Below are positions 1-64,000 of a stretch of DNA of 64,000 nt, piece after piece (the stretch's first letter is position 1; each line of letters starts with the position of its first letter). Origin of the DNA: Gnetum montanum (taxonomy: Eukaryota; Plantae; Gnetophyta). Position numbers and translations under genes: made by a program. Location of the stretch: positions 1 through 64,000 of the forward strand of contig MNCI01000175.1 in assembly GCA_015680685.1 (NCBI GenBank), in the 5' to 3' direction. The notes beneath the pieces were generated by a model that was not told the origin of the DNA, did no database searches, and saw nothing but the letters and a program-made list of their open reading frames with translations.

Positions 1-2330
1 GATGGATATAGTGGCTACAACCAAATCCAAATCACACTATAAGATCAAGCCAAAATAACATTTATAATTTCTTGGAAGATGTTTTCACATAAAAATATTC
101 TTTTCAATTTATGTAATGCCCTGACTACTTTTCAATATCTTATTCTTAGCAACTTTCATTAGTAAATTTGCAATGCTATTGAAAACTTTATGGATGACTT
201 CTACACTTATGATTCAGATTTCTAACAAGTACTAGATTGGCTTAAGCAAGTATTAAATCACTATGTGGAAATCAAATTAAAGCTCAATTAGAAAATAAGC
301 CACTTAATAATCCAAGATGGCATTGTCCTAGGGTACTAGATTTTCAAAAGAGTGAGTGAGGTGGATCCATGAAAACATAAGAATCACCCAAGGAATCACC
401 AAACAACCTTAAATAATCAGGGATGTGAGGTCATTCCTTGGACACATAGGTTACTATATGCACTTCATTGAAAATTTTTCCAAAATTGTTAAATCACTAC
501 TTGAGCTCATTAAAAAGGAAAAAACATTCAAATGGATAAAGAAATATGAATGAGAATTCTAACTCTTGAAGTAGAAGCTCATAGAAACATCAACCCTATT
601 AGTACCAAATTGAGCCACACCATTCCACATCATGATAGATGCATCTATGCCTTGAGAGACATTCTTACATAAATGGTTGATCATAAATATTCTTATTGTA
701 TCTATTGTGTAAGTACAAGCATTTCAAGTGCATAGCCTAATTATACCATAACAGAAAAATAATTAATGCTAATTGTGCATGCCCTTAAAAAATTTAGGCA
801 TTTTATGCTTGGATATCTAATTTTTCTGCACACTAATCATAGTAGCATTCATTTCCTCATGAGCAAATTGATAGTGAATCTTAGTATTATATAGTAAGTT
901 GTGATTTTATAGGAGTTTGACTTAACAATAATGAATAAAAAGGAAATCAATAATGTTTTTGCTAATGTTATATCTTGAATAAGTTGGGATAGAAAATCTA
1001 ATGAAGAGCCTTTGTTTAATCAATTCCCAAATGAGTTTCTTTTTATCAAGGCAACTAAAATCACAACATCATGTAGAATCATAAATTAGTATGATGAATT
1101 CATCTTCTAATTACTTACTTAGGAGACTGCTAAGGGATGGGATTGTAAGAAGAAAAATAGTTCCTTCACTAGGACAAACATTACATAAAGATAAGGGTTA
1201 ATTTCTATAAAATCTATGTGGATGACCTGGTATGATGGCATGTACCAAATGAAGATTAGCTCTAATTTCTCTAGGATGTTAGTGAAGGTCCTTGAGGTAG
1301 CCATTATGTAGAAAGAATAAAGATCATTAAAATCCTAATGACAAGATAATTTTGGCTCATAATCTTTAAGGAAGTCCATTATTTTTCCCATTCATTTGAA
1401 TGATGTTAACAAGATGAAAGAATAGTAATCAAAATGATAGAATTCCAATAGTATATTCAACCATTGGAGGCTTTAAATCTCTAGGAGATCAACTTCATAA
1501 AATCCATCACTTCCATGTCTAATGGTAAATCTTACATTTTTGTTGTTTTTAACTATCATATCAGATGGGTTGAAGCTGTAACCATCACTAACTATATTTC
1601 CTTCACTACAAACTAATTCTTTTAGAAATAGGTGATGAATAGGTTTGGTGTAACTAAGGTACTAATTTTTGATAATAAAACTCATTTCACTAGTGCTACG
1701 TTTCACAAGTTAATGTAACACTTGAGGGTGAAACATAAACTCACATTACCTTATCACTTCCAAGCTAATGATCAAGATAAGGTCATCAATAGAAACATTA
1801 CAATGATTCTAATAAAAAGCATTAGTAAATATAAAGGATATTGGAATACAAAACTCAAAAATGCCTTATGGGCCTATCACTCAACCTAGAAACTTCCTAT
1901 AGGTTTCTTTTCCTATGAGTTAGTATACAAAAAGTTACCAAAACATGATTTCAAATTGAACTCTATAAAATTACAACTACATGTGATCTTGACTCAGACA
2001 TTAACTTAGCATAAAAATAATGATTAAAGACACTCAATTTATAGGTTGAAAATCAAAGGATACCTTTCATGCTAAATGAAGTACATAAAACATATAACAA
2101 AAAATGACATGATGTTTGAATAAGAAGAGTTGAACTTCAACAAGAAGAAAAGGTTCTTTATTGGAATCCAACACATGTGCCTTAGTGAACTAAGTTCTAG
2201 ATACTAAGGGAAGAACCATCCATTGAACATTTAACTTTTTCTTTTGATATCATGATAATTTACAATTCAACAAGCCCCCAAAAGCACATGTTGGTTAATG
2301 CCTAAGAAAAACCATTCAAAAACTTCTAAG
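1..2330 (+). pseudogene. Decayed Ty3/gypsy (Athila-like) pol: RT C-terminal part, RNase H, integrase
   Basis: Window starts GAT GGA TAT AGT GGC TAC AAC CAA ATC (DGYSGYNQI). FMDDF at ~187, RSFLGHIGYY at ~428, HALKKFRHF at ~778 and integrase TLPYHFQAN / ALWAYHST remnants at ~1740-1890. Many stops and frameshifts. Homologous to the minus-strand pol at 45390-48100. Confidence 0.9.
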
Positions 2331-2990
2331 TAACCAAGACCAATCATAACATCTTAACACAAGGATGAGATTGCTTTATTTTTTGGATCTTCTCCTCTCA
2401 ACTTAGTTATGGGAGAGATAACTATCTAACCTAACACCTTGAAGGGGATAGAATTTTTTACTTCTTTCATGTTTTTTCCATTTTCTTAATATTTTTACTT
2501 TCTTATATATATATTTCCTTTTACTTGTCATCACTTTCATTAATTTTCTTTTTCTCTTCACATCATGCATGTTTTTGCAATATTCAATTTTCTTATATTA
2601 TTTCTAAAATTATTGTTATTACTAAATGTAGCTACTAGGATTATTATGTTTATGAATAGGCTAACTTTTTTTTCAAGCCTATGTTCTCTACTAGCAAGAT
2701 TGTTAGTTATATAATGATACAAGGTAGTGATCCCATATCATCTACCCATTTCATATTTCTCAATATGATATTCATATTATTGGAATACTATGATTCTTTT
2801 CCACTAAAACTAAAAATAAATTGTGATCTTGTTACTTAATAAATAGGGAAGGACTAAGTGGAAATGGAAATAGGTGTGATCTCAAAGAGATTTTTTAAGT
2901 TTTATTTTTGACTTCTTCCATGAGTCTCATAACCCCATAGAGGATCCATCATCCATTCTCTTATAATTTTAAAGAAATTATGTTATTTGT

Positions 2991-3868
2991 TAATGAGTGG
3001 CGAGGTACCCCTACACTCAACCATATGAATACGAGCATTTTCACGTGCGATCCGGTCAAACTCCACAAACTAAGTGCCTAGACGCCTTATGGAACACCTA
3101 AGGTTAATCATTTGTTATCTTCCCAGACTTATTTGTATTTGTCACGATTGTATGGTTAAGTAAGTTTGAGGTATGTGATTTTTATAGTTTTTATGTTTTA
3201 TCTCCTATGCTAATGAGGTGAAGGGTGAAGATACTAATTAACTAACTCTAACTAACTAACTAAGCCTTAATTAACCTAGCATCAACATCCATTCCCACTT
3301 ACCATTCACACCCTAAACCAATGCAACCTTGGCTACCAAACACTATTCGTTACTGGGATTACTAAGCGTAACACACGTACTTGAAGCAGTTGTATTGAAT
3401 GCACTTAACTATGGGAGAAGGGTTGAGAGAGATTTAACCAAATAATAAAGCATTTAAATGATGAGTAATAAATAAAAATAAATAAAGTCCTATTTAGCCT
3501 AGTCCATGCATTGCAAGGTTTATCCAACAGTTCTTCTTTATTTTTGTACACAAACTTGTGTTTAGGTACAATATTTGCTCAAATAAAGATCCATTCACTT
3601 TGGAGCTCCTACTGTGGGCACATGGAAATTATTCTATCTATGGAGGGGAAAAACTACCAGAGTTTCGCTGAGGGTCTAGATCTAGACTTAGAAATAAGGG
3701 AGAGATGCCTCTTATTTATAGACTTGGCGATGCACCACGATATTACGTACGTGATATCGCAGGGGAAGACGTGATATCACGTACGTGATATCGCAGGGGA
3801 TGCAATATCGTGGCAGACGCGATATCGCATATGCGATATCATGGCCCATGCGATATTATGTCCCATCA
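2991..3868 (-). mobile_element. Solo LTR of the family with LTRs at 42438-43374 and 51648-52584
   Basis: The first ~700 bp align by eye to those LTRs (GGCGAGGTACCCCTACACTCAACCATATGAAT...). Ends are TAATGAG...CCATCA. Flanked by a perfect 5-bp TSD TTTGT (2986-2990 and 3869-3873). Minus-strand TATA (CTATAAATA) at ~3714-3722. Confidence 0.9.
3727..3860. repeat. Cluster of palindromic (G/C)GATATC(G/A)C and ACGT motifs in the U3 of the solo LTR
   Basis: About 8 GATATC/GATATT/CAATATC cores, for example ACGTGATATCACGT and GCGATATCGC. Confidence 0.85.
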
Positions 3869-4869
3869 TTTGTAAAGCTTGGTCACCTTCCAAGAAAAAC
3901 CAAGAATAAAAATACATCTCTCTAATGATCTCTTAGGATACAAGCACTAGTTATGGAAAGGAAAAGACATGTTACCCATGCCTAAAGGTATCCCTCTAAC
4001 TAAGGCCCAAATTTCTTCCACAAAATGTTTAACTACTTTCTTGTTTCATTCTTCTTAAGTGATGGTCATTTTCTATGATTATTATATTCTTACAATTGTA
4101 GAATAGAAGGGCCACAATAATATGAGGTCATTACTAATGATATGAACTTGGTTTGAAACCTAGATAGATAAGTATATGAATTACCTTAATCACTTAATTC
4201 ACAAGAATCTTTTGTCAACATGATCTCAACTCTCAAGTCTCTATTCCTTTACAAACCTCTTCTGAATTTCACTTTTCATCTCAATACTATGTATCATGGT
4301 TACTATAATAATTTTTGATTCTATGGAATGTATGGTTATAAGGACAATAATTGTGTGGGTATGGTGCTTAACCTAGATCATCATTAAATTTCTAAAGTAT
4401 CCATGAACTCCATGTGATATTGTTATACAAGGGAATTTCTAAATATGGACTTATTTTGGGGAGGATCCACTTACATAACTTTTGAACATTCAATTTAACC
4501 TCCATCACTACATATCTGAATTCATTTAACTTCAATCTTGGTGTACTACATCATTAAACTTTATATTTTTTAACTAGTTTTTTTATCATGAAAACATATA
4601 TTCGAAAGCCTCAATGAAACTTTTTTAACTCTAAATCTCATTCAAAAACCTCATGATTTATTGTTTATATTATTTTCATTCCTTTTTTTTCTTTCATTAA
4701 CCTCTCGTTTTAATTTAAAATTATCCAAAAACTCCTTAGTTCTTAATTAAGATATTTTCTTTAATAGCTGTGTTAACACATCCTCATGAACATAGTGCAA
4801 TATGTTGACATAATGTAAATATGCTATAAATACATACAACCCTTAGCAAAAATTATCACATTTTCCTTC

Positions 4870-7780
4870 AAATGCCAAGGATTTCTTTTTTAGTTTTCAA
4901 AGCCCAAACCTTCCTGAAGTCATAACTTCCTCCCAATATATCTAATTTCACTAGTTCTTCAACCTATGAGCTTTCAAAGGTATGCTCTACATTTTGGGAA
5001 CATCAACATTAGAGTTTATCAATAAATATTTCTAACATCCCATAGATCAATTATTAAAATGATACTAATTAAAGAATAATATAAATAAATTAGCTACCTT
5101 TAGGATCCATACTTAAAATTTTAGCATATATCATCACTTGGAAACCTTAACATCTTAAATCTTCCTCGATTATCACCAACTCAAAAAGTGATCAGATGGT
5201 ATATATACTTAGGAGATGAAATTAGAACAACTAATTCAAGATTATTTATCTGATTTTAGATGGTACCAAAACACATATCACAAGTAGTGGACCATTGTAA
5301 CCCATGAAGAAGAGACTAAGAGAAGGTAAGGAATAAAAACAACAATAACCAAAATAATTGAAGAAATCTACTAAGGTAACTCATGCTTTCAAGCCCCTAC
5401 GAGAAGAACCTAAGATGGAATCTATTTGCTAGATTTCCATTATAGAGATAGAATAATCCAAGTAGGGTAAGGTTCTAAGACCCAAGCTAAACTTGGAAGT
5501 TACTCTAACAAAAGCCTACCTAGAAAAGGTGTAGAGCAAGGAAGTTCAAAGCATGATTCTACAAGAAATAAATTTTAAATCCTTCATAGAGTTACTATAA
5601 AAATATGTTTGAACATAATTACAAGGGTTTTCACTATGGTCCACCATTTTCACCAATCAAAAATGGCATCTTAGGAAAACCTAACTCATCTAGAATAACT
5701 ACAAGGAGATGAAACTCTCAAAATTAAGAACATAATTATGTTGTACTCTATGGAGGCCATTTTTGAAGCCCTTGGATTATCTAACTCTAAGGAAATGTTG
5801 GTCGAAGTCTCAATGTAGGCAAACAGAGAGGTCAAGAAGAAATGAACTCAATGTTGTTATGGATTAGATTGTAAGAAGTATGATGCTCTCATTAAGGTAG
5901 GGTTGACCTTAAAATTACAACCTATCATCTCATTACAATAATGAGGCCAAGAAAAATTACAACATTTTGTTTAAGGAGATGTATGAATCTCAATAAGAAA
6001 TTTCATTTTAACCTTCCTCATCTCATCTTCTATAAGATTATAAAGAGATTCAAGGACAATGAGAAGGATCAGAAGACACTTCCTTTTTCTTACCTCTAGA
6101 AATTTCTATAGAAGGAGAGGAATAGTCTACTACTCCAACAATGTGATCTGCAATGCCTTTGCCATATCATGATAGGAAATGATGAAGGACAAGATTTCTA
6201 TTAAGCTCTAGGAGGAGGTGCCATCTCTACCACCATTAGTAACTCACAAGATGATACCAGAAATGTTGATAATAGTTGAACACCTAAAGAAACTTATGGA
6301 ATATTAGCTATAGAAACAAGCCTCTAGGGCTGATGGCTAGTCCTCAATGTATTATTTGATCATGAGCCACTTCAATGAAGTTGTAAGAACTATTGGCTAA
6401 CCAGTAGATAATCTAGTTCATCTATTCAATATAAGAATAAAGTCCCTGTTCATGCTGATCTAAATATATAAGAAGTTATAGTTTCTATTCCAGAAGAACC
6501 TCTTTCTAAAATATCTAAAAACACCATGGCTTCCTCCATAATATTAGAAGAAGATGAAGGCAAAACAATCTTAGTTATGCTACATAAGAACTAGGAAATA
6601 GTAGCAGAGGTGGCAATAGATAGAATTGAAAAGGATTTGAGGTCTCTTATAGTCTTTGCTCTAGATATTACTACAATGGTAGATATTCAAATATCTACAA
6701 GAATTGGAAGCAAGGGAATGAGTGCAACGTAGCATGAGAAAGTACTAGAATAAATAGTTAGAGTTAGAAAAAAAATTCTAAATATCTTTAACATTACAAA
6801 ATATTTTTTAGCAACCCAATTATAGCTACTAGAGATAAGGTGTGAACCCCTAATTAAACAAGTGTAACTCAAAGAAGTCACCAACATCAATTAATAATTA
6901 GTAGCTGAGATTGTGGAATTGAGATCCTTCTTATCAAACTCTATCATTCTTTAGCAAGAATTTACCAGACATGAATGTTTTCAACAACTTCAACAAAGAA
7001 TTATGAAGGTCAAGAAAGCTAAGAAGATTCTCATTTTGGATGTGTCATTGTTTAATATCATGATAAATTCTATGAGCCATGACCTTTGAGACATGCATAG
7101 GGAGATCATAACTTTAACTAAGAAAAATTAGTACATGCATAAGGCTAAAGAGAAAAAAGAGAAACTACTAGAATACATCTTCTAGCAGCAAGAATATTTT
7201 GTTAAAGTGAATCTAGATGTTATAAGGTTGTTTGTAGAGCATAAAAATATCTCAATGAAGGGAGTTCAAGCCATTCAAAAAATTATTACCATTGAGATCG
7301 CCACCTAGAAAAATGAAGTCTTAAAATACGAAAAAATGAAGAATCATTATAGGAACTAGGTTAGAATTCTCAAAGATGTGAATGAAAAGGTAATTAAGTT
7401 GGCCAAAGAAAAGGTGAACAAAGCCCTCTAGTAATTCCAATAAAAAGGGAATGCATTACAGCCCATATTTGATGGACTTAATACATATAATCAAGCTAAA
7501 ATCCAGCTAAAGAAGTTGCAAATTAAGAAGATGAATAAATATATCCTCATTTTTAAGTACTTTGCTTTTAATGCATTTGAATTTTTCACACTTGAGAAAT
7601 TAATACTTTATTCCAAAACCATGAGAGTGTAACCACTTCAAGCATACTATACTAATGTTTGGTAACCCTAGCAGTAGATACTTGATAACCTAGCAATGTT
7701 AATATAGGTTTAAGATGAATACAAAAAGTGGGAATGGCTATTCTACACTTAGGATAGCTTAGATCACCCTTAGATGCATA
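4870..7780 (+). pseudogene. Possible decayed extra (env-like / coiled-coil) ORF downstream of integrase
   Basis: Long purine-rich stretch rich in GAA/AAG triplets, at the position where Athila elements carry their extra ORF. No intact frame or diagnostic motif recognised. Boundaries approximate. Confidence 0.3.
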
Positions 7781-7795
7781 ATTATTGAAAACTTA

Positions 7796-7889
7796 ATATT
7801 TTAATCATTTTACTATTTTAAAATTTTAATGATAAAAAATANGATATTTTAATCATTTTACTATTTTAAAATTTTAATGATAAAAAATA
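7796..7889. other. Assembly gap (single N at 7842) with ~46 bp duplicated on both sides
   Basis: ATATTTTAATCATTTTACTATTTTAAAATTTTAATGATAAAAAATA occurs both before and after the N. Confidence 0.85.
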
Positions 7890-8659
7890 ACAAAGTACAA
7901 ACATCTTACATCCCAATCTCACTTAACCATACCACTCAAACTAGCATAAGTAATGATTAGAAAGGTAACAACCAACAACTAAATGCCTATTTATCAAAGA
8001 CACTTTGAACCTTAGGTTCCATGATATTCCACTAGATCACATATACATACTTGTGATTCATATGGTTGGACATAGGGAATACTTACTGTTCATTAGTACA
8101 CCTTAGTCAATATGACTTCTACGCTTAGTCTAGGTCTATGTAATTTATTCTACCTAAGCTATCCTATCTCTATACTAGGAATTTATTTGACATATTCTAC
8201 TTTTGACTCTTCCATAATGGACATGGTTGTATGTGTGGATTCTTCTTTTGAATTTAGTTGCCCATGCCTATATCCTCATCCTCTTCCTTATCATTGCTTC
8301 CTTATTTGAAATGGATCACCCACCTTCAAAACTCTTTTAGGTGCCATCTGTAATTACATAAATGATCAATCATTAGTCTTTAGTTACTCTCTTTAGGAAT
8401 TATTACCCTTGATTAGCCTTGGTTTTTTACTTAAGATTTGAAAAACTCTTCATTAACAGCCCTAAGTAATTGTAGTCTATCATTCTAGAGGTTCTCACAT
8501 AGCTATTCTATTCTTAATTTTTCATTATTTTAATTATTCCAAATGAATAGGAGCAATAACAAGACAATAAGGAATGTGATAAATGCCAACAAATACGAGA
8601 AGTACTTCTACATATTAATCTAACATATCAAATAATATTAATATCATGACCCTTTGGAA

Positions 8660-11530
8660 GATAGAAAGTGCATTATAAAGGCCAAAAGACATTTGACGGT
8701 AAGCAAAAGTTCCATATTAACACATAAAAGTTGTTTTATGCTAATCTTGAGGTGCAATGGCTAATTGATTGTAACTACTAAACCCATCCAAAAAGCAATG
8801 GTACTAATGGCCTTTTAATTTCTCCAAATTTTGGTCTATGTAAGGTACGTGAAAATGATGTTTCTTTGTTTTTTATTAAACTTCCAATAGTCTACACAAA
8901 CTTGTCATTTTTTATCCTTTTTACAAACTAGAGTGATAAGGCTTCCCCACTTACTATTAGCTATTGCATAAATAATTCCTTCCTTCTAAAGCTTTGAGAT
9001 TTAATCTTTAATAATTTTTTAGGCTGGATTAATTCTTCTAGGGGGAATTCTTAACAAATTCACATTATCTTCTAGATAAATGTGACATTTGCATATGGTG
9101 GATGAGATTCCTTGATGGTGGGTCTCATAACTTGATGCTTCTTTTATATCTTGATGCAATTGGTCCTCTACTCTATCATATATATTAAGGATGAAAGTAA
9201 GATTGGAAAAATATAATTTGAGTTTCCCTAATCTACAATTTATTATCGCATCAACTATTACCAACCAAGGTATACCTAGTATGATGGGAAAATAATCTAG
9301 ATATTTTACTTCCAATAAAACAAAATCAACTAGGTATTTTCCTCTTTCAACCTATACTATTAAATATTCCATTCAAGAAGCATAATATTGATGGTAGCTT
9401 CTCAATCCAATATGGCATTCTCAATATTGATTGATTACCTTCCTGCTTATTTAATACATGTGGCTAATCCTTTCCTTATGTCCCAACTTCTTGAAAGATA
9501 ACCTTCTTCTGGGGTCCAGGATCAATAGTCTTTCTACTCCTAGTACTAATGGAATGCAATTGTTCCTTATCGTTCCTTTGGAATGTAGGATTTGGCTTAG
9601 GTTGAGAAGGTAATTCTTTATTTATTAGATCTTGGAATAATTTCCCTATTTTAATCATGAATTGCCTACTTTCTTTAATGAAAGAAGTAAGACTTTGAGT
9701 GAGTTTATCCAATTGTTCACTAGTTGGGCTCTTAAAAGGTCTATAATTATTTTTAGAATATTGTTGTTGGAAAGGTGGCCTTTGTTAGAAGATGATTGTT
9801 GGTTACCTTTTATATTGTTGAAAACCTTCATCAATTCTTATGCTTCCTCATAATAACATGTTAATATTGGACAAGTGATGCAATCACGTTGTTGGCTCCC
9901 ACAAAGATTACATACTTCACTTTGCACCACATGAACCTATTTCTTTATTAAATGTATAAACTCATCCACTTTTTTATTTAATTTTTTAGTTTGTTGAGTC
10001 ATGCCTTCAATGATATTTGGTTTTGGCCATCTCTTACTTTGATCGACTAATGAATCTATTATCCTATATCCATCTTATAGTGTTACATTCAATATATTTC
10101 CAGCACACAAAAAGTCAAAATCTTCTCTACAATATGGTAATAGGCCTTCTACAAAGATTTGGAGAAGTTGTTTGGCTAGAAATTAATGGTTGGGATTTTT
10201 TAAGCACAATCCTCTAAACCTATCAAAAGTACTTTCACAAACCTCATTTTTTGTTGCATAAAACTCATTAGTTGCTTTCTTAATGAGTACAACCTATCAT
10301 TGGAAGGAAATATTTGGAGAAATTGAATTCATCTTATGAACTAATTTGTGTCCTAAGGGTTTGTAGCCAGAAATGATATTTATCCTTCAAGGTTGATTTA
10401 AAGGCAATCATCTTAGTTCTATCTCCACTTTGAGGTGCCAACATTGCTAGTGTGGTTTCAAATTCCCTTATATGATTGACTAGATCATCATCATTAGTCC
10501 CTCTAAAAATATGTAGTAGATGAATATTCTTTACTCTAACATCTCTGCCTTGGAAAAAAATAAAGGTTTTTAAGGTATTATTCATGTTCTTTGATTTAAT
10601 AAGTCCCCAAGAGTTTATCCTTGGTAGGCCTATCCAACTAGAATATTACAATGTATACTACCAATAGAAAAAGGAATTGAACCAAATGAAAGTGGATGAG
10701 ATGTATGCTGTGAAGGAGATCCAATTGTGAAAGTAGTAGTTATTGTTGGGGTTACAATTGGACTTGGTATAGAAATAGAGGCTACTGATGCTATAGGAAT
10801 TTGCAAATTTAATGTACTCACCAGTTGAGTGGTTTTTCCCATTGTGGTCACATTACTTAATATTTGGCTGAAACTTAAATTTTTAGAACCTTCTACCATG
10901 GTTGAAGTCATAACTTTCATTGTGATAACTAAGAGATCAAAAAGAGGATTAAAAGATGTAGAAAAATTGGATTGTGTCCTTTCCCTTTTTTGAAGGATTT
11001 CTATTAGATCTCTCTTCTTGTTATGATGTTGCTACTCAATAGAGGTTAAGGGGATAGGACTAGGTTGTCCTTGTCTCTCTTGGTCTTGTTTCAAATTAGT
11101 TTGAGTATGTTTATAATAACTAGTGGTATTTCTAGGAGGCTGAATTCATGTTGGATTTTTAAATTTCTTTTTTGGTTTCATTTAACAATCACACTTCACT
11201 TTAGCACATTCATGGGAAACCAATCCTAAGATCTTATAAATTGATTTAATTACCCTTGAAATTACTACCTTAATTGCAATTTTTTAACAAGTTCTTCAAT
11301 CTAAAAAATTAGGAGGGTTGATCTTTTGAATTTTACTTTTTCCTTGTTTTTCATTTTCTTCATAGAAGAAAAACAATTAAAAGAAAACATTTCTAAAAGT
11401 ACTTTACAAAAAAATGAAAATGAAAATAATTCATATCTTTTTAGAATTTTTAAATCTATAAAGTAAATTTAAAACCATATAGAACCTTTGATGATGATTA
11501 ACTCTACTAGCCTCCCCAAGAGTGCCAAAT
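8660..11530 (-). mobile_element. Athila-like internal region (5' UTR, gag, partial protease, start of RT), 3'-truncated; tandem unit 3
   Basis: Gag ORF 10334-10585 (LHIFRG...VNHIREF...FKSTLKDK..FWLQTL), protease tail FPIILGIPWL, and RT FLDGFSSYNQ / GTFAYRQMSFGL at ~8680-8800. Collinear with 34330-37085. Confidence 0.85.
11511..11527 (-). promoter_or_regulatory. Degenerate primer-binding site (tRNA-Asp type) downstream of LTR-a
   Basis: Reverse complement reads TGGCACTCTTGGGGAGG, 3 nt from the LTR end, at the same position as the clearer PBS at 37065-37082. Confidence 0.6.
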
Positions 11531-12437
11531 TGATGAGCTAGCCAAATTTTGGTGTTGATTTACCTTCATTGTAGAGATGTCATCTTATCTATGACTAACT
11601 CGTGAGTTGTATCCATGGAGGAATAGTTTAAAGTTAAAAATATCATCAAGATAATAAATGATTATATCCATATTCGATTGAAACTCCATACTTATGATTA
11701 TCACTCATCCATAAATCAAAGTCTTTATCCTAGCTTCTAATCTTAAGTCCAAAGGTGAAAACAAATGATTAAACTAAATTGAAAACATATAAAATTAACA
11801 TAAATGTTAGAAGATTACAAAGTAGATGTCACCTAATGTGTTACCCTCCTTTATATCAACTTCACAACCTCATAAGAAGTCAACAATTGTTAATTGCCAC
11901 AAAGTCTCAACAATCCTCCTTAATAAATTTCAATACAATAACTTAAGAAGGGATTCAATTTGGCATGGATTTCTTGGAGTTTGGCTAAAAAAATCCCCTA
12001 TTAAATATTTGGCTTCCTCATTTATACTAAAAAAGACTTGATCAAAATTAGGAATCATTATTTAGAAAATCCATTTACATCGAAGAAATTTATGTCAATC
12101 GATTACAAAGTATCGAACAATATCATGGTTGTTGTGTTCTTTGATGATCGATATAGATAATCTCAGTGATGCAAATTAGTATCTTGATTACTTGGCAAGG
12201 TATTTTTTCTCGTAATTCAATGTTATTGACCTTTAGCATGCCAGCTACAAAAATCGATATGTTTTGGGTTGATATCCACTAATCTTGCAATGACCTATGA
12301 TATGAAAGACTTAATAAAGTTTTTAGTACTTATCAATAGTTATTGCAAAAATTGATGATCTTTAATAAGGTAAAATAGTAAAAGAGAAATGTTAAGCCTT
12401 TAACAAGTTAAAAACTTGAATAATCAAGGGTTTAACA
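11531..12437 (-). mobile_element. LTR-a of the tandem Athila-like family
   Basis: Ends are TGATGA...TTAACA. Aligns over its length to 37086-38015. PPT (reverse complement AGTTGGGGGC) at 12440-12449, PBS on the other side. Confidence 0.85.
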
Positions 12438-12931
12438 TAGCCCCCAACTAGCCTTTGTCCAATGCATGGCTAATTGAGGTGATTAAATATATAAAATTTC
12501 CAATATATATCAATTGCCAACCTACATAACACCACTAATAAAATAGCTAACTAAAATAGTGAAACTAAAATTCAATATATATTAGCATAATATTCCTGCT
12601 AATATCCTTTTGCAAAGAGAAATCAAACTCTATCATATTATAATTAGATGATGATATATGTATAAAAAAAATAAAAATAAAAATTAACCATTAACCATCC
12701 ATCATAGTTCTAGTTTAAAAAAAAATTAAATTGTTCATGTATCACCATAATGGATACACAACCATAAAAATAAACAAAAATAAGATAAAATTGAGGCAAG
12801 GATCAATCCTCTCATCCTTCCTCCACCTCCATATATTTTTCAAAATGAGAGGGCTCTTCTCCTTCATCATTATCCCAAATTTGAGAATGGATATGTTTTT
12901 CCATGTTTTCCATCCTCTTATCCATGGTGAT

Positions 12932-14529
12932 TGAAACATCGCAGAAATCGCGAATCGGCCTAAGGCGAAGATTCACGATTTTGGCAAAAGTTCATGGCAA
13001 AATTCCAGAAGGCAGAACAAGGCGAAATGGCACCCAACATCAAGTCTCCAAGTTCCTTACAGATTCCAAATTTTACTATGTTTTTTATCTTTACGCTACA
13101 TTACGCAACATAGCGTAATGACGCTTAGCGTAAAACGACTTAATATAGTCTGACATCAGAAGGTAACTTACTTCAGCAGATTTGGTGAAGCTTAAGGCCT
13201 AAGCAGCGTAATATGTGACTTCTTGCATATTCTACTAAGTCTTTTTGTCTAGAGTCGAACTTACGCTTTGTTACATAAGGTAGCGTAATGAGCTTCAAAA
13301 AGGTCAAAGGGAAAGTCCAAAGGAAGCGCAACAGATTAAGTTCCTTTCTTTTGCAGATTGATCACTTTACGCTAGTTACACTACACCACGTACGACAAGC
13401 GTAATTTACTGACGAGTTGATCCATTTTTATGCTTCACTACGCTTTGCTGCGTAAATGAGAGTAAAACAACTTGACTCACTCTTTCCATGCTTTGTTATG
13501 CTCCGCCACGCAACGCAGCATAAACAAATGTAATACAGCGTAAAGTCGACTAAAGTGGTTACACATTTGCTATCCATGCGCGCAATACGTTGATGAGCGT
13601 ATTGTGCATAATCATGAAGTAGCTTCGGCAAAAGTGCTGATAGTGTATGTTGCAATGTGACATGACATAGCCAGTTCGTCAAGTCAGCGGTATCCGGAAA
13701 GTTAGGGACATGTGTCATCAAGGCCATGCCTTTTTTGTATGTTGTCAAACTTATAAATACCCTGGTTGCTAGAGGGGACTAGGGACTTTTGGACTTTTTC
13801 AGAGTAGAGCGGCAGTTAGCATCTTCAAACTCTTGGCAGTTATCATCTCTGAGTAGAAACAAGAGACATTTTTCGAGCATTGGTAGTAGGAGCAATCATA
13901 CCTTTTGGCAAAAATACAATTCTCCCACCGGCGATCCTTGGCAGTTTTGAGCAGAGGCTACCCAAAGCGAAGAAGATAGATCAGAGATCGAGAGATTATC
14001 TGGTGAGGTTGGTAAGATATATTGATTAGACACAGTTGATTGATAGGCATCCAAGCTTGACCTTCCTTGCACTTCATCTTTGGCTTACAAGGTAGATTAA
14101 GCTTCATTCTGCACTCCTTGTTAGACAGTTTTTCTTATTATTTTGTGTATATTTCGCATAAGATAATCGGAGTCTTCCCATTGTAACTTTGTGTACAAAA
14201 TACTCAATTTTTCGGGTCAAGGTACAGATCTTGAAATCACGCATTTCACTTAAATCCAATTCCCTTTTGTTGCGTTAACGTTATCATTGTTGTGATTTAT
14301 CTACATCGTTTTCCTCTCCTTTCGCGATTTATCGAATCAAATCGTTCCACGAAACACTTATAATCTTAGTCGATTTACTGATTTAGTAAGTCCCTGTCTG
14401 ATCGACAAGACCATTCAGGGCACTGCGGATTTGTTTTTCTCTAGCACAGCCCTCGCACGGATCCGTGGTTAAGATTGTGTACACGGATTTTGTTTGGTAT
14501 TCTAGCTACTGACATTTTCTATCGTTATA
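12932..14529 (+). mobile_element. Tat 5' LTR
   Basis: TGAAAC...CGTTATA (terminal CA decayed to TA). Direct repeat of 28522-30116. TATAAATA at ~13752. Confidence 0.95.
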
Positions 14530-14535
14530 GTTCTC

Positions 14536-14552
14536 TGGCACTAGAAGGAGGG
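14536..14552 (+). promoter_or_regulatory. Primer-binding site, tRNA-Asn type
   Basis: TGGCACTAGAAGGAGGG lies 6 nt after the LTR. It matches the complement of the plant tRNA-Asn 3' end as I recall it (TGGCGCTAGAAGGAGGG) with one transition. Confidence 0.8.
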
Positions 14553-14781
14553 CCTAGGCTCTAATTCATATTTTTACGGGTAGCCCTGTAAGAAATCTAT
14601 ACTAGCGTTTCCAATAACATGAACGTAATACCTCTAGGGAAGTTTACGAAGCATCGTGCGGTGTAGATTGGTCACAGTAACGATTCCTTTGGAATCCTAC
14701 AGGGTAGAAAGCTTAATAGCGATCTTCTTTGTCCATCGCCTTTTAGATCCATTCATTCATCGTCGTCAACCTATTTGATCA

Positions 14782-17700
14782 ATGGATTCTGCATACATGA
14801 CCACAGCCGCCATGATTACCATTGACTCAGGTGTCACATCTGTGAACCCTATTACCGTCACCGGACCAACCTCTGGTGTTGTAGGACCTCAGGGACCATT
14901 GCATCATTCATTGAGGTTACAGGGCAAAGATCCTATTTTCACTGTTGTGATGCCTGAGGAATATAACTTCATATGCATCAAGATCCAGGCGAAGCTGGCT
15001 CTCAGCCGAGCCGAGATCAAAGCAAAACGAAATTTTAAGATGATCCACTGAGGGGGTCAGGACTTTACCCCTACCACCTATGACATCATTCCTTTGACAG
15101 AACATCACCATGAAATTATAACACAGTTGGTCATGGATAGGAGCTAGGCTACATGGGCTATGCTGGAACCCCAGAATGAGGAGGAAGAAGATGATGAATT
15201 TGCAACCCAGTCTGAACATTCATATCACACTCTTAGTCCTCATACCTACATAAATCCCTTATTCCCTTTCAATGGAGAAGCCGCCCATATTAATCTCGCC
15301 GTGACCACACAAACTCACGGTCCTGTTGTCCTGCAAGCCACTACGTAGCCATCTGGGCTGCAGGTGCAAATACCCCAAAATAACATGGAGGCGGTCTCAT
15401 CACCATGCGTAATCAGCATTCCGTCGGTGGTCCTAGCATCCACCGTGCCCCATTTCATCCCTCAGATCCAACCCCATGCCATATCTACAACTCGCCTAGT
15501 GCAGACTTTATCGCTGCCGCCCCCTCCAACCCAACAGATCACCACCATCATTCAACCACAGATATCCATCCAACAACCTGTCGTGAGTCAGTGGACCATC
15601 CCCGCGGCCCAGCATAACCAGTCTGCGGTATATGGCGTGCAACCCTCAATTGCACCTGCAACTCATATTCCGCAGATGGTCCCACAATATCCTTATCCCT
15701 ATCCCGTGCAGCCAGCGGTGGCTAACCTTTCTTCTCAAACCGGTGGATGGTGGTCCTCACAAGCACCTCTGTCCGTAGGGATCCTTGCCACACCATCTGC
15801 CGGCCAAACCATCCCTTCATTTCCACTCCTCGGCACTGCTCTCCCAATTCAATCCCCTATGCCTCTTGCATAAACATCTTCATCGACTGGCTTAGATCAG
15901 GCCTTCTTGCTTATTCAGACCCTCATCGAGGAGGTTAGACGCCTTAAGGCCACTGGTTCAGACACTATATAGATCATGAACTTCTATCAAGATGATCCTA
16001 TTAGTCCAGCGGTCCCCATGCTGTCGTTTCCCCCAGGGATGTCCTTACCTTATTTTACCAAGTATAATGGGGAGGGAGATTCTAACGCTTACTTGGTCAC
16101 TTTCAGATCCGAATCCTTGTTGTTACAACAATGGCCTCACACGATTATCCATGTCTTTGCTATGTCTTTGAAAGGGAAATCTTTAGATTGGTATCGAGCC
16201 CTCCCTTGCTCTTCCATCTCAACCTTGGAAGAGCTTCTGACACAATTCGTGACTCGCTTTAAATACAACTTAAAGCCAGAAGTCACGTTAGATCAACTCA
16301 TGGGAGTGAAACAAGACCCACTCAAACCAGTCCAAAAGTTCATACAGCACTGGAGTGCTACTTTGAATGAAATCCATGAGCCAATCGCGAAGCCACACTT
16401 ACTGGCTATCTTCAAAGGAGTAGTCAATGACTTTATCAAGTCTAAGCTGTATTACCTTTCCACTAACTTCTTACATCAGATCTTCGCTCAAACTAAAAGC
16501 ATCCAAGATGCTGCGGAGGCCAGCAAAGACCCGGCGTATGTCGCCTACAAAAATGCTCACAACAAGGGCAAGGACAAAGGTAAAGTGACGACAATGACAG
16601 TAGCTGCACTGGCTAAGGGCACAAAGAACAAGAACAAGAAGGCACCTACAGTGCCTCTTGAGACCACGACTAGTGCAAGTAGCACCAGCCAAGACACAGC
16701 TGCCCCTGAAAAGCCCCCCAGCCAAAACCAAATTTTGAGTATAAAGATCGCTCAAAGTATACAGCCCTGCCTGTAAAAACACTCAGAACTATTGAAACAA
16801 TTGTTAGGGGTAGGATACATTCAGCCCAAGAAGGTATCTGAAGAAGCTTTGAAGCATCACAGACGTCATTGTGAACTGCTGAAGAATCCTTTTTTACCCC
16901 TACCTGACAAACCACTAGTTCTGAGGTCTTTCAGGCTTGACTGTTTCTGTGACTACCACTAGTTGTGTGGTCACGATACAGATTACTACTAGGTGTTGAA
17001 AGATGATATTCAACGCATGATTGACAATGGCTCACTCAAACTAGATAGCAGTAGTCCAACGTGTTCGGAAAACCAAGCGTTTCACGTGTACAAGGATCCG
17101 TTGAATGCAAACAACGCACCCTACACGATCAGCGTGGTGAGTATGGACGGTGAGAAGAAAGTACCGTCCAAACAACCTTTTGTGTTGCATGTACCTACCA
17201 ACTCACCAAGGGGGATAGGCTTTTCACTGGCAGCCATTGGTGTCTTGCGGCCACCTTTCATCATCCGAGTGCCTTCTCTAGATTTAACTCAGCCTCCCAA
17301 TAACAGTAAAGCCGCGGCCATGTCCGTGCCCACACCTAAGGTGCCATTCATTATTAAGGTGCCAAAATCACTAGCTGCCCCTTTTACGTAGGGGCAAGCT
17401 TCTAACGCAAGTCACCAACCATCATCTAATAAGCAAAAGGAAGGGGATGTGTCTAGTAATGCCGCTAAAAACCATACTATGCTAGGCTTCGCTAGGCCTA
17501 AGACTTTGGCCTCTGTCCCTACATCTGCGCCTTTTGGGCAAGACAAGGGTACAGAAACACAACCACCATCCCTCGGCAAGAAAAAGAACAACTCCCTGAC
17601 CGATGTTGTTCTGCCCAAGGAGATCTGTCTCTTAGGGCCAATGGAAGAAGACAAAGGGGACAAACAAGCCAGTCGAGAACGGGATCTTCTCGACGTGTTT

Positions 17701-18573
17701 ACGCAGGTCAAACAGGCTCTCAAATAAAAAAATACAACGCTGAGCCTCTATGACCTGCTCATGACATCTCAAAAACACCATGAGGCCATGGTCCACATGA
17801 TGACATCCATACCTGTGGAGGAAAGCTTACCAGCAGAGGAGGAAGCGATACAAGCTGTCATGTTTCTCTCCGACACTGAACGACCTAAACCTACCTCGTT
17901 GACCTTTTATGACGAATCCATCAAAGACGATCTAGAGAAAGGTTAGGTGAAAACTAAGCCCATGTTTATCACCATCCGGATCAGTCAATACCAGATCCGG
18001 AGGGTGCACGTGGATGATGGTGCAACTACAAATGTCATTCCTTATCCCATCATGGATAGGTTGGGTCTGGTCAACCAAATCAATCCCACAATGACAACAT
18101 GTGTAAAGTCGTTCAGCAGAGCACAGGTTCAGATCAAGGGGATGGTGTGCATAGAATTTGTGGCAGGGGATCAATTCCCAATGGATGCCACATTCCTTGT
18201 CGTCGGGGAGATGCCTGGGTTCAACTTAATTCTAGGAAGGTCCTGGTTAGCCCAACTGAGGGAAGTTTCGTCACCTATACACTAGGAAATACACCTACCC
18301 TACGCAGGGGGAGAAGTTGTAATACGTGGTGACAAAATCACCCCCAGAACTATCAACAATATCGAAGAGGAATGGGGTTCGGAGATAGAAAAATTGAATA
18401 ATCAAACCCATCCCCGAATCCCCGAACAAACCAAAGCGAATGATGACAGTCTAGCCTGGGCCAACCTGCCATTCTAGGATGGTGATGTGGAAGAGCCAGG
18501 CCGCAAATCTCCCCGCCCTTATGCATCACTGAATGTGAAGGCCATCAAGAAGCAATTACGAATTAGTGATTGA
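14782..18573 (+). pseudogene. Tat gag-protease reading frame with premature stops
   Basis: ORF-track pieces at 14782, 15160, 15364, 15976, 16993, 17449, 17761 and 17947 all share one frame. Contains a Pro/Gln-rich N-terminus, gag core (KYNGEGD..AYL..F; SLKGKSLDWY), Zn knuckle FCDYH*LCGHDTDY (~16945) and aspartic protease VHVDDGATTNV...LILGRSWL. Confidence 0.92.
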
Positions 18574-18768
18574 TCTGGATGGCCTTTACGCGCATCTTCA
18601 TGTCCCTACTAATTTTTCCTTTTACGCTTAGCAGTTTACATATTTACGCTCACTATTCATTACGCTATTCACATTTCTTTATATACACTATTTACGCTCT
18701 TTGATCATTTTAGTACAATTACGCAGAAATGTACATTATTATTAATTACGCTTTCAAAATTATGCAGA

Positions 18769-18897
18769 TGGCCTGCAACGGCCTAAAACTAGTAATGACC
18801 TGCAATGGCCTTAAACTAGAAATGGCCCGTAGTGGCCTAAAACTACCTCGTATCTTACACAAACACTACCTGGTGGTCCATGATGGCCTTAAACTAG
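18769..18897 (+). repeat. Four copies of a ~24-bp motif TGGCCTGCAAYGGCCTWAAACTAG
   Basis: Three tandem 27-bp units plus one detached copy. Resembles the motif at 26860-27343. Confidence 0.85.
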
Positions 18898-19097
18898 CAA
18901 TTCCGTGTTATAGCAATGCCAACTATCAATAGTCTTTAAAAATTCCACTTACGCTTTACAAATAACGATATAAAACCAAAAATAAATAAATATACAAATA
19001 GCATTTAAAACCATACAGAAAAGCTTAATGCCAACGTTGTCAACATTCATATACCCATTGTTCAATCCCAATCAATAAAATTATGCGTAAGTTACAG

Positions 19098-22000
19098 TTA
19101 TGCATCTCCCCTAGTGCCACTATCACCAGTATCCCTTAGGTCAGGCTCCAAGCCTAATAAATCCTCCTCAAGTGGGTCGTCCTTCTTAGAAGGTATTCCT
19201 TCGTGAGGAATGCCATCCCCATGAGGCCCTTGCTCCAACGTCGACTCCACAAGAGGACGCTCTTTGCTATTACGCTCCTCTTCTTGTGCTTGTTCCTCAT
19301 CCTGTTCTCCTTCACCCTCTAATTCTTGTACATGTATATAGCAAATGCGTTAGCAAAGACTTGACATCACAACTAAGAAAAATTAGATTCAATAATGTTT
19401 AAACTTACTCGCGATGATCCTGCTTCCGCAGCAAAAGGGAGCTTTTCTAAACCAATCGATAGGCGCTGCATGATTTCATCCTTAGTTAATTCAGACCATA
19501 CGTCGTTTCCTAGAGCAACACCAGCTTTCACCTTCCCCTTTTCCACACTGGTCCAGCGAGGCGGGTCAAGGAAGAAAGTAGGGACAGTAGTCTCGCCCCC
19601 GGGAAGAGACATTTCTCTTTTTGGTGACACGTTTATTGTCACCTGCTCCTAAAAAGTTTCGAAAGCTTGGGATGTGCCAATGACATCCAGGAATACCCAC
19701 AAGCATTAAGCTTCAACGGTAGAATCACAATAATGCTGACGATAAGTGATACTCTCTCGCTTATACAAATGCTTGCGATCCTTTTCTTTCTGCCCCCACT
19801 CTTGCACGCTTGCGCAGAAATCCTTCCAGTCTTGGCTTTTCTGTGATAAAAGCTCTATTTGTATCCACTACTCCACCAAATCCTGACTGGTTTGCACACT
19901 GTTCCTGATTGCGGTCCAATAGCGAGAGTAGTCAATCACAGCTGTGCACCAGTCGTCCTCACCCGTTTCCCGCGCCTGCAGGAACTGGCATCGCAATTTC
20001 AAGTCTCCGACCTCTATGGCCAGAGACTCCTTCTCCCTCTCTAACCTCTGCGGCCTTTTCCAGAGGTCTTCATTGACACTCTTACTCTCTCACAAGGAGC
20101 GAGTCGAGCGTAACGCATATTTACAGATTTTCTCATAAATGCTGTGTGGCACAATCGCCCCGTCAGATGGAGGCTCCACTGTGTCCAAATCAATGGGCTC
20201 CATTGGGTCCCATCGAAGGCGAGCTCCTGATAGCAAACATTATCAATATAAATGAAACATTACCACTTTTTAATAACGTAAACCCATTGATGATATAACA
20301 TATCGGCTCTAGGATCAACACACTCAAGGCGCTCGATCATATTGCTAACAATGCCTTCCATGAAGGCAAAGTTGTCAGGAAACTCTCTCCATGTTCTGCT
20401 TATAGAGGTGGGCATGGAGGCATCCTCTTCACCTGTAGCATAATTTAGTTAAAAATCCTAATTATTAACAAAACACCTCAAGACATCCAATACGTTTACT
20501 ACCTATGCTTGTTACAGTGGGGAGTGCGTCAACAGTTCCCACCTCCTCCCTCTCTTCACGCACAAGGGTCTGTGCATCGCTAGTCCTAACAGCTGGGGCC
20601 TCTTCTTCCAAAATCAGGGCCCCTTCCCCACGACTTAATATTACTGCCCTTATCTTAGGGGTCAACTACTCCGTAGGTCTCACTGTTCAAATTACATACA
20701 CATTTAGACGATTCAAAATATCCTGAATAAAAATTGCATAATACAATAACTCACTACGTTTCTTTTATGCTTACCAGGCGGAGGTTTACTCCGCTGAACT
20801 CTGACTTGCATGGTTCGACCTGTGCCACTCCCAGGCTCCACAGGGACCTCGATTAAGTGAAGCCTTTTACACCGAGCCAAGGGCTCTACAATTTCTACCG
20901 CCAAGCGTTTCCCTCGTGAAGCATCACCAGTGTAAGTGGGCATCACCACGCCTATGCTGTCGGGGCCTTGCACTCGAGATGCTACCAAATCCCTTGTCGT
21001 TATAGACAGAGATTCGCCAATCCCTTCCAGGGGATCCTTTCCACGGGTAGTGCCAAAAATGTGGGTAATCTAAGGTTTGGATAGCTGGTCTCGGTCTTGC
21101 TGCACCCAGACCCCATTCCTCTGGATGACCAAAAATTCAGCAAAACGCTGAAGGCAAGCTATGAAGAAGGCGTAATGCACGTTGAAACAAGAATTAAGCT
21201 TCAGCCTAATCATCTTAGTGCGTAATCCCTCAGCAAAATAGCTTGCCCAGTTGAACTAGGTCCCTTCCTCCATAACCTCCCGCATGATACAGGTCTATTC
21301 TATGGAAAAGAACTTTCCCTGCGAGAGTGTCTTGGGGAAAGCTCGGGCCCGGAATAGGGGATAAATCATCTTGGCAATCTCTAGTTCAATCTTCTCACAA
21401 GGGATCCCCTTAGGCTCCTTCTTGGCCCCTAACCACTCCTCTAGTCATTCCTAACAGGAAAGGCTCCTCTTCGTCTTTTCTTCTATGGGAAGGTCATCAG
21501 AGGGGACGCCGAAAAGGTCTACAAAAAGCTGAGCATCAATATCAAAATGTACACGTACGTGATGCACGCGCGTGTAGAAGCGCTCAGCCCTTTCGCTGAA
21601 GGAGTTGACCAGGGTTAACATTTCACTGGCGGGGACATCAGGGGTTATGGCCAAAAATAAGTGCATTAGCCTCGCTTAGCGTAGCTTGGTGACCAATGCA
21701 ACTAGGGCCACCACGTGGCCGAGCCAGCGTTGCGCCTCCTTGATGTTGCCGTAGCGGAAGAAAAGGGTATTCACCTCACGGCTGAAAATTGTAAGGGTAA
21801 TCTCCCAGGATTCCCTGGCTGAACAATGCAAGACACATGTCAAAAAGAACTATTACGTGACATTCAAAATTCACAATTACACCACGCAACAATAAAATAC
21901 GTAGCAGTTTTACTAGGTCCAAATGGTAAAGGAAATGGAGGAAGTTTCCTCTGTATGTCCGCAACGGTAAGGGGGGGATCCAAAGTCCAATCTTCATGTA

Positions 22001-23124
22001 GCCACCCGATATTCTGGCAATTCTTGAAAGCGTCAGCATAACGGGTGGGGTACTCATGAATGTCAAAGCCGATCTGCCCCATAACACCAGCACGTACATT
22101 GCTAGTAGAGGTAAATGCCTTTATTGCCGTTTCAGTCCACGTTAAGGTATCACCATCGCCTACTAACTTGTTCTCATGGATAAAAAACCTGTACCATACC
22201 ACATATGCTTATCTTACACTTTACAAAACTTAGACAATAGACATATAATGACAATACCGCCAATAAAAACCACTTACCCCCCTGAATAATACATCGTGCC
22301 TGGTGGGTTCTGGAAATAGGTTGAGACGTGACGGGCCACGAACAAAGTGTTGTATGCATGGTAACAGCTAAACTGAGCCATTTCCCAAATCCAACTTAAG
22401 CACCTTAATCCTCTGGCACTAAGTTCGCGGTACTGGGGACAACCAGTGTCGATATCCTCATCTGTCAAGAAAGCCAGAATTCCCTGCATAGAACCCACTA
22501 GCAGGTGCTCCAAAATGGCGCCAACGATATCTCCTGATAGGTGTGACCATACAATAATGCTATAATTACGCAGTAAAAACTGTAGAAACTCCAGCGCACC
22601 CTTTTGAAACCATATGGTCCTCCCATGCAACCGAGTCTGTGGGGGAGGAACATTAGCTTCGATTGGGTTTATGCAGCATAAAACCCCGACTATATCCAGG
22701 ACGATTAAGATGGGTCTTAACATGATACTGTACAGAGACAATAATAAACACATCAACGTCTAGATGTAGATTTGCATGCTTAAAATAGAGAAAATCTACA
22801 AATTACGCTTAGCTATTCATGCCAAAATCACCTAAACCCTTGCAACAGTACAAGGTTTGTCCCTGACAATGGCGATAGACATAGTCCTAGTGTATAAACC
22901 CTCATTTTAACGTGAGGTCCATAGTCTAAAATTTTAAATTTACGCAGGCGATGCTACAAGAATAAACACTGCAAAAGTAACACGAATAAGCAAGGGATGG
23001 CCTACCGATTCAAAGGCGTAGGGTCTCTCACTTCGACCACCGCCTGCGAGGTATGTTGTAGGCTCCCTTACACCTCATCAATCTTCACCAATTTGGCATT
23101 CTTCCCTCTCACTTTCGGAGCCAT
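19098..23124 (-). pseudogene. Antisense 8-exon accessory gene of the Tat element: FCP1/SCP(NIF)-like domain, PMD-like region, coiled coil, acidic tail (~1082 aa reconstructed; premature stops)
   Basis: Exons: 23124-23006, 22727-22278, 22188-21914, 21818-20775, 20682-20503, 20432-20304, 20226-19409, 19331-19098. Five introns are GT..AG, one donor has decayed to AT (20303) and one acceptor to CAT (19332-19334). All phases join into one frame of 3249 nt. Some junctions have nearby alternatives. Confidence 0.85.
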
Positions 23125-23272
23125 TGTTACAGTTCTAACACCTTCACACTTTTGCACCTTTACGCCTTTACAAATGATGCACTCCAATCTTTTGCTCCTC
23201 CTTCTTTCTCTCTGTAGCAGCTAAGAATTCAAATTCGTGATAGCAAACAGCCTATTCTAAATGAAAACTGCT

Positions 23273-23280
23273 TACTTATA
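23273..23280 (-). promoter_or_regulatory. Candidate TATA box of the antisense gene
   Basis: Reverse complement TATAAGTA ~150 nt upstream of the ATG at 23124, followed by a purine-rich leader. Confidence 0.5.
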
Positions 23281-23610
23281 TGCAAAATTTAACCGACTTG
23301 ATACCCGATTTTAGCGAGACTTGCCCAAATACTGGTGTCAGTATGAGCTGGAACCCAAGGATCAAGACATTAATTACGTCAGATATCACACGCATTACGG
23401 TTCGAAACAACCCTAAACTACCGTATCTTATCTCCTCGTAGTCAGGTCTCATTAATTATAGGCTATTCGCAAAATTTAAAATTCAGTTGGCTTTACGCTC
23501 GGTAACATCACGTCACGTCCCATACACTAAACTAAGTGTTATTCGTTAAACACTCATCGCATCAAACTTAATAATCTTTCTAATTACTCTCGTATTTGAC
23601 AATTTTGTAG

Positions 23611-26600
23611 GATAATTGACAGATGGACGAGATTTTATCTGCACCGCTAGTTTTAACAAGCTTACACGGTAAAATCATTAGACAACTTGATCCCACACTA
23701 ATAGAAACTAACCTAGCCCTTAATGACGTAATCATAGCCGCATCGGAAACATCTCCAGACTGGCCAGAGCAATCGATGCGCACGCTAGATCTGGAAGCTG
23801 GAGATGTAACCGAAGATCCACTCAACGAAGTCTCTGTGGTTATGCATAGGGGTGAAACTAAAACTCTCAAGGTTAGTTCTCTATTAGACCAAAGGGTACA
23901 GGATGACATAAAATAGGTCCTCCAAAATAATATCACGGTGTTTGCATGGTCATATGAGGATATGCCGGGACTAGACCCAAGGTTAATTCAACACAACATA
24001 ATCCTAGATCCCCATATCAAAGCCGTCAGATAGAAAGCACGAAAGATCAAGCCAGAATTCGTGCTAGCAGTACGTGATGAAATCACTAAACTGTTCCAGG
24101 CTAGTTTTATTCGCGCGGTTGATTACTCAGATTGGGTATCTAACATTGTAGTGGTTCCTAAAAAGACTGGGGGAATACACATTTGCATAGACTTCCGGGA
24201 CTTGAATAAAGCTACAATCAAAGATAACTTTCCATTGTCGAGTATCGATCAATTGGTGGATACAACCATTGGACATGCACTTTTGTCCTTCATGGATGGC
24301 TTCTTCGGCTACAATCAAATACGCATCAACCTAGAGCACCAGCTAACAATGACATTCATGACGCCCTGGGGAATCTTTTGTTACACCATGATGCCTTTTG
24401 GATTAAAAAACGCTGGAGCGACGTACCAATGAGCCATGACGTACATCTTTAGCGATTACCTCCTAGGGAGACTGAATGATTATTTCGACGATATAGTTAT
24501 TAAGTCTATAAAGTCAGAGGATCATTCAGAGGATCTGGAGTTAGTCCTTAAAAGATGTTCTAACTACAACCTCCAAATCAACCCAAAAAAGTGTGTGTTC
24601 GAAGTCAAAACCGAACACATGCTGGGTTTTGTGGTCTCAGAAACTGGTATATGCATAGATCCCGACAAAGTCAAGGCCATTGTCAAACTGATGCCCCTTA
24701 CAAGTCTTAAGAAATTGCATAGATTACAGGGGAGGTTACAGTTTATCAGGCGGTTTATCTCGAGATTAACCAACAAATTACACCCTATGCAACATTTGCT
24801 TAAAAACTGGGTTAATTTCGAATGGACAGAAGATTGTCAACGTGCGTTTGACAGCTTGAAGCAAGAGCTTCAACGCTTGCCAACAGTTTTCTCGCCGCAA
24901 AGGGATCAGCCATTTTACATCTACCTCGTGACTTCATACGTAGCATTAGTTGCATTACTCTGTCAAAGGAGGGATGATGGGTCAGAAGTACCCATCTACT
25001 ACTTGAGTCATGCTCTATGTGCGCATGAAAAGAGCTACAACGAAGTAGAGCGTAACTGCTTAGCATTAGTATTTACGCTCAAGAAGTGTAGGCATTATCT
25101 TTTCTACAGCCAGGTCAACATCATCTATAAAAATAATATTCTTAGGACCATTACGCATAACTTATACGAAAGTAGCAAAATAGCTCGTTGGAAGGCCATC
25201 ACAACAGAATTCGATCTGCATTACATTGGCCAATCTTCTACAAAAGGCCAAGCGATAGCCAATCAATTAGTAACATCACCTATTGATAGTCAAGCAACCA
25301 TAGAGCCTGAATTTCTGGACGAACACGTACATAGATTAAGCCCTGTCCTGACAGGCGCCGAAGCAACGTTATACTTCGACGGAGCTTCAACTGTTAGAGG
25401 CGGCAGCGCCACTACAGTTATTACATTATCACCTGAGGATGTGCGTCTTCACGCTTATCTCTTGACCTTCCCCTATACAAACAATGTGGCAGAGTACGAG
25501 GGGCTCCTCAGAGGATTACTAACTGCCAGCGAACTTGATGTTCGACACCTGGCAATTAGGGGTGATTCGATGCTCGTCATTAATCAGGTCAGAAGAGTCT
25601 ACGCCTGCAAGGCTGTACACTTATAGCCCTACTACGATATGGCTAAAGATCTTCTGAGGTGGTTCATGACCATCGATGCCCAACACATGCCACGAACTGA
25701 GAACACACTGGCCGACGCACTGGCTACACTGGCTTTGAACGTGCCCTCACACCTGCTCGACACTTGTCCCGCATTAATAATAGATTGCACAGAGCCCATC
25801 ATTTAGGCAGCCCAAATATCTTCTCTGCTCGAGGATAGAACGCCAGAGTGGTACGATAGCATTAAGACTTATCTCTTGCAAGGCGAGCCACCTCATGAAT
25901 TAACACGCACGCAGAAAGATGCAATCCACAAGCGAGCTAGGCAGTACGTCATCATAGGAGATAGTACTCTTTGTAGACGCTCTTTTAATGGTGTGTTGCT
26001 TACTTACGTTAACAAGGGCCAAGCACAACGTATAGTTGGCAAGGTCCACGAGGGACTATGTGGAGGACACGTAGCACCACGGGCTATGGCTTCAAAAATC
26101 CGCAACAGATTTTCCATTTTATCTTAGACAACATTGTAACCAGATTTGGTTTCTCGATGACTATCGTGACTAATAACGGGCCACAATTTAGTAGTACGGA
26201 AACGAAATCCTTCTGTGATAGCCTCGGCATTAAACAATCTTTTTCCTCATCTTATTACCCATAAGCGAATGGTCAAGCTGAAGCCACGAACAAAGTCATC
26301 ATCAATCTGCTCAAGAAAATGCTTGACAACAACAAAAGACGGTGGCATGAAAAAATTCTCTATGTGCTATGGGCATATCGTACTACATGTAGGACGGTTA
26401 CAGACAGCACACCCTATAGCCTAGTCTACGGATCTGAGGCAGTGCTGCCCCTCGAATTGCAAATTCCTTCTCTAAGAATGGTCCTCTCCACGATTATAAA
26501 TGAGGCTCAACACACCAAGTCTCGGATCATGGATTTAGATTTAGTAGAAGAAAAGCGAATACAGACTCTTGATACAATAGAAAAGTATCAAGACAAGCAG

Positions 26601-26822
26601 AGGCAAAAGCATCGTCACAATCTTCAGCAGCGTCCGATCAAGAAAAGAGATTTAGTTCTCAAGGTCGTTCACGAACCAGTGGGCAAATTCTCTGCAAACT
26701 GGGAGAGCCCTTTCTTGGTAACCAATGCGTATGGCAACGGGGCATTCAAGCTAGCAAATATCGACGGCAACGAGTTACCAAATCCTGTCAATCATATATA
26801 TCTGAAGCGGTACTACATATAG
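23611..26822 (+). pseudogene. Tat pol: RT, RNase H, additional archaeal-type RNase H (aRH), integrase with internal deletion
   Basis: ICIDFRDLNKA, FMDGFFGYNQI, MPFGLKNAGATYQ and YFDD (RT). ERNCLALVF (RH). LYFDGAS...TNNVAEYEGL...IRGDSMLVINQV (aRH). HEGLCGGH, NGPQF and VLWAYRTT (INT). One frame from 23611 to ~26100, then a frame switch. Confidence 0.95.
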
Positions 26823-26859
26823 CTGCATCTCTAGTGTGAACATCAGGTATGGCCATAAT

Positions 26860-27343
26860 CGTCCGCTATGACGCTAAACTAGCGACAACCGTTTGCTACG
26901 ACGTAAAACTAGCACTACCTTCACGCGTCCTCTATGACGCTAAAATGGCATTGATCATCCGCCATGATGTAAAACTGGCAAGTTGTAACCATCTGCTACG
27001 ACGTAAAACTAGCAATGTTGTACAGGTCCACCACGACGAAAAACTGGCATCTTTTGCACATGTCCGCCATGACGCTAAACTGGCACTAGCTGTCTGCCAT
27101 GACACAAAACTAGCACAGGTAAGTATTCGTCTACCGAGACGTAAAACCAGCACAGACTTGTCCCTGGGTCATGAAACAAAACTGACACCCACAGCGCGGT
27201 CTGTTGAGACCATAAATCAGCTTCGCCACCATTCGCTATGACGTAAAACTAGCATTTTTCAGTCCGCCCAAACTTTAAACTGGGACCATGGTCTGCTGAG
27301 ACTTAAAATCAACAACGACAGTCTACCAGGACTTAAAACTGGC
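26860..27343 (+). repeat. Array of ~15 copies of a ~23-bp motif (GTCYGCYAYGACGYWAAACTRGC) separated by short variable spacers
   Basis: Copies read directly, e.g. GTCCGCTATGACGCTAAACTAGC, GTTTGCTACGACGTAAAACTAGC, GTCCGCCATGACGCTAAACTGGC. Spacers are ~6-14 nt. Confidence 0.9.
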
Positions 27344-28508
27344 ACTCATAAGCTACCATCATGCAAATCAAGCAAGCGTGATCATCTCTGTGCAGCCGCA
27401 AGACAAACGAAGTGGGATGCTGAGACAGCCCCAGCGTCACTACCTCACTGGCATTCTGTTGATCTCTCGGATGTGCTGAAGGGCATACTACTGACCCCTC
27501 GGAGATACCGTCACCGTACCCATTCCAGCAGTGGTACCTCTAAGAGGTTAGTTTTGCCGCCCAGAGCCCCAAAGGTATTCTCATCAATTACAACTTTTGG
27601 GATCTCTGCTCATCATCACTATCAGGCTCTAGCTTCACAGATTCATTTGGCTGGTTCCTTACATAACCAGTCAGATGCGCTGAGTCTGATGTGCTTTGGC
27701 GGTGATATGCTGGGCCGGGCGTCAAGGGTGAAGACTTAGGCCTCGTGCTATAGTTCCTCCTTCACAGGCCGATCATTTTATCTTGCCTCTAATAGTGCTT
27801 GTTTCAACAACCTCGCCCACGATTCGCAAGGACAATGGTATCCTCTGTTCTCTTCTATGGTTGCAGGTTACTTGTTATGAGAACATCGTTCGAAGGTGCG
27901 TTCATCTAAGTGGTGTAATGTCGACAGCATTTTGAGATGGCTACCTGAGTTGGCCTGTCCACTCGGGGAGTGCATCCTTGTGTTCCTCGTAATCCTACCC
28001 CTAGTCCTTATCACTATCCTTAACTATCCCATTTGCTTCCCTTACACAAAACGTGAAACACTCTCCGCATTTGCATTACACTCAAGTCCATGAACCGGTG
28101 TAACGCAACTCGCCTAGTGGACGCACAAAAAAAAAGAGGGGTCGGAAAAATGGGTGAAACACATCTCACTCAGGCCGTGCAGATGCCACACAGTTCATCT
28201 ACGCAAGCCCCTTCATCCACAAAACGACGGCATAACTCCATGCAAACGCAATCGCAAGAGAATGCCTGAGTGCTTATGCGTGAAGATGCTATCCCCACCA
28301 CATTTGGGTCTTCCTCGAACCATGTTTGCATCTTCCCTGAACCTATTTCCTCCCGTACCATTCTATCCTCGGATTTCCTTATCCCTGCACCTCTATGTTG
28401 ATAGGATTATACTTGAGTATCTGTTGATAAACGCTATTGGTACTTTCATCAGTCTGGTGTTTTGTATTCTTTGTCGACGTCTTTTAGGCATGCCCTCTAA
28501 CCGTCAAC

Positions 28509-28517
28509 AAAGAGGGG
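28509..28517 (+). promoter_or_regulatory. Polypurine tract of the Tat element
   Basis: AAAGAGGGG just before the 3' LTR. The same motif occurs in reverse at ~61730-61740. Confidence 0.85.
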
Positions 28518-28521
28518 CCAT

Positions 28522-30116
28522 TGAAACACCACAGAAATCATGAATCGGCCTAAGGCGAAGATTCACGATTTGGGCGAAAGTTCATGGCAAAATTCCAGAA
28601 CGTAGAATGAGGCAAAGCGAGGTGAAACGGCGCCCAGCATCAAGTCTCCAAGTTCCTTACAGATTCCAAATTTTACTATGTTTTCTGTCTTTATGCTACA
28701 TTATGCAACATAACGTAATGACGCTTAGTGTAAAATGGCTTAATATAGTCTGACATCATAAGGTAACTTACTTTAGCAGATTTGGTGAAGCTTAAGGCCT
28801 AAGCAGTGTAATATGCGACTTCTCACATATTCTGCTAAGTCTTTTTGTCTAGAGTCGAACTTACGCTCTATTACGCAAGGCAACATAATGAGCTTCAAAA
28901 AGGTCAAAGGGAAAGTCCAAAGGAAGCGCGATAGATTAAGCTCCTTGCTTTTGCAGATTGATCACTTTACGCTAGTTACGCTACGCCGCGTACGACAAGC
29001 ATAATTTACCGACGAGTTGATCCACTTTTACGCTTCACTACGCTTTACTGCGTAAATGAGCGTAAAATAGCTTGACTCACTCTTTCCATGCTTTGTTACG
29101 CTCCGTCACGCAACGCAATGTAAACAAATGTAATACAATGTAAAGCTGGCTAGAGCGGTTACACATTTGCTATCCATACGCGCCATACGCTGATGAGCGT
29201 ATTGTGCGCAATCATGAAGCAGCTGATAGCGTATGTTGCAATTTGACGCGACATAGCCAGTTCGTCAAGTCAGCGGTATCTGGAAAGTTAGGGACATGTG
29301 TCATCAAGGCCATGCCTTTTCTGTATGTTGTCAAACTTATAAATACCCTGGTTGGAAAAGAGGAAAGAAGGGACTTTTGGACTTTTTCAGAGTAGAGCGG
29401 TAGTTAGCATCTTCAATTCTTGGTAGTTATCATCTCTGAGCAGAAATAATAGACATTTTTCGAGCATTGGCAGCAGGAGCGATCATACCTTTTGGCGAAA
29501 ATACAGTTCTCCCACCGGCGATCCTTGGCAGTTTTGAGTAGAGGCTACCCAAAGCGAAAAAGATATATCAGAGATCGAGAGATTATCTGGTGAGGTTGGT
29601 AAGATCTATTGATCAGACACAGTTGGTTGATAGGCATCAAAGCTTGACCTTCCTTGCACTCCATCTTTGGCTTACAAGGTAGATTAAGCTCTATTCTGCA
29701 CTCCTTGTTAGACAATTTTTCTTATTATTTTGTGTATATTTCACACAAGATAATTGGAGTCTTCCCATTGTAACTTTTTGTACAAAATACTTAATTTTTC
29801 GGGTCAAGGTATAGATCTTGAAATCACGCATTTCGCTTAAATCCGATTCCCTTTTGTCGTGTTAACGTTGTCATTGTTGCAATTTATCTACATCGTTTTC
29901 CTCTCCTTTCGCAATTTATCGAATCAAATCGTTCCACGAAACACTTATAATCTTATTCGATTTACTGATTTAGTGAGTTCCTATATGATCAACAAGACCG
30001 TTTAGGGCACTGCGGATTCATTTTTCTCCAGCACAGCCCTCGCACGGATCCATGGTTAAGACTATGTACATGGATTTTGTTTGGTATTCCAGCTACCAAC
30101 ATTTTCCATCGTTACA
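28522..30116 (+). mobile_element. Tat 3' LTR
   Basis: TGAAAC...CGTTACA. Direct repeat of 12932-14529, differing mostly by transitions plus two short indels. Confidence 0.95.
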
Positions 30117-32039
30117 GTGATGAGGGTTGAGCTTACCCTCTCCAATACTATCAAAATCTATGATAATCAACATTGAGATATCCTTCAATAAAATAATTTT
30201 TGATAATCACCTAATATCATGTGATGTGATACAAATTGATAGTAGAGTGATAAATTTATTCACTTAATAATATACAAAATTTTATTCCTTTTTTCACTTC
30301 TCATGATTGATTCTTATTAGTTGGATAGGATTCCACATATAACTCTATTAGGAAGACCCTTCCTAGCATTAATTAGGCTAGAAATCACCTCATAAATTTT
30401 TCTTCATTTGGTGCAAGAGTGTCTTACAAACTCAAGCTCTTGAACTTTCCTAAGTTTTAAAGATCCAAGATGCATTTCATGCATCAAACTCATTCCCTAA
30501 ATTACTCTTAGATTAGCTTCCATGTTGGTTATACTCTACTATTCTATCCATTTGAAGCTGATTATCCCACCCTCCCCCTATAATTAAACTAGGATATGTT
30601 CCATACCTAAGTTAATTAGTTAAATAATTATTAAATAAATGGAAATTACGCTCACCAACAGGATATACCAAAAAGCAAAAATGCTTTGGATTTTATATAT
30701 CCTTCACTATGTATCAAATACTAGTAATTTAGGCGTTACAAATGTTAATATCCATAATGTTATGCCATAGTAGGGATCTCAACCATTAACACCTATGAAG
30801 GGCATAATCGGAAACACATGTAAGACCCTAGAGCAAGAAGGACCAATAGACATAATAGATGATATATCAATAGAAAGTATCAAGGATATAGCCAAAAATA
30901 TAGAAGTAAAATAGGAATAAATAATACTCTTTAAAGTATGAAGTAACATGAAGCAAAGGACAAAGGAAGCCAAGTAAGGTAAATGGTCAAAAATGAAAGG
31001 GAGTAAAATACCTCTTGAGGTTAATCAATCTGCCATGTACAATGTCATATCATAGCTAAAATTTGATAACATAGAGAATAAGTATGAGACATTGCTGCTC
31101 CATAGATAGACATTCTACCTATGGAAGGAGGTTCTTGAGGGATGCTAAAAATTATGAGCCTTTTACATTGCTCCAACTATAAGATTTTTGTGGGAGTGTG
31201 GCCCTACTCATGATTGAAGGTTCTTGTGGGACCCTATGTTCATATTGGTAATTTGTTTTTCTTAATGGGATTTTCTTCCATTTAATTTCTTTTTATTTTA
31301 TTGGAAGTAAATAATAAGGCCTTCTTCAATCATGAGGTTCTTGTGGAAGCCAAAGGAATTTTTGAATTTGTTTAATGGATTACTTACATGGACACTGATT
31401 AAGTTTCATATGCTTGTATCACCTTTATTTCTAGTCTCAATATGACACACNGAGGATGGCCAGGGCAAGGAGGGGGACGGGGGAAGTTGTTTTTGAATAT
31501 ATTTAATGGGTTTCTTACTTGGATGCTGATTAAGTTTCTCATGCTAGTGTCATATTTATTGTTAGTCCCAATATGACACAACCTTTTCTCCTTATTGACT
31601 TATCCAAGAAAGTAATTACTAGAACCATTCATTAATGCTTAAGAACCAAACCTGGTTATTGTTCCTATGATTCATGAAACTTAACAAGCTTAAAGAATAT
31701 TATAAAGAAGAAAAAAAAAGAGTTAGTTTACATAGTTTATTGGCTTATTTGTGTAAGGCTCACCCTTGTATGGATTTTTTATCTAAACTAACCTATCTTA
31801 AGGTAGGAGGAGTTGTCCTTCTCCCTTGCATTCTAAACATGATGCTAATGAATTCTTTAAATTCCAAACTAATAATAGAATTTCCCATTGTCCTCTACAT
31901 TTTTCAAAGAAAAATTTTTAGATTAAAATATTTCATTTATTATATTAAAGTATCACATAAGAATTTTGTTTAAGGTTACTACCCATGGCCTAGACTTATA
32001 ACTGAGTCTTTTCATTTCCTCCATTGTCCTTGGGATAAT

Positions 32040-35000
32040 TTGGTTTACCTAGCTCTACTAATTTATCCTCACCTAGTTCCTCAATTTGATGTTGATGGTA
32101 TAGCTTAATTATTTAGCCATTGACCAAGAATGTAGTTGATAAATCATCAATTGGTGAAATTAAAACACTTCTATTATTATGGGTTTGTACCACTAGATAA
32201 GGGCCTTCCCACTGAGTTGTTAACTTTCCTAGAAATTTATGTGTTATACAAAAGGACTTTATCACCTATTTAAAAATGTTTCTTAAAAATATTCTTATCA
32301 TAAAAACTCTTTATTTCTCTCTTTATAATCTTTTGCTTGTCAAGTGCATGTAGCTACATCTCATCAAGTTCATGTATTTAAATCATTCTAAAGCCATGAC
32401 ATATTTCTTCATCAAAATTTAATTGTTATGCTAATCTTAAAGATTGGTATTTGATTTCTATGAGGAATAATAATTGTTTCCCATAAATCAATTAATAAGG
32501 TGAATAGCCTAAACTTGGTTTATATCTAATCCTATAGGCTCAAAGTGCATCTTGTAATTTTTTAGACTAATCTTTCTTCTTAGCACATATGATTTTTATT
32601 AATATCTTTAAAATGATTCTATTTGCATTTTCTACTTGACCATTTGTTTGAGGATGATAGGCAATAGCTATCTTATGTTGAATTCCACAAGAATTAAGGA
32701 ATGTTTCCATTATTCTATTTACAAAATGGGTTCCTTGATCACTTATGGTTGCTCATGGAGTTCTAAGCTATATTAGAATATTTTCCCTAAGAAAAGCTAC
32801 CACTAATTTAACATCATTTGTTGGGGTGGCTTTAGCTTCTACCAACCTAGTAACTTAGTCTATACAAAGTAGAATGTATTAACATTCATTAGATGGTGGA
32901 AATGGTTCTAAAAATTTTATACATGACACATCAAATGGTTTTTATATTAAGATTGGATTTAGTCGCATTTCTTACCATTTTGTTATTTCCCTTATTCATT
33001 GGCATTTATTACATTCTTGAACATATTTATGTGTACCTTTAAATTTTGAAGGTCAATAAAATCCACTTTTTAAGGTTTTTATCACAATTCATCTACTATC
33101 AAAATCTCCACCTCCAATGTCATCATGACACATATGTAAGATTTCTTATTGCTCATCCTTAGCCACACATCATCTTGCTACATTGTCTTTACATATTTTA
33201 TAAAGTTATGATTTATTCTAAATGTATTTGGAGATATCTCTTAAGAAAGATTTCTTGTTTTCTTTACTCCATTGGGTTGGGGTTTTCATAGTTGAAGATG
33301 TTTCTTAAGAAAGATTTCTTCTTTTCTTTACTCCATTGGGCTAGGGTATTCACAATAGCAAGGTAATTTTCTATATCAGCAAATGAAGGATCTTTCTTTA
33401 TGGAAAAGAGTTGTTCATCAAGGGAGTCATTATTAAATACTCCTTTCATCCTATTTTCTTCCTTTTTATTCCAATATATAAAGGTTGTCTACCATAACAT
33501 TTTCTCTACTTCTTTTATCTAAACTATCAAGATCAAAATCTTGGAGTAATAGGAACCATCTCATGATCCTAGCATTTTCTATGTTTTTAGCATCTAAACA
33601 ATTAATGGATAAATGATCATTATAAAATCTAGTTTCATATCCTATTAAGTAATGTCTAAATTTATCTAAAGCATACATAATGGCCAAGAGTTCTTTTCTT
33701 GTAGTTGTGTAATTTACTTGGGCTTGGTCTAGACTTTTAGAGACCTAATAAATGACCCATGGTTTATTCTCTATGTATTGTCCCCAAGACTTTCCCTACA
33801 ATGGTGTCATTAGCATCACACATCAAATTAAATCAAAAATCCCAATTAGGTGCATTTTGTATAGGGATGGTGATTACTCTTTTCTTTAGTTCCAAGAATG
33901 CTTCTTGATCATCATCAGTCCATGTAAAATGAACATCTGTTTCTAAGAGCATGTATAGTGGCTTAGCTATTTTTTGAGAAATCTTTAATAAATCACCTAT
34001 AATATCCAACATGTCCTAGAAAGAATCAAAGGGTCTTTCAGTTAATTGGAGCTAGGAGTGTAGATATTACTTTTACTTTATCCTCATCCATTCTTATCCC
34101 ATCTTTAGAAATTACATGTCCTAATACTATACCACTTGTGATCATTAAATGACTCTTTTCCCAACTTAATTTTAAATTTTTATCATTACATCTATCTAAT
34201 TCTAAGTGTTGTAATGTTTGTTCACAAGTATCCCTATAGACTAAAAAATCATCCATGAATATTACTTCATATTCCTATAACATATTAGAGAATACTAATA
34301 TCATAGCCCTTTGGAAGATAATAGGTGCATTACAAAGGTCAAAAGGCATTTGACGATAAACAAAAGTTTCATATAGACATGTAAAAGTTTTTTTATGCTA
34401 ATCATCATGTGCAATGGCTACTTGATTATAACCACTAAACTCATCCAAAAATTAATAGTACTCATGCCCTTCTAATTTCTCCAAAATTTTGTCTATGTAA
34501 GGTAAGGGAAATTGATCTTTCTTTGTGTTTTGATTAAGCTTCCTATAATATACACAAACTCACCATTTTCCATCCTTTTTAGGAACTATAGTGATAGGGC
34601 TTACACATCCATTATTAGCTATTGGATAAATAATTCCTTCATTTCAAAGCTTTGAGATTTTATCTTTAAAAATTTTTTTATGGCTAGATTAATTCATCTA
34701 GAGGGAATTCTTACTGGTTTCACATTATCTTCTAGATAGATGTGATGTTGGCATATGTTGGGTAAGATTCCTTGATGGAGGTCCTCATAACTCCATGCAA
34801 ATGCCTTAGACTTCCTTTGTAAAAATTCTAATAATTTTTCTTCTTGCTCATTAGAAAGTTGGGTATTTATTGTTAAAGGTTTATTTTGATCAAGGAAAAT
34901 GAACTTAAGTGTACTAGGTAGTTCTCCAAGATCAAAAGAATCATTATTTGGTGGCTGACTTATTTCTTCGATATTTCCTATTTCCAACTTCACCATTTGA

Positions 35001-36730
35001 TCAAGAAGATATTTTTGTTCTTTTATAGAGAAATCTAAAGGTCCTTACTCAAATTTTTTTAATACTAGTGTTTCCCAATCGTATGCCATTGTTGATGTGG
35101 GCATTATGTAGAGCATTCTTACTTCTTTTATATCTTGATTCAATTGGTTCTCTTGTGCTCTATAATATATATTAAGGATGAAATTAAGATTAGAAAAAGA
35201 TAATTTGAGTTGCCCTAATCTACAATTTATTACCACATCAACTATTTCTTATGATGGGGAAACAATATAGATCTTTTACTTCCAACAAAAAAAAAATCAA
35301 CTAGGTATTTTCCTTTTTCAACCTCCAGTATTAAACCTTTCACTACTCCTATGGGTTTTACATTGAAGCCATTGGCCAAAGATATTGTCATAATTACCTT
35401 CCTTATTTCCTCTAAATCAAGTGACCTAACCATTTCAAGTGGCATAATATTGATGCCAGCTCCTCAATCCAATATGGCATTCTCAATATTCTATCCATTT
35501 ATCTTAATTGGAATTGTGGGAAGCCTTGTATCTTGGTATTTTGGAACTTCTTGGCTTTTAAAAGTTGAGACAAATTATCAACCAAATAAAATTGCCTAGG
35601 AATCTTTTATTTTCTCTTTTTTGTACATAATTCTCTTAAGTATTTAGCATAGAGAGATGTATTTTTTATCGTTTGTTCTAAAGGAATATGCAAATATAAA
35701 TTATTAATCATTTTTTCTATATGGGCTTTGGTTGTAAATTCTTCTTTCAATCTTTTAGTGAAAGGAGGTTAAACTATTTACTTAGGTAAAGATGAAGAGG
35801 TTAATGGTTGTTTCTTTTTCTTATTGGTTGATTGCTTTCCTTCTTATTTATTACATGTGGTTGATCCTTTTCTTATGTCTCAACTTCTTGAAAGCTAACC
35901 TTTTTTTGGAGTCTAGGCCCAATAGTATTTCTACTCCTAGGGATGATGGAATGAAACTATTCCTTACCCTTCCTTTAGGATGTAGGATTTTGCTCAAATT
36001 GATAAGGTAATTTGTTCTTTGTAAGATCTAGGAATCATCTCCTTGTTTCATTTAAGAATTACCTACCTTCTTCAATGAATGAAGTAAGAATTTGAGTTAT
36101 TTTATCCAAGTGTTCACTAGTTACACTCTTCAATGCTCTATAATATTTTTCATGATATTGCTATTGAAAAGGTGGTCTTTATTGGAAGATGATTGTTGTT
36201 TGGCTTCTATATTGTTGAAAAGCCTTCACTGATAATTGTACTTCCTCATGATAATATGCTAAGTCTGGACAAGTGATGCAATGATGTTATTGGCTACCAC
36301 AAAGATGACATACTTCACTTTGCACCACATAAGCCTATTTCTTTATTAAACGTGTCAACTCATCCACTTTTTTATTTAATTTTTTAGTTTGTTGAGTCAT
36401 GCCCTACATGATGTTAGGTTTTGGCCATCTCTTATTTTGATCAACTAATGAATCTATTATCATCCAACAACCCTTTGATGTTATGTTCAATATATTTCTA
36501 CCACATGCAAAGTCAAAATTAAGCCCACAATATGGTACTATGCCTTCTACAAAGATTTGGATAAGTTGATAAGCTAGTAATCAATGGTTAGGATTTTTTA
36601 ACCAAAATCCTTTGAACCTATCAAAATTACTCTCATATTCCTCATCGTCTTGTTATATAAAACTCATTAGTTTCTTTCTTAATGAGTAGAACCTATCATT
36701 GGAAAGAAATCTTTGGAAAGAACCTTTCAT
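32040..36730 (-). pseudogene. Decayed Athila-like gag (5' deleted), PR, RT, RH, INT
   Basis: ISLANGFNVKPIGVV (PR region), MDDFLVY and GIVLGHVISKDG (RT), YALDKFRHYLIG...RWFLLLQDFD (RH), integrase AYHPQTNGQVE at ~32630-32665. Many stops. Confidence 0.9.
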
Positions 36731-37064
36731 TTAACAATTGAACTTCTCTTTAGCACATTTATGGGCAACCAATCCTAAGAGCTTAAAAATTGATTTAGTT
36801 ACCCCTAAAATTACTACATTAATCACAACTTTTTTTACATTTTCTTCAATTTGGGAAATTAGGGGGGATTATTCTTGGGATTGTACTTTTTCCTTGTTTT
36901 TAATTTTTTTCATACAAGAAAACCAATTAAAAGAAACCATTTCTAAAACTACTTAACAAAAGAAAATGGAAATGAAAATAATGCATACCTTTTTAGAAGT
37001 TATAAATCTATAAAATAAATCTAAAAACATATATAACCCTTAATGATGAGTAACTCTATTGACA

Positions 37065-37082
37065 TCCCTGGCAATGACACCA
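37065..37082 (-). promoter_or_regulatory. Primer-binding site, tRNA-Asp type (Athila)
   Basis: Reverse complement TGGTGTCATTGCCAGGGA versus the Athila consensus TGGCGCCGTTGCCGGGGA; differences are all transitions. Confidence 0.8.
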
Positions 37083-37085
37083 AAT

Positions 37086-38015
37086 TGTTGAGCCAACCAA
37101 AGTTTGATCTCGAGTTACCTTCGTTGTAGAGATGTCACCTCATCAATGACTAACCCATGAGTCATATCTAGGGAGGAATGGTTCAAAGTCAAAAAGATCA
37201 TCAAGACAATAAATTATTAGATTCAAATTCAATTGAAACTCCACATTTATGGCTATTACTTATAAGTAAAATCAAAGTCTTCACCCTAACTTCTAATCTT
37301 AGGTTCAAAGGTGAAAACAAATGATTCAACCAAATTAAAAGCATATAATATTAACATAAATTTCAAAAGGTTACAAAGGATATGTTACCTAATTTGTGAC
37401 CCTACTCTACTATCTTTACAATGTAGAAACTTCACAACCTCATAAGAAGTTAATGGTTGTTAATTATCACAATCTCTCAAAAATCCTCCTCAAAAAATTT
37501 CAATATAGGAACTCAAGAAGGGATTCAATTTGGCATGCATTTCTTGGAGTTTGACTAGAAAAGGCCCCTATTAAACATTTGACTTCCTCCTTTATATTGA
37601 AGAAGACTTGACCAAAATTAGGAAAATATAATTATCTAGAAAATTGATTTGCATCAAAGAATTCAATGTCAATTAGTTACAAAATATCGAACTATATCAC
37701 TATCATTGTGTTCTTCGATGACCAATTTAAATTACCCTAGTGATGCAAATTGATATCTTAATCCTTTGGCAAGGTACTTTCTCCTGTAATTCAATGATAT
37801 TAATCCTTGTTATGCTAGCTACAAAGATCAATATGTTTTAGATCAATTTCCACCAATCTCACGATGACCTATGATAAGAAAGAGTTAATAAAGAAATTAG
37901 TACTTATCAATAGTTATGACAAAAATTGATGATCTTCAATAAGGTAAAATAGTAACAAAAATAAAAAAATTAAGTCTTTAATAAGTTAAAAACTGGAAAA
38001 ATTGGGGGTTCAACA
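37086..38015 (-). mobile_element. LTR-b of the tandem Athila-like family
   Basis: TGTTGA...TCAACA inverted termini. Aligns to 11531-12437. PPT (reverse complement AGTTGGGGGCC) at ~38017-38027. Confidence 0.88.
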
Positions 38016-41000
38016 AGGCCCCCAACTAGACTCTAGCTAGTGCTTGGCCAACTAAGTTGATTAAATATATAAATTTCCCAATAAATATGAACTGCTAACC
38101 TGCATAACACCACTAATAAAATAGCTAGCCAAAATAGTGAAACTAAAATTTGATATATATTGGCATAATTTTCCCACCTGTATCCTTCTACAAAGAGAAG
38201 TCAAACTATATCATATTATATTTGGATGATTATATATGTATAAAAAAATAAAAACAAACATTAACCATTAATCATCCATCATAGTTTCAATTTAAAAATG
38301 AAAATTAAATTGTTCATGTATCACCATAATGTCTACATAGCCATACAAACAAACAAGAATAAGATAAAAATGAGACAAGGATCAATCCTCTTATCCTCTC
38401 TCCACCTCCTGTCTTCTTTGAAATGAAAGGACTCTACCCCTTCATCATCATCCTGGATTTGAGGGTGGACATGTTTTTGAATGTCTGCCATCCTCTTATC
38501 CATGGTGATGAGGGTTGAGCTAACCATCTCTAACACTATCAAAATCTCCTATTCGATAGATTGAATCTTTTGAAGCTAGTTGTAGACCTCCATTTTAAAC
38601 TCTTGAACTTCACTAGCTTCAAGTGACAAGGAATAGCCTTAGTTATCTAATTCATTGACAAATGATCCATCCTTTATATAAATCTTTAGGAAATGGATGA
38701 AGGTGTCCTTCTTGAGGACTATAACGTGCACCTTCATGCCCATTTGAAGCTCTAGTACCCCACACTTTTGAAGAATGGTAGAGATGAGGAATTAAAATTC
38801 AAGCTTCAAGGAATCTTCATTATAATGATAAATAAGATACTAGATCGAGAGGTAAGAAAAATTTTCTTTCTTACCTAACTTCAAAAAATTTATCACATGA
38901 AGTGTAGGATTGATCACATAGGTTGTGTGTGTGGATGGTAGAACACTTGTAATGATTATCTATGATATTACATGGTGTTCTAGGCAAAGGTTTACAAAAT
39001 GTAAACCTTATTCCTATAGCTACCCAAAGTTTGATTTACTAATGAATTAGTGAAAGAAAGTGTGCTTCTCTTTTGTGCTAACCTTATATCCAAAGTCATC
39101 CCCCATAGCTAATAATCTGAACCACTTCGGAAGCCTAAACACCATCACTTTTACACATGTCTTCTTGACAAAGGAGATCAAATAATTCTTTGAGGGATCG
39201 AACTTCATGAGGTGTGTTGGTTGAGGTTCCTATAGAATTCCAAGACCTCTTCTTGTATGAACCAATACATGGAGAGTCGAATAAAGGTCCCACATCCCAT
39301 TATCTTCAACTACTACCATACCATGACATCCATGTGGTCAAACCACTCAAAGTAATTAGTCTCATGGTGCCATGGAATAATTTTTAGGAATTCACTCCTA
39401 GATGCCTATAATATAAGAAAAAGATTAAACATATTGAAATTACTAGCTATCTCTTTGGTAAACCCCATGCTTGGCTTCACCTATTCCTTTGCACTAGAGA
39501 ATTTATCCATTTTATACCAGGGTAAGAGTTGCATAGGAGAGAAAAAAAATTTATCATTCCATTATTAATCTAAAAAAAATCATTTTTGGTGGGTAAGTAA
39601 GCCTTAATTTGCAAAAGAAACAATGGATCTTTCACTTTTAGACCCCACTCTTTGGCTATGTTCCCTCATTAAGTAGGCACTACTCATTCAACTAGAAATA
39701 GAGAAGAAATTGGAGGCCCTAATCTAGAGATAAATCAGAGGCCCTAACTATAGCAAGGATTTTTGATAATGGTTATCTCCCGTATGAGGTGGTGGATTTA
39801 TACCACCCAGTACCTTAATATTACATTTATTTTATTTTTTGTATTTCAAAAATATCAATTTTCATCGCAATATCAATCTGGATAGATACAAATTGGGTTA
39901 GACTTCATAAAAAAATCAATATAGATCAATATATAGTGTTCAAGCTTCTAATATATCAATTTTCATCAATACAATCAACATGAATCAATATCTCTAAACA
40001 ACATATCAAACTTTGTTAAGGCCATCCTATTCAAACATAAGATATATAGAAAAATTTGATCTTCATCAATCCATATTAATTAAATCAATATGAATCAATA
40101 TCCTTGTTGTTTCACATCTCCATTTAAATTGATAAAATAGATAATTATATTGATAACTTGAATTTTGTTTTACATCCTATCAATTCATATTGTGAGAATC
40201 TATATACCTCAAGTTTACTTTTAACAAGATATCAAACCCACAATGTGTCTTGATATGGCCAATTCTAGAAATTTTAAGTTTCTAGAACTAACATCTATGA
40301 ATATCAATGTCATGATATCATTCAATAAAATAATTTGTGATAATTGTCTAACATCATGTGATGTAATACAAATCAATTGTAGAGTGATAAATTTATTCAC
40401 TTAATAATATACAAAGTTTTATTCCTTTTTCAACTTCTCATGGTTGATTCTTATTATTTGGGTAGGATTCCATATATAACTCTATTAGGAAGATCCTTCC
40501 TAGCATTAATTGGGCTAGACATCAACTCACAAGGTTTGCTTCATTTGGTGCAAGAATGTCTTACAAACTCAAGGTCTTGACCTTTCCTAGGTTTTAACAA
40601 TCTGAGATGCATTTCTTACATCAAACTCATTCCCTAACTTGCTCTTGGATTAGCTTCAATGTTGGTTATACCCTACTATCCTATCCATTTGAAGTTGGTT
40701 ATCTTCCTCCCCCTTAATTAAACTAGGATATGTCCCATACCTAGGTTGATTAGTTAAATGATTATTAAATAAATGGAAACTGGGATGGCCAAGAATATAT
40801 ACCAAAAAGGAAAATTATCATGGGTTTTATATATCCTTCAATATTTATGGAATACTAGTAGATTTGGGCCTTGTAAATGTTAGTATCCATAATGCTCCGC
40901 CATAGTAGGAATCTCAACCACTAGTACCTATGAAGGACATAATGGGAAACACATGTAAGACACTCAAGCTGGAAGGACCAGTAAACATAAAAGATGGTAT

Positions 41001-42290
41001 CTCAATAGAAAGTAGGAGGGATATAGCTAAAAATATAGAAGCAAAATACGAATAAACAATACTTTTTAAATCATGAAGTAACATGAAGCAAAGGACAAAA
41101 TAAGCAAAGGTAAATGGTCAAAAATAAAAGGAAGTAGTAAAATACCTCTTGAGATAAGTCAATACACCTTGTCCAGTGTCATACCCTAGCTTAAATGTGA
41201 TACCATATAGAATAAGTATGAGAAATTTCTACTTCACCCATGGACACTCTACTTACAAAAGGAGGTTCATGAGGGATGTTGAAATTGTGAGCCTTTTACA
41301 TCACTCCAACCATAAGGTTCTTGTGGGAGTGTGGCCTTGCTCATGATTGAAGGTTCTTGTGGGACCCTATTCTCATATTGACATTTTTTTCTTTTTTCTA
41401 TTTTTTAACTTTGATTTTCTTTCTATTCTTTTTTATTTTTATTTTATTTTATTGGAAGTAGATAATAAGGCCTTCTTCAATCATGAGGTTCTTATGGGGC
41501 CAAAAAATATTTTTGAATCTATTTAATGGGTTGCTCACTTGGATGCTAATTAAGTTTCTCATGTTGGTATCACCTTTACTACTAGTTCCAATATGACACA
41601 CACTTTTCTCCTTATTAACTTATCCAAGAAAGTAATTACTAGAACCATTCAATAATGCTCAAGAGCCAAACCTAGTTATTGCTCCTATGATTTATGAAAC
41701 TTATAAGACTTAAATAATATTGTAATGAAGAAAAACAAAAAGAGTTCTTTTACATAGTTTATTGGCTTAGTAGTATAAGGCTCACCCTTAGATGGATTTT
41801 GGATTTAGATTGACCTATCTCAAGGTAGGGGAAGTTGTCCTTCTCCCTTGCATTGCAAAAATGATGCTAATGAATTATTTAAAGTTGCAACTAACAATAG
41901 AATTTTTTATTGTCCTCTAAAGTTTTCAAGGTAAAATTTGTAGATTAAAATATTTCATTTATTATATTATAGTATTACATAAGGCATTTGTTGATGGTTA
42001 CTACCCATGGCCTAAACTTCTAATTGAGCCTTTTTATTTCCTCCATCATCCTTGAGATAAGTTGGTTCACCTAGCTCTAATATTTCTTCTTCACCTTGAT
42101 CCTCAATTTGATTCTAATGAGATATCATAATTCTTTATGCATTGACCAAAAATGTAGTTGATAAATCATCAATAGGTGAAGTTAAAACACTTTCATTATT
42201 GTGGGGTTATACCACTAAATAAGGGCCTTTCCACTAAGTCGTTAATTTCACTTGAAATTTATGTAGTCTCATGTTACACAAAAAATCTTT
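38016..42290 (-). mobile_element. 3' part of tandem unit 1 (integrase tail, non-coding region, env-like ORF, PPT)
   Basis: 40295-42290 aligns to 30170-32250. Integrase tail (GPYLVV...TFLVNA) at ~42130-42260. Confidence 0.8.
38333..39700 (-). pseudogene. Decayed Athila env-like / putative plant transposon protein ORF
   Basis: YWFIQEEVLEFYRNL at ~39222-39268 resembles the V.EFY.N motif of the Athila extra ORF. The C-terminal helical/acidic piece is ORF 38333-38542. Located between integrase and the 3' LTR. Confidence 0.55.
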
Positions 42291-42437
42291 AGTTATCCAA
42301 AGAAAACCTCACTTAATCTTACAAGATGTTGAGCTACAAATAAAATTATATGACCATAAAACTTTTAATGGATATTGATTTGAATTACCTCAAGGTGGGA
42401 TCAATGTACAAAATCTCACAAGGTGGGGTTTGGTAAT

Positions 42438-43374
42438 TGATGAGGGGCGAGGTACCCCTATGCTCAACCATATGAATATGAGCATTTCATGCACGATCCA
42501 GTTGAATTTTAAGGACTAAGTGCTTATGCACCCTTGTGGAACAAGGACGAGTTGGTTGATCATTGTCTTCCAAAGCTTACCTGAATGTCATGATTGTATG
42601 GTTAAGTAAGCTTGAGGCATATGATTTTTATAGCTTTTATGTTTTTATGTTTTGCACTGGTAGGGAAGGAGAGAGAGATAACTAAGTGACTAATTTAACT
42701 TAACTACTAATTAACTAGGCTTTAACTAATCCTAATACTAGTATCAATTCTCACTTTCCGTACACATCCTAAACTAGTGCAACACTACTAAGATTACCAA
42801 ATGCTAATTGTTACTGCGTTACCAAGTGTTACATGCATGCTCGAAGTGATCATACTATGTAATTTAACAATTTTCTTAATTGATCAAAATGAATTACTAC
42901 ACTAATAACATAAATGTAAAGTGCATAAAATAAAATAAATGCATAAGAAAACAAATCTCAAGTGCTACAAGGATGAATTAAAGAGCTCGTCTTTATTGCT
43001 GTATGTAAGGTGTGCTCAGGTACATAATTCTTGAATAAATATCCATCCACACTTTGACCTCCTGCTGTGGGCACTTGGAAAATACTCTAACTTTCAAACA
43101 GACTACAAGATTTTTGCTACTTGACTGGTAAAAGACTTCTTCCCAATTATGCACCTGGGCACTGTATTTATAGGCTTGGGAGAAACTACTCTAATAATTA
43201 GAGTAATTGCTGTAATAATTGGAATAACTGCTAAAGCAACTGCTAGAGTAACCACTCTAATAATTAGAATAACTACTAAAGTAACTGCTAGAATAACCAC
43301 TCTAATAATTAGAATAACTGCTAAAGTAACCACTCTAATAATTAGAATAACTACTAGAGTAACCACTCTCATCA
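42438..43374 (-). mobile_element. 3' LTR
   Basis: TGATGAG...CTCATCA inverted termini. Repeat of 51648-52584. Confidence 0.93.
43185..43370. repeat. U3 tandem array of ACTCTAATAATTAGAGT pseudo-palindromes and TAACTGCTARAG units
   Basis: Read directly. A counterpart with a different unit order lies at ~52392-52580. Confidence 0.9.
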
Positions 43375-45389
43375 TACCCCCACGATTGAATGAAAACTTA
43401 TCCTTGAGTTCCTTACAAAATATTGGGAAGGTATCATATTATTAACTAACTGACAACTGATTGTGGAATGGGATGACAGACTCAATGTGCCTAGTGAATG
43501 GATCAATAAGAATATTACAAAATTAGTGTTCATGACCATTGTGGTGAACACTTATACATAAATGACATCCAAGCCTTATTTGGCAGCTTGAAGAGAAAGA
43601 GAGAGAAAGAAGATGAAACGTGTTGCAACCAATGTCAAGATTGCACTTATGATTGTTTACCCATAGCCACGCCACCAGACTTGCTCCTTTTGTAAACACT
43701 CCAGTCCTAGTCCATCTTGAGTGCTTCCTCCAAGCCCAGTCCATTATTTGTATGATCACCATATGCACAGACAACATAGTCACAAATGAGAAAGGATAGA
43801 TAAACCACAATGTAGTTGATACCTTGCCTCGATATGAAGTGCATTGGCTAAGTTGTGGTTATGGCAGAAACTAGTTTAGAGATTTTTCACTGGTGACTAC
43901 CCTAGGTATAGGGGTTAGGTAAACAATAGAATGGAAAAAAATAAAAAATTTGTGCCAGGGCCCCCATGACTAAGCATGAACCTCTGGTAGCTATAAGATG
44001 GAAAAACATGAGCAACAAGAAAGATGAAAAATTTCAATGGAAACACCAATAAAATGGATGTCATGGATGGGGATGAAACAAAAAATGATTGATTGCAGGA
44101 AATTTTTAAGGGAAAGAAGCTAATAATTGCACCAAAAATAAATGCTAGTGGATCCCTGCCAAAGCAGGCTCATGCCCTTTATGCTTTGACAAACCCACAA
44201 ACCAAAGAGTTCGTAGGATCTAGGAATGCCATTTGGAAGAAAGAGTTAAAAACTTACCCACAAGAATTTACCAAAGAAAAACAATGCATCAAACCAGAAC
44301 AGACTAATGATAAAACTGACAATGAGGTGGAAAATGGGAAGAAAGATGGAGAGGAGAGAATGGAATGGAATCCCAAGAACAAGATTGTGTAAAGCCCCTT
44401 ATGTATTTCATGGTTAAGATAACTGAGTAGAACTCATCCCAAATCCAAACTCAAACCAACAACATTCAGTGACCTCACATCAATACAATTGACCAATCCA
44501 TCCACTTGAAGCAACAAGAATGCTTCCACAAAAGTCACCACCATTTCGAAGAGAGCGACATGGAGAAGAAAAAAGTGAGAAAAGACCTTAGTTAGAGGGA
44601 ACCTTTAGGCATGGGTAACATGTCTTTCCAATTCCATAACTAGTGCTTGTAGCCCATATTGCTTTATTATGTCTAAGGCGTGTGCATTAAATTCGTACCT
44701 TTTTCTCTTTTCTCTCTCTCTTTTTTTTGATGTTTATGCATGAGAACCACACCATACAAAGACTTATTTTTATTCACTCAGCTTCCTAATATTTGAACAA
44801 TGTTAGAATGCCAGAAAACCTAAGAAAAAGCATCCAAGCACATAAGAGAATGACCAACACCAATGCATCGAATCCCCTTGACGTCACACCCTTTTCATCC
44901 TTTGAGTCTTTCCTTGGTTTGAAAAATATCCAGCCACCAATTCATTAACAAGTTTGCTCAGAAAAAGGGGACTGTATAGTTCCAAGCCAAAGGAGACTAT
45001 AGAGTTCTATGGATGAGTGGACAGTGTGGACTCATTGCTTGTTTTACCAAAAGAACCATACCTTAATATCAGCATCATAATTCAAAGGTAAAAACCAAAC
45101 ATTTGCAATTAATATGATATAGTTCAAACCACCATCATGAGCACTTATTGGATGATAATAAAGGTAAATCAAGCAAACAAAGAAATAGTAAAAATATGAA
45201 CGATGGTGTAAAAAAGAATAAGAAAAGTTGAAAAAATATGTAAAAAAAAATTCAAAAAGAACTAAGGGCATAAAATGGTTAGCATAGGTGGCCATCTCCC
45301 CCATGACTAAGTTGGAAGGAGGAGATCCAAAATAGTGAGCAGGGTTGTCCATCAAGAGAGGTAGCATGTGTACTAGTTGTCCTAAGCTC

Positions 45390-48300
45390 CTAGAAAGGTT
45401 TGGTTTGTTGCACATTGACCAAAATTTTCTTATTCGGGCTCTCAGGTTTGTATATTTTCATGGCCTCTAAAGGAAAAGTTGCATAAATAATATAAGGTCC
45501 TTCCCAAAGTGTTTGAAATTTAGTACATTGTGGCACATGTGTGGGATTCCAGTAGAGAATCTTACCTCCTAGTTGATATTTAACTTTCCTAATTCTTAGG
45601 TCATGACATTTTTTATTGAAGGCCTTGTGCAATTCATTAGATGACAAGGTAGCTAATCAATTTTCATCTAGGAAGTTAAGGGTTACTAACCATTATTTCT
45701 ATGCTACATCAAAGTCAACGTTGAGGTCACATGCTGTGGATAATGTATGGAGCTTAGTTTGAATGGGAAGCATTGGTAATTTACTGTACACTAACTCATA
45801 AGGAGAGTAGCCTATAGGGAGTTTCCATGTGGAGCGGTATGCCCAAAGATCATCATTCAGTTTAGTGCTCCAATCTCGCCTAAACTTGATAATGGTTCTT
45901 GTCAATATCTTCGTAATAACTTCTTCTTGACCATTCACTTGGGGGTGGTATGGTGTAGTCAATTTATGCTCAACCCCTAAGCGTTGCATTAATTTCTGAA
46001 AAGTTGCACCTGTGAAGTAAGTACCATTGTCTAAAATAAGTGCATGTGGCATACCAAACCTATTTATTATTTGTTTTTGAACAAATCATGCAACTCTAGA
46101 TGATGTACAATCTTTAACAATAGTTTCTTTGGCCCATTTTGTTAGGTAATCAATGGCAACAATAATATAAGCTTCTCCATTGGACATTGGTATAATTGAC
46201 CCCATAAAATCAATTCCCCAACTGTCGAAGGGTTCTAATGGTTGAATCCCTTGTTGCAGACCCTCCATTCTAGTAGTCATTGCCCCATCACGTTGATAGT
46301 GCTCACAAGATTGGATGAAATGATGGGTGTCCCAAAATAATGTAGGCCAATAATATCTTGCAAGTAGGATATTAATGGTTGTTCATCTCCCAACATAATG
46401 ACCCCCACAAGGACCCTCATGAGTGTCTTGGAGAACTCGTAGTTGATCTATATTGGGAACACACTATCGAACTAAGCCATTGAGATACACTTTGTAATGT
46501 TGCCCATTGATCTCCATAAAGTACTTGGCTCAGTCAAGAAACTGTTGTTTCTTCTTAGCGTTTAACTCTTGTGGTGTTTGTTGGGTGAGGAGATACCTAA
46601 GAATGCTACTGTACTAGTTTTTCTCCATGGGTGATTAATTATTCACTACACCAGCAAAGAGGAATTCATTAGAGAAATGATTAAAAATTGAATACTCATC
46701 CTCTTTGTTGTCCCATCACAACCAAGATAAATGATCAGCAACTACATTCTTGATGCCATTACAATTTATCATCGTTAAATTGAACTCTTGTAAGATTACA
46801 AGCCATCATATGATACGAGGGCTTACCATTGGCTTATTCATGAGGAACCATATTGCACTATGATCTATATGTATATATACTTTATATCCCAATATATAGT
46901 GTCTAAACTTTTCTAGTGCAAACACTATAGTCATTAATTCTTTCTTTATGGTAGTGTACTTAAGTTGTGCACTAGTGATGCTTCTACTTAGAAAGTGGAT
47001 GTAATAAGGATGCTTCTGGTCATCTAACTATATAGGTATAGCTCCTAAAGCATATTTGGATGCATCAATCATGATATGGAATGGTTTGAACCAGTCAGAA
47101 GCTTGTAGAATGGGTGTTTCTACTAGCTTCTATTTTAGAGTTTGGAAATCTAATTCGCATTCCCTAGTCCACTCAAAAGGTACATCCTTTTTTGTTCATT
47201 CCACCAATGATTTGGCATGCTTTGAAGAGTTCTCAATAAATCTCCTATAGTAGCCAATATGTCCAAGGAATGACCAAATATATTTGATAGTTTTTGGTTG
47301 ATGGGTAATTCCTTGGATAATTTTTATTTTCTTGAGGTCTACCTCTATCCCTATGTGTAAGATTTTGTGTCCTAGTACTATGCCTTCTTGGACCATCAAA
47401 TGGCTTTTCTACAAGTTGAGCCTCAAATTAGTTTCTACACATCTTTTTAACACTTGCTCCAACCAGTCCAAGGCTTGATCAAAGTTTGCTCCATAAGTGG
47501 AGAAGTCATCCATAAAGACCTCCATTCCATTTCCATTCTACTATTGAAATATGCTTAGAACTAGTCATTGAAATGTTGTAGGGGCATTGCACAAGCCAAA
47601 TGACATCTATTTTTATGTGAATGTTCCTCAAGGTCTAGTGAACATAGTCTTGGCTTGGTCTTCTGGGGCTATTTATATTTGGTTATATCTGCTATATCCA
47701 TCTAGAAAACTATAATAGCGATGGCCTGCAATGGTGTTTAAGACTTGGTCAAAAAATGGCAATGGAAAGTGATCTTTGAATGTTGCCATATTTAGTAGCT
47801 TACAATCTATGCACACCCTCCATTTTCCTCCTTTTTTAGGCACAATAACTAAGGGGCTAACCCATTTTCTATCAACAATGGGGTATACCCAGCCTTGAGA
47901 AGTTGTTCGATTTCTTACTTAACTACTTACTTTAGCTTAGGGTTCAATCGCCTCTATGATTGTCTTCAAGGCTTCATGGAGGGGTCAATGTAAATTCTAT
48001 GTTGGCATATCTTAGGATCTATTCAAGTTAATTTGGGATATGACCAAGCAAAGGATTTCGACCATTTATTTATTACCTTCAGCAATTCTTCTTTCTATTG
48101 AGGAGCAAGCTTAGTGTTGATAATTACCATTTTTTCATTTTTAAGAAATGTGTATTCGATATCGATGGGCAATGGTTTAAGCTCAAGGGGCTCCTACTTA
48201 AATTTCTCAGGGATTTCCAACTTTCTCCAATTAATATTTTCAAGGTTTAGACTTGGAAGTTGGTGGTGGACTTGCTCTAATGTGTCTATGCTATCAATAT

Positions 48301-51250
48301 AAGCACAATTCAAACCCTCAGTTGGTTTCATGCATATGAGTGAACTACTTTCTTGATAAGCTGTCAGCCACTGGGTGTCTTCCTATCATGTGGTTGCTAC
48401 ATATATGCATCTTTTTATGTTAATCACTTGTGCACACTAATTGCATGTAGGCAATGTCAAACTTTGCACAGACCATAACCTCTGCATAAAATTACACCCT
48501 ATGTTACTATATGCGATGCACAAAAATTTCTTCTTCCCAATCTTTCCAAATGTATTTTCCTTTGATATTTCTAGGGAGAGATCATGGATTTCTAATCATG
48601 CATTGATGGTGCTTATCCATGTTCTTCCCATTATGATTGGGAAGTCCCCCTTATGGTTGTTTACCTGAATCACTAGGAAGTCAACTAGGTATGACCATCC
48701 ACAAACAGTGGTAACAATGTCTTCCACTAGTCCCAATGGGATAGTGATGGATTGGTCAGCCAACTTTAGATACATGTTATTTTTCAATGGAGGCAAGTTC
48801 CAGGCCTGATACATTTCTTGAGAAATCAAGTTGACATAGGAACCTAAATCCAAAACATCCTTGCACAATGCATTTCTAGTAATTTGTAAGTATATTAGAG
48901 GACTTCTAGGATCAGAGAATTTCTTGGGAAGGTGTCCAAATTTGATCCAATCAATGATGACATGTGTTAGCATGATCATATGCATTGAGTGCAGTGGTTG
49001 AGTTTAAGGAGGCTTCGAAGTTTTGATTAATACTAAGGTGTCTAAGGAATTAGGCACTTGTGATTGCAAGGGCTTCGTTGGTCTATTGGTTCTAAAGAAA
49101 GGTCTTTTTCTCATGTGGTTGTTGGAACCAATAGTAGGTTGAGAGTTAACAACCCTTGTGGCATTACATTGTTGCAGCTAGGTAGGGATTTCACCCTACA
49201 TAGTTGGAGCAGGTGGTAGTGGATCTATTGCTAGAAGAGATGCGACCAGATGAGAAGGATGATATTCTTGTAGAATATCACCCCTAGAAGAGGGAGTCCC
49301 ATAATACTCACGAGCTTGGTTATAAGGTTGAGAGGTGATGTGACAAGTAGCATCATGTGGGGAGATCGGCTGCTGCACATAATATCCATATGGGTTAGGT
49401 TGTTGGTAAGGATATTGTTGCCTTGGTGGTGGCATTCCCCATGATTGTGGGTGCTTTCATTATTGATATTGCTTAATCGGTTGTGGTGGAGTTCCACTTG
49501 GATAATATGTTAAGGGTTGGTGGAACTGTCTTAGGTTACCTTGGGGTTAAGGTAACCTTCAGGGTGCTTGTCGTTTGTTCAATCGTGGGTTGAGTGCATA
49601 CACCGCCAGACTCTTGCAAATGTGAGATTATAGGGCAACATCCCTTAGGATGGTGATATTGACATATTTCACATCCACTATCATTATCTGTTTCTGAGTC
49701 CATAACCTCTTTAATGATGGCAAATTTTCCCTTACCCTTGCTACGTGCAGGTTAAACTTCTCTCTTTTTTCTTTTTTCGTGATCACTACCTTGATCTCTA
49801 GACTCCTCTACTATTTTAAGAATAGTTTGAAATATATTGTCTAGGGAATTCCACATTTGTTCTACCTTTGTTGAAACTTTTTCTGTCATCTTTTGGATAG
49901 GAGAAGTTTTTCTATTCACCATCTATTCAAGTGGTGACTCTTCTTCATCCTCACAAAATCTTACTCCCCTCTTCTAAAGGGAAGGATCTCAGTTATACTT
50001 TTCCACACTTTTTCTCTTCCATAGATCACCTTTTTCCTTAACAAATTGCTCCAATAGTCTTTGGATTTGATGGGACCTAAGCTCGGATAGTCTCCCTTGG
50101 GCATAAATCCCAAGGATTCTTCTCGTTTCATGCCTAAGCCTACCCACAAGATGGCACAGTTGATCCCTTTGTGAATAACCATGGCTAGGACAACGATGTA
50201 ATAGTGCATAGTATCGGCCCATGGTAGCATCTAAGGGTTCATGTCCTCCTTATTTCCAGCCTTGGATTTTCTTTCGCAAGTTAGATACTTAGGAGTATGT
50301 TTGGTACTTGTCATTAAATAGTTTTAACATAGTATGCCACTTACGAATAGATTCCGATTCTAAAGACTAGTACCAACTTTTCACTTCTTCAACTAGTGTT
50401 TGTGAAAAAAAATTAAGTTTTTGCCATTCATTCTCTATATTTTGTAAGGCACATGCATCATAGAATTATTGTAAGTGATTCTAAGGATCAGTGTTGTATC
50501 CCCCTTCAAATCATGGGATATTGTTCATATCTAATCTCCTGATCCTACTATCTTTCTGGTGCCTTTTTGGAATTCTAACAGCCTTAGTTGTGTCCAACAT
50601 ACTTCAAGTAGTGAGTAGAGCTTCAACATGATCATCTCGTCCATGGCATCTATGATTCCTATGTTGTTCCCTACTCTCCCTTCTTCTATGTTGTGACTCT
50701 CTAGAGTGCCCTCATCCCCTTTCCTAGATGTTTTGTCTATGACTTTCACTTTGCCTACCTTTATCCCCATTATCTTTTTCTTTATGACTACATCTAGATA
50801 CTAAAGGAGAGGATGAAGGAGATGATGAAGGTGAAGAGGAAGGAGAACCATCACCATGACAATGTCTACTACCTTCTCTTAGGTAGTCTCGGCCTCGATC
50901 GTAATTGTGATTAGAATGTTTGTCTTCATCATGTGTCCCTATCCCTTTCTTAGACCCTTTGTGCCCATGGGTATCAGAACTTGGGTTATGAATAGTGGAG
51001 TGAAGATTCTAATACACACCCCTTGGCCAAAGTCAAGGAGAGGAACATCGTTGTATGGGTGATTGCTTAAGGTAGGTTCACCATCCTCATTTTCACTTAA
51101 GACATGGGGAACATCCTGGGACTACTTACCCTTCAAAGACTTATGATGTCTCTCCTATTGCAAGTTCCATTGACATTGTGCCTCCATGGGATGGTATTCT
51201 CTCGATTCATAGCCTTGCACAATGTATTTTTCATGTAAGGGCTGCATGCC
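45390..51250 (-). pseudogene. Decayed gag-PR-RT-RH-INT
   Basis: VLDLGSYVNLI (PR), SFLGHIGYYRRFI (RT), WGIDFMG...IDYLTKW, DNGTYF, TPYHPQVNGQ and WEGPY (INT), gag remnants at 49961-50770. The 5' boundary is approximate. Confidence 0.9.
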
Positions 51251-51628
51251 AATTCATGTGAGAGCACAAAGAAGCATGGATGGGACTGAACGATCAGGAG
51301 GTAACACTATGTTACCTTCTAAGTCTTGCCAACGCAATTGTTCATCTTGATGGAGGATAAAAGTAAAGTCTGGTACATACTCATCAGGATGAATATATAC
51401 CACTTAAACTTGTTAAGGGACTAGTAGATCAACGTCATGTGTATTACACCACTGATTGTTTCCCATTTTAGACCTAGGCGGTGAAGCGCTTTTGTATGAA
51501 GAAGGAGAAATACTTGTTTATTCAATGTGTAATGTATTCTTGTTTATTATTTTCTTAACCAACCCTAAAGGTTCATTCCAATGATGTCAATGATTTCCTA
51601 AGTTCTAGTTAGCGCACAAACAACTAAG

Positions 51629-51646
51629 TCCCTGACAACGGTGCCA
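51629..51646 (-). promoter_or_regulatory. Primer-binding site, tRNA-Asp type
   Basis: Reverse complement TGGCACCGTTGTCAGGGA adjacent to the 5' LTR. Confidence 0.85.
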
Positions 51647-51647
51647 A

Positions 51648-52584
51648 TTTTGAACAGCGAGGTGCCCCTACACTCAACCATACAAATATGAGCATTTCAC
51701 GCACAATTTGGTCGAATTATAAGGACTAAGTGCTTATGCACCCTTATGGAACAAGGATGTGTTGGTTGATTGTTGTCTTCCCAAGCTTACCTGTATGTCA
51801 CAATTGTATGGTTAAGTAAGCTTGAGGCATATGATTTTTATAGCTTTTAAGTTTTTATGACCTATGCTAGTAGGGAAGGAGAGAGAGATAACTAAGTGAC
51901 TAATTTAACTTAACTAATGATTAACTAGGATTTAGCTAATCCTAACACTAGTATCCATTCTCACTTGCCATACACATCCTGAACCGGCAAAACACTACCA
52001 AGATTACCCAACGCTAATCGTTACTGGGTTAGCAAGTGTTACATGCATGCTTGAAGTGATCGTACTATGTAATTTAACAATTGCTTAATTGATCAAAATG
52101 AATTTCTGTGTTAATAACATAAATGTAAAGTGCATAAAATAAAATAAATGCATAAGAAAATAAAATAAAATAAATGTGTAAGAATGAATCAAAGAGCTCA
52201 TCTTTATTGCTATACACAAGGTGTGCTCAGGTACACAATGCTCAAATAAAGATCCATTCACACTTCAGCCTTTTACTGTAGGCACTTGGAAAATACTCTA
52301 ACTTTCAAACAAACTACAAGAGTTTCACTACTTGACTACTAAAAGACTTCTTCCCAATTGTGAACCTGGGCATTGTATTTATAGGCTTGGGAGTAACTAC
52401 TCTAATAATTAGAGTAACTACTCTAATAATTAGATAACTGCTAAAGCAACCGCTAGAGTAACCACTCTAATAATTAGAATAACTACTAAAGTAACCGCTA
52501 GAGAAACCACTATAATAATTAGAATAACTGCTAAAGTAACCACTCTAATAATTAGAATAATTACTAGAGTAACGACTCTCATCA
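51648..52584 (-). mobile_element. 5' LTR
   Basis: Repeat of 42438-43374, right end CTCATCA. The left terminus is degenerate (51648-51651). Confidence 0.9.
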
Positions 52585-52589
52585 ATAAT

Positions 52590-55160
52590 TTTGCATCATC
52601 TCACTAGTGTTAGAACATATATACCTTGGGATCCAGCTCATATGATGTAAATATTATGCTTATTTTATTTGTTGAGTTGTAATATGTTAAAGTACCAAAT
52701 GGTTTTGAAAATTTTTTTATGAATATTAGCATATCAATTTTTGGTCCATTAACTAGTATCTAATGCCTTCAAGTGGCTTAAGGCTCTTGACTAAAATTCA
52801 TAAATATTTTAAGAGAGATCAACAAAGAGCTTTTCATCAAAATGACAATTATTGTGCTATGATGGTATTTATTATTGAAAATTTTGATATTCATCATCTA
52901 TTAATGGTGCAACTAATGAGATACTTTAAGTCCAAATTTCTCCATACTTGATCTTGGTATGGCATTATAGATTTATTGATATTGATGAAATTCAAGGATG
53001 CATCTCTACAAAGGTAAGATGATAAAAGGAAAGATGCATTGTAAAAGTTGGAAGAAACTTAGTGCTTATGCAAGGGGAGCCTATACCTCATTAACAGTCA
53101 TTATCTTTTGTGCCACCAATGTAGGGGGAGTCTCTAAAACTCTCACCAAAAGATACTCAAGTTGCAGGACTTACAATTCTAGCATCCATGGTAGAAAATG
53201 AGAAAGAAAAGGTACATTTATATTGAAATCTGGTAAAGTATCTAAGGTAAAAGTGTAAGCTAATTTTGGTCAAATTATTTTGGATCCTTTACCTAAAGAT
53301 GGTCTTTATTGATGCTAGCATTTGAAATTGACATGATTTTGTCAAATTGCTTTATGAGCATTGTGTTAAGTATATGATTGATTCTTTCAAGATATTCAGA
53401 ATGTTCAACAATGCTACCTTAATCATTCTTATGAATATTGCATCTAAATTCTTTATAGAAAAATGTGTTTTTTCTCTTGTCTTAATAATGAAATCTACTT
53501 GTTGTATCTTTTGATGATGTCCAAAAAGGAGGAGAAGATGTTATGCATAAGGTATAAGATATGGATAAGATATTATTCATAAGATATGGCTGGTGGTAAT
53601 AATAGATATTTTGTGAAGAACCTTTGTTAAGACTTCACATTTATTATACAACCTTCATAATCAAGTATGTTAAGCAATTTTTTTATTACTAATGACTTAT
53701 TGTATCAAAGAAAAATTCTTGTTTTTAGTGCTTGAAGTTCAGCCTTTGATTCTAAAAGGAAAGATTCTTGGACAAAAACTGAAAGGCTATGATTATTTTC
53801 TATTGTATTTCAAAAATTATCTAATTTTTACTTAATTTATGAACAAATAAGGGGTAACTCTTTATGGGATTTATTTTAACTAGCCTTATGTTGAATATGT
53901 GTACTCATCAATGACTATTCATCTTTTTCATCCTTAGCTATATACATACAAATATTTGAGCCTTAATTGCTTAATCATATCATATTATGGATTATACAAA
54001 CCCATTTTCTTAAGTTTTTGACATCACCAAAAAGGGGGAGATTATTGAACTTTATGTATCTCAAAACCTTAGAAAATGAAAAATGTGGAAAATGTGATTA
54101 TAGTCTTATAGCACTTGAAAAAGATAAAATCATGATGATGAAAATATGTTAAGAATTAATTGGGAGAAATAGCTAGATGAGACCAAAACAAGCTCTAGGA
54201 TGTTGATAAGATCAAGATGAGAGCTAAGATGTTGATCTGAGATGACAAAAAGTCTCAATTAGAAAATAAAATGTACAAGACAAAAGAAGATGTTTCAAGA
54301 TCTGCAAAGATGTCCTAGAAGTTAGAGAGATGTCACAAAGTTAAAAGTGTAGTTATAGGCTAGACATCCTAAATAAATGATATACATTCTAATTGCTATT
54401 AGGACGTTCCAACTTTCAATGGGACATCCCATTTGAATGAAGGCTATTTTTATATAGATATCCCAAGCTCAAATGGAATGTCCCAACTAGCTATTTCCTA
54501 ACCACTGCATGAATTCCAAGGAGTTTTTGAAAAGTAAAAGGCTATAAAATAAAGTGAAACTCTTGGGAAATTTTAAATCACTATTCATTGAAATATTTAT
54601 TATCTACATCAAGTGAATTTGTTATGTTCCTTCAATTCTCTATCTTTTGTATTTTTTATTTGTATTGAGAACTTCATTGCAAGGAATTTGTAAAGTTAGT
54701 TACATTCGCTCCTTGATTCTTTTTCTCTTTTTCTAGCCATGTGGTTTATGTGCTTCTTGCAAGAAGGCATCTTATGAGATTGTTGGGATCTTATGAGATT
54801 GAGTATGTTTCTAGTGAGAAAACACTTTGTTTGAAGCTCACTTCTTTGTAAAGGTTGTGGGATCCTTGAAATCATATTTTGAGCTTATTGGGACCTTTAC
54901 TAGTTGAGTGTTTTTTCAACAAGAAAACACTCTAAGCAAAGCTCAAACATTGTAATATTTTGGTGTCCTTTAAACCAATTTTCAAAGGAACAAAGTCTAG
55001 AGGTGTGTAAGGATTCTACCCTCCAAGTGTGGATGTATCCAAGTTACGAAACCACATAATTTTATGTGCAGTTTTGTTTCTCTTAGTTGTTTTGGTTGTC
55101 TTAGTTGTTTGAATTCCAAGTTACTTATTCAACCCCCTTCTAAGTTCTCAATCCTCAACA
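52590..55160 (+). mobile_element. 3' remnant of a SIRE-type Ty1/copia element (probably starting at ~42290, split by the Athila insertion)
   Basis: Repeated PPT-like motifs CCAAAAAGGAGGAGA (53521) and CCAAAAAGGGGGAGAT (54026-54041), followed by an LTR. Upstream coding remnant too decayed to call. Confidence 0.6.
54042..55160 (+). mobile_element. SIRE-like 3' LTR
   Basis: TATTGA...TCAACA termini, GGACRTCC-like repeats at 54360-54485, CTATAAAA at ~54542, and the C-rich ATTCAACCCCCTTCT motif ~25 nt before the end. Confidence 0.7.
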
Positions 55161-56559
55161 TCCTATTCCATTCCCTCTTGGTCCTTATCTTTTCTTCTAG
55201 GCATCATCATCATCATCATTCTAGTATTATTCCAATAAAATAGGGTCAAGTACATGAGTTCTTTTTTGTTATTCATCTTTATGAAGAACTAGATTATTGT
55301 TTATATGTAGTTTCTTCAAATCATCTTTAATTAAAACATGTCTTGACTACAATGCATTACATTTGGGGAATGCCCTAACATCTACAAAATCTAAAAAATA
55401 ACTCATCCTTGAGATATTGCAATTTTTTATAGCCAACTACTAACCCAATGTTAACACTCCTAATTTCATATCCATGCATAATGATCATTATTAATTCTTA
55501 TTTCATGTGAGAAGAACCACATTCCTTTCATGATAAAGACCTCTTATTTATAGATATTAGAGGGATGGATGATGTGATTAAACTATTTTACCTAATTATT
55601 TACCTAATATCTTAATATCATAGGACATAATCCAAACAACAAAGTTATCCTTTGAACAAATGTAATAATTTTTAAAAACAATTTTGGAATGATATAAAGA
55701 AAACATAAAGTATAAAATACAAAATGAGTTAAATAAAATAATTTTTTTTAATTAAAAGAAATTTCAAAAAAACATTATTAAACAAAAATATGTAAAATGG
55801 GTCATCATAACGTGTTAATTTGGATAGATATCTTCCCCACAACTAGCTTAGAAGAAGGAGATATGAAATATGGAACAAGATTAAGCATTGGTAGAGTTAT
55901 ATACTTAATGCATGGATATTTGGGAATCCTTGAATGGTTTGATATGTTTCATGTTAACTACTGTGAGTTTTTGTGAATAGTTAGGATATTATATTTGCAT
56001 GATGCCAAATTCAAAGGTAGAATGTAAAATGTAAGATCCTTCTTAGAGTGTTTGAAGTTTGCTAAATTGAGATACATGAGTGGGGTTTCAATAAAGAACC
56101 TTGTCTCTAAGTTGAAATTCTAATTGTCTTATCTTAGTTTCATGTTGTGGTTTAGTGTAGGCTTTGTACTTCATTTATAATGAGAGCTACTCTCTTATTC
56201 TCATTTAGCATTTTAAGATTCATGAGTTGTTTTTTTTTTTGTGCTAGAGTAATGCTATGATTAAATTCATAAATTTTGTAGAGTATATGTAGATTGGTTT
56301 GGATAGGAAGTTTCAATAGCTTATCATATGCTAGTTTAAAAGGAGAGTATCCTATAAGGAGCTTCCAATTGGAGCAATCAATAGATAAGACATTGTTATA
56401 TTTTTGTTTTAGTATTTTTTATATTTGCTAATAGTCTTGGTAAGGATTCAAGTGATTTTCCTATTGGTTACTTTAGCTTAACTCTTAGGTTGAGGTTGGT
56501 AGGATGTGCTAAGTTTATGGTCTACCCTTAAATGTTTCATTAGATTTTTGAAAGTATCA

Positions 56560-59500
56560 TCTATAAAGTGAGTACCATTATTAAAAATAAGTGTCCTTGA
56601 TACATGAAACCTACTTACCACTTATTATTGAAAAATCCTAGCTATTATTGCTACTGTACAATCTATTATTGTTATGGCCTCTATCCATTTCATGTAGTAG
56701 TCTATAGCAATAATGATGTAGGACTTCCCATTGGACATGTATATGATGAGACCTATAAAGTCAATTTTTCATAAGCCAAATGCTCTAATGGTTGGATTAA
56801 TTATTGTGGATCCTTAAGCTTGGTAATCATATGACCATCACATTAACATATTTCATAGGATTGATAAATAGATGAGCATCCTTGAAGATTGTCAACCAAA
56901 CGTTTCTTACCATGAGGATTGTTATGGTCATTCTTCTTCCTATAAAGTGGCCTCCATAATGTCCATTGTAAATGTCTTGGAGAAATTTTGTCTAATATTC
57001 CTTGAAAACACACCATTGTATCAAGTCATCTCTACAGATATTTTAGAGGTTTCCCTCTATCTCCATGTAGTTCTTAATTTGGTATAATAATGGTTACCTC
57101 ATATACTTGTACCATGTACTAAGAATTCTTTTTTTGAGTAGATAAATAATATAATTGACATACTAAAACATTACTACATCAAATATCATCATTATTTCAT
57201 TTACAAATAATAATTCATGGGGAAATTGATCAAACAATGGCTCTTCATCATCCTTATTATCTTATCATAACTGAGACAAATGAATTGCTCCAATGTTCTC
57301 AATCCTCTTTTTGTCTATCATTATGATATTTAACTCCTAAAAATGACTACCATCATAAGATAAGATGGTTATCTATTATTTTATTCATTAATAACCATCT
57401 TGCACTATGATCGGTGTGCACAAAAACTAAGTATCTATGCACATAATACCTGAATTTCTCTATGGTATACACCATAACAATCAACTTTTTTGTGGTGTTG
57501 TAGCTCATTTTTGCACTTAAGATACTTCTACTTGTATAATGGATATAATATGAATATCTCTAATCATCCAATTATATAATCACTACTCCAATGTGAAGTT
57601 GGATGCATTGGTTATCAAGAGATTATAGAATTGGACTCTTTGTAAGCTTTTGTTTCAAAAGTTCAAATGCATCATCATATTCCTTGGTCCATTTGAATGC
57701 TGCATCCTTTTTCATCAACTCCACTCATGGCTTTGTAATTTTTGATAAGTTCTTAATGAATCTTTGATAAGAGTCTATGTGTCTAAGGAATGATCTAACA
57801 TCTTTCACTATTATGGCTTTTGTGTGATTCCTAAACCATTAAATGGCATTTTTATTAGTTAATCTTAAGATTGGTCTCTATGCACTCCTTAGTACCCACT
57901 CCAAATACTGATAAAAAGCTATGAAAATTTATAGTTATATTACATAAGTAAAAAAACATCTTCTTATATGCAAAAGTTCCGTAGGAACTTGTGAATGTGG
58001 TTTTGGCCTAATATTTTGAGGCTATTTAAATCTAATTATAGTCACTATAGTAGTCTAAGAAGCTATAATACTTGTGGCCTATAATAGTATTCAAGACTTA
58101 ATCCAAAAATGGAAGTAAAAAATGATCCCTCAAAGCTACAATGTTTAACAACCTAAAATTGATGTAGATTCTCCATTGCTTATCTTTCTTTCCTACAATG
58201 ACAAGGGAGCTTACCCACTCACTATCCACTATAGGGTATATGAAGCCAACCTTAAGGAGCTTTTACACTTCCTTCTTGATAAATTTTCTTAAGTTTAGAA
58301 TTCAATTTCCATTGTGGTTATTGTTTAGGCTTAATGGTTGGATCTATGTAGATTTGATATTATCATATGTATAGATCAATACCTCCTGGATGTCTACCTT
58401 TTCATCACATTTAGGTTTAAGTATAAACCCAAAAATCCTAGAGATGTAATATTATAGGGTAAAAATCCTTAGGATTTACATTAACAAATGTCATGATTAT
58501 CATCTTCTGATTCAAAGTCTACGATCTCTTCAACTATATCTACTTTCCATTTTAGTTGGTAGTAGTCCCTTCCTACATCCTTTTTCTTTTTCTTAACTCT
58601 ACCTTATTCTACTTTCTTCTCCATGATCTTCAACATTTTTAGAATTTTTCAACTATTAAGTGCCACATCTTATGAATCTTTACTAAGATTTTACTAACTA
58701 ATTTTTGAATATGCAAGGTTTTTCTTTACACTACTTCCTTCAATGGTGCTTCCCCATCTAGCTCATAGATATACATATCCTTTTGATGGATAGAGGAATC
58801 CCTATGGTACTTCTTTAAAATTTCTCTTTTCTTAAGTCCTTCTTCCTCCTTTTCCACTTAATCAATTACTCGTTGGATCTGATAGGCTCTCATTTATGAT
58901 AATTTTCCTTCAGCATAGACACCAAGAGTTTCTCTTCTTTTGTTTCTTAGTCTATCTGTGATATGATGAAACTATTCCCTTTGAAAGAAGCCATGGGCTA
59001 AGAACATATGTAGTAAAGAATAATATCTTCTTAAGGCTACATCAAGGGATTCATGCTTATCTTGTTTCTATCCATAAATGGTCTTTCTCAAGTTAGACAC
59101 TTGAGAGTAGATTTAATACTATTTGTTAAATAACACCAACATCATACTTTACCTTCTAATAGATTCCAACTTCAAGAACCAATACCAACTTCTAGCTTCT
59201 TTAATGAGTATCTTGGGAAAGAATTTTAATTTTTTTTTCATTTTTTCTCTATGTTCCACAATGTGTAAGCATCATGGAAAGCTTGCAAATGTATTATCAA
59301 TTTACATTGTAGGGTCCATTGAAGTTAGGGATGTTATTCATACCAAACCATTTAATTTGGATATCCCTATGATGCTTTATAAGCATGTAAAATGCCTTCT
59401 CAATGGTAATAATTCTCTTAGTAACAAGAATAGTTCATCATAATTATCATATTCATCATAGTCCTTATCATGATCATGTGTCCTTTAGCATTTCCTAGTA

Positions 59501-59900
59501 TGCCTTCATTCATGTTGATGCCCAACTTCTTACCCATATTTATTTTCTCTTCTACCATTCCTATTATGATCTCTTTTATCACCGTTACAATAGGCTCTTC
59601 TCTCATCTCCACTAGATCTATGTTTATTTCTCCTCTAGCTACTTTCATGCTCATCAGAGGCTAATGATAATGATGATGAGGAAAATGAAAAAGAACTACA
59701 AGAGTTATGATAACTTTCTTTTCTTCAATGACCCCTTTGATGTTCTCTAGGTGGCCTTCTAGAAGACGTAGGACTTAACTAAGGAGGGGAGGATTTTGGC
59801 CATCAGATTAGCTATATTGATAATTGATATTCTAGTTCTCTAATTGTAATGTTATTGGGATGATAGCATCCTTTCCCATAGTGGCTTCATGATATGTTTC
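56560..59900 (-). pseudogene. Heavily decayed, internally deleted Athila-like gag-pol
   Basis: 56570-56850 resembles integrase 46020-46290, 57400-57840 resembles RH/RT, 58060-58330 resembles the RT N-terminus (WVSSLVIVGKK), and gag-like remnants lie at 58900-59400. Boundaries approximate. Confidence 0.7.
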
Positions 59901-60017
59901 TATGCAGTGGTCCTTTTGCAATTGGGAATCAGTGAGTTAGTAAGTTCTAAACATCTTATTAGTCATCCTACAGTCTAGAGCAACTACTTCAAGTTCTATA
60001 TTGACTGAAATCATCGG

Positions 60018-61726
60018 TGTAAGGCTGGAGGGAAAAACAAACACCGAGAGATCACCAGATAGGTACAGCTAACCCTACCTTCACGTGAGGGAAATCTATA
60101 AAAGAAAATGAAGGTAGAGTGCCTTGGATGGTTTGCATGCAAATCAACCATGGACTTCCCCAAATGTAAGCTAAGTCTTGCACTATGGTTATTGTAACTA
60201 ATGTGTGAAATGTGAACAGTAGCATAGGAGATGCAAACAGAGCATATAGAGAAATGTATTGTAAAAAAAGCATAAACTGAATTTAAAACAGAGTACTTAA
60301 TATAATGGAAGGAAAAATGAACTATATTATATTGCTTAGAATGAATGTGCACCAGTCAAAGTGTAGCTGCACATGTGGGTGGCAAGTCAAGCACTAAGCC
60401 CCAGGGTGATATGCTTACAAGTGCTTGGATGCTAGGAGTTAGGTGCACTCGAACGTCCAAGAGTTTCTAGTCAGTGTTTCCTAAGCTACTAACCTTCAAA
60501 ATTTTCCACCCTATTTATGTGAATGGATGGGGTATTTATAAGGTTTGGCTAGGCTCGAGCATGAAATTCATGGATGGAATAAACAGCTGAGAGATGAGAA
60601 GAAAATAGATCATGTGACACATGTTTGATGGACATGTATGTGTGAGTTGACGCGCATGAGCAAACTATGTTCTTGACCAGGTGCACTGTATCTTATAGCG
60701 TGTGTTAGCTTACGCAAGCTAGCTTATGCCCATAAAACTAGATACAATTTTGGAGCGTAAGAGCTTGATGAGCTCACAAATGATGAAAATTTACAATGAA
60801 AATGATATGTACGACAAGAGAGATTGACTCTGGATCACTTAAAACTTCTCAGTCCCTAAATTGACTGTTACAGGATGTCATTTTGAGTGGTTTTATGACT
60901 GTTCAAGGAATCTCTATATCATCAGAGCTTCCAACGTGAGTTGATTTTGTCTTGGTGTGTCCTCAGTGTGTGTTTGGCGTGCTTTTGACTAGGCATGATT
61001 AGTACTCATGCTGCATTCACGCTATCAGCGTGACCTCAACATGAGTGAGAAAACAATGTCATATTCTACACCAATTTTTGACCTTTGAAGCCTGTTTCTT
61101 GAGTACAACGATTGTCTGACTATGGTTGACTTTGAGAGTGAGCTACAAGTCAAAACATTAAGCTTGGATGTGCCTTGTTTTAAACCACTTTTGGTAGCTC
61201 ATGGTAGACTCACATTGCTAGTGTGAGCTCAATGTGACCTGAGCGTGAGCCACAAAAACTTCCAATTTTGGACCTGAAATCCCAAATTCTGGAGGTTGGG
61301 ACTTGAAGTTGCCGACAATGAAGCCTAAGGATGACTTGCACCTTGGAATCAAATCATTTTGACTCAATTTTAAGGCTCTCAGAGTTGCTCATGCTACAAT
61401 CACATTGCCAGTGTGACCTGAGTGTGACCATAGCATAAGTGAGAAAATTTGTACCATTTGACCTAAAATTTGCATTCTCGAATGCTATAACTTGAACTGG
61501 ACACAACAATGTCCCTTGAGAATGACTTGCACCCTCAGATTGGACCATCTTTAACTTGATTTTGAAGTCATTGGAGTTGCTCACGCTAAGGGCAAGCTAG
61601 CTTGAGCAAGCTGAGTTGATAAGCCGAGCGTGAGTTAAATGCCTTAGTCAAATGTTTGCTTGCCAAAAGCTTTGAAGGATGTGAATTCTCACTTCAAAGT
61701 GCTAGGCCAAAATTAGTGGTGTTTCA
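60018..61726 (-). mobile_element. 3' LTR of a second Tat element
   Basis: The right end (reverse complement TGAAACACC) is preceded by PPT ACAAAGAGGGGCCAA, as in the first Tat. The left end TGTAAGGCTGGA resembles the reverse complement of the first Tat LTR end (TGTAACGATGGA). Reverse TATA at ~60533-60540. Confidence 0.75.
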
Positions 61727-62929
61727 TTGGCCCCTCTTTGTTGGTGCTTGGAGGAATCCACCTGAGAGGCGTCGACAAAGAAGTATAAAATAGCATGACC
61801 AACCAAGTACCAAGCATTATCTGTCGGCCCTTAGCTAGACATCATCGCACCTTGTTCAGAAGTACATGGGATTGGGGAAATGCAATTCAAGATGCATGGG
61901 GATTGGTTGTAACTAGGGAAATTAAGAGTTGATCAAGGGTTATAATTTCTATTGGAATTGTAGGAGAGGAATGCTCTCACATGAAAAAGCCATATCTTTA
62001 GTTCTTGTACGGAGCTGATTTTCAGCAGACTCGGAACCAAGACATAGGAAGTGCATTCTTTAGAGAAATGAGACTCTTATATAGTGTTTACGGGAGCCCA
62101 TTGTAAATAGCCAAAGCCACGTGATGATGTGCAACATGATCTTTTGAGACATGAGTGTAATTATTTTTCTAAGACAATTGCCTTCCTACCTGGGGCTTGT
62201 ATGAGAAGAGCCAAAGGTCTTTGGTCTATGATGTCAACGAGGTCATGAAGACCTTTTTCGTGCATTTTTCTCTTTGATCTATTTTTAATTCCTTTTTTTC
62301 TTTTTTGTTTGTTTTTCTTTTCTTTTTTTGTTCTTGTTTTTTTTCTTTCTCTTTTTCTTTTGTTCTTTTTGGAAGAGCTTTTTTTTCAGTGCTATGCTCA
62401 TGCTCATGCGTTAGCATTTGTATCATGTGCCATGCACTATGTTTTGCATTGCAACTACTTAGAGAATCATAGTGTGCAACAATGTATCAAGAGCTTCAGG
62501 ATGAGTAGAACATATCAAGGGGGTGTAATTGAATAGGACAAGGGGAACATGATGGGGAATAGGGAATGTATCAGTAGTCAGGGAATGTACTTATGAATGG
62601 ATTGATTAACCCAGTTCTGGACATCAGGAATAATGTGATACCTCGTTGTCATGATGAAGTGCATCTGTGCACAAACACCTCAAGCATGTCATCCTGCAAA
62701 CACAACTCTAAGAAGACAAGAAAAACCAAAAATCAATCAGTTAACTAAGTACTTTGAACTTGAAAATAACCAAGGAGATGGAGCCACCATGTGTGATTTC
62801 AAAGCAAATAGAACAACATCAACTTGATCTGGGTCCATGAGACAAATTGTGCAGCAAGTTTTTGTGGAACACATACAACCAATTGCAACAACATATATTT
62901 TCAAGTTTTGCCTGGTCCTTGATGATGTC

Positions 62930-63255
62930 ACCAGTTTATAGTCTTAGCAGACTGTTGTAGGTTAGTTTCACGTCATAACCCTTTGGATGGTGCCAATTTA
63001 GCATTGTAGTGGATGATGCATTGCTAGTTTATAGTTGTAGCAAACTGTGAAGAGGCAAAACAGTTTATAGTCTTAGTGGACTCTAGATGCTAGTTTCACA
63101 TCATGGTGGAAAAATGTGGTAGTTTAATGTCATGTCGGACAAAGCTCTATGGTGTTGATTTATTGTCATGACTCCAAGACACTCTGTGGTGCTAGTTTCA
63201 AGTCATATCCCTAGGACCGTTCTATGGTATCAATTTTAGATCATGATACTAAGAT
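62930..63255 (-). repeat. Array of ~10 copies of the Tat 3' motif (GTC...AAACTRGC on the minus strand) with variable spacers
   Basis: For example CCAGTTTATAGTCTTAGCAGAC, GCTAGTTTATAGTTGTAGCAAAC and GGTAGTTTAATGTCATGTCGGAC. Confidence 0.8.
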
Positions 63256-63275
63256 CGTTACGTACCTTAGTTTGA

Positions 63276-64000
63276 TCAAACATAGTACCATTTCAAGTAC
63301 AGGTGATTTGTAGGATTAGTGAACTAATTCCTGTCCATGTTAGCAAGTTTGAATGCTCTATTATTATACACCTTGGTGACTAAGTAAGGTCCTTCCTAGT
63401 TAGCTAAGAATTTATTTGGATGTTCATGGACGACCTTAAGGACTAGGTCTCCTTCTTTAATCAGGTACTTATGCAGATTGTGTTTGTGTCCTTGATGTTG
63501 TTGTTTTTGGTACCACTCGATCTGATCAAGTGTTCGTACACATTCCTCTTCCACCAAGTAAAGGTCAGAAATGTGCATTTCATTGCTTTGGCTTTCATCG
63601 AGGAGGCCTGAGAGAGCTATCTACATCGAGGGAACTTGTAACTCCAAAGGTAAAACAGCTTTAGATTCGTATACAAGACTATATGGAGTTTTACCTGTAG
63701 GTGTCGATGTGTCATTCTATATGCCCATAATGCATAGAATAATTGTTCATGCCATCATCTCTTGCTCTGATTTAACATCTTTTTGAGCACCATGATGATA
63801 GTTTTTTTTTGTAGCCTATGCTTGACCATTGCCCTATGGGTAGTAAGGTGATGAGAATGCGTGTTTAATACCCATGATTTCATAGAAGCTTTTAGTATCT
63901 GCACTGTTGAACTGTGGCTCATTGTTGGTAACGATGGTCATCGGAATACCAAAATGGATCATGATTTTTTCTATTATGAAATTGCAAACATATTTAGAGG
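63276..64000 (-). pseudogene. Decayed Tat integrase (core and C-terminus), continuing beyond the window
   Basis: FGIPMTIVTNNEPQFNS, EGDLVLKVVHEHPNKFLAN and TNHLYLKWYYV*, homologous to 26130-26822. Confidence 0.9.

Follow-up and report, generated by a model that had tools for sequence, protein, structure and literature searches.

A high-copy, 17.2-kb plant retrotransposon of Tat-type (Ogre-like) Ty3/Gypsy kind in the analysed 64-kb stretch of DNA (the window) carries a predicted spliced antisense gene in its 5-kb spacer between protease and reverse transcriptase (RT). The exon-1 domain of this gene is a remote NIF/FCP1-homology HAD domain, which lacks key catalytic residues across the family and is under purifying selection. 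That the domain is a pseudophosphatase maintained by selection and belongs to a spliced accessory gene in antisense has, in our estimate, a probability of roughly 85%.

The element is flanked by a 5 bp target-site duplication (12927-12931 and 30117-30121) and bounded by two plus-strand LTRs that are about 90% identical (K2P 0.092): a 1.6 kb 5' LTR (12932..14529), followed by a PBS-like motif at 14536, and a 3' LTR (28522..30116) with a purine tract just ahead (28512-28521). The gag and aspartic protease region (15349..18560, plus strand) is decayed by stops and frame breaks and was detected with Retrotrans_gag (E 3.9e-5) and gag-asp_proteas (E 0.0028). The pol region (23611..26822, plus strand) encodes RT, RNase H, an additional (archaeal-type) RNase H and integrase (RVT_1, RT_RNaseH, RVT_3, Integrase_H2C2). 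RVT_3 (E 1.3e-7) lies behind RT_RNaseH, as in the Tat clade, and the position of the additional RNase H between RNase H and integrase is the one by which Ogre/Retand elements are defined (PMC6317226). The RT region is 33-38% identical to its 17 best database proteins, and 80 metagenome loci found by RT (top 45-62% identical, on short contigs) gave no NIF or antisense-gene match. At the end of the spacer, an acceptor-like site on the sense strand (23609-23610) shares its frame with RT; no clear in-phase donor was found.

A first-pass annotation had proposed an FCP1/SCP (NIF, HAD)-like domain in this spacer. All peptides quoted there are contained in one stop-free minus-strand frame (22723-22277), which was identified by remote homology as a divergent NIF/FCP1-homology HAD domain. 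It occupies predicted exon 1 (22278..22727, minus strand), where profile, fold and residue alignment outline a putative pseudophosphatase core; residues are numbered from the Met at 22723. Pfam NIF (PF03031), one of the checks proposed with the annotation, did match the domain (E=0.0037), but with 17.4 bits it stayed under the gathering cut-off of 21.8 bits. A custom profile of 28 NIF domains, from which the window sequence was excluded, scored 50.3 bits (E 9.6e-17, profile positions 13-155), and the best score in the rest of the window in six frames was -0.7 and the top score of shuffled sequences 2.1 bits. At the level of sequence, the homology to the NIF family exceeds chance. Four of the six phmmer matches among 1.84 billion proteins were NIF proteins; the other two, to ankyrin and cadherin repeats, were rejected as noise.

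Structure comparisons agreed with the proposed family. A single-sequence query of the ESM Atlas returned FCP1-homology clusters at 0.91, and an AF2 model of the domain (pLDDT 86.4) matched CTDNEP1 (E 4.4e-6), SCP1 (E 7.4e-6) and also Fcp1 in Foldseek, and CTDSPL in a VIA structure comparison (Z 12.8, rmsd 3.0, 129 aligned). These fold matches are partly circular, because the alignment behind the model consisted of NIF relatives. The domain is remote from all relatives found: the best identity is about 30% (up to 31%), no close host gene was found, and in a NIF tree of 27 rows it sits on a long branch of 3.86, from which a donor, whether host or giant virus, cannot be named. A PDB phmmer search with exon 1 alone gave noise only, a word-based homolog search with the single protein found nothing, and no relative was found with exon 1 in metagenome and viral contigs or with exon 2 in viral contigs.

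To locate the catalytic motifs, the domain was aligned with its 24 closest relatives. Motif I keeps D10 and has V12 at its second position in the studied copy, in place of the DxDx(T/V) pattern. The annotation, which read DxDxT as DIVGV, was right about this valine and overstated the change: 22 of the 24 relatives have Asn, not Asp, at this position, and motif I is only mildly altered because the nearest relatives have DxN. Motif II retains its Ser/Thr as S60, and D10 and S60 are invariant in 24/24 relatives. Motif III has R107 where all 24 have Lys. Motif IV reads A130-R131, as compared with Asp (24/24) at 130 and Asp or Asn (24/24) at 131; the profile alignment places ARHV on the DD motif, just as annotated. 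The next residue is Thr, as compared with Lys in 24/24. The annotation had noted neither the missing Lys of motif III nor the missing Lys behind motif IV. Both metal-binding residues of motif IV are missing, as is the general acid/base. In this alignment the exchanges of motif III Lys for Arg and of motif IV Asp-Asp for Ala-Arg are the decisive losses.

An active phosphatase with a rebuilt site, in which D10 would be the nucleophile and Arg residues would stand in for Lys and metal, would be in line with the retention of D10 and S60 and with the conservative nature of Lys to Arg. This is quite improbable, as the general acid/base is gone along with both residues of motif IV, and in Nem1, a member of the same family, Ala at the motif III Lys or at either motif IV residue is reported to abolish activity on its own (PMC13543951). 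According to the same source, dead Nem1 still holds its partner and its phosphorylated substrate. The first-pass annotation had named the RNA polymerase II CTD as a possible target, and a decoy that binds the phosphorylated CTD and modulates transcription or silencing of the element would also suit the SCP1-CTD peptide complexes among the top fold matches. However, the relatives belong to the DxN subfamily, whose profile matches UBLCP1 (E 7e-15) much better than SCP1 (E 6e-7); the domain is 11-14% identical to SCP1; and SCP1, CTDSPL and other fold matches lie within about 1 Z of each other, pointing to no substrate. The CTD proposal thus gained no support and is unlikely.

The reading as a selected pseudophosphatase draws on other copies, which were observable through short contigs and reads of related species, the studied copy being the only long one. 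Contigs were counted only if at least 80% alike, and more distant subfamilies are unseen because of this threshold. According to the reads from organisms B, D and E, three related species, the motif III and IV states are family-wide. Among the changes listed in these organisms, none reached 8% of depth at codon 107, at bases 1-2 of codon 130 or at base 1 of codon 131. At this level codon 107 was invariant and codons 130-132 varied chiefly at third positions, with a non-synonymous variant in codon 131 at 12-15% of depth. A family consensus with a restored acidic motif IV was not seen among the listed variants of at least 8%, and the annotated pseudo-enzyme character holds in this respect. In motif I, codons 10-12 showed no variant among the 40 rows listed of 331. 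When all 35 rows of at least 8% over 22296-22460 in organisms B, D and E were tallied, 25 were synonymous (expected fraction 0.30, p 4.8e-7), and in organisms A and C 16 of 31 exonic variant rows were synonymous (p 0.01). No matching contigs were obtained from organism F, which is not proof of absence. The exon-1 domain is under purifying selection.

A neutrally decayed host gene fragment, with the motif losses as pseudogene damage, would explain why the studied copy is broken, with 12 stops in the model, and why 15 of the 31 rows in organisms A and C are non-synonymous differences. It is very improbable in view of the strong synonymous bias, the motif states common to three species, the failure to find a close host gene and the listed indels among copies, none of which is exonic away from the exon 1 border. 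The family-wide motif losses together with the synonymous bias therefore argue for a selected pseudophosphatase and not for a decayed capture. Because the motif III Lys and the motif IV Asp-Asp are missing across the family, the domain is likely a dead phosphatase, and from its residues a pseudophosphatase is the most likely assignment.

The interval originally annotated (22727-21914) coincides with predicted exons 1 and 2; it is not a stand-alone fragment but the start of a larger predicted antisense gene. The gene model comprises eight phase-consistent minus-strand exons with 1082 codons and 12 decay stops, as compared with 62 and 71 stops in the other frames. Exon 0 (23006..23124), the least certain, begins with a start codon at 23124 and is interrupted by a single stop at 23070; its donor at 23005 ranks first locally. 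Of the four indels listed for other copies, three fall within predicted intron 1 (22189..22277, 89 nt, GT..AG, GC 0.33) and one at its border. Exon 2 (21914..22188) is stop-free and continuous in frame with exon 1; it had no family match, did not raise the NIF profile score and gave no usable ESM Atlas match. That exons 1-2 are free of stops does not reach significance (0/17 at-risk codons vs 12/70, p 0.11). Exon 3 (20775..21818, 348 codons; stops at 21678, 21453, 21447, 21297, 21258 and 21072) encodes a domain without assignment, which had no Pfam or PDB sequence match and whose single-sequence fold was unusable (pLDDT 33.7). Exons 4-7 (20682-20503, 20432-20304, 20226-19409 and 19331-19098) contain a possible coiled-coil stretch and an acidic tail and weakly match a dynein light chain segment (E 0.014). 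Six introns measure 70-95 nt and one 278 nt, and GC is 0.25-0.37 in predicted introns vs 0.46-0.53 in exons. Within 45 nt, ten of the 12 canonical splice sites had the top score and the other two the second best, under scoring weights that we set from the plant consensus; donor 20303 and acceptor 19332 are non-canonical in this copy. The exon-1 domain is thus predicted to form the N-terminal part of an eight-exon spliced antisense accessory protein.

Expression was assessed in two RNA runs. Reads of run X12 were strongly one-stranded over 21985-22540 (e.g. 144 vs 2), on the side expected for the antisense gene, provided that the library was prepared with the common stranded design; 299 of its 355 reads were less than 90% alike. 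No spliced joints were listed in either run (355 and 57 mapped reads). Reads carried intron-1 letters, with a deletion at 22265 in 10/20 and 5/7 reads, and are therefore unspliced.

Intron-rich accessory genes are typical of DNA transposons, and the spliced gene might accordingly belong to another element altogether, a high-copy DNA transposon with an accessory gene of MULE or CACTA type that lies nested inside the spacer of this one copy. Its linkage to the element is seen in this one long copy, and Ogre spacers average 274 bp (PMC6317226), as compared with about 5 kb here. On the other side, no convincing pair of terminal inverted repeats was found around the gene (best arms 24 nt at 75% and 17 nt at 82%), no transposase was matched in Pfam, and the stop density of the gene is not significantly unlike that of the core genes (12/1082 vs 12/1969, p 0.14, the core count being biased low). 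Furthermore, the short word WTTACGCW is common to both LTRs and the gaps flanking the gene. Nesting has, in our view, a low probability, slightly below that of the CTD decoy.

WTTACGCW occurs 46 times in the window (7.4 expected), 42 of them inside the element, and the top 6-mer of the element's non-coding DNA belongs to this word (22 vs 2.75 expected). Eleven words lie in the 5' LTR and eight in the 3' LTR, at 16 distinct aligned sites. Those of the 5' LTR cluster at 13091..13543 (11 vs 0.76 expected), a number reached in 0/300 local dinucleotide shuffles. Nine more (0.36 expected) lie in the 537 bp non-coding gap behind the antisense-gene stop (18561..19097), which also holds a 27-bp tandem repeat, and four surround the 5' part of the gene. 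The CpGs of the word were not protected after insertion, since 12/16 differ between the LTRs vs 34/72 other CpGs. A short motif has thus accumulated in non-coding DNA, and its distribution resembles the target arrays of VANC anti-silencing proteins.

Tentatively, and at somewhat less than even odds, we favor a mechanism for this Tat-type element in which the dead HAD domain is the binding module of a self-protecting (anti-silencing or transactivating) accessory factor made from the spliced antisense gene. The basic residues R107, R131 and H132 at the former active site could grip a phosphorylated partner without metal, and WTTACGCW, arrayed in LTRs and spacer, might be the target of the downstream domains, in the way that VANC proteins recognise short motifs in VANDAL non-coding DNA. 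Since the spliceosome would not be presented with the gene's introns on the packaged sense RNA, the antisense orientation would allow the gene to retain them when the element is reverse transcribed, and an Ogre-type sense intron between protease and RT may remove the whole antisense gene from the gag-pol message.

Clearly less probable, though a serious possibility, is that the same selected pseudophosphatase gene has another role in the cycle (particle assembly, nuclear import or integration targeting) and that WTTACGCW is a site for a host transcription factor. The evidence on selection and structure fits this reading as well. For the known antisense ORFs of Tat elements, whose function is unknown, nuclear or regulatory roles have been proposed (PMC7264820), and most words are concentrated in a 450-bp portion of the LTR, a pattern that enhancer sites would also give. 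By contrast, the nine words in the gap at the 3' end of the gene are far from the LTR, four more are near its 5' part, and this spread is like that of VANC targets, which lie in terminal and intergenic regions as well as in introns (PMC5735166).

The role of Tat-type antisense genes has long been open because most have no recognisable domains. The gene described here has an identifiable enzyme fold with specific and selected active-site losses, and WTTACGCW in its element is a candidate target on DNA, so that binding to a partner and to DNA can both be tested directly. Surveys that require ORFs of at least 250 codons and strong domain matches have a blind spot, and would miss the exon-1 domain because exon 1 has 150 codons and a sub-threshold match.

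Compared with known systems, the domain is closest to DxN-type NIF/FCP1-homology proteins (Sphagnum P0002, Adiantum P0039, protist and giant-virus CTD-like phosphatases; up to 31% identity). It shares their motif order, D10, W59-S60, NP motif and predicted fold, but replaces the motif I Asn, the motif III Lys, the motif IV Asp-Asp and the following Lys, and is carried by a retrotransposon. SCP1, CTDNEP1/Nem1, Fcp1 and UBLCP1 share the predicted HAD Rossmannoid fold and are matched by the family profile; they are active, with DxDx(T/V), Lys and D(D/N), which the domain lacks at 10-21% identity.

Ogre and Retand elements of the Tat clade carry extra ORFs with PMD, TRP28 or SMC-like coiled coil (PMC4408406, PMC6317226, PMC11963269). 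In common with them, the element has the RT-RH-aRH-INT order, a protease apart from RT and an antisense accessory gene with a possible coiled coil. Their antisense ORFs, as far as these sources describe them, lie between pol and 3' LTR or 5' of gag, whereas the gene here lies between protease and RT and has seven predicted introns and a HAD domain. Neither such a domain nor such a layout is described in the literature searched. In orchids, a Ty3/Gypsy family has fixed an enzyme domain of host type, an AlkB m6A demethylase that the elements captured (PMC9289625); the AlkB domain is active and has close counterparts among host genes, while the exon-1 domain is remote and has lost catalytic residues.

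VANC of VANDAL DNA transposons likewise pairs an accessory gene with a short motif accumulated in non-coding DNA (PMC5735166), although the transposon class differs and the downstream domains showed no detectable kinship to VANC or PMD in Pfam and PDB sequence searches; plant mobile domain PF10536 had no Pfam match to E 5 in the antisense gene, with the decayed copy as query. The PMD/PP7 module (MAIN-MAIL1-PP7L, MAIL3 fusion) offers an analogy only: in the control of silencing, it couples a phosphatase fold to a domain associated with transposons (PMC7156037), but PP7, a metallophosphatase of the PPP type, is encoded by host genes, whereas the domain here is HAD and in an element. VANC is reported to be structurally like MAIN (PMC13547354). 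By analogy, and with considerable doubt, the element might represent a VANC-like anti-silencing system with sequence specificity, in which the protein of an intron-hidden antisense gene binds WTTACGCW and its dead HAD domain recognises a host factor of chromatin or silencing in phosphorylated form, in convergence with the host PMD/PP7 module.

Every peptide that the first-pass annotation had quoted for a phosphatase-like NIF/FCP1-homology HAD domain was present, and all belong to a single minus-strand frame free of stops (22723-22277; residues are numbered from the Met at 22723). The HMMER comparison with Pfam NIF proposed there gave a match at E 0.0037, yet under the cut-off, while a full phmmer scan returned six matches, four of them NIF proteins and two repeat noise. 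The domain scored 50.3 bits against a profile of 28 NIF domains from which the window sequence had been left out, a profile biased towards the query because its relatives came from query-seeded searches; elsewhere in the window no score exceeded -0.7, and the best listed shuffled control reached 2.1 (1000 made, 500 reported). As a single sequence in the ESM Atlas, the domain grouped with FCP1-homology clusters at 0.91. An AF2 model built from a 25-row alignment reached a pLDDT of 86.4, and the suggested Foldseek search found CTDNEP1, SCP1/2 and Fcp1 as top PDB matches (structure comparison with CTDSPL: VIA Z 12.8, rmsd 3.0, 129 residues). Since the input alignment guides the AF2 model, the fold backs the sequence evidence without being an independent line.

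Active-site residues were compared with those of 24 relatives. Asp at position 10, Ser at 60, Lys at 107, Asp at 130, Asp or Asn at 131 and Lys at 135 were found in 24/24, and Asn at 12 in 22/24, whereas the window copy carries D10, V12, S60, R107, A130, R131 and T135. Because the relatives carry Asn at position 12, the yardstick for motif I is DxN; the earlier comparison with DxDxT was thus misplaced, whereas the reported loss of motif IV stood. Judged by these residues, motifs III and IV are larger losses than motif I. One DxN-type relative, the Sphagnum protein P0002 (588 aa), contains two tandem DxN-type NIF domains. In Nem1, a member of the same family, Ala at the motif III Lys or at either motif IV residue abolished activity, and the dead protein kept binding to its partner and its phosphorylated substrate (PMC13543951, excerpt).

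The domain was maintained by purifying selection together with its probably dead site, within the limits of the variant counts. The DNA around the domain is a high-copy repeat; organisms A and C yielded 8077 and 8428 contigs, respectively, over 1.1 kb. For 22296-22460, the complete set of differences at 8% or more in the three related species B, D and E comprised 35 rows, and organism F yielded no contigs; each row is a site and not an independent event, and the counts cover contigs at least 80% alike. In these three species 25/35 rows were synonymous against 0.30 expected (p 4.8e-7); the other five frames gave 6-8 synonymous rows, and 19 in the opposite-strand frame that shares third positions. 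In organisms A and C, 16/31 exonic rows were synonymous (p 0.01) among 40 rows shown, none of which lies in codons 10-12 of motif I, with 291 further rows outside these. Restoration of the acidic motifs in the family would have spoken against a pseudo-enzyme; the motif IV Asp-Asp was not restored in B, D and E. There, codon 107 had no difference row at 8% or more, nor did bases 1-2 of codon 130 or base 1 of codon 131, while third positions of codons 130-132 varied by up to 41%, 29% and 93%, and codon 131 showed one non-synonymous row (12-15%).

The domain sits within one complete LTR retrotransposon, a 17.2-kb Tat-type Ty3/Gypsy element whose LTRs (12932-14529 and 28522-30116) are ~90% identical (K2P 0.092). 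The element is bounded by a 5-bp target-site duplication and has a PBS-like motif as well as a purine tract. On the plus strand, domain matches place gag and protease up to ~18560, and pol runs from 23611 through RT, RNase H, an additional RNase H and integrase. By this domain order the Ogre and Retand branches are recognised within the Tat clade (PMC6317226, excerpt). Even the 17 best database matches of the RT region share just 33-38% identity with it. Ogre elements have an intron averaging 274 bp as their protease-RT spacer (PMC6317226), whereas here the spacer spans ~5 kb; an acceptor-like site at 23610 is in frame with RT, and no clear in-phase donor to pair with it was found. A stop-free Pro/Gln-rich frame of 174 codons immediately before the gag capsid region (15349-15873) is probably a decayed gag N-terminus. 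The element splits an older ~8 kb unit (8608-12931 plus 30153-32242, against 34265-42264), of which the window holds two copies at 81-85% identity, with RT remnants. Older, heavily decayed Ty3/Gypsy pol remnants, mostly minus-strand, lie at 1-2500, 8600-8950, 33780-34900, 45900-48250 and 56500-58250, and CpG observed/expected is only 0.17 outside the main element. A 0.93-kb pair (42447-43374 and 51657-52584; 88% identity, 9.2 kb apart, 33/45-bp tandem arrays at its ends), with a partial, inverted third copy at 2990-3669, possibly represents LTRs of another element.

The frame of the domain ends at a textbook donor and belongs to a chain of eight predicted minus-strand exons (23124-23006, 22727-22278, 22188-21914, 21818-20775, 20682-20503, 20432-20304, 20226-19409 and 19331-19098). 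Joined, they keep one frame throughout and give 1082 codons interrupted by 12 internal stops, while the other frames hold 62 and 71 stops. Six predicted introns measure 70-95 nt and one 278 nt; all are AT- and T-rich, and five are GT..AG; the window copy has one non-canonical donor and one non-canonical acceptor. With weights set according to the plant consensus, canonical splice sites ranked first within 45 nt in 10/12 cases and second in 2/12. Three of the four indels listed among copies fall inside intron 1 and the remaining one at its border. Exon 2 brought no gain in NIF profile score. Exons 2-7, scanned without exon 5, had no Pfam match, the scanned pieces had none in NCBIfam, and PDB sequences gave nothing except a weak exon 6 match. 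Neither RNA run contained a spliced joint and the reads include intron 1, which counts against the gene model. Across most of exons 1-2, reads of the run X12, mostly from diverged copies, were one-stranded, with the strand as expected for the antisense gene if a usual stranded protocol is presumed; the opposite strand was equal or stronger at ~22614-22687 and 22800-22870. Of ~102 X12 molecules, 69 start at 22076, within predicted exon 2, which suggests either a processing site or strong transcription of one diverged copy. We put the probability of a selected pseudophosphatase in a predicted spliced accessory gene at roughly 85%.

A repeat scan of the protease-RT spacer revealed no terminal inverted repeats and a recurring short word, TTACGC (wider context WTTACGCW). 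The window contains 46 occurrences where 7.4 are expected, 42 of them within the element, and in the non-coding DNA of the element no 6-mer ranks higher (22 against 2.75). The LTRs hold 11 and 8, the 537 bp behind the antisense gene 9 and the surroundings of its 5' part 4; gag-protease has 2 and pol 3, numbers often matched by shuffles. A degenerate tandem array of ~33-36 bp units lies 3' of integrase (26849-27400), and its units contain a CG word like the enriched LTR word. Short motifs of this kind build up in non-coding regions of the transposons that encode VANC anti-silencing proteins, and these proteins bind them (PMC5735166, excerpt). By this analogy WTTACGCW is a candidate DNA target of the accessory protein; the LTR cluster could equally well be a host transcription-factor site. 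VANC is reported to be structurally like MAIN (PMC13547354, excerpt), and domains of the MAIN type occur paired with, or fused to, a PP7-type phosphatase (PMC7156037, excerpt); Pfam and PDB sequence searches detected no kinship of the antisense gene's product to VANC or PMD.

The following scheme seems the most likely. Packaging and copying of the sense RNA would leave the antisense gene whole, because its introns are in the wrong orientation to be spliced, and an Ogre-type sense intron would exclude the gene from the gag-pol message. From a separate minus-strand transcript, a protein of ~1080 residues would be made, with the presumably dead HAD domain N-terminal. This domain likely has a host binding partner, phosphorylated or otherwise, and may contact it through the basic residues that now occupy the former metal site. 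Downstream domains would likely bind the element's own word arrays to keep it expressed. As a whole, the scheme is tentative, its chances somewhat short of even.

The original observation proved real and richer than reported, with a larger predicted antisense gene and a candidate DNA target. Among extra-ORF domains, neither Additional file 4 of PMC6317226 (threshold E 1e-10, five or more elements) nor section 12 of PMC9289625 lists a NIF or phosphatase domain, and 'phosphatase' did not turn up in word finds of PMC11963269, PMC13547354, PMC13317346 and PMC11728184. A search that most subscription papers lay outside found no literature pairing an LTR retrotransposon with FCP1 homology, and titles and abstract starts on retrotransposons and NLI interacting factor named no such domain. 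In published accounts, antisense ORFs lie on the 3' side of pol and sense ORFs on the 5' side of gag (PMC7264820 and PMC4408406, excerpts). Compared with known Tat accessory genes, the antisense gene is predicted to be intron-rich and is unusually placed. The accumulation of a short word in non-coding DNA likens the element to the VANC system by analogy. Overall, we see here a probably undescribed version of the Tat accessory-gene theme, combining a selected, probable HAD pseudophosphatase, a putative intron-rich antisense layout in an unusual position and a candidate DNA target.
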